From positions 1,364,001-1,428,000 of the forward strand of contig CBFDEM010000053.1 in the NCBI GenBank assembly GCA_965603825.1: 64,000 bases of DNA, read 5' to 3'. Shown one piece after another: positions 1 through 64,000 of this stretch. Within the stretch, counting starts at the first letter, position 1, and the number at the start of each line of letters is the position of its first letter. The position numbers and the translations under genes are program-made. The stretch comes from Blepharisma stoltei ATCC 30299 (lineage: Eukaryota > Protista > Ciliophora). The notes under the pieces are model-generated. The model was given only the letters and a program-made list of their open reading frames with translations, ran no database searches and was not told where the DNA came from.

Positions 1-828
1 TTCCACATTCTCATTTGCATTATTTGCCTCTATTGCATCTTGATTCTCATCTGGAAGAATTTCTGCTAGTGTTGTCATTATTGCTGAATTTTCTTGATTT
101 TTGTCTGAAACTGCAGAAGAAAAAGACCGGGAAGCAGAACCTGGCCCATCACTTAAACTATCTGGAGGAGAAGATTCACCAATTGGTGGGAGTGTAATTA
201 AATTTTCTTTAACAAATTTTTCATTCTGCCGTCTGAGTTCAGGCCTTTTTCTTCGGGCTGCATTTTTGATAGCTTTGGCTATTTTAAATAGCGTTGCAAC
301 TCTTATGAGTCGAATAACTCTGACGATTCTTATAATTCTTGCACCTTTTCCAGCTTGGCGAGCGGTTGCAGTTTTATCTGCTTGATTAGGCTTGCCATCG
401 TCACTTATCCCAAGCATCGAATTTCAAATTCAGCCAACATCGAAGGCCATCGTTATTGTTGCAATAATATCAAGCCAAAAATAAAAACTGTTAAAATAGT
501 TGTCTCTTGAAATAGAGGATAGTATAATTTCAACACCAAAGAAAGATAGGCAAATAGTAGTCATTGTGTAAAAATCTTCATCTACGCTCATTGGTGTTGC
601 CCAAAGTCTGATGTCATCAGCAAATAGGGCTCATAATGTAAGCATCATCATAAAAGTTTGCACAACTCAATGGTCTAACGCTTTTGATAGGCACACTTTT
701 CATCTTGGCTTTGATTTTTCGTTGCTTTTTGGAGATAATGTAAAGGCTTTATTATGATTATCACTGGTATCGATTATTGTATTGCGAAAACGTGTTTGAT
801 TTCTTTCAAATTCAATGAGACCATTCAT
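1..828 (-). CDS. 5' part of an ion-channel/voltage-sensor-domain protein, probably a ciliate-type K+-channel-like adenylyl cyclase; runs off the window edge
   Basis: Absent from the ORF track. ATG at 828, open to position 1 if TGA=W (TGA at 700, 667, 631, 430, 424). Translation has hydrophobic S1-S3 segments (LTLWALFADDIRLW; FFGVEIILSS; YFNSFYFWLDIIAT) and an S4-like Arg ladder (ARIIRIVRVIRLIRV), the N-terminus typical of alveolate channel-cyclases. The cyclase domain is outside the window. Confidence 0.7.
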
Positions 829-1195
829 GCCGAGCTTAGATTAATTATCCATGAAACTGCTGAGAAAATTTTAACTTAATTACTTTATATATCAAAATAT
901 ATTATTAAAATAAACATATATAAAATAAATCTAATCGCTCTTAAAGAGTAATTTTCAAAAATACTAACTTAGGGGTAAGAAATAAAAGTAATGCCGCAAA
1001 AATTGCTATGTAGGTATAATTTTGTTTGTATAAGGCAAACTTGCACTGATTCTATATAAGATATAGGGTGTTAAGTTATCGATAAGTTTGAATATAAAGA
1101 ATCTAATTTCATTTTCTATGAAAGTAAGTCCATAGATCTTTTGAAAAACTAAAAGATTATTAAAGCTACCTTAATTTTAAATAACGATAATTATC

Positions 1196-4100
1196 TTATT
1201 CAGGTTCAATCTTTCTACTCAGCCGAGCGTTAGATACAACCGTATCACCTTCTGTAGCGAACATGTTGAATATCTGCTCCAGAGTAGTTTGGCTTAAAGA
1301 GTATTCACTGATATTTAACTTATCCTTATGACTCTCAATAAGCCCGAAGATATCACCAATACTTATATTATTCCCTTTTTCAACTCTAAATTTGAAAGAG
1401 GTCCCATAATGCTCAATGAGGCTCAGATCCGAAAAGTGGTGTTTGAGTCATTTATATATAGCTGAACCATAATTTTCTATAATTACCCATTCAACTAGTG
1501 TTTTGACGTCAATAAACTTCTTCTCGTTTAACTCTTCTCTTATATGAGATCCTGAGCCTCCTTTGCAAATTTCATCAATAAGTTGCTGACTTTTAAGAGC
1601 TGTCAGCGCGCTGAGTAAGTTTTCTTCGAAAACATTTTCGCCTGGTGCGGCTTTGTAGACTTTATGAATCATGCGAGTGATTTCGTCTTCGCTTGGGTAT
1701 TTTACTTTCAAGAAAAATTCATAGCCTGAGCCGAATTTATTCTTGATATGGGTAGCAGTGCCATAGCAGCGTAACCTGCCGGCAACCATGATTGCCATGC
1801 TATTGCATAGAGCTTCAGCTTCGTCCATAGAGTGGGTAGTTAGGATGATACTCACTTTCTGTGATTTGATGTTGTTAATCACTTTCCACATATTTTTGCG
1901 TGCTTCAGGGTCCATCCCTGCACTTGGTTCATCTAAGAAGACAACTGGAGGATTGCCTATGCAAGCAATAGCTACTGAGAGTTTTCTTTTGTTACCACCA
2001 CTTAAGTTCCCAGATCTGACTTTTGCATATTTTTCTAGACCCATATCACTGAGCTGCTGTGCTACAAATTTAGGTATTAGTTTCTTAGGAATGCCTTTGA
2101 TTTTGGCATAAAGTCTTAAGTGTTCAGTAGGGGTAAGTAATTCAGTCAAAGCATCAAATTGAGGGCAGTAGCCAATGTTATACCTAGCCTCTGATAAGTT
2201 GGTAACTACATTAATACCGTTGATATATGCATGGCCTTGAGTAGGACCATACTCTCCAGTCAAGATTCTAAATGTCGAGGTTTTTCCTGCTCCATTCACT
2301 CCAAGCAATGCAAATGCTTCTTGGAATGGGACAATGAACGAAATTTCTTGAATTGCAGTTTTCACTTCACTCTTGCTCCACCTGCTCCCATAAATTTTTC
2401 TGATGCCTGAAACTTTTACAGCTACATCTTTCGGGCTTGTATTTGTACAGACTTCTTTCATTCTTTCAACATCATCATCTGGCTTGTATTCATTTTCTCC
2501 TGGATCTCTTACTGACCCCATATTTCTGATATATTGGGTATGGCCAAGCCATTCTATCAATACTAGAGCCAGAATCCCACCTCCTGCATGAAGCATCAAA
2601 AAGAAAGCATCTGCTCCTGCAACATCCCATGCTAAAGGTGCTTGAACTTTTTCGCTATTCAGTGATGCATAAGCATCCCTATTCGATATATTCATTATAC
2701 CAAACGAAAAACAAAAAATTGGTGAAATGCCCCTTAAAGGCCACTGAAGAACATTTGCCACACTTAAGGTCCCTTTATTGTTGATTCTCAATATCCAAAT
2801 CATAATGGCAGAAACTCCTCCTGATATCAAGCTGAAAATGAAGACATAGAATTGTGCCAGAGAGTAGCTTTTGAATAGAAAGCTGCAAGCATAAGTGTGA
2901 GGACAAATCGCAAGGCCAAATAACAAGAAAATCACTCATGTGGCTTGATAAAGCTCATTATTTTCAGTCAAACTTTTTAGTCCAAATGCTTCTATCATGA
3001 GCACTGACAATATACAAGGGCCCATGTACTTTAGCAAATCCCAGGTATAAGAAGAAAGCCAATAAGCTGATATAGAAACTCCACTCACCAGATGCTGATG
3101 CTTCACGTTATTTTCTTTTTCTTTTACTATAAAAGTCACTAGCCCTGTAGGGATAAATGCCATCCCAATTCCAAAAATCATAGAGACATAAAATGTCGCT
3201 GCGTTTCTTGATAAGCCGGCCTGCCTATGAGTCAATGGCAGTGGCCAATTGCGCATTTTTATGCTAACAGGTTCTCCAATTGCAGTCTGCACGATTGCTT
3301 CTCCGATAACATTTGCAAAAGTTGGAGAGGATTGCATAGCTGTCGTGTTATGGAAAATGGCGACTGAAAATTGCTTTGTTGCGTTGTTTGCTTCATAGAA
3401 ATAAAAAGAGCCCATTCTGTATGGCTTATGATGTCTTTGGGTGTATACAAATTTATCGAAATCTTGAATTGTTGGAGTATCAGCAGATTCTGTATTTGTC
3501 AAGGTTGATGTAGAATGTTGGCTTGCCATGCTATGAAGTATAATGTCTTTGGCAGTAGCTGAAGTGACAGGATCACTTACAGAGTCGCCCCATAGCATAT
3601 TTTGAGGAGTGTCATATTTGCTAACTGACAGACTTAGCGACTTTTGACTTTCCCAGAGACTAACTTTGGTAAGCAAAATCAATCCTCCCATAATTAGTAG
3701 TATTGGCAAAAATATTTCAAGGATAAACCCTTTGAGGTCTCTCCAAGAATAGAGAATCCTTTTTTGAAGCAATGCCAGATAATGAGAAAAGAAAAGGAAA
3801 TGTTTAACTCTGTCTTGAGAAATGTTAAAGTTTTTGGCCTCTTGGGATTCAAGTTCAAACTCAGAGCCTTCCCAAGTTTTTAATGCAATATCTTCTTTTC
3901 TCTCCTCATTAAATTCATCAAATTTTTTGCTATTTCTTTTTTCCAAAACGCTTTCATCATCCCCTCTTGCAACTCTTAGAAAAACTTCTTCCAGCGTGGT
4001 CACTGAAATACCGTAGTTTTCTATTTTCAACTCAGAAGTTCTTTTGTCAATTTCTTTGAAAAGCTCATTAAATATAGAGGATGCAGATAAGGGTAATTGG

Positions 4101-6523
4101 TAGACTGTTTCTGAAGAAACTTCGCTTAGGACTTCGACATCTGGGATGTATTTTTTGATTATATCAGTAATACGATCAGAGCAGTCCTTATCACTAGCTT
4201 CAATCCTCCTTACAATGGTGAGATTATAGCCTACTCCAAATCTTTTCTTCAAAAACAAAGGACTTCCCAAGCAGTGGACTTTCCCTTCCGCCATTATTGC
4301 AATTCTATCTGCAAGAATATCGGCCTCTTCCATATAATGAGTTGTCAAAATGATAATTCTACCGTTTTTATCGTTTCTCAGCATATCCCAAACCCTTCTT
4401 CTTGCTGACAAATCCATCCCAGAAGTGGGCTCATCAAGCATCACAATCTTTGATCCTCCTATGAGAGCGATTGCCAGTGAAAGTTTTCGTTTTTGGCCAC
4501 CAGACAGATTCCCTGCCTTAGTGTCTTTTTTATCTTCTAAGTCGACTTCTTTTAGCTTTTCATCAATAGCTTCTTTGATTTCTTGTTTATTGGTCATCCC
4601 TTTGAATCTGCTAAATAGGTAAAGGTGCTCATATACTGTTAGATTTTTAAATAGAATGTCATGTTGTGGACAAACACCCAAGTTTTTTCTTATAGCAGAC
4701 ATCTCAGAGTTGAAATCATACCCATCTACAGTCATGCTGCCAGCTGTTGGCTTAAGGAGTCCAGTTAGCATTGATAAAGTGGTAGTTTTTCCTGCTCCAT
4801 TGTGGCCTAGAAGTGCGAAAATTTGTCCCCTGAACATTTCCAGATCTAGCCCATCTACTGCAATTTTATTTCCAAAATGCTTTCTCAGCCCTCTTACAAC
4901 CATAGCTTGCCCTGTTTCTATTTGCTTAAGCAGCAAGGGCTCTTCTTTTTCGATTTTATCATTTCTCTCTAACTCTCTCCTCCTTTGTTCTTCTTCTTCC
5001 TTCATGCTTGCAAGTGCTTCCTCACTTAATCCAGAATCTGTTCCTTGCTTTCCAAGCCAAAAGCTTTTGGTGAAAGGGAAATACCACTTAAGTGAAACTC
5101 CATATTGTGATGGAATGACCTTATCGAAATAAAGTGCAAGTGTAAAATAAATTGCTGAGTCAACCAATAGCATAATAAATGAAGTCATGACTGTATAATT
5201 TTGAAAGTTGTCTCCCCAGTTGCTGAAATCACTGCCGATTTCATTCGCTTGAAGGTTCAATAAAGTGTAAAATCCATTCACCATGGCTACAGTATTAAAT
5301 ATTGACAAAGCTGTTTTTGTGCCCTGAGAAGTTGTGCTAGTTACTGCAAATATTGTGAAAAAGGTCATAAAGTAAATTAATATCCCAACCAAAATTGCAG
5401 TTTTGGCTCTTGAGAAAAATGAAACAATTAAAAAAGCAAACGCAATACATGAAATTCCGTAAAAGAAAAACAGTAAGAAAACCAAAAACTTGTCTGAAGC
5501 CATGAATAGTGCCCAACCAATAAGAGTTGAGAGTCCACTAATCACAAGGAAAATAAGTATATACATAATGATCCACGAAAGAAAGTAAGCAGTGTCTCTA
5601 AGTCCCATCATTTTCATAGCTTCCTTCACTTTTGTTTCTTTTTCAGTGGCCATCCTATTGATCAGTCTTGATATTGGAACTAAAGACGTTATAAACATTA
5701 AAAGCCCTAAAGTTCCAGCAAAGGCATTGGTGAAATTGTCTTCTATATATTTCATTCCATGAAAAGGGACAAAACCAAACTGCACATAACCTTCAGGTTG
5801 TTCTTTGGTTAAAAAGAAGTTATAAATCATATTTTGGATGCTCAAAAAGCCACTCTCGATGAAATCTTTCTGATAGACAGTCATAACACTTTTTTGATAA
5901 GTATTAACAGGTGGGAAAATACTTGTCTGAAAGATATCATACCAAGATCCATACACAGTTTGATCAGTAGGATCAGTGTCTGTGTAATTATATCGAATCG
6001 AGAATGTAGCATTTGGATAAGTCATTTTAACTCCAATTGCAAAGCAAATTTTCGTATGTCCTTTATCGTCATAGTCTTCATCGGTGACATAGTCGTCAAG
6101 CTTTCCCATAGACTTGAATATTAGAGGTTCCTTGTAAGTTCCATTACCATTGTCCAAGTATTGAGCGATTTGGGTCTTCAAATAGGCAGTTAATAATTGG
6201 GAGTTAGTATCATTAGTCTCTTGTGCAATCGCCCAAGTCCAACCATAAGGAATAAGCAGCTGACACCATTCAAAGGGGTGGGTTTGCTTGTTAGCTAGGT
6301 TATATAGCCCTTCTCCAGTTGAATTTTTAGGGCCTACTATCTGAAGATGGTTGAGGTATGATTTGGCGCTAATATGTTCAACAGGGCTAGATAGCCTGAG
6401 TATCACCATAAAGAAAATGAGGATTACAGGGAAAAGGATCTCACAAATAGATCCACAAAGCTCTCGCTTCCACAAAAGCCAGTTTTTAAAGAGCAAAGCA
6501 CGCAGATGACCTGCCAATGTCAT
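1196..6523 (-). CDS. ABCA-family full transporter, copy A (1775 aa)
   Basis: ORFs 2936..6523 and 1448..2935 plus a tail are one frame joined by TGA at 2936 and 1448; stop TAA at 1196-1198. Two NBDs (GHNGAGKTT/LSGGQKRKL/LDEPTSG; GVNGAGKTS/LSGGNKRKL/LDEPSAG), two TMDs with large exo-loops, C-terminal SQTTLEQIF. Confidence 0.95.
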
Positions 6524-7941
6524 ATTTATTCAACAAATTTATCTTCGAAAACTTCTGCATAAACTTGGGGAAAAAATTATTTTAGCATCTTGGAGAAGTA
6601 AGTTTTAGCTCTGCTTATGCAAATTTCGATGATTAGTGGATTCTTGCAAATAATAACTATTTTCAATTTTTTTTAAAATTATTGTTTTACTGAAAGTGCT
6701 TAGATCTGGAAATTATTGATATGTTGAAATAAGTTTTATCTGAGAAAAGAAATTGAAGCTATTTTTTGAGCAATAGCGACGGTTTTTGAAGGCCTTGATA
6801 TGGCCTGGAGAGGAAATGTAAATGGTGAACTTAAAAATAAAAGCTTTTAGAAAACTTCTAAAGAATAGATATATAAGAGTTGACTTTATTTTAAGCATCA
6901 CAGTCTCTAATTCATACCAAAAAATTTTAGATTTACTTTTAAAAGTCTGTTTTTATATCTTCGATTCATAATTCAAGCAGTAAATAATAAAATATTAATT
7001 ATTATATTATATATTTCTTAAGTAAACTAATAATTAGCAAAAATACCTTGAATTGATTAATGACTGTTCACTTCTAAAACAAAAATCAATTATCTTCATA
7101 ACGCGGGTAACAAAAATAATCATTTGAATTTTAGTAAATTTAAAATATGATCTCATAATAGACTCTGGTTCTAAGCTTATTCTGATTCTAATAATTTAAG
7201 CATTTAAAATTTCTTTATAAAAATGCTAATGTGGCTTTAAATATTAGCACCAATATAACATAACATTATAAGAGACTTATAGCAAATTTCATTAGTTGTT
7301 ACAAGCAAGAAAAACTCTAATTATTAGTTTTTTCAATTAAATGTTTAAGTAGAGAAACTCTTAGTTGAAATGGTAAATTATTTTAGATAGAAAGTTAAAG
7401 AAATTGGAATTATAATTTTTTTGCTAGAAAAGATAATTATATCCCATTATCTAATATATTTCCAATAATTATTGCTTAAAGAGAGGTAGATTTTAAATGA
7501 TGCACTAAAGTTTTCTTATTATAATACTGCTGCCATTTTTATGCTATAAAGGATGATAATTGATATTTTAGTATTAAAATTATATTCATTGGTCTAATTC
7601 TTAGCATCAGAAAATTAAGGCAATATATTTAAAAACTTATTTAAAAATAGTATAAAGCTAATCCTCTTTGTATATAAAAATTGAAGCATAGTAAACCTCG
7701 ATATATAATAAATAGATTCAAACTTTGAAGTTTTTATAATTTCCCTTCGATAAATATTTCAAACAAATTTATATAAAGCTAATTCACTTTTATAGTTAGC
7801 TCAGCATTTGATAAAACTACTAGCTAATATCTGCTTAAATGTCTAGCACTGACTCATTCTTCATTATGCTATAGATATTAAAACAGTTTAAAAACACCAA
7901 ATTTATAGTTTTCCATTTAATAAATAACTAATAAGATAATA

Positions 7942-10900
7942 TTATGCTGGTTGTACTCTTCTACTTAACCGAGCATTCGATACAACTGTTTCTGTAGCGA
8001 ACATGTTGAATATCTGCTCAAGCGTTGTTTGGCTTAAAGAATATTCGCTGATATTCAAATTATCTTTCATATGCTCTATAAGTCCAAAGATCTCACCAAT
8101 GCTCTTATTGTCTCCTTTCTCCACTCTAAATTTAAACGAAGTTCCATAATGCTCAATTAAGCTGACTTCATGAAACTGCTCTTTAAGCCAATTATAAATA
8201 GTTGCTCCATATATTTCTAATATGACCCACTCAACTAAAGTCTTTAAGTCAACGCACTGCTTTTCATTTAATTCTTCTCTTATATGAGACCCTGAGCCTT
8301 GCTTGGAAACCTCATCATAAAGCTGTGCACAGTTTAGCTCAGTCAGAGCTCTCAGTACGTTAACATCGTCTACAACATCGCCTGGGAGTATATTTTGAAC
8401 CCTCCGAACATCGCGGGCTATTTCATCTTCATTTGGATACTTGGCTTTCAAGAAAAACTCATAACCTGAGCCGAATTTATTCTTGATATGAGTTGCAGTG
8501 CCATGGCAGCGTAGCCTTCCAGCGACCATGATCCCAATAGTATTGCAGAGAGCTTCAGCTTCATCCATAGAGTGAGTAGTCAGAATTATACTAACCTTTT
8601 GAGATTTGATGCTATTGATAACTTTCCACATGTTTTTGCGAGCTTCAGGGTCCATTCCTGCACTTGGCTCATCTAAGAAAACAACTGGAGGATTTCCAAT
8701 GCAAGCAATTGCTACTGAAAGTTTTCTTTTATTACCACCACTTAATTTTCCAGCTCTGACAGTGGCATATTTTTCCAAGCCCATATCTTTTAATTGCTTT
8801 TCTACAAATTTAGGCACTAAGTGCTTAGGAATCCCTTTAATCTTAGCATAAAGCCTCAAGTGCTCAGTAGGAGTAAGCAATTCAGTTAAAGCATCAAACT
8901 GAGGGCAATAGCCAATATTGTATCTTGCTTCTGATAAATGAGTTATAACGTTGCAGCCATTTATATAAGCTTCGCCTTTTGTTGGGCCATACTCTCCAGT
9001 TAAAATTCTAAATGTCGAAGTCTTCCCTGCTCCATTAACACCCAGTAATGCAAAAGCTTCTTGGAATGGGACAATAAATGAAATCTCTTCAATTGCAACC
9101 TTTACTTGAGACTTACCAAACATCGTTCCGTACACTTTTCTGACTCCAGAAACCTTCACTGCGACTTCTTTTGGATCAGTTTTGGCAGCCACCTCTTTAG
9201 CGTTTTCCACATCATCGTCAGGCCTGTATTCGCTTTCGCCTGGATCTCTTGCTGACCCAATATTTCTGATCCACTGAACATTTCCAAGCCACTCAATTAA
9301 AAATATCAAAATAATTCCAATTACTGTATGGAAGCCAAGGAAAAAGACATCAGCGCCTGCGATATCCCAAGCCAATGGTGCTTGAACTTTTTCTCCATAG
9401 GCTGATGCATAAGCTTCTCTATTAGAGACATTCATAATTCCAAAAGAAAAGCAAAACATTGGAGACGCTAGTCTAAAAATGTACTGGAGCCCATCAGCGA
9501 CATTTCTTGTATCGTCAGAAATCAGCCTCAAAGTCCACACAACGGTAGCTGCGACAGCTCCCATGATCAAGTTATAAATGAAAATATAAAACTGGGCTAT
9601 TGAGTAATTCTTGAATAAAAAGCTTGAAGCATACGTATGTGGGCAAATCGCCACCCCGAATAGCATAAATAGTATTCAGGTCGCTGTGTAAATTTCGTTA
9701 TTTTCAGTCAAGCTTTTAAGATCAAAGGCTTGAATCATTAAAACAGATAAAATTCCAGGTATCATAAATTTCAGCAAATCCCATGTATAAGATGAGAGTC
9801 AGTAGGCAGGAATGGAGACCCCACTTACCAGATGCTGGTGCTTTACATTATTTTCTCTTTCTTTCACTATAAAAGTTACAAGCCCTGTCGGAATAAATGC
9901 CATTCCAATAGCAAAAATCATCGAAACATAAAAGGTTCCTGCATTTCTGGCTAAATTCTCTTGTTTTTTAGTCAAAGGTAAAGGCCAGTTGTACATTGAA
10001 ATTTTTAAATCCTGTCCAAGAGCGTATTGAGCTACTGCTTGCCCTAGCATATTTGCGTATGTAGGAGCAGCTTGGATTGCAGTCGTGTTATGGAAAATGG
10101 CTACTGCGAACTGTTTAGTAATATTATCAGTTTGGTAGAAGTAATAAGACCCCATTCTATAAGGATGATGATCTCTTTCATCATATATGTCTTGATCAAA
10201 GCTACTAATAGTTGAAGAAGATAAATCCTCATTTGTTAATTTTGATGTCGGATATTGGCGATTCATGTTATGAGAAATAATTTCTTTTGCATTAGATGAT
10301 ATAACTGGATCAGATACATCATAGTTCCATAAAACCTCCTGAGGAGTGCTATATTTATCTACAGTCAATTTCCAAGATTTTTGATCTTCAAATACACTAA
10401 CTTTGGTAAGGAGCGCAAGACCTCCAATAACCAGAAGCAGAGGCAAAAATATTTCTAAAACAAACCCTTTCAAGTCTCTCCATGAATATACTACACGCTT
10501 TTGAATTAACGCAAGGAAATGAGAAAAGAAGAGAATCCCTTTAAGACGATCTTCAGCGATATTAAATTTTCGAGCATCTGCAAGATCAGTTTCAAATTGT
10601 GAACCGTCAAAAGTGTGCTCAACACTGCTTTCGTCTCTTTTAATGCTTTTTCTTTTTTCTAAAACACTTTCATCGTCGCCTCTGGCAACTCTTATAAAGA
10701 CTTCTTCAAGGGTAGTTACAGATATCCCATAGTTTTCAATTTTCAGGTCTGCTGTTCTTCTATCAATTTCTTGGAATAGCTGATTAAAGATAATTGATGC
10801 AGCAAGAGGAAGCTGGTATGATGTTTCTGCTGAAACTTCAGTCAGAATTTCAGCGTCTGGGACATATTTTTTAATAAGGTCGGTGACCTGATTAGAGTAT

Positions 10901-13245
10901 TCTTTTCCACTTGCTTCGATTCTTCTATTAATAGTAAGGTTATAGCCAACTCCGAACCTTTTCTTTAAAAACAAAGGACTTCCTAAGCAGTGTACTTTTC
11001 CTTCAGCCATGATTGCAATTCTATCTGCAAGAATATCAGCTTCTTCCATATAATGGGTTGTCAAAATAATGATCCTGTCTTTCTTATCATTTCTCAACAT
11101 ATCCCACATCCTTCTTCTTGCAGTCAAATCCATCCCAGAAGTGGGCTCATCAAGCATCACTATCTTTGAGCCTCCAATTAAAGCGATGGATAAAGAAAGC
11201 TTCCTTTTTTGACCTCCTGACAGATTTCCTGCCTTCGTATTTTTTTTGTCTTGAAGCTCGACTTCTGTTAGTTTTTCGTCAATGGCTCTCTTGATTTCTT
11301 CTTTATCAGTCATTCCTTTAAATCTGCTGAACATTAAAAGATGCTCATAAACTGTCAGGTTTTTGAATAGGACGTCATGCTGAGGACAAACACCAAGGTT
11401 TTTTCTGATTTCGCCCATCTCTGTATTGAAATTAAACCCATTGACTGTCATAGTTCCAGAAGTTGGCTTTAAAAGTCCAGTCAACATCGATAACGTTGTA
11501 GTTTTGCCTGCTCCATTATGTCCAAGTAAAGCAAATATCTGTCCTTTAAACATATCCAAATCTAAGCCATCCACAGCAACTTTTCCCCCAAAGTGTTTCC
11601 TTAGTCCTCTGACAACCATAGCTTGCCCTGTTTCAATTTGTTTCAGAAGCACATTTTCTGCTTCTTCGATTTTATCATTATTTTTTAGCTCTCTTCTTCT
11701 TTTTTCTTCTTCCTCCTTGATTCCAGCTAGTTCTTGCTCACTAAATTCTGAGTCATTTGTCTGATGTCCCATCCAAAACGACTTGGTAAAAGGAAAGTAC
11801 CACTTCAAGGCGACTCCATATTCTGAGGGAATTACTTTATCAAAATAAAAAGCAAGAAGGAAATACACAATAGTATCGATAGTAAGCATAATCAGTGCAG
11901 TAGCAACTGTATAATTTTCATAAACATCCCCAGCTGATGAGAAATCAACTTCAACTTGATTGGCTTGGAGATTAATCAAAGTAGAAAATCCTGTTGCCAT
12001 CGCTACTGTATTGAAAATCGATAAACCAACTTTTGTTCCTCGAGGGGTAGTACTGGTGACTGCAAAAAGAGTGAAATAGGTAATGAAAAACATCAAAACT
12101 CCGACTAAAATAGCTGTTTTGGCTTTAGAAAAAAAGGAAGAAATCAAAAAGCAAAACCCTATACATGATAAGCCGTACAAGAAAAACATCAGAAAGACTA
12201 AGAATTTATTGGAGTAATTGAATAACTCTCAGCCAATAAAAGTTGAAAGGATGCTGATGATTCCGAAAATTATGATGTACATAATGATCCAAGAAAGGAA
12301 GTAAGGGGTATCAGTAAGTCCCATCATTTTCATAGCTTCTTTGACCTTTGTTTCTTTTTCTGTTGTCATCTTATTAATGAGTCTTGAAACAGGCACAAGT
12401 GACGTAATGAACATAAAAAATCCCAATGTCCCAGCAAACCCACTCATAAAGCTATCTTCGATATATTTCATTCCATGCATAGGAACAAATCCAAACTGTA
12501 AGTAAGCTTCAGGCTCTTTCTGACTTAAATAGAAGTTATAGACCATATTCTGGAGGTCTAAGAACCCACTATTTGCAAAGTCATGCTGATAGGTTGTTAT
12601 TACACTCTTTTGGTATTTATTGACCGCTGTAAAATAGCTTGTTAGAAAAATATCCCAAGAATCGCCATAGACACTTTGATTATCTGGATCTGTATCGGTA
12701 TAGTTGTATCGAATCCATATTGTTGAGTTAGGATACTTCATCTTTATTCCGACAGCAAAACAAATTTTTGTATGACCTTTATCATCGTAGTCTGAATCTG
12801 TTATGTAGTCTTCTAATTTATCCATTGTAGAGAAAATCATTGGTGTGATTTGGCGATCTGTATGATTTTCCATCTTGAGCCAAACATTTTCAGTTAAGTA
12901 CGTTTTGAGTGCTTGGGAATTGAGATCACCTGTTTCATCCACAATTGCCCAGGTCCAGCCATACTTGATAACTTGTTCGCACCACTTAAAAGGGGTGTAA
13001 CCAAGGTTATACGTCTCGTTATACAGCCCTTTGTTGTATGAGTTTATAGGGCCGACAATTTGCAAGTCTTTTTCTAGATATGATTTAGCACTTTTGTGCT
13101 CTGATGGTAAAGCTAATCTTAAGAGAACCATGAACACAATAAGAAGAACTGGGAACAAAATTTCACACATTGACCCGAAAAGTTCTCGCCTCCATAAAAG
13201 CCAGTTTTTAAACAGCAACGCTCGTAGGTGACCGACTACTGTCAT
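7942..13245 (-). CDS. ABCA-family full transporter, copy B (1767 aa), tandem paralog of copy A
   Basis: Three ORF fragments in one frame joined by TGA at 12229, 9799 and 9676. Collinear with copy A along its full length, same Walker A/B and signature motifs. Confidence 0.95.
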
Positions 13246-13981
13246 ATTTATTCGACAAATTATCTGGTGAGATATATGGATTTATGCTGGAGAAATAATA
13301 AAACAAGGAAAAATTGCCTTTGAACAGATTATTGAAGAAAAGGGTTTAGACAATTATTGATAAGCCAGAGGCAAGACTTCAAGTGGCCATTCAAAATATT
13401 TTGAATTAGATAATTATTCGTACAAATTTTTATGGCTCTCAGAGAGCTCTATTTTAACAATAAAAATTTAAAATAATAAATTATCTTATTCATTTGAAGG
13501 ATAAATATCTGTGACTAATTGCTTGTGGAAATTTTTGAATAATTTCATCCTCGTATTAAAATATAATTAATTTTCGACATTAATATCATAACGAAATAAT
13601 ATAAAAGCATCTGAGTGCTAAGAATAATTGATCTGGTTGGCATAGAAATTATTGCATTTTGGTAATAAATAAAATGATAATAATAATCTCCAATACTTTT
13701 TAGGTTTTTATTAATCATGCGTTACGAATTTTGTGGAAAAGCAGCACAGCTTTGAATGCAAATTAATGAGGATGCTTAAGGATAAACAAAAGAAATTAAA
13801 TCAAATTTTGGCCAAAACTTGCAATTATCTATATATGAAACAGATTTTTAATTTAGCCTTATTTTGAAAAGGCTTAAAAGTAGAAAAAAAGAAGCACAGA
13901 TAAAGCTTAATTTTATCCTCAATTTCTCATAATTTCTCTCAGACTCCTAATAGTTTTCTTCTTTCTCCAAATAAAATTAAG

Positions 13982-14632
13982 ATGGATACAGAATATGACT
14001 ATTTATATAAAATTGTACTTATAGGGGACTCAGGAGTTGGTAAGTCAAACATTCTTCTTCGCTTTACCCGAAATGAATTTAACAAGGAATCCAAGTCGAC
14101 AATAGGTGTTGAATTTTCTCAAAAGAATCTAAAAATAGGTGAAAAAACTATAAGGATTCAGATTTGGGACACAGCTGGGCAGGATAGATTCCGAGCTATT
14201 ACATCAACTTATTACAGAGGTGCAATAGGTGCCTTACTTGTATATGATATTTGTAATCACAACAGCTTTGATCACATTGACAGGTGGTTAAAAGAATTAA
14301 GAGATCATGTGGATCCAGAGAGTGTTATTGTGATGCTCGTAGGAAATAAATGCGACTTAGAGGAAAAACGAGCAGTTAGGCCAGAAGATGCCCTTAGCTT
14401 TTCACAGCGAAACAGTATGGCCTTTATGGAGACATCAGCACTAGAATCAACCAATATCGAGCAAGCTTTTGAAAAACTTGTCAGCTTAATATACGAAGAA
14501 ACTATCAAAAATCCAGCCAGCTCTAGAAAAAGCGAGAATTCCATTGTAGGCCCTACAAAGAAAATAGAAAATAATACCGAAGCAAGAATCAGCATCCAAA
14601 AATCCCAGAAAACTAAAACTAGCTGCTGTTAA
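13982..14632 (+). CDS. RAB11: Rab11-family small GTPase
   Basis: [48 protein letters not shown] motifs; C-terminal CC prenylation motif. Confidence 0.9.
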
Positions 14633-14654
14633 AATAATAATTTCTTCACATAAA

Positions 14655-15035
14655 ATGGAAAACTTTTCATCTAAAAAAGTTGATGCGACTTTAGAAGAAG
14701 ACAAATTTAACGTGTTTTACAAGGATTTTTATGAAGTAAAGCTTAAGCCTTATATCAAAAAGGTAAAGTACAATAATTTTAACTGTTCAGTTAGCTGCAT
14801 CAATGATAAAGAAGTCAATCAAGAGTGCTTAGCTAATTGTGGAGTAAAAGAAAAGAATTTTTTTCAGCATATAGAAGATCTACTTTTACCCAGGATAGCA
14901 CACTATGAGAAGTGCTTTGATGCTTGTGAAGGCAAGGAGGATAATGCAAAATGCGTGGAAAAATGCTGTAGTGAGACTCTGGAATTATTAAAACAAATTG
15001 ACGTACATAAAGAAATGGGACAATTTATTAACTAA
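14655..15035 (+). CDS. Small protein with two twin-CX3C pairs, FAM136A/DUF842-like (probable mitochondrial intermembrane space)
   Basis: CSVSC-x9-CLANC-x24-CFDAC-x8-CVEKC in a 126-aa helical protein; matches the FAM136A cysteine layout as I recall it. Confidence 0.6.
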   Translation: MENFSSKKVDATLEEDKFNVFYKDFYEVKLKPYIKKVKYNNFNCSVSCINDKEVNQECLANCGVKEKNFFQHIEDLLLPRIAHYEKCFDACEGKEDNAKCVEKCCSETLELLKQIDVHKEMGQFIN

Positions 15036-15232
15036 AATCTACTCATCCAAAATGAAGTAAATATGGGAAAATCTTCTTTAGCAAGAAGAATTTAGACAGG
15101 AAATAAATTTATAAAATCAATAATTCATCAATCTCAGAAATTTTTATCCTAAAACCAAAACTTTATTAGAAAAGCCTCAAAATTATTATTTTAGATCTCC
15201 AAAAGATTGAATAGGCTCTTGATCGCAAAAGT

Positions 15233-16876
15233 TTAAGTATTTTTTATTGGCGGAAGATCTAAGGAAGATTTTGTATTCTGAAAGATTAAGCTATGGGAAT
15301 TCCTTTTATGTCTTATAGGGTTTTTAAAGGAAGTATTTATGGTATTGCAACCTTCATCTCGAGTTAAGCTCAGGTCCAGACTGCGTTCAGTTTTACACTC
15401 TTTGTCTTCTCCAATTCAGTTTACGAGGGTTCCTAAATTTCTATATAGATCCTCTCGCTTCTTTTTAATTGAGTTAGGATTTTCACCTGTTTTTAATAAC
15501 GTTCTGCAGAGTGCTAAGACCAAAACAGCTGTCAACTCCAATTGTCTCTTTGCCAAATCATTATTCTGAGATATTTTATTAATATCTTCCTGTTTTCCCA
15601 TCACTTTTAATATATCAAAAATCTCTATTTTGTCTGCTTTTCTGTTTATTTCTTGATAAACTTGTTCAAGTGTCCTTGCAATCATACTTACATCTTGATT
15701 ATCTCTTTTAATAGACTCAAACCTGCTTATCACACTTTGCATGGAGCTTTCCAAAGCTTTCTGTGAATTGTAAATGGCAAGAATCTGTGATTGAGTTTGA
15801 GAATGCTTAGTGTTATTCATATTTAATTGCTCTAAAAACATAGATTTTGTGACGAAGCTAGGAAGCTGCTGCTTTACAGCTTCTAAATCATCTTTCGATG
15901 ATTTTTCTAGCAAAATTTCATCAAATCGTTCCAGCACAAAGCTGAACTTGGTAACTGAAGTTTGAGCTGCTTCCGAATGAGATCTCATTTCAGAAACGTA
16001 GGAGCTTATATCAGTTCTCAGTTCTTTCATTTCTGATTTATTTATTTTGTCTTCAACGTTTTTCTTGATTTCGCTGATGTCTTGAGCCCATGGTGAACTT
16101 TCAATATATTCTTTAAGCGAAAAAACCTTTGACTCTGTTCTCTCTCGAACTAATTCAAATGTATTTTTAACATAATCTATTTTAGAATTCGTCAATTCAA
16201 TGTTTTCTTTCAAAAATTCTTCACATTTCTTGATTTTCTCAACAGTATCTTTATTCTCGTTTTCTAGTTTTTCGAATTTTTGATTAATTTCTTTAATTAG
16301 TTCCATGGCTTGCTCCTTTGTTTCGAAGATTTTCATAGTATTTTCTACTTTATTGATCTTTGCACGAGATTCTTCAAGTTCAGATTTCAATGCAAAATTT
16401 TCAAATTTCGCTTTTTCTTCTTCAAAAATCAGCAAGGGAGTCATTGTGTCTACGTATTTTTTTAAATCTTGAAGCTCTTTTGAAAATGCCCTTGCGTAAA
16501 GAGCAGTTTTTATGTCTTTGATGTTTTCTTTGTTATCAAGATCAGCATATGTGAGGACGTTAACTTCGTTTCTCATCTCGTTAATTAAAATATTAAACCT
16601 TGCGAACTCGCCTGAAATGCTTCTATTTATGTCATTCATGTAGCTTTTATAGTCAAAAAACGATTTTTTGACTGAATTTACTTCTTCAGAATTTTCTGCT
16701 TTGGATTTTAAACAAATAATTTCTGTTATAGTATAATTTTTGTCATTGGGGAGATTCATTGATTCTTTTATTGCTGATATTTCTTCAATAAAAGCATTGA
16801 ATGGTTTGAGTGTTTCTTTAAGTTGGTCAATTTGGAGTTGTAGAGAGATTGGCTCTTCTGGAAAAGATTGCTCCAT
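15233..16876 (-). CDS. Long coiled-coil protein of unknown function (547 aa)
   Basis: ORF 15416..16876 continues through TGA 15416 for 60 codons to TAA 15233-15235 (ends LDLPPIKNT). E/K/L-rich heptads. Confidence 0.75.
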
Positions 16877-16897
16877 GTATTTATTTTATTTACATTA

Positions 16898-18934
16898 TTA
16901 ATCAGATGAAATAATTGAGTTTACAAATTTTAAGAACCTTGCGCTATAAGCTTCACTGTTGATTGATGAAATATCCTCCTTTTCAACGTTTGGTTTGATA
17001 ATACTTTTGCTTATCGTTTCGATTTTTTTAAGGCTGTTATAAGTTTGCAAATAATCAATGATCCCAACGACATATGCATTTTCTTTATCTTTGTCAGAAG
17101 ATTTTAAGTAATGCTTACTATTGCTAGGAGTTGGAGTGCCAATCCCAAGCAGCAAGGAGTAGTCCATAATATTTAGCTTTGAAAATAACTTTGAGTCTTC
17201 ATATATCTTTTGCTTCAAAGCTAAGCTATCACTGTAGCTTACATATAAATTCTTTTGGGTTCTTAAGAAATCAAGATCTTTATAAATGAGATCATTAGTG
17301 AGGTCAGCTAATGAGTCTGCTTGCTGTCCATGAATGGATTCTCTGTCAAGTTTGCTTCCTTTCATATCGAAAATTGCTTTTAAATTCATAGGTGGGAAAA
17401 TATTTTGCATAATGATCAATTGAAGATGACTGTTTTGAAATTTCAATGAAAAAAACCCTAACAATCTTGCTATAATAGAATTTGGGTGATTTTCTATATG
17501 ATGGTGATAATTTTTCAACAAAACTTCCAGCAAAACTTTTTTTTCTTCTCTCGTAATAGTTTTTATTATATATTTTTTGTCATGTGTAAAATAAAAAAAT
17601 GCTGAGCTTCTCCCACCTTTGTTCCCTGTGTTTTTCTTGATCATTGAAATATTGAATATGGGATGGAATGATGAAATCATATCATGATCATTTATTCCTT
17701 CTAAATTTCGCAAATGTCTGAACACCAGTGGGGCATATTCTACGATTTTGCAATGAAATCTCATAACTATATATTTTTTACAATAATTAATTAATGTGCC
17801 ATCTAGTTCAATTTTTGATAAATCCTCTTGTAGCATTTCGAATTCATAGACTTGCTTATAAAAATCAACGCTGCATTTATATTACCTTCAAAACTTAAAA
17901 TCTTTTTCCTCCTGCATATAATCCTTTTCCTGAGAGCTTTTCAAAAAAATCAAACAAACTGACACAAGTGAAGTCAAAACGGCATCAGCATAAACTGACT
18001 GGAACATATGGGTGTAAGAGGATTCATAGACACTGGAAATTCTAACATCAGCAAGGGATGTCCCAATTTCATTTGTGGCTTCGTTTAAAATAGTTGTAAT
18101 TGTGTTTTTAAAAATTTTTGGGTTTCGGAGGCCAAGTCTTTTCCTTATCCAACGGACAAAAGCTGGGTCTGAAAGTCTTACTGAGTTTATTGCTAAGCCA
18201 GAAATGCTTGAAAATGTCAGCGAAATGTAGCTTAGCCAAGGTGCTGTGACGCCTTGGTCATCTTGAATTATCGTGCTTAAACTCATAGGAATCCAAAATA
18301 AACAGTAAACTTGTAAAAACAGTGCATGTTTCCCAAGAAGAGTTTTCAAGGTTTCTGATCGAGACTGTCTAATGTAAATAAAAGAAAAAACAACTCCTAG
18401 AATGCTAAAAGGATAATAAATTATAAAGGGGATAAACATCAGCTTCCTATATAGAAATTACGCCGCTCAGGTACCTGATTTTATAAAGCAGGCTTCATTT
18501 GCAGATTTTCCTGCTGAACTTGAAATCCCTACAAGGAGGACTATTAAAAATCCAAAAAAACAGCTTGTGATATGATACAGTGGCGATCTTTTTTTGTAAT
18601 TCCTATTTGTAGGACTATTTATTGTCAAAAGCACCTCAATGCTGAGACTCAAGCTATAATTTCAGCTTATAAAAAAACAGCAGATAGTAAACATCCCTGC
18701 TATTTCGCAAGTAAAGTCTGAGAGGCTTTCTCCGGTTATTCAATAATGGACAGCGCTATAGGTAATTTGCAAGTCAATCACATGCTGCATGAAGCACTGT
18801 CAGAAAATAATCATCCCTGGGTGTTTTCTCAATCCTTTAATTTTTGCATAAGCAATAAGAACTAGCAATCCAGTTATGAAAGAAATAAGTCCAAAGGTAG
18901 AGTATACTAAAAATTTGTACTGCGTAATGTTCAT
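16898..18934 (-). CDS. 7TM GPCR-like receptor fused to a C-terminal phosphatidylinositol-phosphate kinase (GPCR-PIPK, RpkA-like), 668 aa, 3 exons
   Basis: ATG 18934; five TGA=W; two 15-nt introns (18447-18461, 17871-17885). Seven hydrophobic segments, with TM3 C..AG...SW.Y....E typical of the cAMP-receptor-like class. PIPK motifs GGRSSAFFYFT-D-KYIIKT, FDMKGS, KDLDF, MDYSLLLG, IIDYLQ. Confidence 0.85.
17871..17885 (-). other. 15-nt spliceosomal intron GTAATATAAATGCAG
   Basis: GT...AG, 15 nt, A at position 10, contains an in-frame TAA. Removing it joins the 7TM part to the PIPK ORF in frame. Confidence 0.85.
18447..18461 (-). other. 15-nt spliceosomal intron GTAATTTCTATATAG
   Basis: GT...AG, 15 nt, A at position 10, contains an in-frame TAA. 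Removing it joins TM4/ECL2 to TM5 in frame. Confidence 0.88.
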
Positions 18935-18942
18935 ATTTATAA

Positions 18943-21276
18943 TTAATTTAAATTACAAAAAGAGAATGGGACAAACTTTATTCCTTCGCCAGCATAAAAT
19001 TTATTTTGAAATTCAACCCAATGGAGTCTTAAAGTGTGCAAAAAGCACTCAATTGAAGCCATCATTAGCAAAACTATAAAAGTTGCAAGGACAAAAGCAA
19101 AAAATCCAATAGCAACCAGAAAAGGATCCCCAACTTTAATCGGATCGAATACGCACATAGTAAGAAAAGTTTTTGATAGTTCAAAATGAGCAAGAGATAA
19201 TGCCCAAAGCCTTAGATATGATGCTGAATTGCTCACTACGCCTACCGTCGTTTCTATAGTAAAAATTAGTTGTTTGGTGAATTCTTCAAAAAAATCAAAA
19301 TCTTCAATTTGATTGATCTCTTCATAGTGAATTCTTTTGGAGCGGATATACCTCAGGTATAAAGGCTTAGGTAAAAGCATAATAGGAAGACATAGTAAGG
19401 CAATTAAAAATAAGCAAGCTTGCAAGGATTCTTGGCTTTCTCTATTGCCCCATAGAGGTTTTTGTCCGTGAAGTCCACCGAAATCAAGGAAAATCCCTAA
19501 AAATGTGTTTATCAAGCTAGGTGCATTGTCATCATAGTTATAGTTTCAATCTTGGTTTCATTTAATAAAAATCATGCAGACCAAATATCCAAAAAGGCTA
19601 AGCATAAATATAAATTGAGGCATGACCTCATAATAAAAATCAATCCTCTTCTTAAATGCTATAGAATTTAATCCTTTATACATTATTCCAATAGTCATAT
19701 GGAGAACACCAAAAATTATTGAGATTTTCATTTTAAAAGAATTCAAAAATGATAATTCGTTATCAGCTTTTGACCATATCGGATCCAATCCAAATGGATA
19801 AGCAGAATCTTGCTCATATTCTCCTGATGAGTTTTTCTGTCACTTTGAACCGAATAAATTCAAAGGAATTCCAAAGAATTCATTGTATATAAATCCGGAG
19901 TACATCGAAAATACTCCCATAGTTAAAATAAGATATCGGTAAGGAGCTGCCGCGCTCAAAATACCATTCGAAATTTTCAATTTTGAATGCTTTAAACATA
20001 GATAAGCACCTATCAAAGTTAAAATTAGTCCATGGCCTATATCTCCAAGCATGATTCCAAAAAGAAATGGAAAAGTTATGCAAGTAATCGGAGTCGGGTT
20101 TATTTCTCTATATGAAGGGATTCCATAAGTATCAATCAACCCTTGTATAGGGGCTGTAAAATCATTTAGTTTGAAAAAAGAAGGAGGAGTTAAATATCGA
20201 GGGATTTCAAAAACTTCTTTTAAATCTGCCCTGCCTTCGCCGTATTCATTGATAATGACTCTTATATAGTCTATTTTGCTTTTAGGGCACCAGCAGTTGC
20301 CTTGCCATAGTGTATTGCTTGTATCAAACATATTAAGCGTTTTAAAAATTTCTTTTTCTTTGAGAATGAACGATTGGTATTCATATATCATAGAGTAAGC
20401 GCCATTGTCAAGTTTTGGCTTACAAAATCTTTGAAGAAGGTCTCTCAAATTCTCTTTTGTCTTTTCTGCGATGGATTTGTTGTTGATGATTTCAAGGTGT
20501 AAATAGTTTAGCAAATCGTCCATTTCGTTAGGGTTACCAGGAATTTCAATGCGTAGGCTGCTCATAGCGTCACATATTCTCCTCAGAGAATTTGCAACTG
20601 CACCTTCTTCATTTCCCATGAAGACTATGAAAAATATAGCCTGATCTAATTTCTCATCAGTTTTGGGGTCTAAAATTTCATCTTTTAAATCATAAATAAA
20701 AGTTAAACAGTTTCCTCTTGTAACTCGAAAAGCCATCCTCTTTAACATTTCTGATTCATTTTTATTTATTACCCCAGCAAACTTTGCAAACAAAGATAAA
20801 TTTTCTTCAACCCCTTGGAATCCAAAAATTTCTTTTGCTTTTTCCAGCACAGTTTTCTTTTCAATTAAAGAATTAGCCATCCTTAAAAGCTGCTCATAGC
20901 TTCGAAGCTGAGTTAAGATTTGATTTTCAATTAAAGCGAGTTCTTCTTCAACCCTTTCAAAAAACGCTTGTTCCGGCATTTTAAAGATTTCCAGTTCCAA
21001 ATCTATGTCTTCTAGCAGCATTTCGGGTATTGCAGGGTCTAAAAGCGGAATTTTGAAACGATGAATTTCTTGAATAATAAAGGAAATTCTCCTTAATGCT
21101 TCTTCAGATCTTCTTATATAAGCTGAAAAAGTTCTATTAACTATACTACGCTTATTGTTCAAGTCTATGAATTGAAGAGCAGATAATTTCCCAAGCTCAG
21201 TTAAGAGTTTTCATGCCACGTCAGAATGGGTGATTAGAGCATAGTATCCCATTTCTTCAGGTCTGAGCAGCCCCAT
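18943..21276 (-). CDS. V-type H+-ATPase V0 subunit a (777 aa)
   Basis: ATG 21276 (MGLLRPEEM..., LQFIDLN). Fragments joined by TGA at 21211, 19840, 19558, 19546. Motifs YGIPSYREINP, YPFGLDPIW, NSFKMK, SNSASYLRLWALSLAH (essential Arg present), LRLHWVEFQNKFY. Confidence 0.95.
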
Positions 21277-22013
21277 TAAATTTTATTAAAAAATTTATGC
21301 GTGAAGCATTTTTTAATGATAATAATTACTTTTATTATCTTTATATTGCTACTTAAAGCTAATCAACCTTCATTGACTTAAGTCAAAATTAAATATTTCT
21401 GCATTGAGTTTGTTATTAATATAGATTCCTCGTTTATTTTATGGCAATACATACAAGGTCAGAAACTAATCTTTTAGCTCTAATTTGTCTCAAGACGCAT
21501 TCATCTCCAATTTGCTATTCATAGATTGGTCCATTTCGAATTCAATCAAATCCAGTCTATTGATTTTATATCCCTCTCTGAAAATTCATAAATGCTATAT
21601 TGAAAGAGTTAACCAGCTCTACGCATCGGAAAAAAGCGATTAATTGCTTTTCTTCCGAATCAAATTTAATATATAGAGTCGCAATCATCAGCTACCTCTC
21701 ATAAGCAGTAGATTTTTCTATTGAATATATTTGATACTCTACAACAAGGCTCTCAAGATGATTCTAAATGAAATCTTAAATTCTTACTGATTATAACAGT
21801 TAACTCATTCTCTCTACTTCTTCAAATTTGGGTCTTCTCAAAAAGATTGATATTTTATCTGACAGCTGCTAGGGATTTAATAATCAATTATCAGAATTAT
21901 TTGCTTATGTATTTAGACATTTTTTATAAGGAGTTAGTTGAGATTAAAATCTGGCGAGCTATTTAATCAAAATATAACTCACAATGCTAAAAGTGATAAT
22001 AATTTAATTTAAA

Positions 22014-22637
22014 ATGTCAAGCAAGACCAGAAGAAAATCAGAAACTCAATATAAAAATAAGCTTAAAAGAAGAAAAACCGAAATAACCTTAACAAATGTA
22101 GTGAATACCCCAAGAGTGTCGATTTCATCTGAAGCTTGTTTAAAGACTCCTTCAACTCCTAACCTCTATAAAATAACTGGGCCAAATGGAATAAATTCCT
22201 CCCAAAGCCAAAACACGCTTCCAAAAGTTCGATTTCAGCGGGAACTTTCAACAGAAAAATCGAAATATCCAGCTTTTCAGCGATATCTGGAGCATAAATA
22301 TGGGAAAAAGGTTAAAAATTTAAGTCCCCCAGAAAAGCCGCTTCCAATTAAGCGCCCAAGAAGTGTAAAGCTTTTGAAGAACAATTTATATGATTTATTA
22401 GAATTAACTCCAAGCTGCACAGAAAGCGATATAAGGCAAAGTTATAAAAGACTAGCTATAAAGTGTCATCCTGATAAAGGTGGTGATCCCAAGCATTTTA
22501 GATGCTTGAAGCAAGCTTATGATATATTAGGGAATGTAGATTTGAAAGAAATTTATGATAATGAAGGATTAGATGGAGTTAATGCTCTGCAAGAAGTTGA
22601 AATGGATGAATTATTAGAGTGCTTAAAAAGTTCATAA
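22014..22637 (+). CDS. J-domain (DnaJ class C) protein with a C-terminal J domain and a basic N-terminus
   Basis: LYDLLEL...IRQSYKRLAIKCHPDKGGD...AYDIL...YD; HPD intact. Confidence 0.85.
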   Translation: MSSKTRRKSETQYKNKLKRRKTEITLTNVVNTPRVSISSEACLKTPSTPNLYKITGPNGINSSQSQNTLPKVRFQRELSTEKSKYPAFQRYLEHKYGKKVKNLSPPEKPLPIKRPRSVKLLKNNLYDLLELTPSCTESDIRQSYKRLAIKCHPDKGGDPKHFRCLKQAYDILGNVDLKEIYDNEGLDGVNALQEVEMDELLECLKSS

Positions 22638-23054
22638 TACTTTTTAAAATAGACAAAATTATTTAATAAAAGTTTATTTGGTAATTTTTTTAATATATTA
22701 ATGATTTTTATAAAATATTTAAGCTAATCGCTAAAGGGCTTTTGCTATTAATTACCACATTATATAAAAATGAATTGAATTATTATATAAAGCTATAAGT
22801 AATTAAAGGCTTATGTTTGATTCTAGGTGAATGCGAATATATTAAATGGGTACGATAAAATTCTATTTATTTACTATTAATCTTTTTTTAAAAATTATCA
22901 TAATATAAACATTGCATATAATTATTTTATCAAATAGCATTATCTCTAGCTAAGCTAGTCAACTATTAATCACTATAATAGTTAATTTATAATACCCCCT
23001 TAATTTTTATTTTTGAATTTAGTCAAAAGTAAGTTAATGAAGATTTAAATTACT

Positions 23055-26000
23055 TTAATCATCTTCTTCCCATCCTGCGGAGGCTGATCCATCCAGATCG
23101 ATATCAGTGCAATGTGTGATTGCGTACAGCAGCTTGTTCTTCATTGTTTCTTTAGTAGTGTAAGGAGGCAAATCTATCGTAAAGAAGCAAGTGTGTGTGA
23201 CTGGCATATAGTTATTAACTGGTCCAGGAGGATTATATCTTGTAATAGTCATGTGCTTCCAGTCTCTCCCAGATGGTAGCTTCGATCTTCCCCATACGAA
23301 TTTCAAGTACAAAGCTCTTTCCTTAGGTATCATTTCAGTAAGGGCTTCCCAGAACCAGACAATGTGCTGATCAGTTGCACTGCAGTTGCTATAGTCAGTA
23401 TTGGCTTTGAGAATATCGATATCAATATTGGCAGCTCCACAGACTAAAATTTCTAGCTGTTTCCAGCTGAACAAGTTCAAATAATCAATTGGCACGACTG
23501 CGCTCATGCCCTTTCTAATAGCTTCATAAGCTTTAGGATTCTCAGCAAGTCTGTATTTTTCTACCAAATCTGCATACTGCCCTGCATTTTCATAGGTGAC
23601 AGTAATATCTTTGCCATTTTCGATAAGGTCAACTTCACGACCTGAAGAATCTTTGGTAGTGAACTTCACATCGTATGCATAATTGAAGTTTTCTGGTGTC
23701 AATTGGTTGGCTTCAAGGTTCCTTAAGATTTCCAAAATCTGTACACAGCAGACATCAACTCCTCTAAGGTCTTTAATAGAGACTGGATCCATCAAAAGCC
23801 TCTTCCAAAACATTGGTGGGAATGACAATCCTAAGTTGTTCTGAGTTCTTATAGCAGCTCCCATCACTTTTCCGAGGAAGACGTAGAGTTCTAAGTCCTG
23901 CTTGCTTTCTGCTGCAGGGTTGATGATCCAGGATTCTCTGTTTTCTCCAATGTTATGCACATTGTTAGGACAAGGTACAAGAAGTCTCAAATAAGATGAC
24001 TGCAGCTCATCTACCATGTTGCTGATAGATTCGTTATAAGGACCACCGGCATCAGTAGCAGCTTCACCTCTATAGCTGACTCTATAGAACCTTTCAGAGT
24101 TTCTGAATTCTCTATTCTGCTTGCTGATCAAGGCTCTGTAGATCTGACCAAATATTGAGAACTGTCCTAGGGTGTCGACTTCTTTTCTGTCCCTATGTCT
24201 TGCTGCTTTAGGTCTATCTATGGTTATTTCAGTCCTTACATCCACATTAGTCTTTGAGATGCAGTCCTTGAGCAGAGTGTTCTTGATCTTGAAGAAAATA
24301 TAGCTTTTAGAGCCTGCGAATACCCTTTGCAGTTCAGAAATGCCTTGCTGAGGATCAATATGCAAGTTGAATAAGTAAAGAGATGCCTCAACTCGTTTAT
24401 TGAAGTTAAGCAAAATCTGATATAGTCCTCTGATGTCGTCTTTGCTGAGTTTTTCCAGCTCTGGGTAGTAAATCAGTTCTGCTTCAGTTGGGTCGATTTC
24501 TTCGTTAGTAAGGGCTAGCACGTCTTTGCCTTTAGACTGGGTGAACTCATCAAGATAAATCACTAGCTGTTCAGCTGCTCCAGTGCAAAACAGTCGCTTA
24601 AACTTAGCTGAATAGGTGTCTCTCCACTCGGTCTTGATCTCTTCAGTTGCAAAGCTGAGCAGTGACTCAATCACTTTCATATTTCTGCCTTTGAAGTCTG
24701 GGATCACCTTGAACTTGTAGCCCCAAAGGGTCGAATCGCTGCCACTTGCAATATTCAGAAGGTCCACATGTGCTGGAATTGAAGGTCTTTCTGAAAGAGT
24801 CACAGCTTGTTGAGGAGCTGTTAAGACAGCAACAAACTTAAGTGGTTCAGATTCTTCAGTGAACTCTGTGCCCAGATTTTTAGTAGCTATTTGTTCTCCA
24901 TTCTTATAGAAAGTAAATGTGCAGGCGTCGAAGTTAGCATGGACTCCAATGACATCATGTAAGCCAAAGCCGTCAGTGTCACTGTATAAAATCATGTTGG
25001 TCTCAGCTTCAAGGTTCTTGTTTTCAACTGATGACTTCATAGCCAAGCCAATCCCAATTCTTCCTTCGCTGTTTACAGTTGCTTCTATATAATGATTTCC
25101 TGCTCTAAGATCAACGCTGCTTTCATATATAGAGTTCCCTTCGTCAACCTTAGTGATTGTTAGTTTTCCATCAGATCTATTAGCTGAGTCTTTAGCACCA
25201 AGCCAGAAGTGGCTCTTGTTAAATCCAGAGTTTACAGGGAACCAGGCATAGACGGTGTCTCCATTCACTTTAAGTTTTTTCTTGTCAATTGTAGCTTCTC
25301 CAAAGCCAAGCTTTTCTACACTTTTGATAGACACCAATTGGTTGGATCCACCAAAGCAGATAGCAGGGATGACACTTTGAGAAAGTCCAGTGAATTTGTA
25401 AATTTCTTCTTCGTTCTTAAAGAAAGTTAGCTCTTTGGAATCTGCATCAATCAACATGACTACAGTATCGTTGGTTCCATATCCAGCTCCTGAGGTATTT
25501 GAGCCTTTCTTATGGAATTCTCCACTCTTCTTCCAAGTCCAGACTTCTCTTGAACAGTCGCTGCCAATATACTCGCTTAAATTGTAGTCAGTACCATCTG
25601 ATTTTATGACTCCAATGTACAGATAAGCTGAATCTCCGTCGTTGTCTATGTGCAAAGAAATCTTGATCTTTCCTGAACTGTAGCTTTCATTGAAAATTGC
25701 AGTTCCCCAGCCTGAAGAGGTGGTTCTGGTGACTGTCTTGTTGTTGTTTGATAAGGCAATATCAGGACCCTTTGGCATGTCAGCCCAGTTTGATGATGAA
25801 GACTCAACACCAATGACTGTTTTTTCGATAGAGGATTTACCTTCTTCGTCATAGCTGAAGAAAATGGTGTCTCTTGGCTCCACTTTGCTTTGAGAGTCGA
25901 ACTCAATGTTCAAAAAGGCTGCACCTGGGATTTGAATTCTTTCGCACTTAGTTTGTCTATTGTAAGGATGGGAAGACTCCCTGACCTGCTCGGCACTTGC

Positions 26001-29000
26001 ATTGATCTTGCCTTTGAAAGTTTCGAAAATGAACATCTCCAAAGCTTCATCTTTGTCAGTCAGTCCTTTCATATCAGAAATCAGCTCATTGAGCTCAATA
26101 AACCATGGCTCCTGTGGGCCAGAATAGCCAAGACCGATAGCTTTCACTAATAACAGAACTAGTGTTTGTAGTAAAGGATGGCTGGCTTTTGTAGACTTAT
26201 TTGCATTGTAGAGCTCGTTGGCTTCAGAGAAAAGAATCTTGAAAATTGACTGGAGGGTTGGGCTGGAGTTTTTCATAAACGATTTCAGTATGTTTAAAGA
26301 TCTAGATTTAGACTCAATGTCAGGGGAAGCCAGCATGAATAAGAAGAGGGTCTGTAAGAATCGTGTGGAGTTAAGCAAATTAAGCTCATTGTCAGTTCCT
26401 ACAAGCAGAGAGAATTTTTCTAGCAGCCAAAGAGCGACGTCTGGCTTCATATCAGGCTTTTCTCCTGAGCCTACTGGAATAACGTCAAACTTGTAGCCCC
26501 AGTAGTGTACTGAGCCATCACTATGGAAATAGGTGTAAACAGTGTCTCCTTCAACGTCAAATGGCTGCCAGTTGCTTTCACCTTGACCTGACAAGCACTT
26601 GATTTCTCCTTGCCTGCCAGAGTTTTGGTAAAATCTCAGTGGATCGCAGCCAGATTCTGTATAGCATTGAGGGTCGAACTCAATTCTCAAGCCTTTTGCA
26701 CCTGGGATTGTGATCACATCATCAACGTCCATGCTGTCATTATAAGGATGCAAACTTTCAATAGTAATTGTCTTCAATGCAACTGCAGAAGTCTTTGCAA
26801 TTAAGCAAGACAGCAAAATTGCTATGCACTCAGTAGCAGCTTGAACACGGAAATCTTGCTTATCTAAACTGCTGAGAAGCTGTGTGAATGGGCCTTCCAA
26901 AAGATCAAGCTCTGTGTCAACAAATGACAGAAGTTTTCCAAGATTTAGGCTGTTTGAAGCTTGGACAATGATATTAGGATTTTTCTTGAGCACACTTACC
27001 AATAGTTTCCTTGATGTAGAAACTCTGCGGTTTTCTTCAATATCATATAAGTAGTTATAAAGTTCCATAATGGTATAGCCATCATACGACTTTTCTTCTT
27101 CTTTCTTATTTACTTTTGCTTCTGAAGTTTGGTACTGGTCTACAAGCCCGAAAGAATTTCCTTTGACTGATAAGTTTCTCAATGGGAACACATTGCAGTT
27201 CATTATGGTGTCACTGTCCTTGATGCCGACCAATATGTAGTGGCCTTTTTCTTGCTTTCCAGCAATATTAATAGCTTTCCCTTCTTTATCGGTAACAAGT
27301 CTGAACCCATGAGGCAAGATAACAGAGTAAATTGAGCTGACCTTGATAAATGCAATATCTTTAATTGGGATATTTTTCTTGTCAGGAGCTGTAATTTTGA
27401 TGTAGACGTTGTTTTTCCTTTCATCTTCTATGCTTAGATCGCCGATGTCAGCGTAGTCTCCAGGATTTTCTGCAACAGAGAAGCCAGTGCAGCACTTTCC
27501 AGTCAAAAAGTTTTCTTTCTTCATAGCCAGCCACTGCCTGTGAGCCATTTCAAACTCAATTGGGCTGCCGTTTTCGTAGACTTGGACGACTGAGTAGTCT
27601 TTAGGAATCAGGTCTTTTGACTTAAAGATCTTTATGTCAGTGATGGTAGCTTGCTCTAAGGACAATTGAGAGCTGGATATACTGTCGTCTGGGACTGAAG
27701 TCAAAGTATGCTTTACAATTGATGATAGGCTATCATTGGAACTTAAAAGTTGAGTTACTTCTTCATCAGAAAGTCCCAAAAGTTTTAATCTAAGTCTGTC
27801 TAAGTTTTGTGGCTTAGTCTTAATTCTAACATATCTTTCACCACCTTCTAAGTCTTTAGCTTTTTCTATCTTAGCTTGTAAGCCACCTTCATATTTTCCT
27901 TCATAGACTTCAAATGCAAGTAAACTTATTGAAGCACCTTGCTTAAGGTAAACCCCGTAGTCGCTAATCTTGAAGCCGTTAAATACACCACCTGTCGTAA
28001 TTTCTCTTCTTTCATGGCTGATTTCGTTTACAACTGTGATTTCTCCTGAAGAGCTTGCGTGAATCCTAACAAATAGCTGTTCTGAATGGCTAAATTCATG
28101 CTGGCTCACTTTGTTAATAGTAAAGTGAGAGCTGCCTGCTTCTGATTTCCACCCAATCTTAAGCTTTCCGATTTTCAGTCCTCCGACTAAGCTGTCATTT
28201 TTAACCTTTCCTTCTAAAACAGCCAAAATTGTGACCATAGAGCACTGTGAGTTGACTCCGTGGAAAATAGAATTGTCTAAGGTGTTTAATAGTTCTTTTC
28301 TGTCTGCTGTATTTTCAGGATTATTTATCACGAAATGGTAAAGGCCGTTCTGGTAGAGCTCAGACTTGCCTGAGATATCTCTGGCTTTGAAGGAATTATC
28401 TTCTAAGGCTCCAAGTTTATAAAGTTGGACAGTTTGCTTTTCAGGCTTGACTGGTTCTTGCCAACTAATCACAGCATCTCTTTCTTTGATACCTTGCTCG
28501 AAGCATTTGACAATTTTTACAGCTGGGACATCAAGAGAAAGCAGTTCAGTTGCTAACAGTTGGTCAGCTTCTGCATACTGGGCGATTTTGGCTTGAGCTT
28601 CTTGTTCAGTCATTTGGACTTCTTCTTTAGCTTGTGGGTTCGCATGAAGTTTTTTGGCGAGTTCATTGATAATCTTGGAATAAACATTCTTGCTTGTAAA
28701 CGAGAACGGCTTGCTACGATCTAGAATTCTCCTAATAATGCTTTCTCCCTCAGATTCTTGGACACTTTCTTTGGATTCAAGTATGTCTAGTATTGCGACC
28801 ATAAAAGCGACATCTAGTTTGGCATATAAGATTCTCACATTTGCAATGGTCTCACTAGGAGCGAATATTAAATTTTCTCTGCTATCTTGAAGATTTTCCC
28901 AGAAAGAGACAATGACTTCACTGAGACTGTCTTTTTCTTCTGCAGTTAAATGATCATAGATCCTTGTATTGATTTGAGCCTCAAGTCCTTCAATTTTTTC

Positions 29001-32000
29001 TAGTGGCTCAGTTGCCATTGAGTCTTCGTTTACAGAGTAAAAGTTTGCGTTAGGGTGGTTGATTTCTCTGATAACTCCTCTAGGGATAGAAGAATTGCTA
29101 AGTCTTACCTGTGACAGGGTAATTGGGACTATTCCATAACCATCAAAGTTCTTTGAAGATGCTGATAACAAATAAATGGCTCCTGTATGGCGGGCTTCAA
29201 GCGGCTTGTTCTGGCTAATATTTGCTTTGCCATCTTGCAAGGTTTGTATTAAAGTTTCCACAAGCTCAACTCTCCACCTATCTACCTGGGCTAGAGAAAG
29301 AAGCAAGCTTTCTGCTTCATAAGCCCATCTCAAGGAAATTTCTTTAAGATTTTCGTGCTCATACCAGGTCACTCCGTTGCCAATCTTGCTTAACAGATAA
29401 GAAATAAGGTCAACTTTGGTGTCAGGGAGGTCTTGTAAAGATTCCCAATAAGGCACCAAGGTCTGTGGAGAATGCTGGGTTGGGATGATGTGCCTTAGGA
29501 TTCTGGCTCCAAAAGTAACTATTTTAGAGGATGGGACTGCGAAGGTAAGCTGGAGAAGAGTCTTGAAATATGATTCACGGGCTAGAAGCTTAGGCAAGCA
29601 TTGGGAACCCAAAGATCCATATAAGCTCCAAAGCAGTGAACCTAAATAATCAATTTGACTAGCAATTGCTTGGGAAGCTGTCTTACAAGTATGTGGCAAG
29701 TCTCCATAATATGACAAAGAGTCTTGGATTTCGTTATAAAATGAAGCGAATTTCTCATGGTCTCTATTGATTGCGTTAACAGTGACGTAGAAATCTAATA
29801 AGCCAGCTTCATCTTTGAACTCAGCTGGGGTGTTTTCTGGGATCTTATCTGCAGCAAGGATGCCAGGCTGCTCTGCTGTTCTGAATAGTTCGATGTAAGT
29901 CCTAAAGGATGCTCCTTCTGTTGGCTTTAATTTTCTCTCGAAGTTATCTATAACTCCATTGACATTTGTTAAGTCATAAGCGGCTGCTGCTTCATAATAG
30001 TCGTATGGCAGTTCTTGCCAGAGTTTAGAGCCATTCATGTATTCCTGGACATCTGCTGGGAATTGATCACTAAGTCCTTTAAGCACATGTAAGTACCTGA
30101 AGAAGTCATATTCTCCTCTGTTATTTTTATTTTCCTCGTAGCTTTCTAAGGTTTCTGCAATGGATCTTTCTAGTCTGTTTAAATCTTCTGGGGTCAAAAT
30201 CCCTTTCATTGCAGGGTCAGCCTTTTCTATGAACTCATTGATGATGTCTTTGAGGACACAGCTGGAAAACTTCTCAGTCTCATGTCTGAACTGTCTAAGC
30301 CACTCTTGGACAGGGTTTCTTTTCAGTTCAGCTGGGATCACGTTTTTACCAATCCAACTGTCACCTCTGGCTAGCTGAGCAACTATCAAAGGACTTTCAT
30401 CAGGGGCTGTGAATAGTTTATCATATTTTAGCTCGCTGAAAATAGTTTGCATAAACAGTTCTTGAATTAGTAGCTTTTTGGTTTCGTTTGTCTCTATCCA
30501 CGATCCTGCAATTGAGTATAGCAGCTGCTTGAATAAGGCCCAGGACCCTTTGCTTAGTCTTGTTCTGAGCTCATCTCTTTTCTTTTTTTCTTCTTCTGGT
30601 TCTGGATCTAATAAGGTATCATACTCTGTAAAGGTAAACTCTAAAGTATCAGAAACTCCTGTCAGATATTTGTTATTTGGTTTCTCGTCATCTCTTTTAA
30701 CTAAAATGAATTTTGTCTCTCCTCTGAATGTAAATTCTCCGCAAGCGTCTTCATATCCTTCTAAATTTCTTTCAGATGACAGTACGGCTTCAGTAATAGG
30801 CTTTGAGCTTCCTGCCTTATCGATGACCAAATAAACTTTTGGCTCATCTGGCCTTTCTTCGAGCAGTATTTTAGTAGCGTTTTCTGGCACATCCGGCTCA
30901 GGAAGGACACCAAATCTAGTAATGCAAAGCTCTTTCTTGAATGGGCGGTGAATTTCGTCTTCTCCTATGTAGCCTTTGGCCCATTTTAGGAGATGAGTAA
31001 TTGTGGTTGGGAATTGTTGCTCCAATATCAAGTGGCCGTCCGTTCCTTTTAATGGGCAGCTCATTGCTTCGAGGACAGTCAAATAATGGGTATAGTCCGT
31101 TTGCTTCAGCTTCTTTGGTCTTGGCTTTGACAGTTCTTTTTGTAAAGTGCCATAGACTTGGAAGAAAGAATGCTGGACACAGTGAAGCAGTGTCGGGTCT
31201 GTTCCTTCTAGGCCAACCCAATAATGGTTTTTCTCACTTTTGATTTTCAATGAGTCACTAAAAGCTTTAACTAAGGCAGATTCTTGCTTATTGCTAGAGC
31301 CGATTAGGTTAGCAAACGAGAGGAATCCAAGAGTTCTAGCAATCCCTTTAGTTCTTCTTTTGTCAATAAGACTTACTATGGCTTCAACTGGGACTGAGGA
31401 TTCCAAAAACTTGGTGACAAGATCAGCGACCTTCAAGAATTCTTTGACATCTTCGTTTTCTGGCTCTTTAGTTTTGGAAGCAAGACTTAGAAGTCCTTTA
31501 AGCTTAGATGCTGACTTGACAGCTTCTTTGACAGTTTTCCATTTGCTGCCAGATTTAAGCTTGCCTGAGTCTTGGCTCTGTATTCTTGCTACATTAGAAA
31601 GTAAATTTTTCATGACTTTGCTGACCCCAAGCTCATTCAAGCTTAGCTTATAGTCAGTTCCTAGTAACAAAGCGCATTTCGTCACAATATCTTTATTAAT
31701 GTCGCTATAAGTAATATCTGGTTTGCCGCCATCCATAAGTTTTTGTTTCTGTTTCTGTGCCCAACCTCTAATAAGGCTGCTCTGCTTCACAATATATTTC
31801 ATAGTAGCGCCTATGTCACTTGGAGCGTCAAAAATCTTATTCACAGTGTCAACTGCTTCAAAGAAGGCTGTATAAACAGCAAAAATCGCCCTTTCAGCTT
31901 GATCCATTTCTGCTCCTCCTATATTAGCGGCAGGTCCTACCACTCCTGACTTTTTCTTTAAATTAGCCCAAGCACTGGTAACTCTTTCGCTCCCTTCTAT

Positions 32001-35000
32001 AAGTTCTTGCAAGAATGGGACACTAGAATACTTGGTCTGAGTTTCATGTTTCCCATACCCAGCTACATAGTCTCCTAAGGAAGTTGTGGTTGATAAGCTT
32101 TGTACTATTCTTTTCTTGATCGCTTCAGAATACACTGATGCTGTTAAAGCTTTTTTGGCTTTTTCAGTAAGACTGGCATTGGTGGTCATAATGAAGAGAT
32201 GCTCGTTCAAAGGAGTTGGCTCTTTGACAAGGGTTAAAACACTGTCGTGGATTCCGTATTTTAAGAGAGGGTTGTTTAGCAATTTAGATGCTTCTTCGTC
32301 ATCTGGGGTTAAATCCCACTGCCCTGAAATCAAGTTCGAGCTTATATAGCCGAGCAATGTAGAAGCGGCATCTTTGGTGGTGTCTGGCCATTGTTTGGTG
32401 AAGTAGCTTGCTTCAACTTCAGCCTTGATTTCGATTTTCCAACCCCAGTAGTTGACTGACCCATCAGAGTGGAAAGTGAAAAACAAGAGAGGGTTTTGAA
32501 CTTCTACAGGCTGTTTAGGGAAATTTTCTCCTTCCCATCTAGCGAATTTGCTGCTTCTGTTCTGATCGAGCCAAAGTTCTAAGTAGTCACACCCGTTTTC
32601 TGTTTTACATTGAGGGTCGAACGTCAATAGATATTTCAGAGCCCTTGGGACTTTTACGAGATATTCTGTGTTTAGGCCGTCTGCATAGTTATGGGTCGAC
32701 TCATAAATCTGTGGGATCCAGGCTGAACCTGTAGTCAATACTGATGGCTTAGGGAGGAATTTTCCAACACTTTGAATTAGGCCCTGCAAGCTTGATAAAA
32801 CCTTCGCTAGGATGCTTAAATCCATCTTGCTGAGCATTAAGGAGTATAGAAGACCTTCCAGTAAATGCTGGAGAATAGTATCATTCATTTTGCTGCATAA
32901 ATCGTCAGGGACGTCACCATCAGGATAAAGTGCTAAAATTTCTTTAATTACGCTGTCAGCGTTTTGGAAAAGCAAGACTGCGTAAGACAGCAAAATTTCT
33001 TGCCAGGCGCCTTCAAAGTTGGATCTTGCAGCTTGAGCAATCAAAACAGTCTGACTAGTTTCAAGCAATCTAATTAAGCCAGTTTCTGGGGCTTCGCCAT
33101 GTACAACAGATTTAGAAGTTTTGGTTCCGAATTCAATGAGAAGCTCAAAGTAATGCTGGATCACTTTGCTGTGGTCGTCGCTAACAAGTTGAAGAGCTGG
33201 GAACAGTTTTTCAGGCTGAGCCATTTCTAAGAAAATTCTGTCTTGGAGCTGTTTAAAGACTCCTTCTATTTCTTTTCCACTTTTCTTATCCTCAAGTCTT
33301 TCAATTAAATATGACAATTTTTCTTGTGGTTCGCTGTAAAAGCAGTCAAAGCATAAACTAATGGTAAGAGTTGCTTCCTCACTAGCTTTGGTATTTGGAA
33401 GAATTGTCAAAATCTCAGTTGTGTGCTCCATAACTCGATTTCTTAGCAAAGAGTCAAGACCGTGGTTCTGATGGTGTCGTGATGCTAATAAATGAGCTCG
33501 TATTAACTGCTGAGTTGAAATAAGGGCTAGGTGGCAGTTTTCTTCACTCAATATATGAAATTCGCCACCTTTTATTATGTTGAGCAATGCGACAAAAATA
33601 CTATCAAGTTGGTCGACAGTCAAGTATTGGAGATCTAAAGAAATTCCTCTTTTCTTAGGAATCACAATTTTTTTGCCTTTGCTTTGTAGGAGTTCCAAGG
33701 TTGGGGTGTTGACACAAGCAAGCTTGCTTAAAATAAAGCTCGAAATTTCTGCAGTGTTGGTAGTAAAAAAATCTTCTGAAGGACTATCACCATCTATCAG
33801 CTGATATAAGCGTGTTGCTTTGAATTCTTCTGTATCAACTGGCTTGTCATTTCCAAGTAAGCTAATAACGTCTTCAGGGAATTCTTCAGGAGCAATATTT
33901 TTTACCTTCGTGCTTCCAGCTTGTGTAGTGTAAATCCTGACGCAGTCTGGTAAAGGTCCATGGTTTCCTCTTGGCTCTCTGATCCCATTTTTGTAAAAAG
34001 TGACTGTTTTTTCATCCATGTTGAGGAGCATCCCAATTCTATCTCCTTGTTTGAATGGCTCCCATTTATAAATTTCATTGCTTCTGTTCCAAATTGAAGA
34101 CTGGCATTGATACAGGAAGGAGCTGAAGTTGGAATCTGACCAACTTGACATTGAAGAGTATTTCGTATCCGCAACTCCCCAAAGGAAATTTTCAGTCGAA
34201 AGAGTTTCCATTATCATTTCATAATAATGGACACCTGAAGTAATTTCATCATTTCCTAGCGTAGTAGACCACCCACTTGTGCCAGATACTGAGCAATCAT
34301 CATCTCCTATTACACTATTAGGCCCAACTTTGGTTTTGCACCATTTTGGAACATCTTCACGTGTCGCCACACCTAAGTTCTTGAGCGATTTCAAATGAGG
34401 GTAAATAATTTCTAATATCGGTCTTAAGTTATCATTCTTTGGCATCATTAAAAATCTCAAAGCAAGCACCAAGGTAGATGTCAAGCTGCCTGTGGTAATT
34501 GCCAAGGCAAAAAGAGGCGATAAGCTTGCCAATTTGTCTTCTTCAGTCACATTATCCACTTCTCCTTTCAGAATCGAGTCAAAGAACTGCGCAATGTTGT
34601 CAAGACTTTTAGAAATAGTCGGGTCTGAAGTCTGCAGTGCCATTGGAGGCATTTCTGCAAGGGTTTCTGAGGCTTCTCTTGCCACAAGCTGGTAGATTTC
34701 TGGGTTGATGCCTCCTACGCATTTCACAAGATATAAAAGTGTTCCTAACCCAAAGCGAACAGCTGCTTTGGCTACTGGTGGAAGTGCACCTTTGGTGGCT
34801 GTCAATTTGGTTTCTTCATGCTTGGAACGGAGCTTCCTAGTCTGTTCAAGCCTCAGAAGTGCTTCAAAAATGCGAGAAATGGCTTGGAGTTTGACAATGA
34901 TCTCTTTTGAGCAGGGATCTTCGCCTTTTTTGCGTAAAATGTCATCAATTAAGTTTTTGATAGCATCTCCATGCTTTTCATGATGACGCTCTGTGACGCC

Positions 35001-35237
35001 AACGCTGTAGATCATTGACTCTTCTTGCTCAGTGCTTACATCTTCTTCTTTGGGCTTGACTTTGTCGAAGCCTGGGACCATGTAGTCTTCAAGATCAGAA
35101 CGACAGAGAAGCTTGCCAGTGTTGAAGATAAGTGAAGGGTCGCCGAGGATTTCTAAGTCCTGCTTCATTGATTTTGACAAAGCATCAAGGTCTAAGCCTT
35201 CAACTCTTGACACGATTTCACTTGACGAGTTTCCCAT
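23055..35237 (-). CDS. Giant HECT E3 ubiquitin ligase (4060 aa) with SPRY, CUB-like (ESxHxY) and MABP-like domains
   Basis: C-terminal HECT (GEAATDAGGPY, LKFVWGRSKLP, PVTHTCFFTIDLP with catalytic Cys). Three SPRY-like units, three ESxH(P/N)Y...WG(W/Y)K units. N-terminal MGNSSS is a myristoylation-type motif. Confidence 0.92.
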   Translation of the reverse strand: MGNSSSEIVSRVEGLDLDALSKSMKQDLEILGDPSLIFNTGKLLCRSDLEDYMVPGFDKVKPKEEDVSTEQEESMIYSVGVTERHHEKHGDAIKNLIDDILRKKGEDPCSKEIIVKLQAISRIFEALLRLEQTRKLRSKHEETKLTATKGALPPVAKAAVRFGLGTLLYLVKCVGGINPEIYQLVAREASETLAEMPPMALQTSDPTISKSLDNIAQFFDSILKGEVDNVTEEDKLASLSPLFALAITTGSLTSTLVLALRFLMMPKNDNLRPILEIIYPHLKSLKNLGVATREDVPKWCKTKVGPNSVIGDDDCSVSGTSGWSTTLGNDEITSGVHYYEMIMETLSTENFLWGVADTKYSSMSSWSDSNFSSFLYQCQSSIWNRSNEIYKWEPFKQGDRIGMLLNMDEKTVTFYKNGIREPRGNHGPLPDCVRIYTTQAGSTKVKNIAPEEFPEDVISLLGNDKPVDTEEFKATRLYQLIDGDSPSEDFFTTNTAEISSFILSKLACVNTPTLELLQSKGKKIVIPKKRGISLDLQYLTVDQLDSIFVALLNIIKGGEFHILSEENCHLALISTQQLIRAHLLASRHHQNHGLDSLLRNRVMEHTTEILTILPNTKASEEATLTISLCFDCFYSEPQEKLSYLIERLEDKKSGKEIEGVFKQLQDRIFLEMAQPEKLFPALQLVSDDHSKVIQHYFELLIEFGTKTSKSVVHGEAPETGLIRLLETSQTVLIAQAARSNFEGAWQEILLSYAVLLFQNADSVIKEILALYPDGDVPDDLCSKMNDTILQHLLEGLLYSLMLSKMDLSILAKVLSSLQGLIQSVGKFLPKPSVLTTGSAWIPQIYESTHNYADGLNTEYLVKVPRALKYLLTFDPQCKTENGCDYLELWLDQNRSSKFARWEGENFPKQPVEVQNPLLFFTFHSDGSVNYWGWKIEIKAEVEASYFTKQWPDTTKDAASTLLGYISSNLISGQWDLTPDDEEASKLLNNPLLKYGIHDSVLTLVKEPTPLNEHLFIMTTNASLTEKAKKALTASVYSEAIKKRIVQSLSTTTSLGDYVAGYGKHETQTKYSSVPFLQELIEGSERVTSAWANLKKKSGVVGPAANIGGAEMDQAERAIFAVYTAFFEAVDTVNKIFDAPSDIGATMKYIVKQSSLIRGWAQKQKQKLMDGGKPDITYSDINKDIVTKCALLLGTDYKLSLNELGVSKVMKNLLSNVARIQSQDSGKLKSGSKWKTVKEAVKSASKLKGLLSLASKTKEPENEDVKEFLKVADLVTKFLESSVPVEAIVSLIDKRRTKGIARTLGFLSFANLIGSSNKQESALVKAFSDSLKIKSEKNHYWVGLEGTDPTLLHCVQHSFFQVYGTLQKELSKPRPKKLKQTDYTHYLTVLEAMSCPLKGTDGHLILEQQFPTTITHLLKWAKGYIGEDEIHRPFKKELCITRFGVLPEPDVPENATKILLEERPDEPKVYLVIDKAGSSKPITEAVLSSERNLEGYEDACGEFTFRGETKFILVKRDDEKPNNKYLTGVSDTLEFTFTEYDTLLDPEPEEEKKKRDELRTRLSKGSWALFKQLLYSIAGSWIETNETKKLLIQELFMQTIFSELKYDKLFTAPDESPLIVAQLARGDSWIGKNVIPAELKRNPVQEWLRQFRHETEKFSSCVLKDIINEFIEKADPAMKGILTPEDLNRLERSIAETLESYEENKNNRGEYDFFRYLHVLKGLSDQFPADVQEYMNGSKLWQELPYDYYEAAAAYDLTNVNGVIDNFERKLKPTEGASFRTYIELFRTAEQPGILAADKIPENTPAEFKDEAGLLDFYVTVNAINRDHEKFASFYNEIQDSLSYYGDLPHTCKTASQAIASQIDYLGSLLWSLYGSLGSQCLPKLLARESYFKTLLQLTFAVPSSKIVTFGARILRHIIPTQHSPQTLVPYWESLQDLPDTKVDLISYLLSKIGNGVTWYEHENLKEISLRWAYEAESLLLSLAQVDRWRVELVETLIQTLQDGKANISQNKPLEARHTGAIYLLSASSKNFDGYGIVPITLSQVRLSNSSIPRGVIREINHPNANFYSVNEDSMATEPLEKIEGLEAQINTRIYDHLTAEEKDSLSEVIVSFWENLQDSRENLIFAPSETIANVRILYAKLDVAFMVAILDILESKESVQESEGESIIRRILDRSKPFSFTSKNVYSKIINELAKKLHANPQAKEEVQMTEQEAQAKIAQYAEADQLLATELLSLDVPAVKIVKCFEQGIKERDAVISWQEPVKPEKQTVQLYKLGALEDNSFKARDISGKSELYQNGLYHFVINNPENTADRKELLNTLDNSIFHGVNSQCSMVTILAVLEGKVKNDSLVGGLKIGKLKIGWKSEAGSSHFTINKVSQHEFSHSEQLFVRIHASSSGEITVVNEISHERREITTGGVFNGFKISDYGVYLKQGASISLLAFEVYEGKYEGGLQAKIEKAKDLEGGERYVRIKTKPQNLDRLRLKLLGLSDEEVTQLLSSNDSLSSIVKHTLTSVPDDSISSSQLSLEQATITDIKIFKSKDLIPKDYSVVQVYENGSPIEFEMAHRQWLAMKKENFLTGKCCTGFSVAENPGDYADIGDLSIEDERKNNVYIKITAPDKKNIPIKDIAFIKVSSIYSVILPHGFRLVTDKEGKAINIAGKQEKGHYILVGIKDSDTIMNCNVFPLRNLSVKGNSFGLVDQYQTSEAKVNKKEEEKSYDGYTIMELYNYLYDIEENRRVSTSRKLLVSVLKKNPNIIVQASNSLNLGKLLSFVDTELDLLEGPFTQLLSSLDKQDFRVQAATECIAILLSCLIAKTSAVALKTITIESLHPYNDSMDVDDVITIPGAKGLRIEFDPQCYTESGCDPLRFYQNSGRQGEIKCLSGQGESNWQPFDVEGDTVYTYFHSDGSVHYWGYKFDVIPVGSGEKPDMKPDVALWLLEKFSLLVGTDNELNLLNSTRFLQTLFLFMLASPDIESKSRSLNILKSFMKNSSPTLQSIFKILFSEANELYNANKSTKASHPLLQTLVLLLVKAIGLGYSGPQEPWFIELNELISDMKGLTDKDEALEMFIFETFKGKINASAEQVRESSHPYNRQTKCERIQIPGAAFLNIEFDSQSKVEPRDTIFFSYDEEGKSSIEKTVIGVESSSSNWADMPKGPDIALSNNNKTVTRTTSSGWGTAIFNESYSSGKIKISLHIDNDGDSAYLYIGVIKSDGTDYNLSEYIGSDCSREVWTWKKSGEFHKKGSNTSGAGYGTNDTVVMLIDADSKELTFFKNEEEIYKFTGLSQSVIPAICFGGSNQLVSIKSVEKLGFGEATIDKKKLKVNGDTVYAWFPVNSGFNKSHFWLGAKDSANRSDGKLTITKVDEGNSIYESSVDLRAGNHYIEATVNSEGRIGIGLAMKSSVENKNLEAETNMILYSDTDGFGLHDVIGVHANFDACTFTFYKNGEQIATKNLGTEFTEESEPLKFVAVLTAPQQAVTLSERPSIPAHVDLLNIASGSDSTLWGYKFKVIPDFKGRNMKVIESLLSFATEEIKTEWRDTYSAKFKRLFCTGAAEQLVIYLDEFTQSKGKDVLALTNEEIDPTEAELIYYPELEKLSKDDIRGLYQILLNFNKRVEASLYLFNLHIDPQQGISELQRVFAGSKSYIFFKIKNTLLKDCISKTNVDVRTEITIDRPKAARHRDRKEVDTLGQFSIFGQIYRALISKQNREFRNSERFYRVSYRGEAATDAGGPYNESISNMVDELQSSYLRLLVPCPNNVHNIGENRESWIINPAAESKQDLELYVFLGKVMGAAIRTQNNLGLSFPPMFWKRLLMDPVSIKDLRGVDVCCVQILEILRNLEANQLTPENFNYAYDVKFTTKDSSGREVDLIENGKDITVTYENAGQYADLVEKYRLAENPKAYEAIRKGMSAVVPIDYLNLFSWKQLEILVCGAANIDIDILKANTDYSNCSATDQHIVWFWEALTEMIPKERALYLKFVWGRSKLPSGRDWKHMTITRYNPPGPVNNYMPVTHTCFFTIDLPPYTTKETMKNKLLYAITHCTDIDLDGSASAGWEEDD

Positions 35238-36059
35238 TTATTTATTATAGCCAACCATCTTTTCAGATAACCTTATCGTCTCATAAAGTCCAAATGGATA
35301 GTTTACTTAAAATCTCTCAAATAATTTAATAAGTCTAAGGCTATGATAAAAATCACAATTTATTTTTAATAAAGATAAAAAAGGACCATGCTAGATGGCA
35401 ATTGTCAGATCAGATTAGAAATCGATAGAAACAATGATGGAAGCAGTAATTAGAAACGCTGCCAAAATACTTGAAAACTTAAATATCGTTTATATATGAA
35501 TTTTGAAATAGCATAGCATTAGAAAAATAGGTATGCTATATAACTGTAACCTTATCTAATGCTTAACTATCAAATATTTTGCTAAAAAGCTCATTTCAGT
35601 AAATCTCGACAATTATTTCTAGTTTTAATGAAAGGATTGATTTTTTGGTCGCCTGATAAACTTTTAAGATAGCTCTTTAGATATAACCAATTAAATGAGA
35701 GAAAATTAGCGTAGATCTGCTACTATATCTAAAAATCCATTAAGGTAGCAGGTTGAAATTACCCAACTCTTGCTATTTCTAATATGCTGAAGTTAAAAAA
35801 TTAAAGAATTACTGAGGATTAACGAGCTGATTATTTTATTCTCATGAATTCATTATTTTAGTTCTCTATAAAAATATATATTTTTGTTAAATAATAAGGT
35901 TTTATAATGATTATTTGTTTAGTTCTAAGTTAGAGTATAAATTATCAATATCTATTGAACTAGAAGTCTCTTATAAACTCATTACGATCTGAAAATAGTT
36001 AATTTATATTGTATTAATTATAAATTTCTTATTTCTATTTGTATAAATTTAATAAAAAT

Positions 36060-37268
36060 ATGATTATTTTTATTTTACTTCAGGTCATTCTTGGCTCCCT
36101 TGTCCCTGATTCATTTGATTCTGATTTCAAAGACAATTTGATCTCCTACGTCAACAAAAACTCTAAAAAAGTCATACTTCAAGATCTACCCGATGGATCA
36201 TTAAGATTTGTTGCTGTAAGTCCTATCAAAAGAGGTGACCCAGTGCTGGTGATGAATGGGGAATACATAATTTCGACCTTTGAATCATTTTCCTTGATGC
36301 CTTACGTTTCTAGCAAGAAACCTGAAGTTATCCTTATGGCCCGCATTCTCTATGAGAAATTCATGGCTCCTAAAACTTCATTTACCAGCCTATATGTCGG
36401 CCTATATCCTACAGATTTTCATTTATATCAGCTATGAAATAAAAACGATACTGACGAATTCAAAACCTATAGAAATTTCAATACAAGGTCAGAAGCCATG
36501 GTCGATATGAATACTACTTATGACGTCTATATAGAAAGCATAAAGGATGCCAAAATCGAGATCCCAGAAGACATGAAAAAATGGGAGAGCTGGGTATGGG
36601 CGTACTGCATAATGACCAAATACTCACTTAAAATCCCTAAAAATATTTGGAAACAGCTGAAAAACTACGAAGTTGGCCCTACAGATCATGTGGTGGATGG
36701 ATTAGTTATTATACCTTTGATTGAGAGGCCACCTCATTCTCCATTGCCTTTAATATACAGAAATGATACTGAGTTCAACCCTTTAGTGACTGATAAAGGG
36801 AGTGTTTACTTATTAGCAGATAGAAATCAGTCAGTAGGATCAGAATTAGTTTACTCTCACAGATTAATACCAAATATAGGGACTTTAAATTTCTATGGGA
36901 CTGTAATAGAAAAAAACTTAGATGATAGCTTTCCTTTAACGGTCTATAAAGCTGACGAGTGCTATGGGACAAGGATTGGGCTTTCTCAATGTGAATACAA
37001 CTTAGTGCCTATTGATTTTGATAAAGGGATGTTTAGATTTTTTGTAGACCAAGCTAAAGATAGAATTGAAGGATATAGAAGATATAGAGAGGTTTTGAGT
37101 GCTGTCATTTTCAAAAATGAGCTAAGGACCTTGAGAAGAGAACTGGAAAAAGAGAAAGAAGAGAGAAATCAGTTGAAGCTGAAATATTATATAGCTGAGC
37201 ATGTTACGTACAGAGAGCACTTAAAAGTATTAGAACGCAGCTTTATGAAAGAACTATTGGATTATTAG
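36060..37268 (+). CDS. SET-domain (SETD3/Rubisco-LSMT-like) protein, degenerate active site, hydrophobic N-terminus (402 aa)
   Basis: Two ORFs joined by TGA 36435. FVAVSPIKRGDPVL (nSET), IIPLIERPPHSP (cf. LVPxxDxxNH), ADRNQSVGSELVYSH...N...NFYG (cf. GEELxxSYG..N..LL..YG). Confidence 0.6.
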
Positions 37269-40200
37269 TTAGTTCTAATTATTTTAATTGATTTCCTCTT
37301 AATAGTTCGCTTTATTGTCGTTGTCACTGTTTCTCTTGCTTTAGGGCTGTTTTCTTCTTTGTCTAAAGCTCTTAGAGTCTGAAGCCCAGCTAAGCTTTCA
37401 CTTCCCCATGCCCAGTTAAAAGTCTCTAAGCCTGTATCAACTTCAAATTGTTCTAGCTGAGGAATATGAAAAACGCCATAGCCCATTTTCCCTACTCCAT
37501 ATCTTAAAACAACCCTACAAATCGCATGAAAACTAATATCGTCAGAACTGCTTATTTCTCTAGCTTTCTTATATAAAAAGTCAATTTTATCTTGAGGCAA
37601 ACTAGGGTCAAGCTGAAGAATTATTTCTTTGAATTGAATTTTATTGAATGCGGATCCTTTTTGCTGGATAACTGTACTTAGATATGCTGCATCTTTTGTT
37701 TGTTTAGCATGGAACACTTCAATTAAAACAGTGAGAAATTGTGAGCCCGTAATTAAAAAACTACTGTCATTTATCATTGCTTGGTAAACAGAAAAATCAA
37801 ATTTTTCAATAAATTCTGTTTCTGTTATAAACCCATTTTTATTCTTATCGATCGATATAAACATTTTTTGCATTTCTTCATCAAATGCCCATAACTGGGT
37901 TTTCGCCTTAATTCCTTGAATAAAATGCTGCATATCAACTTTCCCATCCTCATTTATTTCATTAAATAAAGCTCTAGGCTCTATATTCATATTTTTGAAT
38001 TGATGAAGAAACCTAAATAGAGCGATTTCTTCAGAAAATTCTGGCTTGAGCAATTTTAGGGTCAAAATTCCGCTTTTTTTATCATCAGAAAACAGCTTGA
38101 CAATAAAATCAATTAAATCAGGTAAAAATATTTCCCCTCCAGAGTACTCTCTATATTCAAAATTTTCGAGCCTTGGCTTAGCTGCATTAATCAACTCATT
38201 TAAATCATGCTTGATTTTTGTCAAAAATAAGCCTAATTGATAAGGGATTGGGTCTTTATGATATATCTGCAGCATTCTGCATATGAAAGATCCATAGAAA
38301 TGCTTTTCATGGTACAAAAAGTTGAGCGTCTGCATAATATTTGCTATATGTTTCACTGCAACTTGCTTAATTGTGTATTTTTTATTCAAATACTGATAAA
38401 AATAGTCAGGGATTGTGCTTAGTTTTATTTTTTTCTCAAAATCATTTACGTCCTTTTGGTATTTAGCTTCCATAAACTCCTCAAAGAAATCGAATAATAG
38501 AGGAAGGTCTATAGAAATCTCTTTGGCTTCATATTGGTGCAGTTCCAGCTTGGAATTTCGTTTAGGGATCTCGTCAGTAAGAATTTGTTTAGCTGTTTGA
38601 ATATTTTCTTTGAAATCTATAGACTTTTCTGGTGAAAAATAGCTTGCCATACTAAGTCTTGGAGAAAATGAAAATCTTAAAGATTCTCGAGGAGATGGAG
38701 AAAGGAGATCAAAAGAAAGAGCTGGTACTTCGGTGAATTTTTTCCATTTAAGGAATGATAAGAGTATTCTGAGACGGCCAAGGAATATTCCTCTTATAAG
38801 TAGATGCTTTAGTAAAAGCTTCCTTATTTTTTCTTTTGACTTATTTAATTCTGTATTTAACTCTTCTTCAGCGCGCTTTGAATTATTTAATTCTTCAACT
38901 TTCTTGTGCAATAGATCAGTGAGATTATTTACAATTCCTTCTTTTCCGCCATGCTCAAATCCTTCTATTTTAGCTTGGAGTATTTCATAGTCATTATTGT
39001 TTTCTTCTAATTTCTTTATTTTTTCTTCGAGGATGTCTTTGGTTTTCAATGTCTCTTCTTTTTCTTTGAGGTCATATTTTAATTCATAATTATTTTGCTG
39101 CGCTTCAGCAAGTGATTTATTTGAAATTTCTAGTTCAAGTCTTAATGTGTGGATGATTTTAGACAACTTGCTATTTTCTTCTCCAAGTTTCTCAATATGT
39201 TTATTTTTTGCATCAATTTCTTTTGCGTTTTCTTTTAATGAATTAAAGTTTAGTTTTGGAATTTCTGGCTTTTCTTGAGCAGTTTCATACTGCAAGATGA
39301 GTTTTTCATTAAGTTTTTCTAGTTTTTCTATTAATTCTAATAAAGGGTCTTCCAATTTGATATCCTGAATCTCATCCAAGCTGATATTAATAGTTTTTGA
39401 AATATTTTCTGTAAGATTATCAACAGAATTTAGAAGTATCCTCATATCTTTATCTTCATTTGCAGGCTTTTTGCTTGATCTCACCTTTTGCTTGGTTTGC
39501 TTAGGCTTTTTAATAGTATGCATATTTGCAATCACTTCATCTTCTTCTCCTTCTTTTTGTTTTGCTTCAATATTATAAGCCAGAATTAAATTGCACTTTT
39601 CGGATTCTAATAATGAAACTATTTGATCATTGTTATCTTCGTCTTTATATAAATCATTATGAATATTCTCAAAATCTACTGCAAACTTTCCCTCAAAATC
39701 TTCAATCTTGTCTTTCAGCTGCTCAAAAATAGTTTTGCTAACTTTCAAACATTCATTTATTCTCGGATCAATTCTTTCCTGATTTTTAGGCTGAAATTTA
39801 TCAAAATTCTTTTTTAACTGGCTTATTTTTACTCTTATTTCTATCATCGGCTCAGAATCTTTAATATTTTCTACATCTTTTACTAAATCTGGGTATTTCA
39901 TCTTAATTATCCCAAGCATTTCATCAAAAACTTCAATATTTTTAACTGGAATTTCTTGCTTATCTAATATCTCCATTTTTTTCGTTTCCATACCTTCAAG
40001 TGTGTTTTGATGCTTTCTTAAATCATCAATCAGGTTAAAAATTGTTGCAAAATGCTCTCCTTCAGAAGGTTCAGCGTATGTTACGCTTAGAAAAGTCCTT
40101 CTTTTAATCACTTTTTTCTCATCAGAAGGAATTGTGAAAATAGTCGTGATCTTTTTAAGAGTATTTTCTGATTTATCCTCAGAATTAACCAGCAGTGTAA

Positions 40201-42103
40201 TAATGTTTTGCAAGGCTTGGGAAACTTCTTTGAGACATTCATCATTATTTAATATATCCCAGATAAATTGAAGCTGGTTTTTTAAGCAGTCAATAAGTTC
40301 ATCTTCAGGGGTTTGTGAAGGAGATCTTCTTATGCTTCTGCTCACTCTTATATAAGGCTCAACTTTAAGATGAAAATCTTCTTGTGATATAGACTGTGGA
40401 AGTGTTAGTTTTTGATATGCGGTTGTTGTGATAGACTCTACAAGGTCCAATATTCCATTCCAATCATCACCTATTGCTGGCTTAGGCTTTGGACTTAATG
40501 CAGGGCTCCTGCATGGACTTGGAGTCCTTGGGCTTAATAATTCAGGACTATGCACATAGTCAATCTCTTTAATCTCAATAGGATGCACTTCGCTTATATT
40601 AATTTCGGGCTCATAATGTGGTACTGCATTATACATTTTTCCATGGAGATTTGCATGTTTTGATATTAATTCAAGCATCATGCTAAGCTTCAGCATGTCT
40701 GAATCATGAACTTTTTCTAATTCAAGCCTTTGTTTTTTAAGTCCGTTAGTATCTTCAATTAAGTCTCTAATTAATGATATATGAACTTTGTTTAGCATAT
40801 TTTCAGTAGTATCTTCACATTTTTCTAGCGTAGGCGCTACTTTATTGAGTATGTTGCCAGCTAGCTCACTACCTTTAATACCACTAATTAATTCTTTTTT
40901 TAGAGATTCATGCTGTGACAGTAATGAGTATGAATTCTCTAAGCATTCTTCAAGCATTTCTCATTTCTGATGCAACGTTTTTTCTTTTGTAATTTCCCTA
41001 GCTGATTTATCTAATTTTATACGATAATTTGTTAGTGTTTCGTAGGTTCTATATAGCTGCCTATTTGACCCCGAAAATACATCGATCATAAGACGCAAAG
41101 TAGAATCTGAGCCTTTTAAAGCTTCTGAAAAACATTTGATAACCTCTGGCATCGTTGTGCATTCTGGGACATGGTCTATCAGTAAAGTATGAATCGCACA
41201 AAAAGAAGCCAAATTTTGTGACATCTGTTCAGAAAATGATTTAAATAAATCATTCTTTATGAAAATATCTGAATTTGAGGATATTTGTCCTGAAATTAAG
41301 CTGAGTTTTGATAAATCGTTAGAAAAAGATATAATTTTTTCAGATATTTCTTGGTCTTTTAAATTCAGAGAATTAGATAGTGAATTTAAGCATTGTAATA
41401 AGCCCCCGTTTACAGAAATGAGGTCTTGCACACACGTTTCTCCACTATAAGGCTGCTTAAATGACAAAGATAAGTTATAGAAAACGTTATCCAGCTCGCT
41501 TAAGTATGATAATATTTTACCAATGCTTCTGAAAGATTTAGGACCATTGTTATCAATTTGCGGTTTTCCTTTGAACTTTTCGATATTTCTGATTGAATTC
41601 TCGTATTCTCTTAAGTGACTTTGGAGTTTAGATGTAATAGAATTTAATTCGCTTTCTAGTAAAATGCTTTTTTCTTTTTCATTTAAGGCTGCTTTTATTA
41701 ATAGTTCTAAGTTTTGTAGGTAAACTTTGCAAAATTCTTTATCGTTAGCTGGATTTGTGGCTTGAATAGGCTCAATTTCAAATTTTTGTAATGCAAGGTC
41801 ATATAAGTTAGTAGGCAAAATACTTTCTCTTGTAATTTTTGGGTTTTTTTGCGATTTGCCATATGTATTGCTATCAAGTACCTTGGTGATTTCCTCGTAT
41901 TTTGATTGGTTGAGGATTTTAAGTTCTGAAAGAACAAATTTTAAATTTTGATTGAGGATGACGTTTTCATTTTCAAGAGCCTGGGCTGATTTTAATAAAC
42001 TTTTTGACGATCCTGCTGCAAGTGTATCATAAATTGTAGGAGGAAAGCTATAGCCTAATAAGCTTTGGGCTATAAATGAAAGTGCTGATACTTTTTCAGA
42101 CAT
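37265..42103 (-). CDS. Large coiled-coil protein with C-terminal EF-hand(s) (1612 aa)
   Basis: ORFs 40961..42103 and 37265..40957 are in the same frame, separated only by TGA+GAA. EF-hand loop DKNKNGFITETEF. Confidence 0.75.
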
Positions 42104-42952
42104 TTATTGAAATTGAGATCTAAGGCAGGGTTGAATAATATCAAACCATAATGATTAAGGTTTTAAGAATTAAAAAGTAAAATAAATAATTTCAAATTTA
42201 AAAGACCTTTGAGCATAAAGATTATGCTTTATATTTTCTCATCAATTTCTTTAATATTTGCTTGAGAAGCATACGATATGACGTGAAAATATGAGCAATT
42301 AATTAGATGCTAATCTTTAGTCATATTTCAGAGAAATTATATATAGTCCTTTCCCGGCTATATTATAGTTTGCATCAAAATTTTCCCAGCTAAGTCGATT
42401 TATGCTCTTTTGTCATTGATTTATCTAGAAAAATTGTCAAGATAAGTCAAGTCTGCCATATAATAAATATTTTTATAGAAGCAATTCAAACTTTTCAATA
42501 AATATAATATTTAAAATTAGACTTAATTAATTCAAATGCTTCTAAAAGGATATAAATCCTAAAGATAGGACTAGATCTCGATTTGCACTTAAATTTTATA
42601 TTTCTAACTAAAAATAATGGCAAAACTTGAGTATCAATAGCTTTTTTGTAATATATTAAAATTCGCTTCTTATTAGCATATTTATTGTTTAAAACTAGAA
42701 CACATCCCAAAAAATTAAATGTTTTTGGCCCTATTTAAGTAATAAAAAAAGGATTGGATATTTTCGAGAAGCGCAGACCTCTCATATTGATAGCAAATAA
42801 ACGCATTTAGTCTCTTTTAAACTTTAAAAATCACTAAAATGGAAAGAAGTAAATTAAATTATTTTGCTATAGGCGGTGAAATTCCCAAAATAAATTTAAA
42901 TTGTAACAAGTTTAGAATTAATTAAATTGCTTCTTGAATCTGGATTCAGACT

Positions 42953-43207
42953 TTATTTACTCACAAAATTGTCTACTGCTAATAAAATTGCTCTTGGGTT
43001 GCTTCGCTTTATTAAGCTCTCTTTCTTAGGTAGGTCATCGAAATCCCATCGGATATTTGATGACGTGTGAGATAAAGGCAAGTCCCGGGAAAAGTCAAAA
43101 TTGTAATGCATAGAAGCTTGATCAATTGTTTTCTTCAGATCAGACTTCATTATGCCCATCCAGTCCTCAATTACTCTATCTGTATTTGAATCTTCGACAG
43201 TGTTCAT
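42953..43207 (-). CDS. Cyclin-dependent kinase inhibitor, Cip/Kip/KRP (CDI) type (84 aa)
   Basis: HYNFDFSRDLPL-x7-RW matches the CDI core (K/W/Y)NFDFxxxxPLxGx(Y/F)xW. AAAAAT context before ATG; TAA stop. Confidence 0.7.
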   Translation of the reverse strand: MNTVEDSNTDRVIEDWMGIMKSDLKKTIDQASMHYNFDFSRDLPLSHTSSNIRWDFDDLPKKESLIKRSNPRAILLAVDNFVSK

Positions 43208-44699
43208 ATTTTTTACAGCATTTTTGCATCCTACTAAATTATGCCAAACAAAATTAAAATTTTTGATATGATTAAAAAATAGAAATAAATATTAAGTTTT
43301 TAAGTTTATTAAAATAAATTTAGCATTCAATAATTTTTCCATTCTTTACTTATGAATTTTAAAGAAAAAAATTTTGGCCTTAGTTAATAAAGAAATTATT
43401 CGACCATTTTATTAGTAATTTCTTTCTATTCATTTCTGTTGCAAAGCAAATAATCTCCATGAATGGCAAATTTGAAACTTTTAATCTAACAGTTAGGCAT
43501 AACACAGGTATGACGTTAGATCTTCCTGGGCTATAGGAGAATAATAATATGGGTTGCCGCTTTCTCAAGAGCCATCAATAGAGATTTAGTATCTCATCTT
43601 TTCTTAAGAGAACAGAAATTAAAGAAAAAAAATTGGCAAGAAAAATTTTAACATTATAGCATGCTTGAGTGCGATTAAACAAATCGAAATTATATATGTA
43701 GAATCAGATAATCATATCCTTATAAATAAATTTTCTTATAATGGGAAAATTATAATTGCTTATATTAGTGTTGCATAAAGGCATATGAGCATGCAAAAGT
43801 GCTATAATAATTCTGGGAATATAGTTTACGTTCTACGTTTATTATTAAGTCCCAATATAGATAATTTAGGCAGCATTAAGCATAATTTTCTTAAAAATAA
43901 GTAGTTAAGATGGCATGAATTTTAAATGAATTTCATTTAAAATCATTATTTAAATTGAATTTAATTATGCCTAAATTGGTATTGGGACAGAATAAAACGC
44001 TCTTAGTTGTATCTGGATTGCTTAAAAATTAAAGTGAATTAAGCTATACAAAATGCTCTTCAGGTGTTTTGATGTTTGATTTCATTATAACCAAAAAATT
44101 CAATAGCTTTGAAGTCAATTCAATTGCTAAGAGAGATTATTTTTATTAGTAGGTAAGGGCTAGCGTGAAAATAAATTTCTACTATAAAAGTGGTTTAAAT
44201 TCTATTTAGCTAGAATGATAAAAATTCACTCTCCTTTATCCTGTGCAAAATGCCATGGTTCAAAAATTTCCATAGTTTAGAGCATAGAATTCATTGACTT
44301 TTAAATTATATGGCATTTACATATATTAGGAAATCAGCACTCTTTAACTATTTAAGGTATTAGTGAGTTAATCAACTATTGGAAATAAGTTTTAAAATCA
44401 TTTTAATATTTAACCTTTGAGTTTCACAGAATTTCAGACTGAAAAAATTGTAATTACTGAGGTTACTTTTGAGAAGGTCGCTTATATAATCGGTTTAATT
44501 ATTCTGATGAAATATAAAAATTGAGAGAATTTAGTCAGGAATTTGCAATAAATTAATCGAGAAAAGCACTTTTTCTAGCTAAAATATATCCTATGCATTT
44601 AATTATATAAAATACATTCTAATATCTAATTTATTTTAGTATAATAAATTAATATCACTTGCTATTTATTTTACTGAAAATGTAAATAATTATTTTAGA

Positions 44700-45824
44700 A
44701 TGTACTTAGATAAGAATGATATCTATATTCAGTTATCTTTAGTATCTTCAGTATCGCTTACCTTAATCCAAGTCCTATTGCAAAATGATCTAGAAAATTC
44801 AAGTGCATCATACATAGAATGGCTTCAAAGAGGCCGATCTCTCGAAATGGATCTTACATTCCAAATTCTGGGGATAGCTACTGAGATTATCTTTGTCATG
44901 GGGAGCATCATTATTTACCTCTCATATGATCGGAAAATTGGTGCCGTCTCTACCTGTGCTGGCATATTTGGAGGAGCATTTTCTGCCTTATTAAAGCTGA
45001 TTTTTACCCAGCCTCGACCATACTGAAAATATTCTGAAATTCATGCATTAGACTGCACCAAAGATTGAGGAACTCCATCAGGACACTCCTTATCAGCTGG
45101 ATGTGTAATTTTATATATTGGAATGCTATGATTGCAGTCTAAGAGACACACATCTATATTAAAATGGCTTTCTATCATTTTAGCTTCTTTTATCACAGGA
45201 CTAAACAGAAATTTTATGGGCGCTCATTTTTATTTTCAAGTAGTTTTAGGATTTTCTTATGCCATGCTCATAGTATCGATTTTGATCCACCCTAAAATTG
45301 AGAAAATTCTTTTCAAGCTTAACAATAGAAGAATAATAATTATTAATGCGACTGCAATATTCCTGGTATTTGGAGCATTAATGCTTTATTTATTCAGAAA
45401 TCCATATTGGGATGATGAATGGAAAAAAAATTATGAAAATAAATGCGATGGAAATTTAGATTCAAAAATTGCATCACAGATAGATTTAGAAACTGCAAGC
45501 TTATTCAATGCAATTCCTGGATTTGTGTGAGGATTTTATAAGAGCAAGGACTTAACAGTGCCAAAACTGACATGAAAAAATATAGGAACTGTTGTTGGGA
45601 TGGTAGCTATTTTGAGCGGAATTTTGTATGGGATAGAGTCTTTATTAGTATACTTGATAACTGGCCCTGAAATTGTGGCTCCTTTATCTTTCTTGATGTA
45701 TGGATCAGGAGTTTGTGTAGGCTATTTGATGCCGAAGATAATCTCTAAAATAATCAAAGCAGACAACCCAAGTATGGAAAAACTTACAGAAAGTGATGAT
45801 TTAATTGAAGATATTAGTATATAA
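44700..45824 (+). CDS. PAP2-superfamily multi-pass phosphatase, glucose-6-phosphatase-like (374 aa)
   Basis: Three ORFs joined by TGA at 45024, 45066, 45129, 45528, 45573. C1 KLIFTQPRPYW, C2 PSGH (visible only on readthrough), C3 NRNFMGAHFYFQ. Confidence 0.88.
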
Positions 45825-46074
45825 CAAATTAGGATAGAATATAGTATAATTACATGTGAATAAGTGATAATTTTTTATTTGATTTTATAAGAAAAATTGA
45901 ATTTTTAAAGATTAAAATTAAATAAAATGATCTTTGCTTTTAGGAAATTGGAAAATATATTTCTCAAGCAGAGCTTATGGCATAATCAATTATTAATAAA
46001 ATTTTCAGCTTTTTGCGAAATTAATCTAATTATTATTAACTAAATTATTCAAACCTTACCGCTTATAAAATATA

Positions 46075-48843
46075 ATGAACAACGCTGATATGGTTGGAAC
46101 TAAGTTTATTATTTCAGAAAAAGAAAAGGCTCTTAGAGATAAATTTTTTCGTTCTCAAGCCTCGTCAACTCCTACAACAAAACCGATTCAAAAACCTGCT
46201 CCTGAAATAAATCAAAAATATCATGATTTTCTAGATGAAATGCAAACAACTCTTAAACAGCAAGCAACAGGAGCTTTTACAGGCGAATTGCTGCAAAAGC
46301 AAGCTTTAATTATGCAGCAGCAGGTTCAAATCCTCAAGGCAGGCCAATCAGATCACAAAAAAATAATCCAGGCTATAACTCATAAACCAAATCCAGTTTT
46401 ATCTAAAGAAATTTTAGCTGAGCTGATAGAACCTCTAAACAGACAACTTCAAGAAGTAAAAAGGCTTTATCAAGAAGACCAGGTAACAACCAAAAATTTA
46501 TTCAGTCAAGTAAATGAAATTAAAAGTGTCTTAGAAAATGATGAGAAAATTATTGAGCCTAAAGAGTCTGTCATCATTACTAAAAAGTCAATAGAAAATA
46601 TCAAGCAAGAAAAAACAAGACCTGGGACTATACAAAAAGCACAGCCAAAAGGCAAAGAGGAAAAAGTTAAAAATGAGTTAGAAATTATAAACAAAGACAC
46701 AAAAGAAGTCGAAAAAGAAATAGATGGAAGACTTGATAGAATTTTAGAAAAAGTAGAGAAAATAAAAAATATACCGATGAAGCTGGATAGTGAAGTAATG
46801 CCTATTGATGTTAAGCAAATTTTAGGAGAAATGAATTATGATGTGCTGCTGGAAGAGTTAAATATGTATAGAACAGTTAAAAATGATTTAATTCGGGAAT
46901 ATCAGTCATGTGCTTTGCTATACCCAAGGAAAAAACCGGAAAAAGCGAAACCTGAAGAAGCTAAGAAAAGGAAAAATGAGAAAACTATTGCCAGAAAAGT
47001 GCAAGTTCCGAGCTATAAAACAAATAATAGTTCGCTGAAGCCAAAATCACTCCAAAATATTCGTACGAAGCCTAAGGTTATAGAAAGCATGACAAAAAAG
47101 AAAAGCATCCCTAAGTCTAAAAATATTCTTCTTGTAAAAGCCGAAAAGTCAGAATCAGAATCCCCAGAACCTACTGATAGATCTCTTCAAGAAACCTCTG
47201 AGCCTATCATTCCTTCCCCAAAGCCTCTTCCTAAGCCTGAAACTGTTTCCTTTCCAACCCAAACCTCTCCTCACCAATCTCTCGAATTTCTCAAAATACA
47301 GCATGAAAACCCCAATCCTTTCGAAACTCGCCCTGGCACAACAACTGGCAAACTTACTGAAGAAAACCTTTCAAGCTACATTTCTCCTCCTTATCTTCCT
47401 CAATTTCAAACCTCTGCACCTCTACGGGGAAATCTCGAAGAACAAACCATTGATGCCATTACAGCTTATGTGCTTAATCAAACTTTAGGCACCACCCAAC
47501 GCTTAAAATTAACTTTACAAGAAAATCCTTCATCTTTATTGGGTGTGGAAGAAATAAGTGAGCTTGTAAAGCAAGGCTTGCATTTCGATCCAAATACGAT
47601 AAGTAACATAGGGAGAGAAATTATTTTAGAAAAAGTGAGAGAGCTGAGAGAAGAAAAGGAGAGGAAAAATAAAGAAAACATGAGCAGGATTGAAGAAAAT
47701 AGTAAAAATGAAGAGGAGTTAAATGCAAAAAGTGATAATTTGGAAGCAAGCATCAAGAAAGAAGAGTCTAAGAGTGAGTATATAGAAGAAAATAGCAAAA
47801 AGGAAGAAGATTCTAAAGTGAAAAGTGACTATACAAGTGATTTTGAGCCAGATGAAAAGTCAGAACATGAAGAAAGCCCGAAATTCAATGGAATTCAGAT
47901 CCCAGCAGAAGAAATTGATCCTTTCCTCTTTAAGTCACCTAAAATAGAAACTTCGCCAAGATTCCTTACTAAGCAGCCATCAGCTCAATCGTCAGGACGT
48001 CCAAGCACCCAATCCCAGGACGACTTGGTTTCTCTTTTAAATCCTCGTCTACTAGGCATGATGAGTGCAGCATCGATCCAGCACTATATTTCTTCATTAA
48101 TCCAAGCTGGCCATTTATCAAGAAACCAAACTCCCAGCTTCTTATCAAGGACAGAAACTCCATCCACTCAAATTTTCTCAAACATCCCAAGAAACCGTAC
48201 AAGTGCTCCAAATGATATTTCTACAGTCCCTCAAAGCCTTGCAAGGATTTCAGAAACTCCAAAGCTCCCTGATGAAGTCAGCGATTTTTTCAAAACTCAA
48301 GTCGGCCAGCAATTCCAAAAAATAATTGTAGAAAACTCTTCCCTGTCAGCCCATCAAATTATGGAAAAATGGTCATCTCAGCACATTTCTACGCCTCAAA
48401 CCTACCAAAACTTCAATATCTTGAGGAGAATCCCAAATAATATAAATATAGATGCTGAAGAAATAGCACTCAAAAAGGAGGCTGAAATCCCAAGGAGAAA
48501 AATTGATATTTCCTACCTAGAAGACCACAAAACAGATAGCGCTAGGTCTGATCTTTTTACGCTGTCAGAATCAGATGAGTCTTTAAGGTCTTCTTTAAGT
48601 TCAGAAAAATCAGTAGCAATGCAGCCAGAGTTTATAGCAGGTTTTAAAGAATTTTTGGTAAAATCTCAGCTAAAAGAACTATCTTCAAGTTCTTCTCTTT
48701 CTGAAGGAGAAGTAAGAATGAGCTTGGGCGATACTTTATCGTCAGGAGAAATTCCTAGAGGGTCTTGGAGCGATGCAAAAAAATTCAAAGATTCACTGTC
48801 AGGAATTTTTTCACCAAAAGAAAGCAGCCAAGGGCAAGTTTAA
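46075..48843 (+). CDS. Low-complexity/coiled-coil protein of unknown function (922 aa)
   Basis: Long uninterrupted ORF; Q/E/K coiled coils, P/S-rich linkers, C-terminal SEGE/SSGE motifs. Confidence 0.75.
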   Translation: MNNADMVGTKFIISEKEKALRDKFFRSQASSTPTTKPIQKPAPEINQKYHDFLDEMQTTLKQQATGAFTGELLQKQALIMQQQVQILKAGQSDHKKIIQAITHKPNPVLSKEILAELIEPLNRQLQEVKRLYQEDQVTTKNLFSQVNEIKSVLENDEKIIEPKESVIITKKSIENIKQEKTRPGTIQKAQPKGKEEKVKNELEIINKDTKEVEKEIDGRLDRILEKVEKIKNIPMKLDSEVMPIDVKQILGEMNYDVLLEELNMYRTVKNDLIREYQSCALLYPRKKPEKAKPEEAKKRKNEKTIARKVQVPSYKTNNSSLKPKSLQNIRTKPKVIESMTKKKSIPKSKNILLVKAEKSESESPEPTDRSLQETSEPIIPSPKPLPKPETVSFPTQTSPHQSLEFLKIQHENPNPFETRPGTTTGKLTEENLSSYISPPYLPQFQTSAPLRGNLEEQTIDAITAYVLNQTLGTTQRLKLTLQENPSSLLGVEEISELVKQGLHFDPNTISNIGREIILEKVRELREEKERKNKENMSRIEENSKNEEELNAKSDNLEASIKKEESKSEYIEENSKKEEDSKVKSDYTSDFEPDEKSEHEESPKFNGIQIPAEEIDPFLFKSPKIETSPRFLTKQPSAQSSGRPSTQSQDDLVSLLNPRLLGMMSAASIQHYISSLIQAGHLSRNQTPSFLSRTETPSTQIFSNIPRNRTSAPNDISTVPQSLARISETPKLPDEVSDFFKTQVGQQFQKIIVENSSLSAHQIMEKWSSQHISTPQTYQNFNILRRIPNNINIDAEEIALKKEAEIPRRKIDISYLEDHKTDSARSDLFTLSESDESLRSSLSSEKSVAMQPEFIAGFKEFLVKSQLKELSSSSSLSEGEVRMSLGDTLSSGEIPRGSWSDAKKFKDSLSGIFSPKESSQGQV

Positions 48844-49085
48844 AATGTAAGCCCATTAGATTTAATATTTGGTTCATACAAATGTGCTATTAATAGTTTT
48901 TATATGATTTTAATTTATTAAAATCCTGAAAGTCTATGTCCAGCATCAGACATTTTCTATTTAACTCGTTAAATTTTTATAAATAGTCAATTATCTTTGA
49001 AGCTAATTCAACATATCAGTTTCATTATTAATATATTAGGTTTTCTGAAATAAAGACTTCAATAAATTTATTTATTATGAAGGTA

Positions 49086-50147
49086 TTAATAGTTAAAATA
49101 ATTTTCTTTGTATAGTGAATTTCCTAGTGAAGGATTATAACTTCTACTAGGCATCCTATCTGTTTTTATCCTTTTAGATGTACCATCAAAGGAGTCTGAA
49201 TAGTCTCCAAAAGGAATTTGTGGCATTATTTCTTCAGTTTTCAGGGGTTTTATAGGTGAAGACTTTTGTGATTCTCTTCTAGACAGATGAGAAATTAAAG
49301 GATTGTTTAGAAATTCATCAGCAAGCTGTATAACTTCTGAGGAAAAATCCTGCTCTGGCAGCTTTTTCTTGATTTTTGGGCCTGGAGATTGATTTTCATC
49401 AGTTTCTGTATACGTAAAAGTATCCTCAAAAAGAGGCTTTTTGTTAGGAAAATTCGTGTCTTCTCTGCTTGTTATGCTTTCTAAGGTGGGTGATGGATTT
49501 CTTTGGATTTCCTCATCAGAAATTCATTGAAACTCACTTAAAAGTTTTTTATCGGGGTTGAAAAATTTCTGAATGTCTTTTTTCACGTCACATCTGATTT
49601 TCGAGTCCACATTTTGGAGATATTTTGGGACCTTTCTATGAGGAGTTCCTTTAGGCTGCTGCATTGTGCTTGGCTTAATGGTTTTTAACGGGCTTCTATT
49701 CGAATTTTCTTTAGATCTGCTACTGTCTTTTCCTTTCGGCTTAGAAAAGACTTCATCCAAGCATCGGAATTTTGGTGTAGACTCCATCAAAATAGGCCCA
49801 GGGATTTCTTTATTCACTGAGGACCTTGGTGGTCTTTTATTTTTTAAATTATTGACGCTCGATGACCTTTTGAATTCTTTTTCTGCAGGATCGTTATTGT
49901 AGTTATCAATTTCTTCAATCATCCCTTTCAGCTGTGCTTTGATGCCTGGCATTTGTGCAGCTAATGGCAGTGGAGATCCATGTGAAATTGTTTCAAGCTC
50001 ACTAACTGATACAAATCCAGAATATCGGTTTTGTATCGCACTAATTCCAATTACCATCAAAAGTTCACAGCATCTCGCCCACTGAGACCTTGGGTACAAA
50101 TACAAGAAATCCTTAATTGCAAGATTCCCGCTTAGAGACTCTAACAT
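49086..50147 (-). CDS. Protein of unknown function (353 aa)
   Basis: ORF 49524..50147 continues through TGA 49524 for 145 codons to TAA 49086-49088. Confidence 0.7.
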
Positions 50148-50173
50148 TTTTTAAATTATCCTGAATTATCCTA

Positions 50174-52162
50174 TTAAAGAGCTAAGACTCCGAATACCAA
50201 AGAAATTGCAGTTAAAATCATCCCTGCCTCCTTCACATAGGAGTTCTGTAAGTCAAGCCAATACTGAGACGTTATAGTATTTTTGATGCAGTCAGGGTTG
50301 TACTGAAGCTGAGGACCTTGGAGATACGTTGTATAGTTAGTGGAATATTGATAGTAAAGCTGGTGATAGCCGTCTATTTTGAGGAAGCAGAACTCCCCAT
50401 GTCTGGAATTAGTGTTACACTTTGAATTTACCTTGTGAAGACGTTTTAGTAGTGAAATGGAATTTTGCCAAGGCGCATCTCCTTCAAACACTGGACAGTA
50501 AGCAAGAGACCATTCGTTATATCCACATTGGCAATTTTTTGAGTATTTCCCTGTGGTATCTACACATTTGGAGCCAGGGGTGCATGGTTCTTCAAGCTTG
50601 GACGCAGAAACAGGTGCTCTCATGCAAGCTCCTCTTGGTGGGGAAGTAGAAGTGACGTTGGCGAAGCCAAAATAGCAGGAGTATGACTTTCCTGTGCTGG
50701 TTTGCACATCGTCTACGATGCTTTCTTCTGATAAAGAGAAGTATGGGATGCATTGTCCAAGGTTGCAGGTTAAGTTGTTTCTGCACTCATACCAGTGGTC
50801 GCAGTCTCCACCTTCTTCTACTTGATATTTGCAGGTATTCGCAGTCATATTGCAATATAAACCTGGATTGCAATCGTAAGTATTTGTACATTCTTGATCA
50901 TAGACGTTGCCGACACATTCTTTATCACTGCAGCTTCCACTGATACATTGCTCATCTTTTTCACAATAGTCTCCTGGATACCTGGTATTTTGATCAGGAA
51001 CATCACAAGTGGCATTTTTCTGAGAATCTACCATACAGGTCTGGTTATGCTGAGCACATTCATTTATATAGTAAATTTCTGAGATCTTATAGGTATCAAT
51101 ATTTTTTTCGTAAAACCCGCATTGTCCAGAGCTCCAGTCTTTGGTAGGAGTATTGCAAAAGTAAGCTGGGCACTGGGGATTCTGAAAAGTGGTAGACGCT
51201 TCTAAAACATTCCAATAGCTTTGTGTAAAAATGCTTTGAGAGCACTCGTCGTTGCCTTGTATAAGAGGATAATAGTTATAGAAATACTGCCAATAGTCTA
51301 TTGCCCAGCTGTACCAGAGTTTTTGAGAAGCGGCTGGCAGCTTAGCAAAGCATTGGTAACTCCATGGGCGATGTGCATTGCAGTTTTCGTTGGCATTGTT
51401 CAAAGCTTGCCAATTTTTAATCATAGAGACTACAATAGGATCTCCTTCAAATAAAGAGCAATAAGAACTTCCAGCTTCATTGTAAGCACAGGTGCAGGTT
51501 TTGTTATATTTTCCATCACTAGATGTACAAGGAGACTCAGGAGTGCATGCAACTGGAAGTTTACCGGTACTTGTTGGAGCCTTTGTGCAATTGTAAGTGC
51601 TGCCAGTATAAACTGCATAGCCAGTGTTGCAGACTAAATTAAAGCCTGTCTTTGAGTCAACAAGATCCTCAACAACTGGCTGATTAAGTTCAAGGGAAAA
51701 CAACTCAATGCATTTATTGTTGACGCAGAGTAAATTATTAAGACAGCTTTCGTCAATATCACACTGAGAGCCTTCAGTCTTCTGAGGTTGGCATTTTGGT
51801 GGGTTTGTTATTGTGTCACAGTGAAGCCCTGGGTTGCAATCCCATTGATTTTTGCATACAACCTGATTTGCCAGACCTACGCAAACGTTATCAATACAGT
51901 TGCTACTAGTGCAATCACTGTCAGTGTTGCACCATTCTCCAGGATAATTCACCGCTGGATTTTTTAATTCACAAGACTGATTTTCTTCAATTGGGGTTGT
52001 AGGACAGTAATATTCTGGGTAACATGGGGTCATTTTATATTTTCCTGCCCCTTCGATAGCTGAATAAGACAGACACTGCTGTTTGGTGTATGAAGGAGTG
52101 CAATCATAAGAAGGACACTGCGCAGCTGACACTGCAGACAAAAGGAATGCTGATATCCACAT
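50174..52162 (-). CDS. Cys-rich secreted/surface protein with two homologous halves and a likely GPI-anchor signal (662 aa)
   Basis: Signal peptide MWISAFLLSAVSA; duplicated motifs QCPxYxC, YPGxxC, DCNPGLxC, CxCxYNE, FEGD; hydrophobic C-terminal tail. Confidence 0.85.
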   Translation of the reverse strand: MWISAFLLSAVSAAQCPSYDCTPSYTKQQCLSYSAIEGAGKYKMTPCYPEYYCPTTPIEENQSCELKNPAVNYPGEWCNTDSDCTSSNCIDNVCVGLANQVVCKNQWDCNPGLHCDTITNPPKCQPQKTEGSQCDIDESCLNNLLCVNNKCIELFSLELNQPVVEDLVDSKTGFNLVCNTGYAVYTGSTYNCTKAPTSTGKLPVACTPESPCTSSDGKYNKTCTCAYNEAGSSYCSLFEGDPIVVSMIKNWQALNNANENCNAHRPWSYQCFAKLPAASQKLWYSWAIDYWQYFYNYYPLIQGNDECSQSIFTQSYWNVLEASTTFQNPQCPAYFCNTPTKDWSSGQCGFYEKNIDTYKISEIYYINECAQHNQTCMVDSQKNATCDVPDQNTRYPGDYCEKDEQCISGSCSDKECVGNVYDQECTNTYDCNPGLYCNMTANTCKYQVEEGGDCDHWYECRNNLTCNLGQCIPYFSLSEESIVDDVQTSTGKSYSCYFGFANVTSTSPPRGACMRAPVSASKLEEPCTPGSKCVDTTGKYSKNCQCGYNEWSLAYCPVFEGDAPWQNSISLLKRLHKVNSKCNTNSRHGEFCFLKIDGYHQLYYQYSTNYTTYLQGPQLQYNPDCIKNTITSQYWLDLQNSYVKEAGMILTAISLVFGVLAL

Positions 52163-52352
52163 TTACTATTCTATGAAGCTATTATGTTTTATTTAAATAT
52201 TTTATTTTAAATCCTTATAAATCCTACATATTTCAAGCTGTAGGAGATTTTATTTTTTATAAAAAATTTTTAAATAATCTGTTAGGAGAATTTGAATTTT
52301 TGGTGAAAATCCATGTTAATGTGCCGTAAATATTCTCGAATTAGCAAAAAAT

Positions 52353-52943
52353 ATGTCGGTCTTAGGAGGAATGCACCACACGTTAATAGGGAGACTCGCG
52401 TCAAGTGGAGAACTTGAGCAGAAAAATGAGATTTTCGATATCTTCAACAGGGCTCGTCCGCTACCTATGGATTTGCTTTCGTTTTTAGGGCATCTCCAGG
52501 ACCGCCTTTGTTGTTCAGACGTTGTTTTTACGTTGGGATTCGTGTTGCTAGACAAAATTCTAAAGTCTTACCCAGCTTTTTCCCTCACAAATAGGAATAT
52601 ACATAGAATCGTATTCACCTCGGTGTCACTCGCTTTCAAATTTTCAGAAGATATAACCTTTTCAAACGCCGCTTTGGCGAAAATAGGGTTGGTGACTACA
52701 GAGGAGTTACTTAGACTAGAAGCTTCATTTCTCGCGGCAAGTGATTGGTGCATTTGGAGCGATGAAATCTCAAAAAACTTAGAAGAATATCTGGACGTTT
52801 TTTCAAAATTCGAGACCAAAAAAGAAGCGTCAAACTACGACAGCGACGAGTCGTCCACTGAAGAAACATCAGGAAGCTTTGAAGACTTGAGCGATTTTTC
52901 AGAGCTCAGCGCTTTCTTTACATCTGAAAATTCTTTATTGTAA
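52353..52943 (+). CDS. PHO80-like (P/U-type) cyclin
   Basis: LTNRNIHRIVFTSVSLAFKFSEDITFSN...AKIGLV...EL.RLE..FL cyclin-box motif; acidic Ser-rich tail. Confidence 0.85.
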   Translation: MSVLGGMHHTLIGRLASSGELEQKNEIFDIFNRARPLPMDLLSFLGHLQDRLCCSDVVFTLGFVLLDKILKSYPAFSLTNRNIHRIVFTSVSLAFKFSEDITFSNAALAKIGLVTTEELLRLEASFLAASDWCIWSDEISKNLEEYLDVFSKFETKKEASNYDSDESSTEETSGSFEDLSDFSELSAFFTSENSLL

Positions 52944-53237
52944 TTATTGATTATTGTTAACCTTAGAATAAAAACATTTTTTAAAATGAACTAATATGAA
53001 GATAATGAAAATTTTTGCATGATGGAAAATTATAAATGGCAATTTAAATTAATGGAAGCTTATGAGAAGTAATAATGGTAAAATTTTTCTTCGATTTTGA
53101 ATAATTTTATTAATTTTATTTTATCAACTAATTTTGATAGAGCATTATGGTAGAATTAAATTAAAATAATTATGAAATGCTAAAGGGAATTATTGGAAAC
53201 AGATATGAAACATCTTTATTTTTACTAATAAAAAATA

Positions 53238-54020
53238 ATGCAGTCACAGTGGATTGAAGCGAAAATTTCGGATACTTGGGATCATGATCAAGCTACGAAA
53301 CGTCATAAAGATCGATTAAATGAAATCAAAAACAAATCTTCTAATCGAATAGACAACTCCCCGCCTACAACTCGTCAAATTATGCAGCATAAAGCGAAAT
53401 CTCAGTCATCATTAGATCTCAAAAAATGCAGGGAAATTGATAGAGAAAACGAAAAAATTATGACGAGAATTAGCCAAATTATCACTGATAAACGGTATAA
53501 TTTCTCATTTAACCCTGCGGCTGGGCCTAATACGCTAAATAGTGTAAAAAGAAAACGAGAAGCTGAAAAAATTGCAGTTGAGAATGAAAAATTAATTAAA
53601 AAGATCCAGGATTTGCAGTCAAACCTAAATAAAAAGAAACTCTTAGGTGACTACCAGAACTTTGTCAAATACAGTCAGCAAATGTCGAAGTATTGAAACA
53701 AAAAGAAAAGTTACCCCAAATTTGAGGGAAAACCAAATCGGTTACCACCTTTAGAAAACCTCGATAAAAATACACATAATTATTCTCCTGATGTCAAAAA
53801 AGGACTAAAAAGATATGCAAGCGAGAAATCATTTAAATTGAGACAGAGTGAAGCAACCCCGAAAGGTGTGAAATCCGAAATCCAATCGGCTAATAGAGAG
53901 CAGGAAATTATAAAAGAAATTGATAAAGAAAACTTAAAAGAATCTGATAAAAATAAAGAAAACGAGCAGGTGATTGCAAATAGTGATGAAAAACAAGAAG
54001 AAGGTAACGGTTTGGTTTAA
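53238..54020 (+). CDS. CFAP97/KIAA1430 (Hemingway)-domain ciliary protein (260 aa)
   Basis: HKDRL..IK...IDNSPP, EIDRENEKIM.RI, TLN...RKRE..KI..EN..L.K.I. Continues through TGA 53694 into the in-frame ORF ending at 54020. Confidence 0.75.
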
Positions 54021-54187
54021 AGGTTAATTCATTGATTTTTAAATCTTGGAAATTTAATATAAAAAATTGCCTATAAATGCAAATAAAAGAAGATCATTTA
54101 TATATAAATAGGCATAAGAGCGCATTATTAGAAGACTGTGCCGGTTTGTCTATTTAGTGCCAAAGTATTTATTTTATTTGAATAGAG

Positions 54188-55342
54188 TTAATAAATTGCA
54201 TGGGTTGATTCTCTTAACAATTCTTGATACTCTTGCGATTTTTGAAACTCAGGGTAAACAGTTTCATTGAACTGCTTAAAAATATTGTTTTCAACGTCAT
54301 TAAACATTGATGCACTAATATCAGGATTCATATCTCCACAAAGACTTTGATTAGACAAATCCAAAGTCATGCTTTCAGCGAAATTATTTTTCCCTGCTAA
54401 AAAGTTGCTATATATATCATAAGCTTTTTCTGGATTTGGATCAAGCTTAAACAGATGAATTTCTACAAGGATTTTCAAATAATATTCCCAATGCTTATTT
54501 TTTGATTTTTTTGCAAAGGAGACAAAGTAATTAAAAGCTAGCTGATCTTCTAATAAAACTCTTGGGCTTTTAAGGACTTCCAAAGGAACAATACTAAGTC
54601 GTTTTGTGCTTCTCTGTAGAAAAAAAAAGGTGTTAATTAGCATGCAAAGATTTTTTGAAGGGATAATATAAAAGTGGAAAAATAAAGGACTTACAAAAGG
54701 TGCAGTTAGCCCCATTGACCATATGACTAAAATTAGATATAGCTCAGCTTTCAAATTGCAGTAATAAGGAATTTTCCTAATTTTTAATAAAAAAATCAAA
54801 TAGCAGGCATCTTCAAAAAGAATCAAAAAGTTTCAAGATATATCAAAAATCATATTCAGCGCTCCACCAGTTTTGGTTATCATTTGATATAAAGCAAAAG
54901 CTATATAAAATGCTGAAATCGGCAACGAATAAGCTAAAATAATTTTTATATTCCACTGATTTCCAAGCCTTTTTTTACTATTTAAATAATCTAAATAGCT
55001 ACAGTAGTTGCCATTCCTGATCCTGTTTAATAAAACCAGTCTATACATTCTCAGCACATTTGAGATGAAGTAAGCATTATGAGAAATTTCATAGATGACA
55101 AAAATTCAGGTGCAGACCTTTAAATTATAATACAAGCCCAAAATCTCAATAAATCCTAAAGAAATTGAACCAATGTTTTCAGTGCCATTGACTATTATAG
55201 AGAAAAGCAAAATTCCTGCAGACCTTGAATATATTTCTTGAAAGTCTCTACGATGAAATATATATCACAAACAAAAACTATATATCCCAAAAATAGTAAT
55301 AAAGATGCTTAATCATACAAGGTAAAGCCATGTTCCTGTCAT
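54188..55342 (-). CDS. 7TM-RGS protein, copy 1 (384 aa)
   Basis: ATG 55342, four TGA=W. Seven hydrophobic segments with RR...I.SRS after TM1. C-terminal RGS-like fold (LLED...F..F, A.DIY..FL, F..VE..I......YPEF..S..Y). Confidence 0.8.
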
Positions 55343-55367
55343 TAATTAATTAATATTTACAAAGAAT

Positions 55368-56513
55368 TTAATAAAGAGAGTTTGTTTCTTCTAAAAGTGA
55401 TTGGTATTCAGGCGAATTTTTGAATTCGGGATAAATAGTTTTTTCTAGATGCTTTAAAATAAAAAATTCTATTTCATTAAAAACACTATTTGTTATGTCT
55501 TTTGGATATTTTACAAGGTGTCTTTCAGCATTTCTTGACACAAATTCTGGAATAATATCATTATTTCGTAAAAAGTCATTATAAATCTCTTGCCCTTTTT
55601 CAATTGATGGATTTAGCTTAAATAAGCTAATATTGATAAGAAAATCCAAATAATACTCTCATGTTTTATTGCTCGAATTTTGGGTAAAAGCCTTAAAAGA
55701 CTTATAAGCAGTAAAATCTTCAATGAGAATTCTTGGGTCTTCTAAAGTTTGCAATGGCAAAATCATGCTCATTTTAGAATGCCTGCCAAGTGTTACTAAA
55801 ATCCCTACTAATAAAGTGATATTTCTAGAAGGCACAATATAAAAATGATATTCTAAATTCGTTGTGAATGGTGCTAGTAAGCCTAATGCCCATATAAAAA
55901 TTATCATATACAACTCATATTTCAAATTCGAACAATACTTCACTTTGCGGATTTTTAATAGAAAAATTAAATAAGTGGTTTCTTCAAAAAATATCAAAAA
56001 GTCAAAGAGGATATTATAAATCATGTTCATGTCTCCTTTATCACTTGAAAGCAATTGATAAAGAGCAAATCCCACAAAAATCGAGGAAAAAAAAATTGTG
56101 TAAATTATTATGAACTTCGCGCTTCATTTATGGTCAAGCCTAACCTTCCTTCTCAAATATTCTCCATGGCTTTCATATTCACCATTTCTTATTTTGTTCA
56201 GCACATTCAGTCTGTAAATTCTCATGACGTTTGATATAAAATGTGCATGATGAGCTAACTCATAGACAATGAATACAATTAATACAGCTTTTATTTCATA
56301 ATAAAACCCGAGTTTATCAACGAAACCTAATGAAATTGAGCCAATCATCTCTATACAGCTTGCACACATCGTCAAATATAAATTAGGTAATGATCATGCG
56401 AAGATTTCTTGAAAGTATTTTTTATGATGTATATACAAGGCACAAATCAGATAAAAGCCTATTAAAATTAATAGCAAAAATGCTCATAAAAGTCCGAGGT
56501 AAGTGGTTTCCAT
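55368..56513 (-). CDS. 7TM-RGS protein, copy 2 (381 aa), tandem paralog
   Basis: ATG 56513, TGA at 56484, 56394, 56124, 55659. Collinear with copy 1 (IGSISLGF, FISNV.R.YRL..LN.IRNG.Y, NLK.ELY, HFYI.PS, WEYYL, YPEF). Confidence 0.8.
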
Positions 56514-56558
56514 ATTATATTTGCTTAGACAAAAGTTCCTTAGGTATTTTTAATTATA

Positions 56559-57779
56559 ATGTGGATTTGATTACTTTTTTTTCAACAAGTTCAAGCTGAT
56601 GAATTTATAACAACAGGCTTGGGCACAGAAGTTTATATAACTTATTCCCTAGTGAGTTTGCTTCTGATTTCTATCTCTGGGCTTATGTCGGGCCTTACTG
56701 TAGGTCTAATGTCAATAGATGAGTTAGATCTAGAAATGAAATTAGCATCAGGAACCCCTACGGAGCAAAAGCAAGCCCGAAAAGTCCTCAGTATTATAAA
56801 TCATCATCATTTAGTTTTAGTAACTCTGTTATTATCAAACGCTGCTGCTATGGAAGCCCTCCCAATTCTATTAGACACAATGTTTAGCAAAATTATTTCC
56901 ATCATTTTGAGTGTGACTTTTGTTATGATTTTTGGTGAAATTCTTCCCCAAGCTGTTTTCACTGGCCCTGATCAACTTAACATTGCCTGCAAGCTAATCC
57001 CTGTAGTTAAAATAATCACTGTTATATTATTCCCGTTTAGTTACCCAATAGCTAAATTATTGGATAGATGCTTTGGAGCAAACCATGGAGGAAGAAGATT
57101 ACAAAATAAAGACATTAAAGCCCTTGTAGCGCTGCATGAAAATGATGTAATTGAAGAGTCTGGGGCAACCTCAGTAACTGGGTTGGTCTCTGGCCAAATA
57201 AAAATGATTCATGGCGCTATTGATTTACGAGAAGAAGTTGTAAAAAATCATATGATACCAATTGAAAAAGTTTTTTTCCTATATGAAGATACAGTATTGG
57301 ATGAAATTACTATCAATCGTATACTGAAACAAGGATATTCCCGAATACCTGTATACTCCTCAGAAAATAAGCAGAAAATAAAAAATGTGATGCATGTGAA
57401 AACTTTACTGTGTGCTGAGCATGGAAAAACTATACAGGAATCAGGAATAAAGCTGAGAGCTCCTTTAAGTGTGTCGCAAAATACAACTATGTATGAACTA
57501 TTGGGGAAATTTAGAGAAGGGAAAATGCATATGGCTATTGTGAGTGACGAAAAAGAGGTTAAAGGGATTATTACGATGGAAGATGTGCTGGAACAGATTT
57601 TGAAGACTGATATTTTAGATGAAGACGACTATGATAAGCTTACAAGCTTTCTTGCTGGAAATCTTGTGCAAAACAAACTTTCAAGCCCACAAACAAGAAC
57701 CACAAGACAGAGAAAAAGATTATCAGCTCTGCATCCGAGATTTGATGAATTTTCTATGAGCACAATTTCGATGGCTTAG
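56559..57779 (+). CDS. CNNM/CorC-family (DUF21 + CBS pair) metal transporter (406 aa)
   Basis: True ATG at 56559 (MWIWLLFFQQVQA, signal-like, TGA at 56568). SGLMSGLTVGLMS, LVTLLLSNA..MEALPI, FGEILPQA, GYSRIPVY, HMAIV, GIITMEDVLE. Confidence 0.9.
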
Positions 57780-57842
57780 ACAGTGTTTATAGGGTAAAAT
57801 AATAATTTTATTATCAGTGTTGAGTTAAAAAGAGAATTTAAT

Positions 57843-59699
57843 TTAATTCTGCATTTTTTGGAGCAGCTCAATACGGTCTCGGCTTAATTCGTCGTTAATA
57901 AAATTGATATCTTTTTCTGAAAGGGTCCATTCTTCCCCACGGTAAACTTCACTTAATTGAAATTCTTGCAAAAAATTATAAGCCCTATTAAAGTCCTGCA
58001 AAGCTGCTTCTTCTTGTCTGAGATTATTAAATACTCGAGCTCTATTGCAGAAATGCAAAGGATTATTTGGTTCAAGTTTGATTAACTCATCATAGCATTT
58101 CATTGCTTCTTGATATTTCTCTAAAATATAAAGAGCGTTGCCTTTATCTTTATAAAATTTGGCCTCTTCTGGATTGATTTTGATTGCTTCATCATAGCTT
58201 TTTACAGCTTCTGGGTATTTTCCTAATTCATTTAAAGCACATCCTTTAGTATGGTGAAAATCAGCACTGTTTGGATTGAGTTTGATTGCTTCGTCATAGC
58301 ATTCGATTGCTTCTATATATCTTCCTAAATTATAAAAAGCCTTGCCTTTATCATTGTAATATTTAAACTTGTTTGGATTACGTTTGATTTTTTCGTCTAA
58401 TTCTTCGATTACTTCTAGATTTTCTCCTAAAGCTCTTAGAGCAATATCCTTGGCATTATATTCATCTAGATAATAAGGATCGAGCTTAAAATTCTGGTTA
58501 TTGAATTTTATTGCTTCAATCTTTTTACCTACTCTTCTGATTGAGACGTGCGTATTATAGTATGCAGCATCAATATTAACTTTTTGATCTAAATTAAAAA
58601 AATAATATTCTCTAGTTGAATGAGAAATAACTGAAATCCATATTCCTCCTTTATTATATGAGCAATAAACTTGACCAGGTTCATGATAGATTGCTGATTT
58701 TCCGATTTGTCTCCAATTCGAGTAACTTCCAATTTCGCTTTCATAGATTGATCCAGGGCATTCTATCAAATATAGCCTCTCTGCATTTATTAGGATCTTT
58801 ACTTTATGCTCTTCAAACTTATAAGGAATTGTCGAGAAAGAGTCAATATCAATTGAGTATAACAAAAGATTTCTATTTTTATATCCAGAAATCAAAATAT
58901 TTCCATTAAATATTATACTATTACAACTATGATCAGCTTGTGGCATTGGAGTTAATTGTTTTCATCGATTTCAATCCATATCAAATTTGCTAGATAGAGT
59001 TAAATTGCCTTCATTAAATCCTCCAAAGAAATAAGCGCTGTTGCTGAAATAGATGCAAGATGAGCCATAGCAATGAGTTCCTGATGGCAGCACTTCAACT
59101 CCACCATTCACATCAATTAAAACTGTAATTCCAGGAAGGCGATTACTACCAAAACAGAAAAGCTTGCCATTTGGAAGCTGAGTTATGCAAGTTGTCATGT
59201 CTAGCGGTTCTGGAATCTGCAAATTTTTGGCTTCTTCTTGGGTTTCAGTTTCAGTGCTATAAATATGTAAATTAATTCTGCTGTTTTGATCCACTGTAAT
59301 ATTATAAAGAGATGTTTTTTGTTGATAAGCTTTAAGATAATCTTGATACGCTTGCATTAGTGGTGGATCATAAAGACTTGAATTGGCCTTAATTTCTAAG
59401 CAAGTTCTTCTGAAATCTATCTCTAATTCTGGATTGTTTGGTTTACTCAAAATCTCAGCTGTTTTATATCTTAAGGCGTCTATAGCGTTTAAAGCGCTTT
59501 CTGCTTCCTTGGATTTATTGTTGAGATCATTAAAAACAGTGGTTATTTGATGATTAAGCAAGCTTATATCGTTTTCTAGGCTTTTTCGTATTGGCTTGTT
59601 TACGTTTTCAAGGCTCTCAATGTTCTCATTTATTATCGAGGAAATTGAATCCTCAACTTCAAAAGCTTTTATTATTTTCTCTTCAGGAAACAGTGCCAT
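57843..59699 (-). CDS. Coiled-coil + Kelch-like + TPR protein (618 aa)
   Basis: Two ORFs joined through TGA 58971 and 58962. The second TGA supplies the Kelch consensus Trp (YFFGG...KFD..NRW..L.PMP). About four TPRs (KG.A.Y.LG.Y.EA..CYDEAIKLNP). Confidence 0.85.
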
Positions 59700-59924
59700 C
59701 CTTTATATGATTGCCGATTGAAATTATGAGTTAAAAAGAGCATAATGATATTTTATAACTTAAGATAAAAAAATTTATTATTTCAAGCAATTTAGAGATC
59801 AGATACTTCATATGGGCGCATAATAACTAGTCATTTGAGAAGCTATCATAAAGTCTCTTTTTTAAATTGATTACGTATTATCCCTTCATTTTAACTAAAA
59901 AATAAATCTCAGCCAATTATAAAA

Positions 59925-60953
59925 ATGCTGGCAAAAGTTCTGTGTCGCAGCTTCACAGCTCACAAACCTCCTGTAAGGATTGCAGTCACAGGCGGCTCTG
60001 GTCAGATTAGTTACAGTCTATTATTCCGCTTAGCAAGTGGTGCATTACTTGGTCCTCACCAACCTATCATCCTCCAAATCCACGATCTCCCTATGATGCA
60101 GCAAGCTCTTAGAGGTGTCGTAATGGAGCTTCACGATTGTGCTTTCCCTCTTCTCCACGACGTTATTGCAACTGATGTCCAAAGCACCGTCTTTACTGAC
60201 GTAGACTATGCCTTCTTAGTCGGATCCAAGCCAAGAGGCCCAGGAATGGAAAGAGGCGACTTGCTCAAGCAAAACGGAGAAATTTTCGTCAAGGTAGGAG
60301 AAGACCTAAATAAGTATGCTAAAAAGACCTGCAGAGTGATTACAGTCGGAAACCCAGCCAACACCAACTGTTTAATTGCCCAGTCCCATGCTCCTGACAT
60401 TCCTAAACAAAACTTTTCAGCAATGACTAGACTTGACCATAACAGAGCTCTGAGCCAGCTTGCTCTTAAAGCAGAAGTTCCAGTGACTTCGGTCAGCCAC
60501 GTCTGCATTTGGGGAAACCACTCTTCAACTATGTTCCCTGATGCAAGCCACGTAAAGGTTTCCGGAAATGCAGGACATGCTAAATTTACTCAGGAGTTTA
60601 TAGAGAATGAGTTCATCCCAACTGTACAACAGAGAGGAGCAGCTATTATTGCAGCTAGAAAGTTATCAAGTGCGGCATCAGCGGCGAATGCAGCGATTGA
60701 TCACATGAGAGACTGGACCTTTGGAACTCATGGAGGATGGGTCAGTATGGCAGTTCCTAGCGAGCTGTACCATGGAGCTTATGGAGTCCCTGATGGGCTG
60801 ATTTTCTCATATCCACTTACAATTGACGGTTCTGGACATTATCATTTAGTGAGAGACTTGCCCACAAACAGCTTTGTGACTGAAAAACTTAGACTCACTA
60901 TTGACGAGCTGCAAAAGGAGAAACAAGAAGTCCAGCATTTACTTAAAAAATAA
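59925..60953 (+). CDS. MDH: NAD-dependent malate dehydrogenase (cytosolic/Thermus-like clade) with a short presequence-like N-terminus
   Basis: VAVTGxxGQI-type start ([15 protein letters not shown]), [45 protein letters not shown]. Confidence 0.93.
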
Positions 60954-61509
60954 ATAGAATTATTGAAATCTGGCATAAATTGGCTAAGATGTTTTTAATT
61001 AAAATACCATTAGGAAACACTCATAAGATAATCGAGGTAGCTGCTCGAAATAAGTAAATGGGAAATACAAAGTAAAAGTAGCAATGGAATAAAAGAAATG
61101 CCATTCGCTTTGATTATTAACCTTTCATGTAAAATAACACTAATTTTAATTAAAACTTAAACCCAGCATGAACTTAATATAATGGGTCAAAATTTATGAA
61201 AAGAAGAAAAGTAGAATATTTGAATTTTTTAAACAAAGAAAAATGACGATTCGTATTAAATTATGTCAATTATCTCTCTGTTAATAAATATAATTATAAG
61301 AATAAAAACTCATTTGGGTAAACAACCTCTATTTTATATATTAGCTTTAAATATATAAAAAATCTATCTAATAAACCTAAATTTAAAAAATATTCATCAA
61401 AAAGTTACAAAATTTTTTTATTATAAAATTTGCACAATATTTTTTATCCAAAAATTTTGTAAACTCAAGGATAGAATTTTTCATCTCGAGTAAAATAAAT
61501 TTATTAAAA

Positions 61510-62724
61510 ATGGGGGATGCCATCCCAGATCATATATGCCACGATCACGCTCAAAACTTCTACGACTGCTCTTGCTGCTTGCAAAATTATGCTCAATTCA
61601 ACTCCCAGCTAATCTACAATAAAAAGCTTATGAAAATAAAATGCGATGAGCAGCTAGAAATAAAAAAATATTTAGCCAAAATTCACTCACTAGAAACCAA
61701 GCTTCGTACTTCTGCAGAAGAAAAAACACAAGGCTATTTATGCCCTACAAGAAAAGTCAAAAACCAGAGACTTGTAGACTATTTAAAAGAGCTTCCTCTT
61801 CCTCACGTGTTTTTTAATATCTGCAAAGACCAAGAACTTGCTATGGCATTTTTACTTAGGTCTGGGATTTTTCCAGAGTCCAGGAAATGCAAAAGCTGCA
61901 TTGATGAAAATGGCTACTACAAAGAAATGAATTTTGAGTATAATGGGTATATGGGGTATTTATTTAGATGCGAAAAATGTGGTGTGAAATATAACGTAAA
62001 AGAGGGGACTTATTGGGAAAAATGTTCATTTACTATAGAAAAAATCGTCCTTTTTATGTTTCTGTGGGTATGCTATATGAAAGACAATGAAGTCGCGCAG
62101 CTGCTGGATGTAACTCCTTCTTGCATCTCCAAGCTATCAAGAAAGCTGAGGAAACTCGTGGTAAGTGACTTTCTCTCATCATTCACACCATTTACAGGCG
62201 TAGTCGAAATAGGAACCATAAACTTTGTCCGCAGAAAAATAGAAATTGGGAAAGGAAAAACTCCTCAAAAATGAATTATGATTCTCTTCGAAAGAGGCAG
62301 CAAAAACTGCTATATAGAATGTTTGCCAAGAAGAAGCCCAGAATATATTGTCCCTATAATCCAAAAGCGCTGCGAAGTAGGGACTGTTGTGATTACTGAT
62401 AAGCTGGGCTGTTACGGAAGACTAGAAGACTATGGATTCCCACACTATCAGCTTGACAAATCAAGAGGATTCGAAGACCCTGACAATAAATTCATCCACC
62501 ATAATAACCTCAATAATATTTGACTTTGGACGAAATATGATATAAAAAATAGATACAGGACAGCTCCATTTTTGCAAGAACTTTTATTTGAATGGGTATG
62601 GAGAAGAGCACATAGGATGAATATGGCCAGGTCAGAGTTTCCAATGGAGAGCATGGCGATTTTTCAAAGCCTGATTGAACTGATCAAGAAAAAGCAAGCT
62701 CAAAAAGAAATTTTATTAGATTAA
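61510..62724 (+). CDS. Merlin/IS1595 (ISXO2-like) transposase-derived protein with an incomplete DDE triad (404 aa)
   Basis: ORFs joined by TGA 62272 and 62521, both at positions where this family has Trp. CxxC...CxxC Zn ribbon, GT.WE, HTH (VAQLLDVT), G.VEIG, ER...CY, GTVVITD, F.DP....H.N....W, E..WR. No terminal inverted repeats seen. Confidence 0.8.
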
Positions 62725-62910
62725 CTATAGTGTTTAAATTAGCACAGGGTATGCAATGATCCACACATAAAAATGTCGATTTTTTTATAATTTAATATTT
62801 GAATATCGTATTTACAAGCTTATAGCAGAGGCTTAATGTGATTAATTATCTTTGTGATTTTCTATGATAATATATATAAGAAAAGATTTAAGCTTGGCGA
62901 GATAATTAAT

Positions 62911-64000
62911 ATGGTAAAGAGTTTAGTCCTTCTTCTCTTTACATTACTCAGCCTAGCATGTGCCATCAACAATAAATTCCTTGCAGATAAAATTCTTTCA
63001 GCTGATGGAAACCCGTATGTGGTTACTAAAGTTACTACTTCCACATATGGGATTGTTGCATTAGCTCAACTCTCCTTAACCAGTTATCAAGCAGCTTCGG
63101 AACAAGTCATCCAGAGCCTCACAATCTCAATTCAATTCGACACTAATACTCGAGTTAGAGTCAAAATCACTGATACTGATAATGAAAGGTGGGAAGTTCC
63201 TATATCAATCCCCTCTTATACTCCATCAGGGCAAAATCTTCAATACACGATTTCTCCTATAGTGGAAGGCCCTCTCTCTATACAAATTACAAGAAATTTA
63301 GACAAAAAGGTTGTCTTTAACTTAAACCCAGCTCAGCCATTCTTCTATAATAATCAAGATATAGGATTTTCTAATTATGTAGGATATCCTATAAGTGTTA
63401 TAGGGCTCGGCGAAAGAGTTTCAACTTTTGTGCTGGCTCAAGGAACTTATACTCTATATTCACGTGACAGAGGTTCACCTATCGATACCGGAAGTACGCC
63501 GGACTCAAATATGTATAGTTCTCAGCCATTTTACCTTGCAATTGACGATGACCTCGCTGCTCATGGAGCTTTATTGCTGAACTCCAATGCGATGTCAGCA
63601 ACAGTTGGGGAAAATTATGTTGAGTTTAGAACTACTGGAGGAATTATTGATTTCTATGTATTCGTTGGCCCAGAGCCAGAAGCCGTGATAAATCAGTATC
63701 ATGACCTCATTGGCTATCCCGTTTTAACTCCTTGGTGGGGCTTAGGATGGCACCAATGCCGATACGGATTCCAAAACATTTCGGTTGTTGAAGAAGTTAC
63801 CAATGATTACACTTACTATGACATTCCTCTAGATGTCATGTGGATTGATATCGACTATATGAACGAATTCCAAGATTTCACATTAAATCCTGTAACCTAC
63901 CCTCAAGCAAACTTCACAAAATGGATAAACCAGCTCCACTCATCGAACAAGCATTTTGTTCCTATTACAGACGCAGGAATTGGTGTAAATCCATCATATC
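62911..64000 (+). CDS. GH31 lysosomal-type alpha-glucosidase, 5' part; runs off the window edge
   Basis: Signal peptide; RWEVP, GLGER, NMYSSQPFYL, LLNSNAM, GGIIDFY, PWWGLGWHQCRYG, IPLDVMWIDIDYM. Confidence 0.92.
   Translation, partial: MVKSLVLLLFTLLSLACAINNKFLADKILSADGNPYVVTKVTTSTYGIVALAQLSLTSYQAASEQVIQSLTISIQFDTNTRVRVKITDTDNERWEVPISIPSYTPSGQNLQYTISPIVEGPLSIQITRNLDKKVVFNLNPAQPFFYNNQDIGFSNYVGYPISVIGLGERVSTFVLAQGTYTLYSRDRGSPIDTGSTPDSNMYSSQPFYLAIDDDLAAHGALLLNSNAMSATVGENYVEFRTTGGIIDFYVFVGPEPEAVINQYHDLIGYPVLTPWWGLGWHQCRYGFQNISVVEEVTNDYTYYDIPLDVMWIDIDYMNEFQDFTLNPVTYPQANFTKWINQLHSSNKHFVPITDAGIGVNPSY

Follow-up and report, generated by a model that had tools for sequence, protein, structure and literature searches.

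A spliced, UGA-recoded GPCR-PIPK gene of Blepharisma stoltei predicted to encode a membrane-tethered PIP 5-kinase

Results

Gene model, genetic code and splicing

The window, the whole stretch of 64,000 nucleotides of Blepharisma stoltei DNA analysed here, carries a GPCR-PIPK gene between a V-ATPase subunit a gene and a coiled-coil gene (Table 1). The encoded chain is composed of a predicted seven-transmembrane (7TM) domain, a helix 8, a linker and a C-terminal PIPK domain. The gene has no earlier start, because an in-frame stop codon precedes the ATG. The published macronuclear genome of B. stoltei is 41 Mb in size, with 64 contigs, 25,711 genes, introns of 15-16 nt and UGA read as tryptophan (bioRxiv 10.1101/2021.12.14.471607); the genome analysed here comprises 41.46 Mb in 64 contigs. 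Five in-frame TGA codons, all of which had been recognized in an earlier sequence-only reading, start at 18802, 18742, 18664, 18469 and 17890 and encode residues 45, 65, 91, 156 and 344. With TGA taken as a sense codon, 16 of the long frames of the window terminate in TAA and 2 in TAG. A frame of 4060 codons at 23058-35237 (minus strand) contains no TGA, unlike the membrane genes nearby. No tRNA was found in the window.

Table 1 Features of the GPCR-PIPK locus, in positions of the window
Feature	Position	Strand	Description
V-ATPase subunit a gene	18943..21276	minus	upstream, 8 nt before the ATG; separate RNA contig
7TM-PIP kinase gene	18934-16898	minus	ATG at 18934, TAA at 16898-16900
Exon 1	18462..18934	minus	473 nt; start codon, TM1-TM4, ECL2; four UGA-Trp (18802, 18742, 18664, 18469)
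Seven-helix membrane domain, ~aa 4-249	18173..18925	minus	Dicty_CAR/GPR157-like fold, transferred from paralog P0001
Intron 1	18447..18461	minus	15 nt, GT-AG, in frame, contains TAA; omitted in X1-X3 contigs
Exon 2	17886..18446	minus	561 nt; TM5-TM7, helix 8, linker, first kinase helix; one UGA-Trp (17890)
Helix 8, amphipathic, basic, aa 251-262	18134..18169	minus	after TM7; H251-261 in the paralog model
LR(x)9GI position, here VY-x9-SV, aa 309-321	17957..17995	minus	from alignment columns
Intron 2	17871..17885	minus	15 nt, contains TAA; omitted in X1-X3 and X5 contigs
Exon 3	17782..17870	minus	89 nt; part of kinase N-lobe
Intron 3	17767..17781	minus	15 nt, in frame, stop-free; omitted in X1-X3 and X5 contigs
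Exon 4	16898..17766	minus	869 nt; PIPK catalytic core and stop
Coiled-coil gene without family	15233..16876	minus	downstream, 21 nt after the stop; separate RNA contigs

Splicing was assessed on assembled contigs of four runs placed on positions 15300-19600. The runs are presumed to be RNA, since their contigs lack introns and break between genes. Contigs of X1, X2 and X3 each omit all three introns at full contig depth, and those of X5, from a second organism that is about 94% alike, omit introns 2 and 3; rare variants drop out of contigs, so that partial retention of intron 3 would be missed. The two micro-introns of the sequence-only reading are thus both spliced out, and a third one has to be added, which had been overlooked because it is in frame and free of stop codons. 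The two-intron model gives exactly the 668 residues claimed, with no internal stop; the three-intron model gives a mature protein of 663 residues. Apart from the three introns, no 15-mer of the gene combines a GTAA start, an A at position -6 and an AG end. GT-AG 15-mers at 18578, 17869 and 17616 do not have the GTAA and the -6 A together and are kept in the contigs. A joint between 17872 and 18481 in X2 derives from the contig of a paralog, as its loose ends match the paralog on contig C13. The C13 paralog has introns at the positions of all three: one identical in position to intron 1, one shared with intron 2 and a stop-containing homolog of intron 3. Introns 2 and 3 have counterparts in the paralog on C44, and the ortholog locus L041 contains intron 3 and lacks intron 2. 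The spliced model served for counts of length, motifs and hydropathy, and homology searches were run with single exons, open pieces or full-length relatives.

Both halves on one transcript

A single contig extends across both halves of the gene in X1 (16924-18924, 1956 nt) and in X2 (16909-18926, 1973 nt), with intron 2 removed. Separate transcripts for the 7TM and kinase parts, or an intron 17871-17885 that is never spliced, had been named beforehand as evidence against a fusion; neither was found. In L041, which belongs to another species with UGA-encoded tryptophan, the chain from about TM5-TM7 onward through the kinase is one genomic frame, its exon 4 is 74% identical, and the same coiled-coil gene follows. 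The metagenome locus L054 has an intron-free frame of 642 residues from its Met in the standard code. It can be aligned to all four exons one by one, and four of the five UGA-encoded residues are tryptophan in it as well. In annotation, paralogs appear as single proteins of 657-682 residues (B. stoltei CAG9314984, CAG9327682 and CAG9323259). A word search of the protein collection with the queries P0001 and A4 returned three to four proteins, and the gene's own annotated protein was not among them.

The stops that the raw track shows under the standard code would favor an artefact, that is, a pseudogene or two genes joined in the reading. The spliced contigs that span both halves in two runs refute this explanation, the uninterrupted frames of L041 and L054 and the single-protein paralogs also speak against it, and its chance is negligible. 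Since the RNA contigs, the intron-free relative, the folds and the motifs agree, the GPCR-PIPK gene is real and expressed, and it encodes a single fused chain of 7TM and PIPK parts, as originally read.

Membrane half

The N-terminal half is predicted to form seven transmembrane helices with a GPCR fold, by transfer from P0001, the closest full-length paralog, which has 53% identity to the gene in exon 1 and 48% in exon 2, with the helices ungapped. The AlphaFold model of P0001 contains helices at residues 3-30, 39-66, 73-105, 111-139, 155-184, 188-217 and 224-248, followed by helix 8 at 251-261, with pLDDT of 60-86 over the seven helices and helix 8. The model resembles the class A neurotensin, opioid and beta-1 receptors, with a target TM of ~0.6. 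An Atlas model of the same region reaches TM of 0.86-0.88 to Dicty_CAR/7tm_2/GPR157 clusters. The seven helices of the sequence-only reading are present in the paralog model and are not recovered by hydropathy alone, in which TM2 is polar (about 0.9). Residues 308-326, which are among the seven strongest hydropathy peaks, were rejected as a transmembrane helix since they form the first kinase helix.

No Pfam family, of GPCRs or otherwise, was above the cut-off on the pieces of exon 1 or on exon 2; the best GPCR match of the gene's own pieces is Dicty_CAR, below the cut-off, with E 0.074 over the first 44 residues. In the profile check suggested earlier, for Dicty_CAR/7tm plus PIP5K, the kinase is positive (see below), the gene's own membrane pieces stay below the cut-off, and the relative L055 passes the Pfam Dicty_CAR cut-off with E 3e-5. 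Cys76 (18709-18707) at the top of TM3 and Cys149 (18490-18488) in ECL2, both noted from the sequence, do not vary among seven distant full-length relatives and form a probable disulfide. The protein has no ectodomain, as TM1 begins near residue 4-9. N-glycosylation requires a distance of ~12-14 residues from the membrane. The NIT sequon claimed for the protein occupies residues 2-4, within a few residues of TM1 on its N-terminal side, and paralogs do not conserve it. Because of this position and lack of conservation, it was rejected as a functional glycan site and is unlikely to be used.

Kinase half

The linker between helix 8 and the kinase is ~40 residues long and has pLDDT under 50 in the P0001 model. 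Exon 4 matches Pfam PIP5K with 206 bits and E 7e-61. Its best solved relative in the PDB is PIP4K2B (E 8e-33), and it is closer to PIP4K and PIP5K (E 1e-32 and 1e-24) than to PIKfyve (E 3e-18). The motifs read from the sequence are all intact: IIK, DLKGS, MDYSL and IID at residues 441, 508, 575 and 610, with the G-loop at 425-429, Lys443, Asp508, KDxD at 537, Asp576 and Asp612 (663-residue numbering). The catalytic residues are invariant in an alignment of 52 PIPK rows. The PIPK domain ends the chain, with no further domain after the kinase. A model of the linker and kinase of the ortholog has pLDDT 86 and pTM 0.86, and its kinase superimposes on PIP4K2A and PIP5K1A with Z 30-31 and rmsd 2.5-2.9 (Z 31.4 and rmsd 2.5 for PIP4K2A). 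The fold evidence thus comes from a paralog (P0001) for the membrane half and from an ortholog for the kinase.

The activation loop contains the sequence KKxE at residues 621-624, with the lysine pair at 621-622 and Glu624 at +2. A glutamate at +2 after KK is a signature of 5-kinases (PMC3823935). We infer from this Glu-type loop that the predicted specificity is that of a PIP 5-kinase; the loop does not distinguish PI4P 5-kinases from PI3P 5-kinases.

The LR(x)9GI position

The LR(x)9GI motif has been called unique to GPCR-PIPKs, placed probably outside the kinase and likened to helix 8; of 60 members from outside the oomycetes, 9 lack it, most of them from ciliates (PMC5784254). It was not found in the Blepharisma protein, which has the degenerate VY-x9-SV in its place in the 52-row alignment. 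The degeneracy does not exclude family membership, because motif-less ciliate proteins are counted as members (PMC5784254). The variants are MQ-x9-GL in L054 and LK-x9-GL in the paralog on C33, and close relatives keep GL or GI.

In the same 52 rows, the GI column of the motif falls on the G-I/V that ordinary PIPKs (type II, EF-hand and others) conserve in their first helix. The superposition of the ortholog model begins at model residue 29, just before the motif, against residue 32 of PIP4K2A, in the same register as the alignment; the numbering of the first helix in PIP4K2A is the one that we presume. The true helix 8 is separate and located ~45 residues before the LR(x)9GI position. LR(x)9GI is thus probably the kinase fold's own first helix and not an analog of helix 8, as judged from the alignment and from the model of a degenerate member, not of a canonical LRxGI protein. 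If so, the published reading of the motif as family-unique and helix-8-like would need correction, and the motif would speak less strongly for a single origin of the family.

Relatives in the genome

A profile of seven relatives detects at least 11 full-length 7TM-PIPK loci in the genome, and the gene matches positions 1-638 of its 645 in one frame. The paralogs on C4 (L050:3500-5494, plus) and C25 (L051:3630-5700, minus) have Asp-to-Glu changes in DxKG and MDYS and have lost the G-loop. By these residues they are probable pseudokinases, and their similar flanking genes suggest that they are a segmental duplicate. In the kinase tree, calculated from exon 4 with neither RpkA nor named oomycete sequences included, the gene groups with the ortholog L041 (100/97), then with C13 (96/86) and then with C44 and L054 (96/97). 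It is placed among the ciliate-type 7TM-PIPKs, apart from five EF-hand PIPKs, and three LRxGI-bearing proteins fall elsewhere. The gene is an additional member of a known, poorly understood family and not a new architecture.

Stand-alone Dicty_CAR genes of ~300 codons give nine matches in the genome (C4, C10, C24, C29, C35, C36, C47 and C58), likewise with no G-alpha partner. At the C13 locus, a frame of 386 codons (L042:6408-7565, plus) abuts the stop codon of the closest paralog.

G-protein components

A PF00503 search of the genome for G-alpha gave 16 matches, all short and below the cut-off; the two that were inspected are Arf-family GTPases, and a very divergent G-alpha could escape such a search. 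G-gamma had no match in the genome in a search run without a positive control. Ciliates have been reported to possess only G-beta (PMC3971589). These results strengthen the earlier suggestion of a receptor that can do without a G protein. The genome contains one strong match to a canonical PI-PLC and eight RGS-domain matches, two of which are 7TM-RGS genes in the window. These 7TM-RGS-like genes are arranged in tandem at 54191-55342 and 55371-56513 (minus strand), and the first matches Pfam RGS with E 1e-8.

Neighboring genes and the V-ATPase

The upstream V-ATPase gene is the most divergent of three subunit a genes in the genome. Its RNA contig overlaps the first ~11 coding nt of the GPCR-PIPK gene (18923-18945), and the two transcripts probably overlap. 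The promoter of the GPCR-PIPK gene would then have to lie within the upstream gene. The downstream coiled-coil gene is syntenic in L041, where an ABC2_membrane_3 gene is also located downstream. In both species the kinase stop and the coiled-coil gene share one reading frame, across spacers of 21 nt (16877-16897) and 24 nt (L041 ~1472-1495). Read-through into this gene, or a polycistronic trio, was rejected because the kinase frame is followed by two TAA codons and the contigs neither bridge 16866-16909 nor join at 18923-18930. Farther along the window, two tandem frames of ~1780 codons (1199-6538 and 7945-13281, minus strand) resemble ABCA transporters.

The genome's only V-ATPase D gene is located ~150 nt downstream of a GPCR-PIPK paralog on C62 (C62:537425-538165; L049:2925-3665, minus). 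A second V-ATPase adjacency among the other 20 neighbor slots has a Poisson P of about 0.01-0.03, assuming 14-40 V-ATPase genes among 25,711, and the estimate is partly post hoc. No V-ATPase neighbor was found at the other-species loci L052, L054 and L055, and the L041 sequence ends before its upstream gene; a conserved linkage was therefore rejected. The adjacency is a weak lead. In Dictyostelium, acidic endosomes and phagosomes carry RpkA, whose kinase domain mediates the co-precipitation of VatM (subunit a) and VatC, and rpkA mutants have unchanged endosomal pH (PMC3206951).

Discussion

Proposed function and alternatives

We favor the reading that the gene encodes a membrane-tethered, 663-residue type IV PIP 5-kinase that acts without a heterotrimeric G protein, and consider it reasonably probable. 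The 7TM part would keep the kinase permanently on the cytosolic side of a single membrane, most probably that of the endosome and food-vacuole system, by analogy with RpkA. This putative location is weakened because it is drawn from an amoeba and the ciliate clade may have a separate origin. The kinase would phosphorylate the 5 position of a phosphatidylinositol monophosphate, most likely converting PI4P to PI(4,5)P2. The lipid product would itself be the output, acting on trafficking, actin and V-ATPase handling and as a substrate of the PI-PLC encoded in the genome, without a heterotrimeric G protein as intermediary. A ligand from the lumen or the outside, bound in the disulfide-capped pocket, may shift TM7 and helix 8 together with the extended first helix of the kinase, and thereby tune the kinase's access to the membrane; the chances for and against this step are evenly balanced.

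The closest competitor, somewhat short of an even chance in our estimate, is that the 7TM part does no more than anchor and sort a constitutive kinase, which is regulated by trafficking or phosphorylation and not by a ligand. The missing ectodomain and the long, disordered linker would fit such an anchor; the TM3-ECL2 cysteines and the polar face of TM2, kept in distant relatives, suggest a maintained pocket instead, and the divergence of 7TM parts among the at least 11 paralogs also argues against it. A different lipid is conceivable too: an endolysosomal PI3P 5-kinase, PIKfyve-like, would produce PI(3,5)P2 and serve V-ATPase assembly or activity at the food vacuole. The Glu-type loop is common to type III kinases (PMC3823935), RpkA binds the V-ATPase (PMC3206951), and both the gene and its C62 paralog adjoin V-ATPase genes, in the latter case with the partly post hoc P value given above. 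The greater similarity of exon 4 to PIP4K and PIP5K, several other large PIPK loci in the genome, the loci of other species with no V-ATPase neighbor and the normal endosomal pH of rpkA mutants (PMC3206951) make this lipid unlikely. Still less probable, and offered as speculation, is that GPCR-PIPKs are ligand-gated, G-protein-free controllers of the food-vacuole V-ATPase via local phosphoinositide synthesis, with the gene pairing as co-regulation and the signal passing from helix 8 to the first kinase helix. The RGS matches, including the two 7TM-RGS genes in the window, keep a small chance for a hidden G-alpha, and toxin and antibody data from ciliates have been interpreted as G-protein activity (PMC3226668). 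Against the uniformly short, sub-threshold PF00503 matches and the reported absence of G-alpha from ciliates (PMC3971589), a conventional GPCR that also signals via a G-alpha-like protein is highly improbable.

Comparison with known systems

How GPCR-PIPKs work, in terms of ligand, activity and use of G proteins, is an open question, and no ligand or in-vitro activity has been reported for any of them (PMC12716839). A literature search for complementation of yeast mss4 found nothing. The Blepharisma gene offers a usable test object: a compact, expressed member with intact motifs in a cell with no detectable G-alpha, accompanied by pseudokinase paralogs as natural controls. The gain is modest, because Tetrahymena and Paramecium already offered the same test situation.

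The sequence-only reading had compared the architecture with Dictyostelium RpkA and oomycete GPCR-PIPKs. Such fusions are indeed known there; the comparison missed the at least 11 copies in this genome and the ciliate members, published for Tetrahymena, Paramecium and Stylonychia (PMC3823935, PMC5784254). The ciliate GPCR-PIPKs form their own clade and may have arisen separately (PMC5784254). The ciliate type IV PIPKs comprise Tetrahymena TtPIPK2a-c and 15 Paramecium PIPK2 genes (PMC3823935). The Blepharisma gene shares with them the 7TM part and C-terminal PIPK, the intact IIK, MDYSL and IID motifs, the glutamate at +2, the multi-gene family and a host without G-alpha. L054 matches ESM Atlas clusters of 59-207 mostly ciliate PIP5K proteins with a score of 0.98. 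The Blepharisma gene differs from those of Tetrahymena and Paramecium in its heterotrich host, UGA-encoded tryptophan and 15-nt introns; the KK pair is complete, in contrast to QK in TtPIPK2a, and a signal peptide and an ectodomain are lacking.

GPCR-PIPKs of oomycetes, sponges, choanoflagellates and haptophytes have the same domain order, with a 7TM part of the cAMP-receptor/GPR157 type (PMC5784254, PMC12716839). The Blepharisma protein differs from them by VY-x9-SV in place of LR(x)9GI and by a compact kinase with a short insert. RpkA, likened here by its description, has the same architecture and is a predicted PI4P 5-kinase (PMC3206951); it is longer (constructs extend to residue 828), is encoded by a single-copy gene and belongs to a host with G proteins. 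The soluble PIP4K2A/B and zebrafish PIP5K1A (PDB 6ux9, 1bo1, 6cmw, 4tz7) have the same fold from the first helix onward and the same catalytic residues; they lack a membrane domain, and the specificity loop of PIP4K contains an alanine where the Blepharisma protein has a glutamate.

Follow-up and report, generated by a model that had tools for sequence, protein, structure and literature searches.

Proteins in which seven transmembrane helices (7TM) are followed by an RGS domain are widespread in bikonts and present in some fungi (PMC3971589). Those of plants and Trichomonas (AtRGS1 type) consist of a short N-terminus, the 7TM part, and a cytoplasmic RGS domain within about 380–460 amino acid residues, act on a cognate self-activating Gα, and depend on contacts made by Glu and Asn (PMC3386157, PMC11061236). 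A plant RGS gene is never retained in the absence of Gα (PMC11061236) and is deleted once it has become uncoupled (PMC3386157). Fungal class VI GPCRs (GprK/GprR and MoRgs7), which have the same domain order, retain the Glu-Asn dyad; they are active as GAPs in yeast and work through Gα subunits (PMC10794492). A class C 7TM bundle is paired with an RGS protein in GPR158 and GPR179, which anchor RGS7-Gβ5; GPR158 recruits the RGS protein to its bundle (PMC8611064). In Axin, SNX13/14/25, GRK2, and D-AKAP2, the RGS fold is kept without the canonical Gα contacts and serves as a docking module. These are soluble or single-pass proteins, their hosts still have Gα, and fusion to a GPCR-type 7TM domain does not occur among them. 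Thecamonas trahens carries a single orphan RGS gene with no obvious function in a genome without Gα (PMC3971589).

Here, we describe two adjacent genes, A and B, of the heterotrich ciliate Blepharisma stoltei, located in a window of 64,000 nucleotides whose positions are used throughout. The proteins share the 7TM-RGS order with the AtRGS1 type and the fungal class VI receptors, but no Gα was found in B. stoltei, the Gα contacts are replaced, and the gene family counts about 20 copies, against one copy in plants. Their RGS domain is fused to the class C-like bundle, not recruited to it as in GPR158 and GPR179, and neither a Venus-flytrap nor another ectodomain is present. In contrast to the docking domains of the Axin, sorting-nexin, GRK2, and D-AKAP2 group, the RGS domains of A and B score higher to R4/R7-type RGS domains, and in contrast to the Thecamonas gene, they belong to an expanded, 7TM-fused family. 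An earlier reading of the locus, made from the sequence only, had regarded G-protein-independent 7TM signalling, at which these genes together with the GPCR-PIPK were taken to hint, as the best candidate there for an undescribed system; this was an overstatement, because RGS-homology domains that do not bind Gα are already known from Axin, SNX13/14/25, and GRK2.

The gene pair and its family

Both genes lie on the reverse strand of macronuclear DNA, in which UGA was read as Trp. Gene A (54188..55342; public record P0002) is an intronless coding sequence that runs from the ATG at 55342 to the TAA at 54188 and comprises 384 codons plus TAA. Gene B (55368..56513; public record P0003) is likewise intronless, runs from the ATG at 56513 to the TAA at 55368, and comprises 381 codons plus TAA. 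A spacer of 25 nt (55343..55367) separates the stop of B from the start of A. The in-frame stops consist of exactly four TGA codons per gene, at 54833..54835, 55106–55108, 55265–55267, and 55313–55315 in gene A and at 55659..55661, 56124–56126, 56394–56396, and 56484–56486 in gene B, and none of other kinds was present. Two of the TGA codons of gene B, including that at 55659..55661, align with TGG-Trp codons of gene A, which supports the reading of UGA as Trp. The initial description of two intact paralogs, 25 nt apart, each with 7TM and RGS domains and four UGA codons, was thus borne out in coordinates, reading frames, and domains. The two proteins are 44.5% identical and form sister paralogs in the tree; they are tandem duplicates.

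The two genes are adjacent, as had been noted, but they are not a lone pair. Their family numbers about 20 genes and is shared with Stentor. A count of its members in B. stoltei gave 19 full-length paralogs, all intact ORFs of approximately 385–430 codons, and one partial copy with TAA stops (C57:73761-74480). The tree contains two old subfamilies, each of them expanded, with nine members in the A/B subfamily and ten in the other. A homolog was found in Stentor and further relatives in uncultured eukaryotes, the range past Blepharisma and Stentor being based on sequences without names and on the labels of atlas clusters. Word-index protein searches returned the B. stoltei proteins themselves or metagenome relatives only, and no identified plant protein was among the 50 matches listed in an exhaustive profile search of a library without names. 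The nearest clusters combining 7tm_3 and RGS were those of chytrid and zoopagomycete fungi, as judged by language-model feature similarity, not alignment.

Fold of the membrane and RGS domains

AlphaFold2 models of A and B (pLDDT 86.5) contain seven transmembrane helices and, C-terminal to them, the helix bundle of an RGS domain. In gene A, the 7TM domain (54602..55342, reverse strand) covers residues 1–247, with helices at residues 2–30, 42–68, 74–110, 128–156, 160–188, 195–216, and 219–247; in gene B, it covers residues 1–248 (55770..56513, reverse strand), with seven helices in the model. The N-terminus and the outer loops are 1–8 residues long in both models, with the outer loops by themselves put at 2–6 residues; helix 1 begins at residue 2, and no large extracellular ligand-binding domain is present.

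In structural comparisons, the membrane domain matched GABA-B (Z 20.6), GPR156 (19.9), GPR158 (19.8), and mGlu receptors (18–19), whereas class A receptors reached 17.5 at most. The top twelve matches (Z 18.1–20.6, rmsd 3.3–4.1 Å, 215–236 residues) were all class C membrane domains, except for a designed GPCR-like fold at rank 7, and an atlas structure search gave GABA-B with a TM score of 0.77. The Pfam profile 7tm_3 (PF00003) did not match A or B. It scored 37.3 bits (cut-off 33.5) on the paralog at C57:710934-711596, and two further paralogs stayed below the cut-off; in all, 7tm_3 was matched by 2 of 30 family members, and only subfamily II paralogs reached the cut-off. In gene A, Arg101 at the inner end of helix 3 is invariant in the family and Glu200 at the start of helix 6 nearly so, a pair reminiscent of the class C ionic lock. 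By these models, the membrane domain of A and B is predicted to be class C GPCR-like, closest to GABA-B and GPR158. The earlier assignment to the Arabidopsis RGS1 type is accordingly retained for the order of the domains, 7TM and then RGS, but not for the membrane domain, which is class C-like (7tm_3); the likeness is one of architecture only.

The RGS-homology domain of gene A (54194..54565, reverse strand) comprises residues 260–383, with the Pfam match at residues 262–375, and that of gene B (55374..55754, reverse strand) comprises residues 254–380, with the match at residues 268–372. The Pfam RGS profile PF00615 (cut-off 23.9 bits) scored 35.9 bits for A and 32.2 bits for B on the stop-free pieces, and 34.3 and 33.4 bits, respectively, on the full-length records. 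The modelled bundle superposed on the RGS domains of RGS1, RGS4 (1agr), RGS9, and RGS16 with TM scores of approximately 0.7–0.8 by target and rmsd values of 2.0–2.8 Å. The best superposition on RGS4 (1agr) gave a TM score of 0.81 by target and an rmsd of 2.0 Å over 122 columns, and RGS8 was likewise among the structural matches (rmsd range 2.0–2.8 Å). The possibility that the C-terminal domain is not an RGS fold was considered, and both the profile search and the structural models returned RGS.

The RGS domains of SNX13, SNX25, Axin, and GRK2 were also among the sequence and structure matches of A and B. The matches to SNX13 and SNX25, together with the very short outer loops and N-terminus, would agree with proteins that are not receptors, in which the 7TM part is an anchor or a transport-like module and the RGS domain has a part in trafficking or in contacts between organelles, like those of SNX13/14/25 or the Rab-binding RGS-like domains of D-AKAP2. 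The strongly posterior mRNA of one Stentor RGS-domain gene (PMC13291615) hints at a structural or regional role. We consider this explanation unlikely, since the match to the GPCR bundle extends across all seven helices at a Z of about 20, the Arg of helix 3 and the Glu of helix 6 are kept, and canonical R4/R7 RGS domains outscore the sorting-nexin ones in both sequence and structure.

Gα-contact residues and G-protein components

The three critical contacts of RGS domains are Asn128, Asn88, and Asp163 (PMC8252600). GAP activity needs the Glu87-Asn88 dyad, also in the fungal 7TM-RGS proteins (PMC10794492), and residues E313 and N357 of plant SmRGS, which its authors describe as matching the Gα interface, are required for GAP activity (PMC11061236). 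To read these positions in A and B, a canonical relative, P0050, with SSEN, VNLD, and DSYPRF motifs, was used as the reference. The SEEN motif reads WEYY in both proteins, as found against P0050 and directly on the DNA of gene A, where Tyr287-Tyr288 (54479..54484, reverse strand) stand where RGS4 has its Glu87-Asn88 dyad, according to the RGS2 alignment and the family alignment; the dyad is Tyr-Tyr in B as well. In helix α8, DSYPRF has become TVYPEF in A (54245..54262, reverse strand) and TIYPEF in B, so that Asp163 and Arg167 are replaced by Thr and Glu in both (Thr361 and Glu365 in A); this was confirmed against P0050 and, for gene A, also on the DNA. The WEYY and TIYPEF motifs of gene B both lie within its RGS-homology domain.

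The position of Asn128 in the α5-α6 loop depends on the alignment, which is ambiguous by two residues there, and the model pLDDT of this loop is 57–73. Gene A has Thr326 (54365..54367, reverse strand) by HMMER and Ser324 by MAFFT, and gene B has Ser or Phe, so that neither alignment places an Asn in either protein. The claim that the Asn of the VN(L/I)D loop is lost was thus upheld, a Thr being found in gene A by HMMER only. Ser or Thr at this position also occurs in active RZ-type RGS proteins. A pairwise HMMER register with RGS7 and RGS6, in which SEEN is shifted by four, was rejected, as it requires a gap within helix α4; the gap-free register, which agrees with the earlier reading and is supported by the family-wide alignment, is common to the RGS2 alignment and to family members with near-canonical motifs.

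In the family alignment, all 19 paralogs lack Asn88 and Arg167, and a single one has Asp163. Glu87 is absent from all nine members of the A/B subfamily and kept in six of the ten members of the other; in seven of the 19 paralogs, the residue at the position of Arg167 is Lys. The contact positions differ among the paralogs, whereas Glu(-Asn) and Asp/Glu..Arg are preserved in the more remote family members P0036, P0028, and P0041.

A six-frame search of the 41.5-Mb genome with the Gα profile PF00503 found no Gα at the cut-off of 48.8 bits, the best match scoring 35.6 bits; a single Pfam profile was run on the macronuclear assembly, and a strongly diverged Gα-like GTPase would escape it. The top PF00503 matches were rejected as Gα, with 134 bits as Arf and 40 as Gα. 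Where matches to both the P-loop and the switch occur, they are about 10 nt apart, which leaves no room for an intervening helical domain. The sole match to the helical region, a weak one in a 653-aa frame of contig C30, is midasin, an AAA ATPase. Published surveys also found ciliates to be without Gα (PMC3971589), in agreement with this search and with the initial statement that canonical Gα has generally been reported missing from model ciliates.

Among the other components, searches run without a positive control gave no match in the genome for Gγ (PF00631) and did not find Ric8. In 120 kb of contig C11, a 116-aa ORF (C11:239210-239560) was the only plausible short ORF with a CAAX ending; it has no Pfam support as Gγ. 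Phosducin was found in B. stoltei, and Gβ has been reported for ciliates (PMC3971589).

A and B might still be receptor-GAPs that act, through a re-evolved interface, on a cryptic divergent Gα-like or Arf/Arl-like GTPase. Both the fold and the core of the RGS domain are intact, the genome has many Arf-family genes with weak scores on the Gα profile, and the Glu87 kept in six paralogs of the other subfamily and the Lys at the Arg167 position in seven paralogs would agree with this, as would the proposal of G proteins in Stentor by PCR (Marino et al. 2001, as cited in PMC9960496). On the other hand, no genome match scores at the Gα cut-off or contains a helical domain, and the paralogs differ freely at the positions that once made contact, unlike what a conserved catalytic interface shows. 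RGS catalysis, moreover, requires the cis Arg and the switch geometry peculiar to Gα, and Arf GTPases have neither. We regard a receptor-GAP role on a GTPase of this kind as quite improbable.

Retention of the genes and a possible Gα-independent role

Transcript-like contigs covered gene A (54153..55332, reverse strand) in four runs, without a joint and with the TGA codons unchanged, and gene B (55503..56503, reverse strand) at lower depth, with its 3′ end uncovered. No RNA-type contig spanned the spacer (55343..55367), and the contigs were separate for each gene. That the four runs are RNA was guessed by the tool; the contig ends and depths follow the gene borders. Both genes appear to be transcribed. 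The ratio of synonymous to non-synonymous strain variants was 5:1 in A and 7:6 in B; the variants are mostly synonymous, and both genes look to be under constraint. That A and B are functionless relics decaying after the loss of Gα is scarcely credible: the drifted contact residues that differ among paralogs, the six non-synonymous variants of gene B, and the partial copy would fit decay, but the 19 full-length ORFs, the conservation to Stentor and beyond in two ancient, expanded subfamilies, the transcript-like contigs over both genes, the synonymous excess in gene A, and the conserved core RGS and TM motifs argue against it.

Since the organism has no detected Gα and the residues that grip Gα are gone, the RGS domain of A and B most likely does not stimulate GTP hydrolysis by a heterotrimeric G protein, as far as can be judged from sequence. 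A Gα-independent role is well supported, because Gα was not detected, the contacts are lost, and the genes are retained and apparently transcribed. This is consistent with the earlier suggestion that the RGS fold was repurposed for a non-Gα partner, and we infer such a change of use. Taken together, A and B represent a receptor-like family of about 20 genes, with class C-type 7TM and RGS domains, in which the RGS domain probably does not act as a GAP for Gα and would instead dock another partner. RGS7, the protein anchored by GPR158 and GPR179, is an active GAP for Gαi/o, unlike the role proposed here.

In a working model, the 7TM part would sense a small ligand or a state of the membrane, and its conformational change would be passed to the tethered RGS-homology domain, which is joined directly to helix 7. 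By analogy with Axin, sorting nexins, and GRK, the RGS-homology domain might then dock a non-Gα partner or act as a scaffold for it. A more far-reaching proposal, which we put forward only tentatively, is that heterotrichs possess a Gα-free pathway leading from a class C-like 7TM domain through the tethered RGS domain to a non-Gα partner, with the family of about 20 genes as the main set of sensors. The candidate partners in such a pathway include Gβ (PMC3971589), phosducin, small GTPases, and arrestin-domain proteins, and the putative stimuli include light-avoidance cues, mating pheromones, and food cues. If the proposal is true, it would add a mode of output that is new both to the RGS fold and to GPCR-type receptors.

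A published census had no class C-type receptors in ciliates (PMC9960496), and the B. stoltei family corrects it. RGS domains and Gα normally travel together; here, a ciliate without detected Gα keeps about 20 GPCR-RGS fusion genes, in which the Gα-binding face of the RGS domain has dissolved and the fold has been retained. Older pharmacological work proposed G proteins for Blepharisma, and the present findings are relevant to the view, based on pharmacology, that Blepharisma and Stentor use G-protein signalling when they respond to light and touch. The family offers a natural system for studying which tasks an RGS fold and a GPCR-type receptor can perform where no heterotrimeric G protein is present.

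Gene A, gene B and their family

Gene A (54188-55342, minus strand; public record P0002) and gene B (55368-56513, minus strand; P0003) are open frames of 384 and 381 codons, running from ATG 55342 to TAA 54188 and from ATG 56513 to TAA 55368, respectively. They are separated by a 25-nt spacer and share 44.5% identity over their full length. Apart from exactly four in-frame TGA codons apiece, neither frame is interrupted by a stop. TGG-Trp codons of A stand opposite two of the TGA codons of B, as expected under the UGA=Trp code of B. stoltei. The open frames, Pfam matches, and AlphaFold2 models agree with the sequence-only reading of the locus as two intact paralogs with four UGA each and seven transmembrane helices plus an RGS domain (7TM-RGS). 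The upstream neighbor (53238-53696, plus strand) encodes a Hemingway/CFAP97-domain protein of a cilia-linked family, and the downstream neighbor (56619-57779, plus strand) encodes a magnesium-transporter-like CNNM/CBS-domain protein. In all four public sequencing runs (X1-X4), the contigs over the CNNM/CBS gene were about 10 times as deep as those over A and B, these per-contig means not being an expression measure.

The B. stoltei macronuclear genome (41.46 Mb, 64 contigs), which contains the window at C53:1364001-1428000, was searched with a family profile, which gave the family count proposed in the sequence-only reading: 19 full-length paralogs, each covering nearly the whole profile, and one partial copy. 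All translated paralogs had the 7TM-plus-RGS layout and were about 381-433 residues long. The partial copy (C57:73761-74480) corresponds to the membrane part alone (profile positions 9-247) and contains seven TGA and two TAA codons, its longest frames being 195 and 161 aa; it represents a pseudogene or, alternatively, a gene with very small introns. A quick maximum-likelihood tree, by which all support values were obtained, separated two deep subfamilies and placed A and B as sisters (SH-aLRT 88), with the paralog on contig C29 next (99). This branching supports the origin of A and B through a local tandem duplication.

Across 1.84 billion representative proteins, a profile search found only 50 matches at E ≤ 0.001, including B. 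stoltei paralogs, unnamed metagenome or transcriptome proteins, and one Stentor coeruleus protein annotated just as 'RGS domain-containing protein'. By language-model features, the nearest atlas clusters were 400-470-aa RGS proteins labeled mostly Ciliophora; further clusters belonged to chytrids, oomycetes, and zoopagomycetes, and 7tm_3 plus RGS occurred in that of the zoopagomycetes. The mRNA of an S. coeruleus RGS-domain gene, SteCoe_31006, is among the top three posterior-enriched messages (PMC13291615).

Fold of the RGS and membrane domains

The Pfam RGS profile (cut-off 23.9 bits) matched gene A with 35.9 bits for the stop-free piece and 34.3 bits for full-length P0002, and gene B with 32.2 and 33.4 bits (P0003), respectively. 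AlphaFold2 models built from a 30-sequence family alignment had a mean pLDDT of 86.5 for both proteins and pTM values of 0.72 (A) and 0.69 (B). Both consisted of seven long helices (residues 2-30, 42-68, 74-110, 128-156, 160-188, 195-216, and 219-247 in A) followed by an RGS helix bundle (residues 260-383 in A). The bundle superposed on RGS4 in its complex with G-alpha-i1 (1agr; TM 0.81 by target, rmsd 2.0 Å) and on RGS1, RGS8, RGS9, and RGS16, with weaker superposition on Axin, SNX13/25, and GRK2. Thus, both the PF00615 search and the structural modeling suggested in the sequence-only reading uphold the RGS assignment. For the last two RGS helices of A (P0002 residues 339-378; approximately 54209-54328, minus strand), the top match by sequence in the PDB was chain Bw of 6z1p, a Tetrahymena mitoribosomal 'death-associated protein' (residues 294-334, E 0.004), whose HPEF motif stands opposite YPEF of gene A. 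The HMMER envelope on this chain (about 214-338) is RGS-domain-sized, so the mitoribosomal protein may carry an RGS-like insert.

Exhaustive structural comparison of the model placed the membrane part nearest the membrane domains of class C GPCRs: GABA-B (Z 20.6, rmsd 3.3 Å over 236 residues), GPR156 (Z 19.9), GPR158 (Z 19.8), and mGlu1/2/5 (Z 18-19), with class A receptors at Z ≤ 17.5. The atlas search agreed with this placement. Pfam 7tm_3 matched only 7TM-RGS paralogs in the whole genome (C57:710934-711596, C3:327093-327845, and C34:173942-174703), one of them over the curated cut-off (37.3 vs 33.5 bits). With an N-terminus and outer loops of just a few residues, the proteins have no ectodomain. 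At the inner end of TM3, Arg101 was invariant in 30 of 30 aligned family members and Glu200 at the start of TM6 was at least 90% conserved; we take these residues to recall the class C ionic lock. The likeness to Arabidopsis RGS1 is confined to the architecture; the membrane domain is class-C-like here. No class C receptors were reported in a published ciliate GPCR census (PMC9960496). In function, the nearest counterpart may be GPR158 of mammals, an orphan class C receptor recruiting RGS7-Gbeta5 (PMC8611064), a pairing made permanent through fusion in A and B.

G-alpha-contact residues and G-protein components

In RGS4, Asn128, Asn88, and Asp163 are the three critical G-alpha contacts (PMC8252600), and the Glu87-Asn88 dyad is required for the GAP activity of human RGS4 and fungal 7TM-RGS proteins (PMC10794492). 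One plant RGS requires E313 and N357, described as residues matching the G-alpha interface, for GAP activity and binding (PMC11061236). For each of the 19 paralogs, the RGS part was aligned with near-canonical relatives from the protein search, among them P0050 with textbook SSEN, VNLD, and DSYPRF motifs. Glu87 is replaced by Tyr in both genes (Tyr287 in A) and is kept in none of nine members of their subfamily and six of 10 of the other (subfamily II). Asn88 is likewise Tyr in both (Tyr288 in A; kept in 0/19), Asp163 is Thr (Thr361 in A; 1/19), and Arg167 is Glu (Glu365 in A; 0/19). The Arg167 replacements among the paralogs comprise Glu, Asp, Lys, Gln, Ala, Ile, Leu, Met, and His, the Lys found in seven being a conservative change. 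At the Asn128 place, in a loop aligned ambiguously and modeled at low confidence, A has Thr326 (HMMER) or Ser324 (MAFFT) and B has Ser or Phe, with no Asn in either gene under either alignment; the C5 paralog has Asn (MAFFT), and several subfamily II rows are gapped. The Tyr-Tyr, Thr326, and TVYPEF codons were confirmed on the DNA, bearing out the contact-residue replacements that had been read by eye. Residues at the contact positions differ freely from paralog to paralog, whereas core positions, including Phe and Ser in the YPxFxxS motif, are nearly invariant. The distant 7TM-RGS relatives P0036, P0028, and P0041 retain Glu(-Asn) and Asp/Glu..Arg, indicating that the loss belongs to the heterotrich genes and not to the architecture.

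In a six-frame search covering the entire genome, nothing exceeded the PF00503 cut-off for G-alpha (48.8 bits). The best matches (about 35 bits) were confined to profile positions of roughly 160-264, in frames about 180 aa long, and the top ones scored 134 bits as Arf. Where the P-loop segment was also matched, it and the switch segment were about 10 nt apart, too close to accommodate the helical domain by which G-alpha is defined. The only match to the G-alpha helical region was weak and proved to be midasin. The proposed G-alpha search thus accords with the published picture of ciliates, in which G-alpha is lacking while G-beta, phosducin-like genes, and numerous arrestin-domain proteins occur (PMC3971589). 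The genome has one phosducin-like gene together with at least 24 arrestin-N-domain genes, the latter fitting the reported arrestin-domain expansion. G-gamma and Ric8 had no match in the genome in searches run without a positive control. The arrestin-N-domain genes include clusters of three at C53:1336487-1344684, about 20-28 kb before the window start, and of five at C11:842081-853909. A 116-aa coiled-coil ORF at C11:239210-239560 (minus strand) ends in a CAAX-like box (CAIQ) and is supported by Pfam neither as G-gamma nor as a member of any other family.

Apparent transcription and constraint, and the probable role of the receptors

The locus was covered in the four public runs, all from one study, whose RNA nature is a guess. 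Contigs extended over 54153-55332 (A) and 55503-56503 (B), with neighboring genes on separate contigs; they ended at intergenic spacers, and depth differed more than 10-fold between adjacent genes. None bridged the 25-nt spacer or contained joints, and the TGA codons were unaltered. This pattern fits, short of proof, transcripts of two separate intronless genes, the contigs being blind to strand and transcript ends. X2 and X4 carried 19 single-base variants over A and B (54860-56430) that were absent from X1 and X3, probably reflecting two strains or alleles in that study. Five synonymous variants and one non-synonymous fell in A, and seven and six, respectively, in B. With non-synonymous and synonymous sites at about 3:1, both genes appear to be under constraint, which seems stronger in A.

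Neither the 7TM-RGS architecture nor the existence of RGS-homology domains without GAP function is new, and databases already list the proteins of B. stoltei and Stentor under the name 'RGS domain-containing protein'. No report on 7TM-RGS proteins in ciliates or RGS in Blepharisma was found in the literature searched, two older surveys lying outside it; the ciliate GPCR census leaves RGS unmentioned (PMC9960496), and the Stentor study mentions one RGS-domain gene in passing (PMC13291615).

The missing G-alpha, the contact surface dissolved across the family, and the retention, apparent transcription, and constraint of the genes together make it well supported that A and B are orphan receptors in which the RGS domain has ceased to serve G-alpha. 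This part of the sequence-only reading stands; for its other part, a non-G-alpha partner, none was found. A role in trafficking instead of signaling is unlikely, and a cryptic GTPase substrate for the RGS domain is somewhat more doubtful still. That the two genes are decaying relics is very improbable. Unlike these retained genes, RGS genes of plants are lost once uncoupled, and none is ever present where G-alpha is lacking (PMC3386157, PMC11061236). For orphan receptors that B. stoltei has retained, we infer, as the natural reading, that the RGS domain has been repurposed for another partner.
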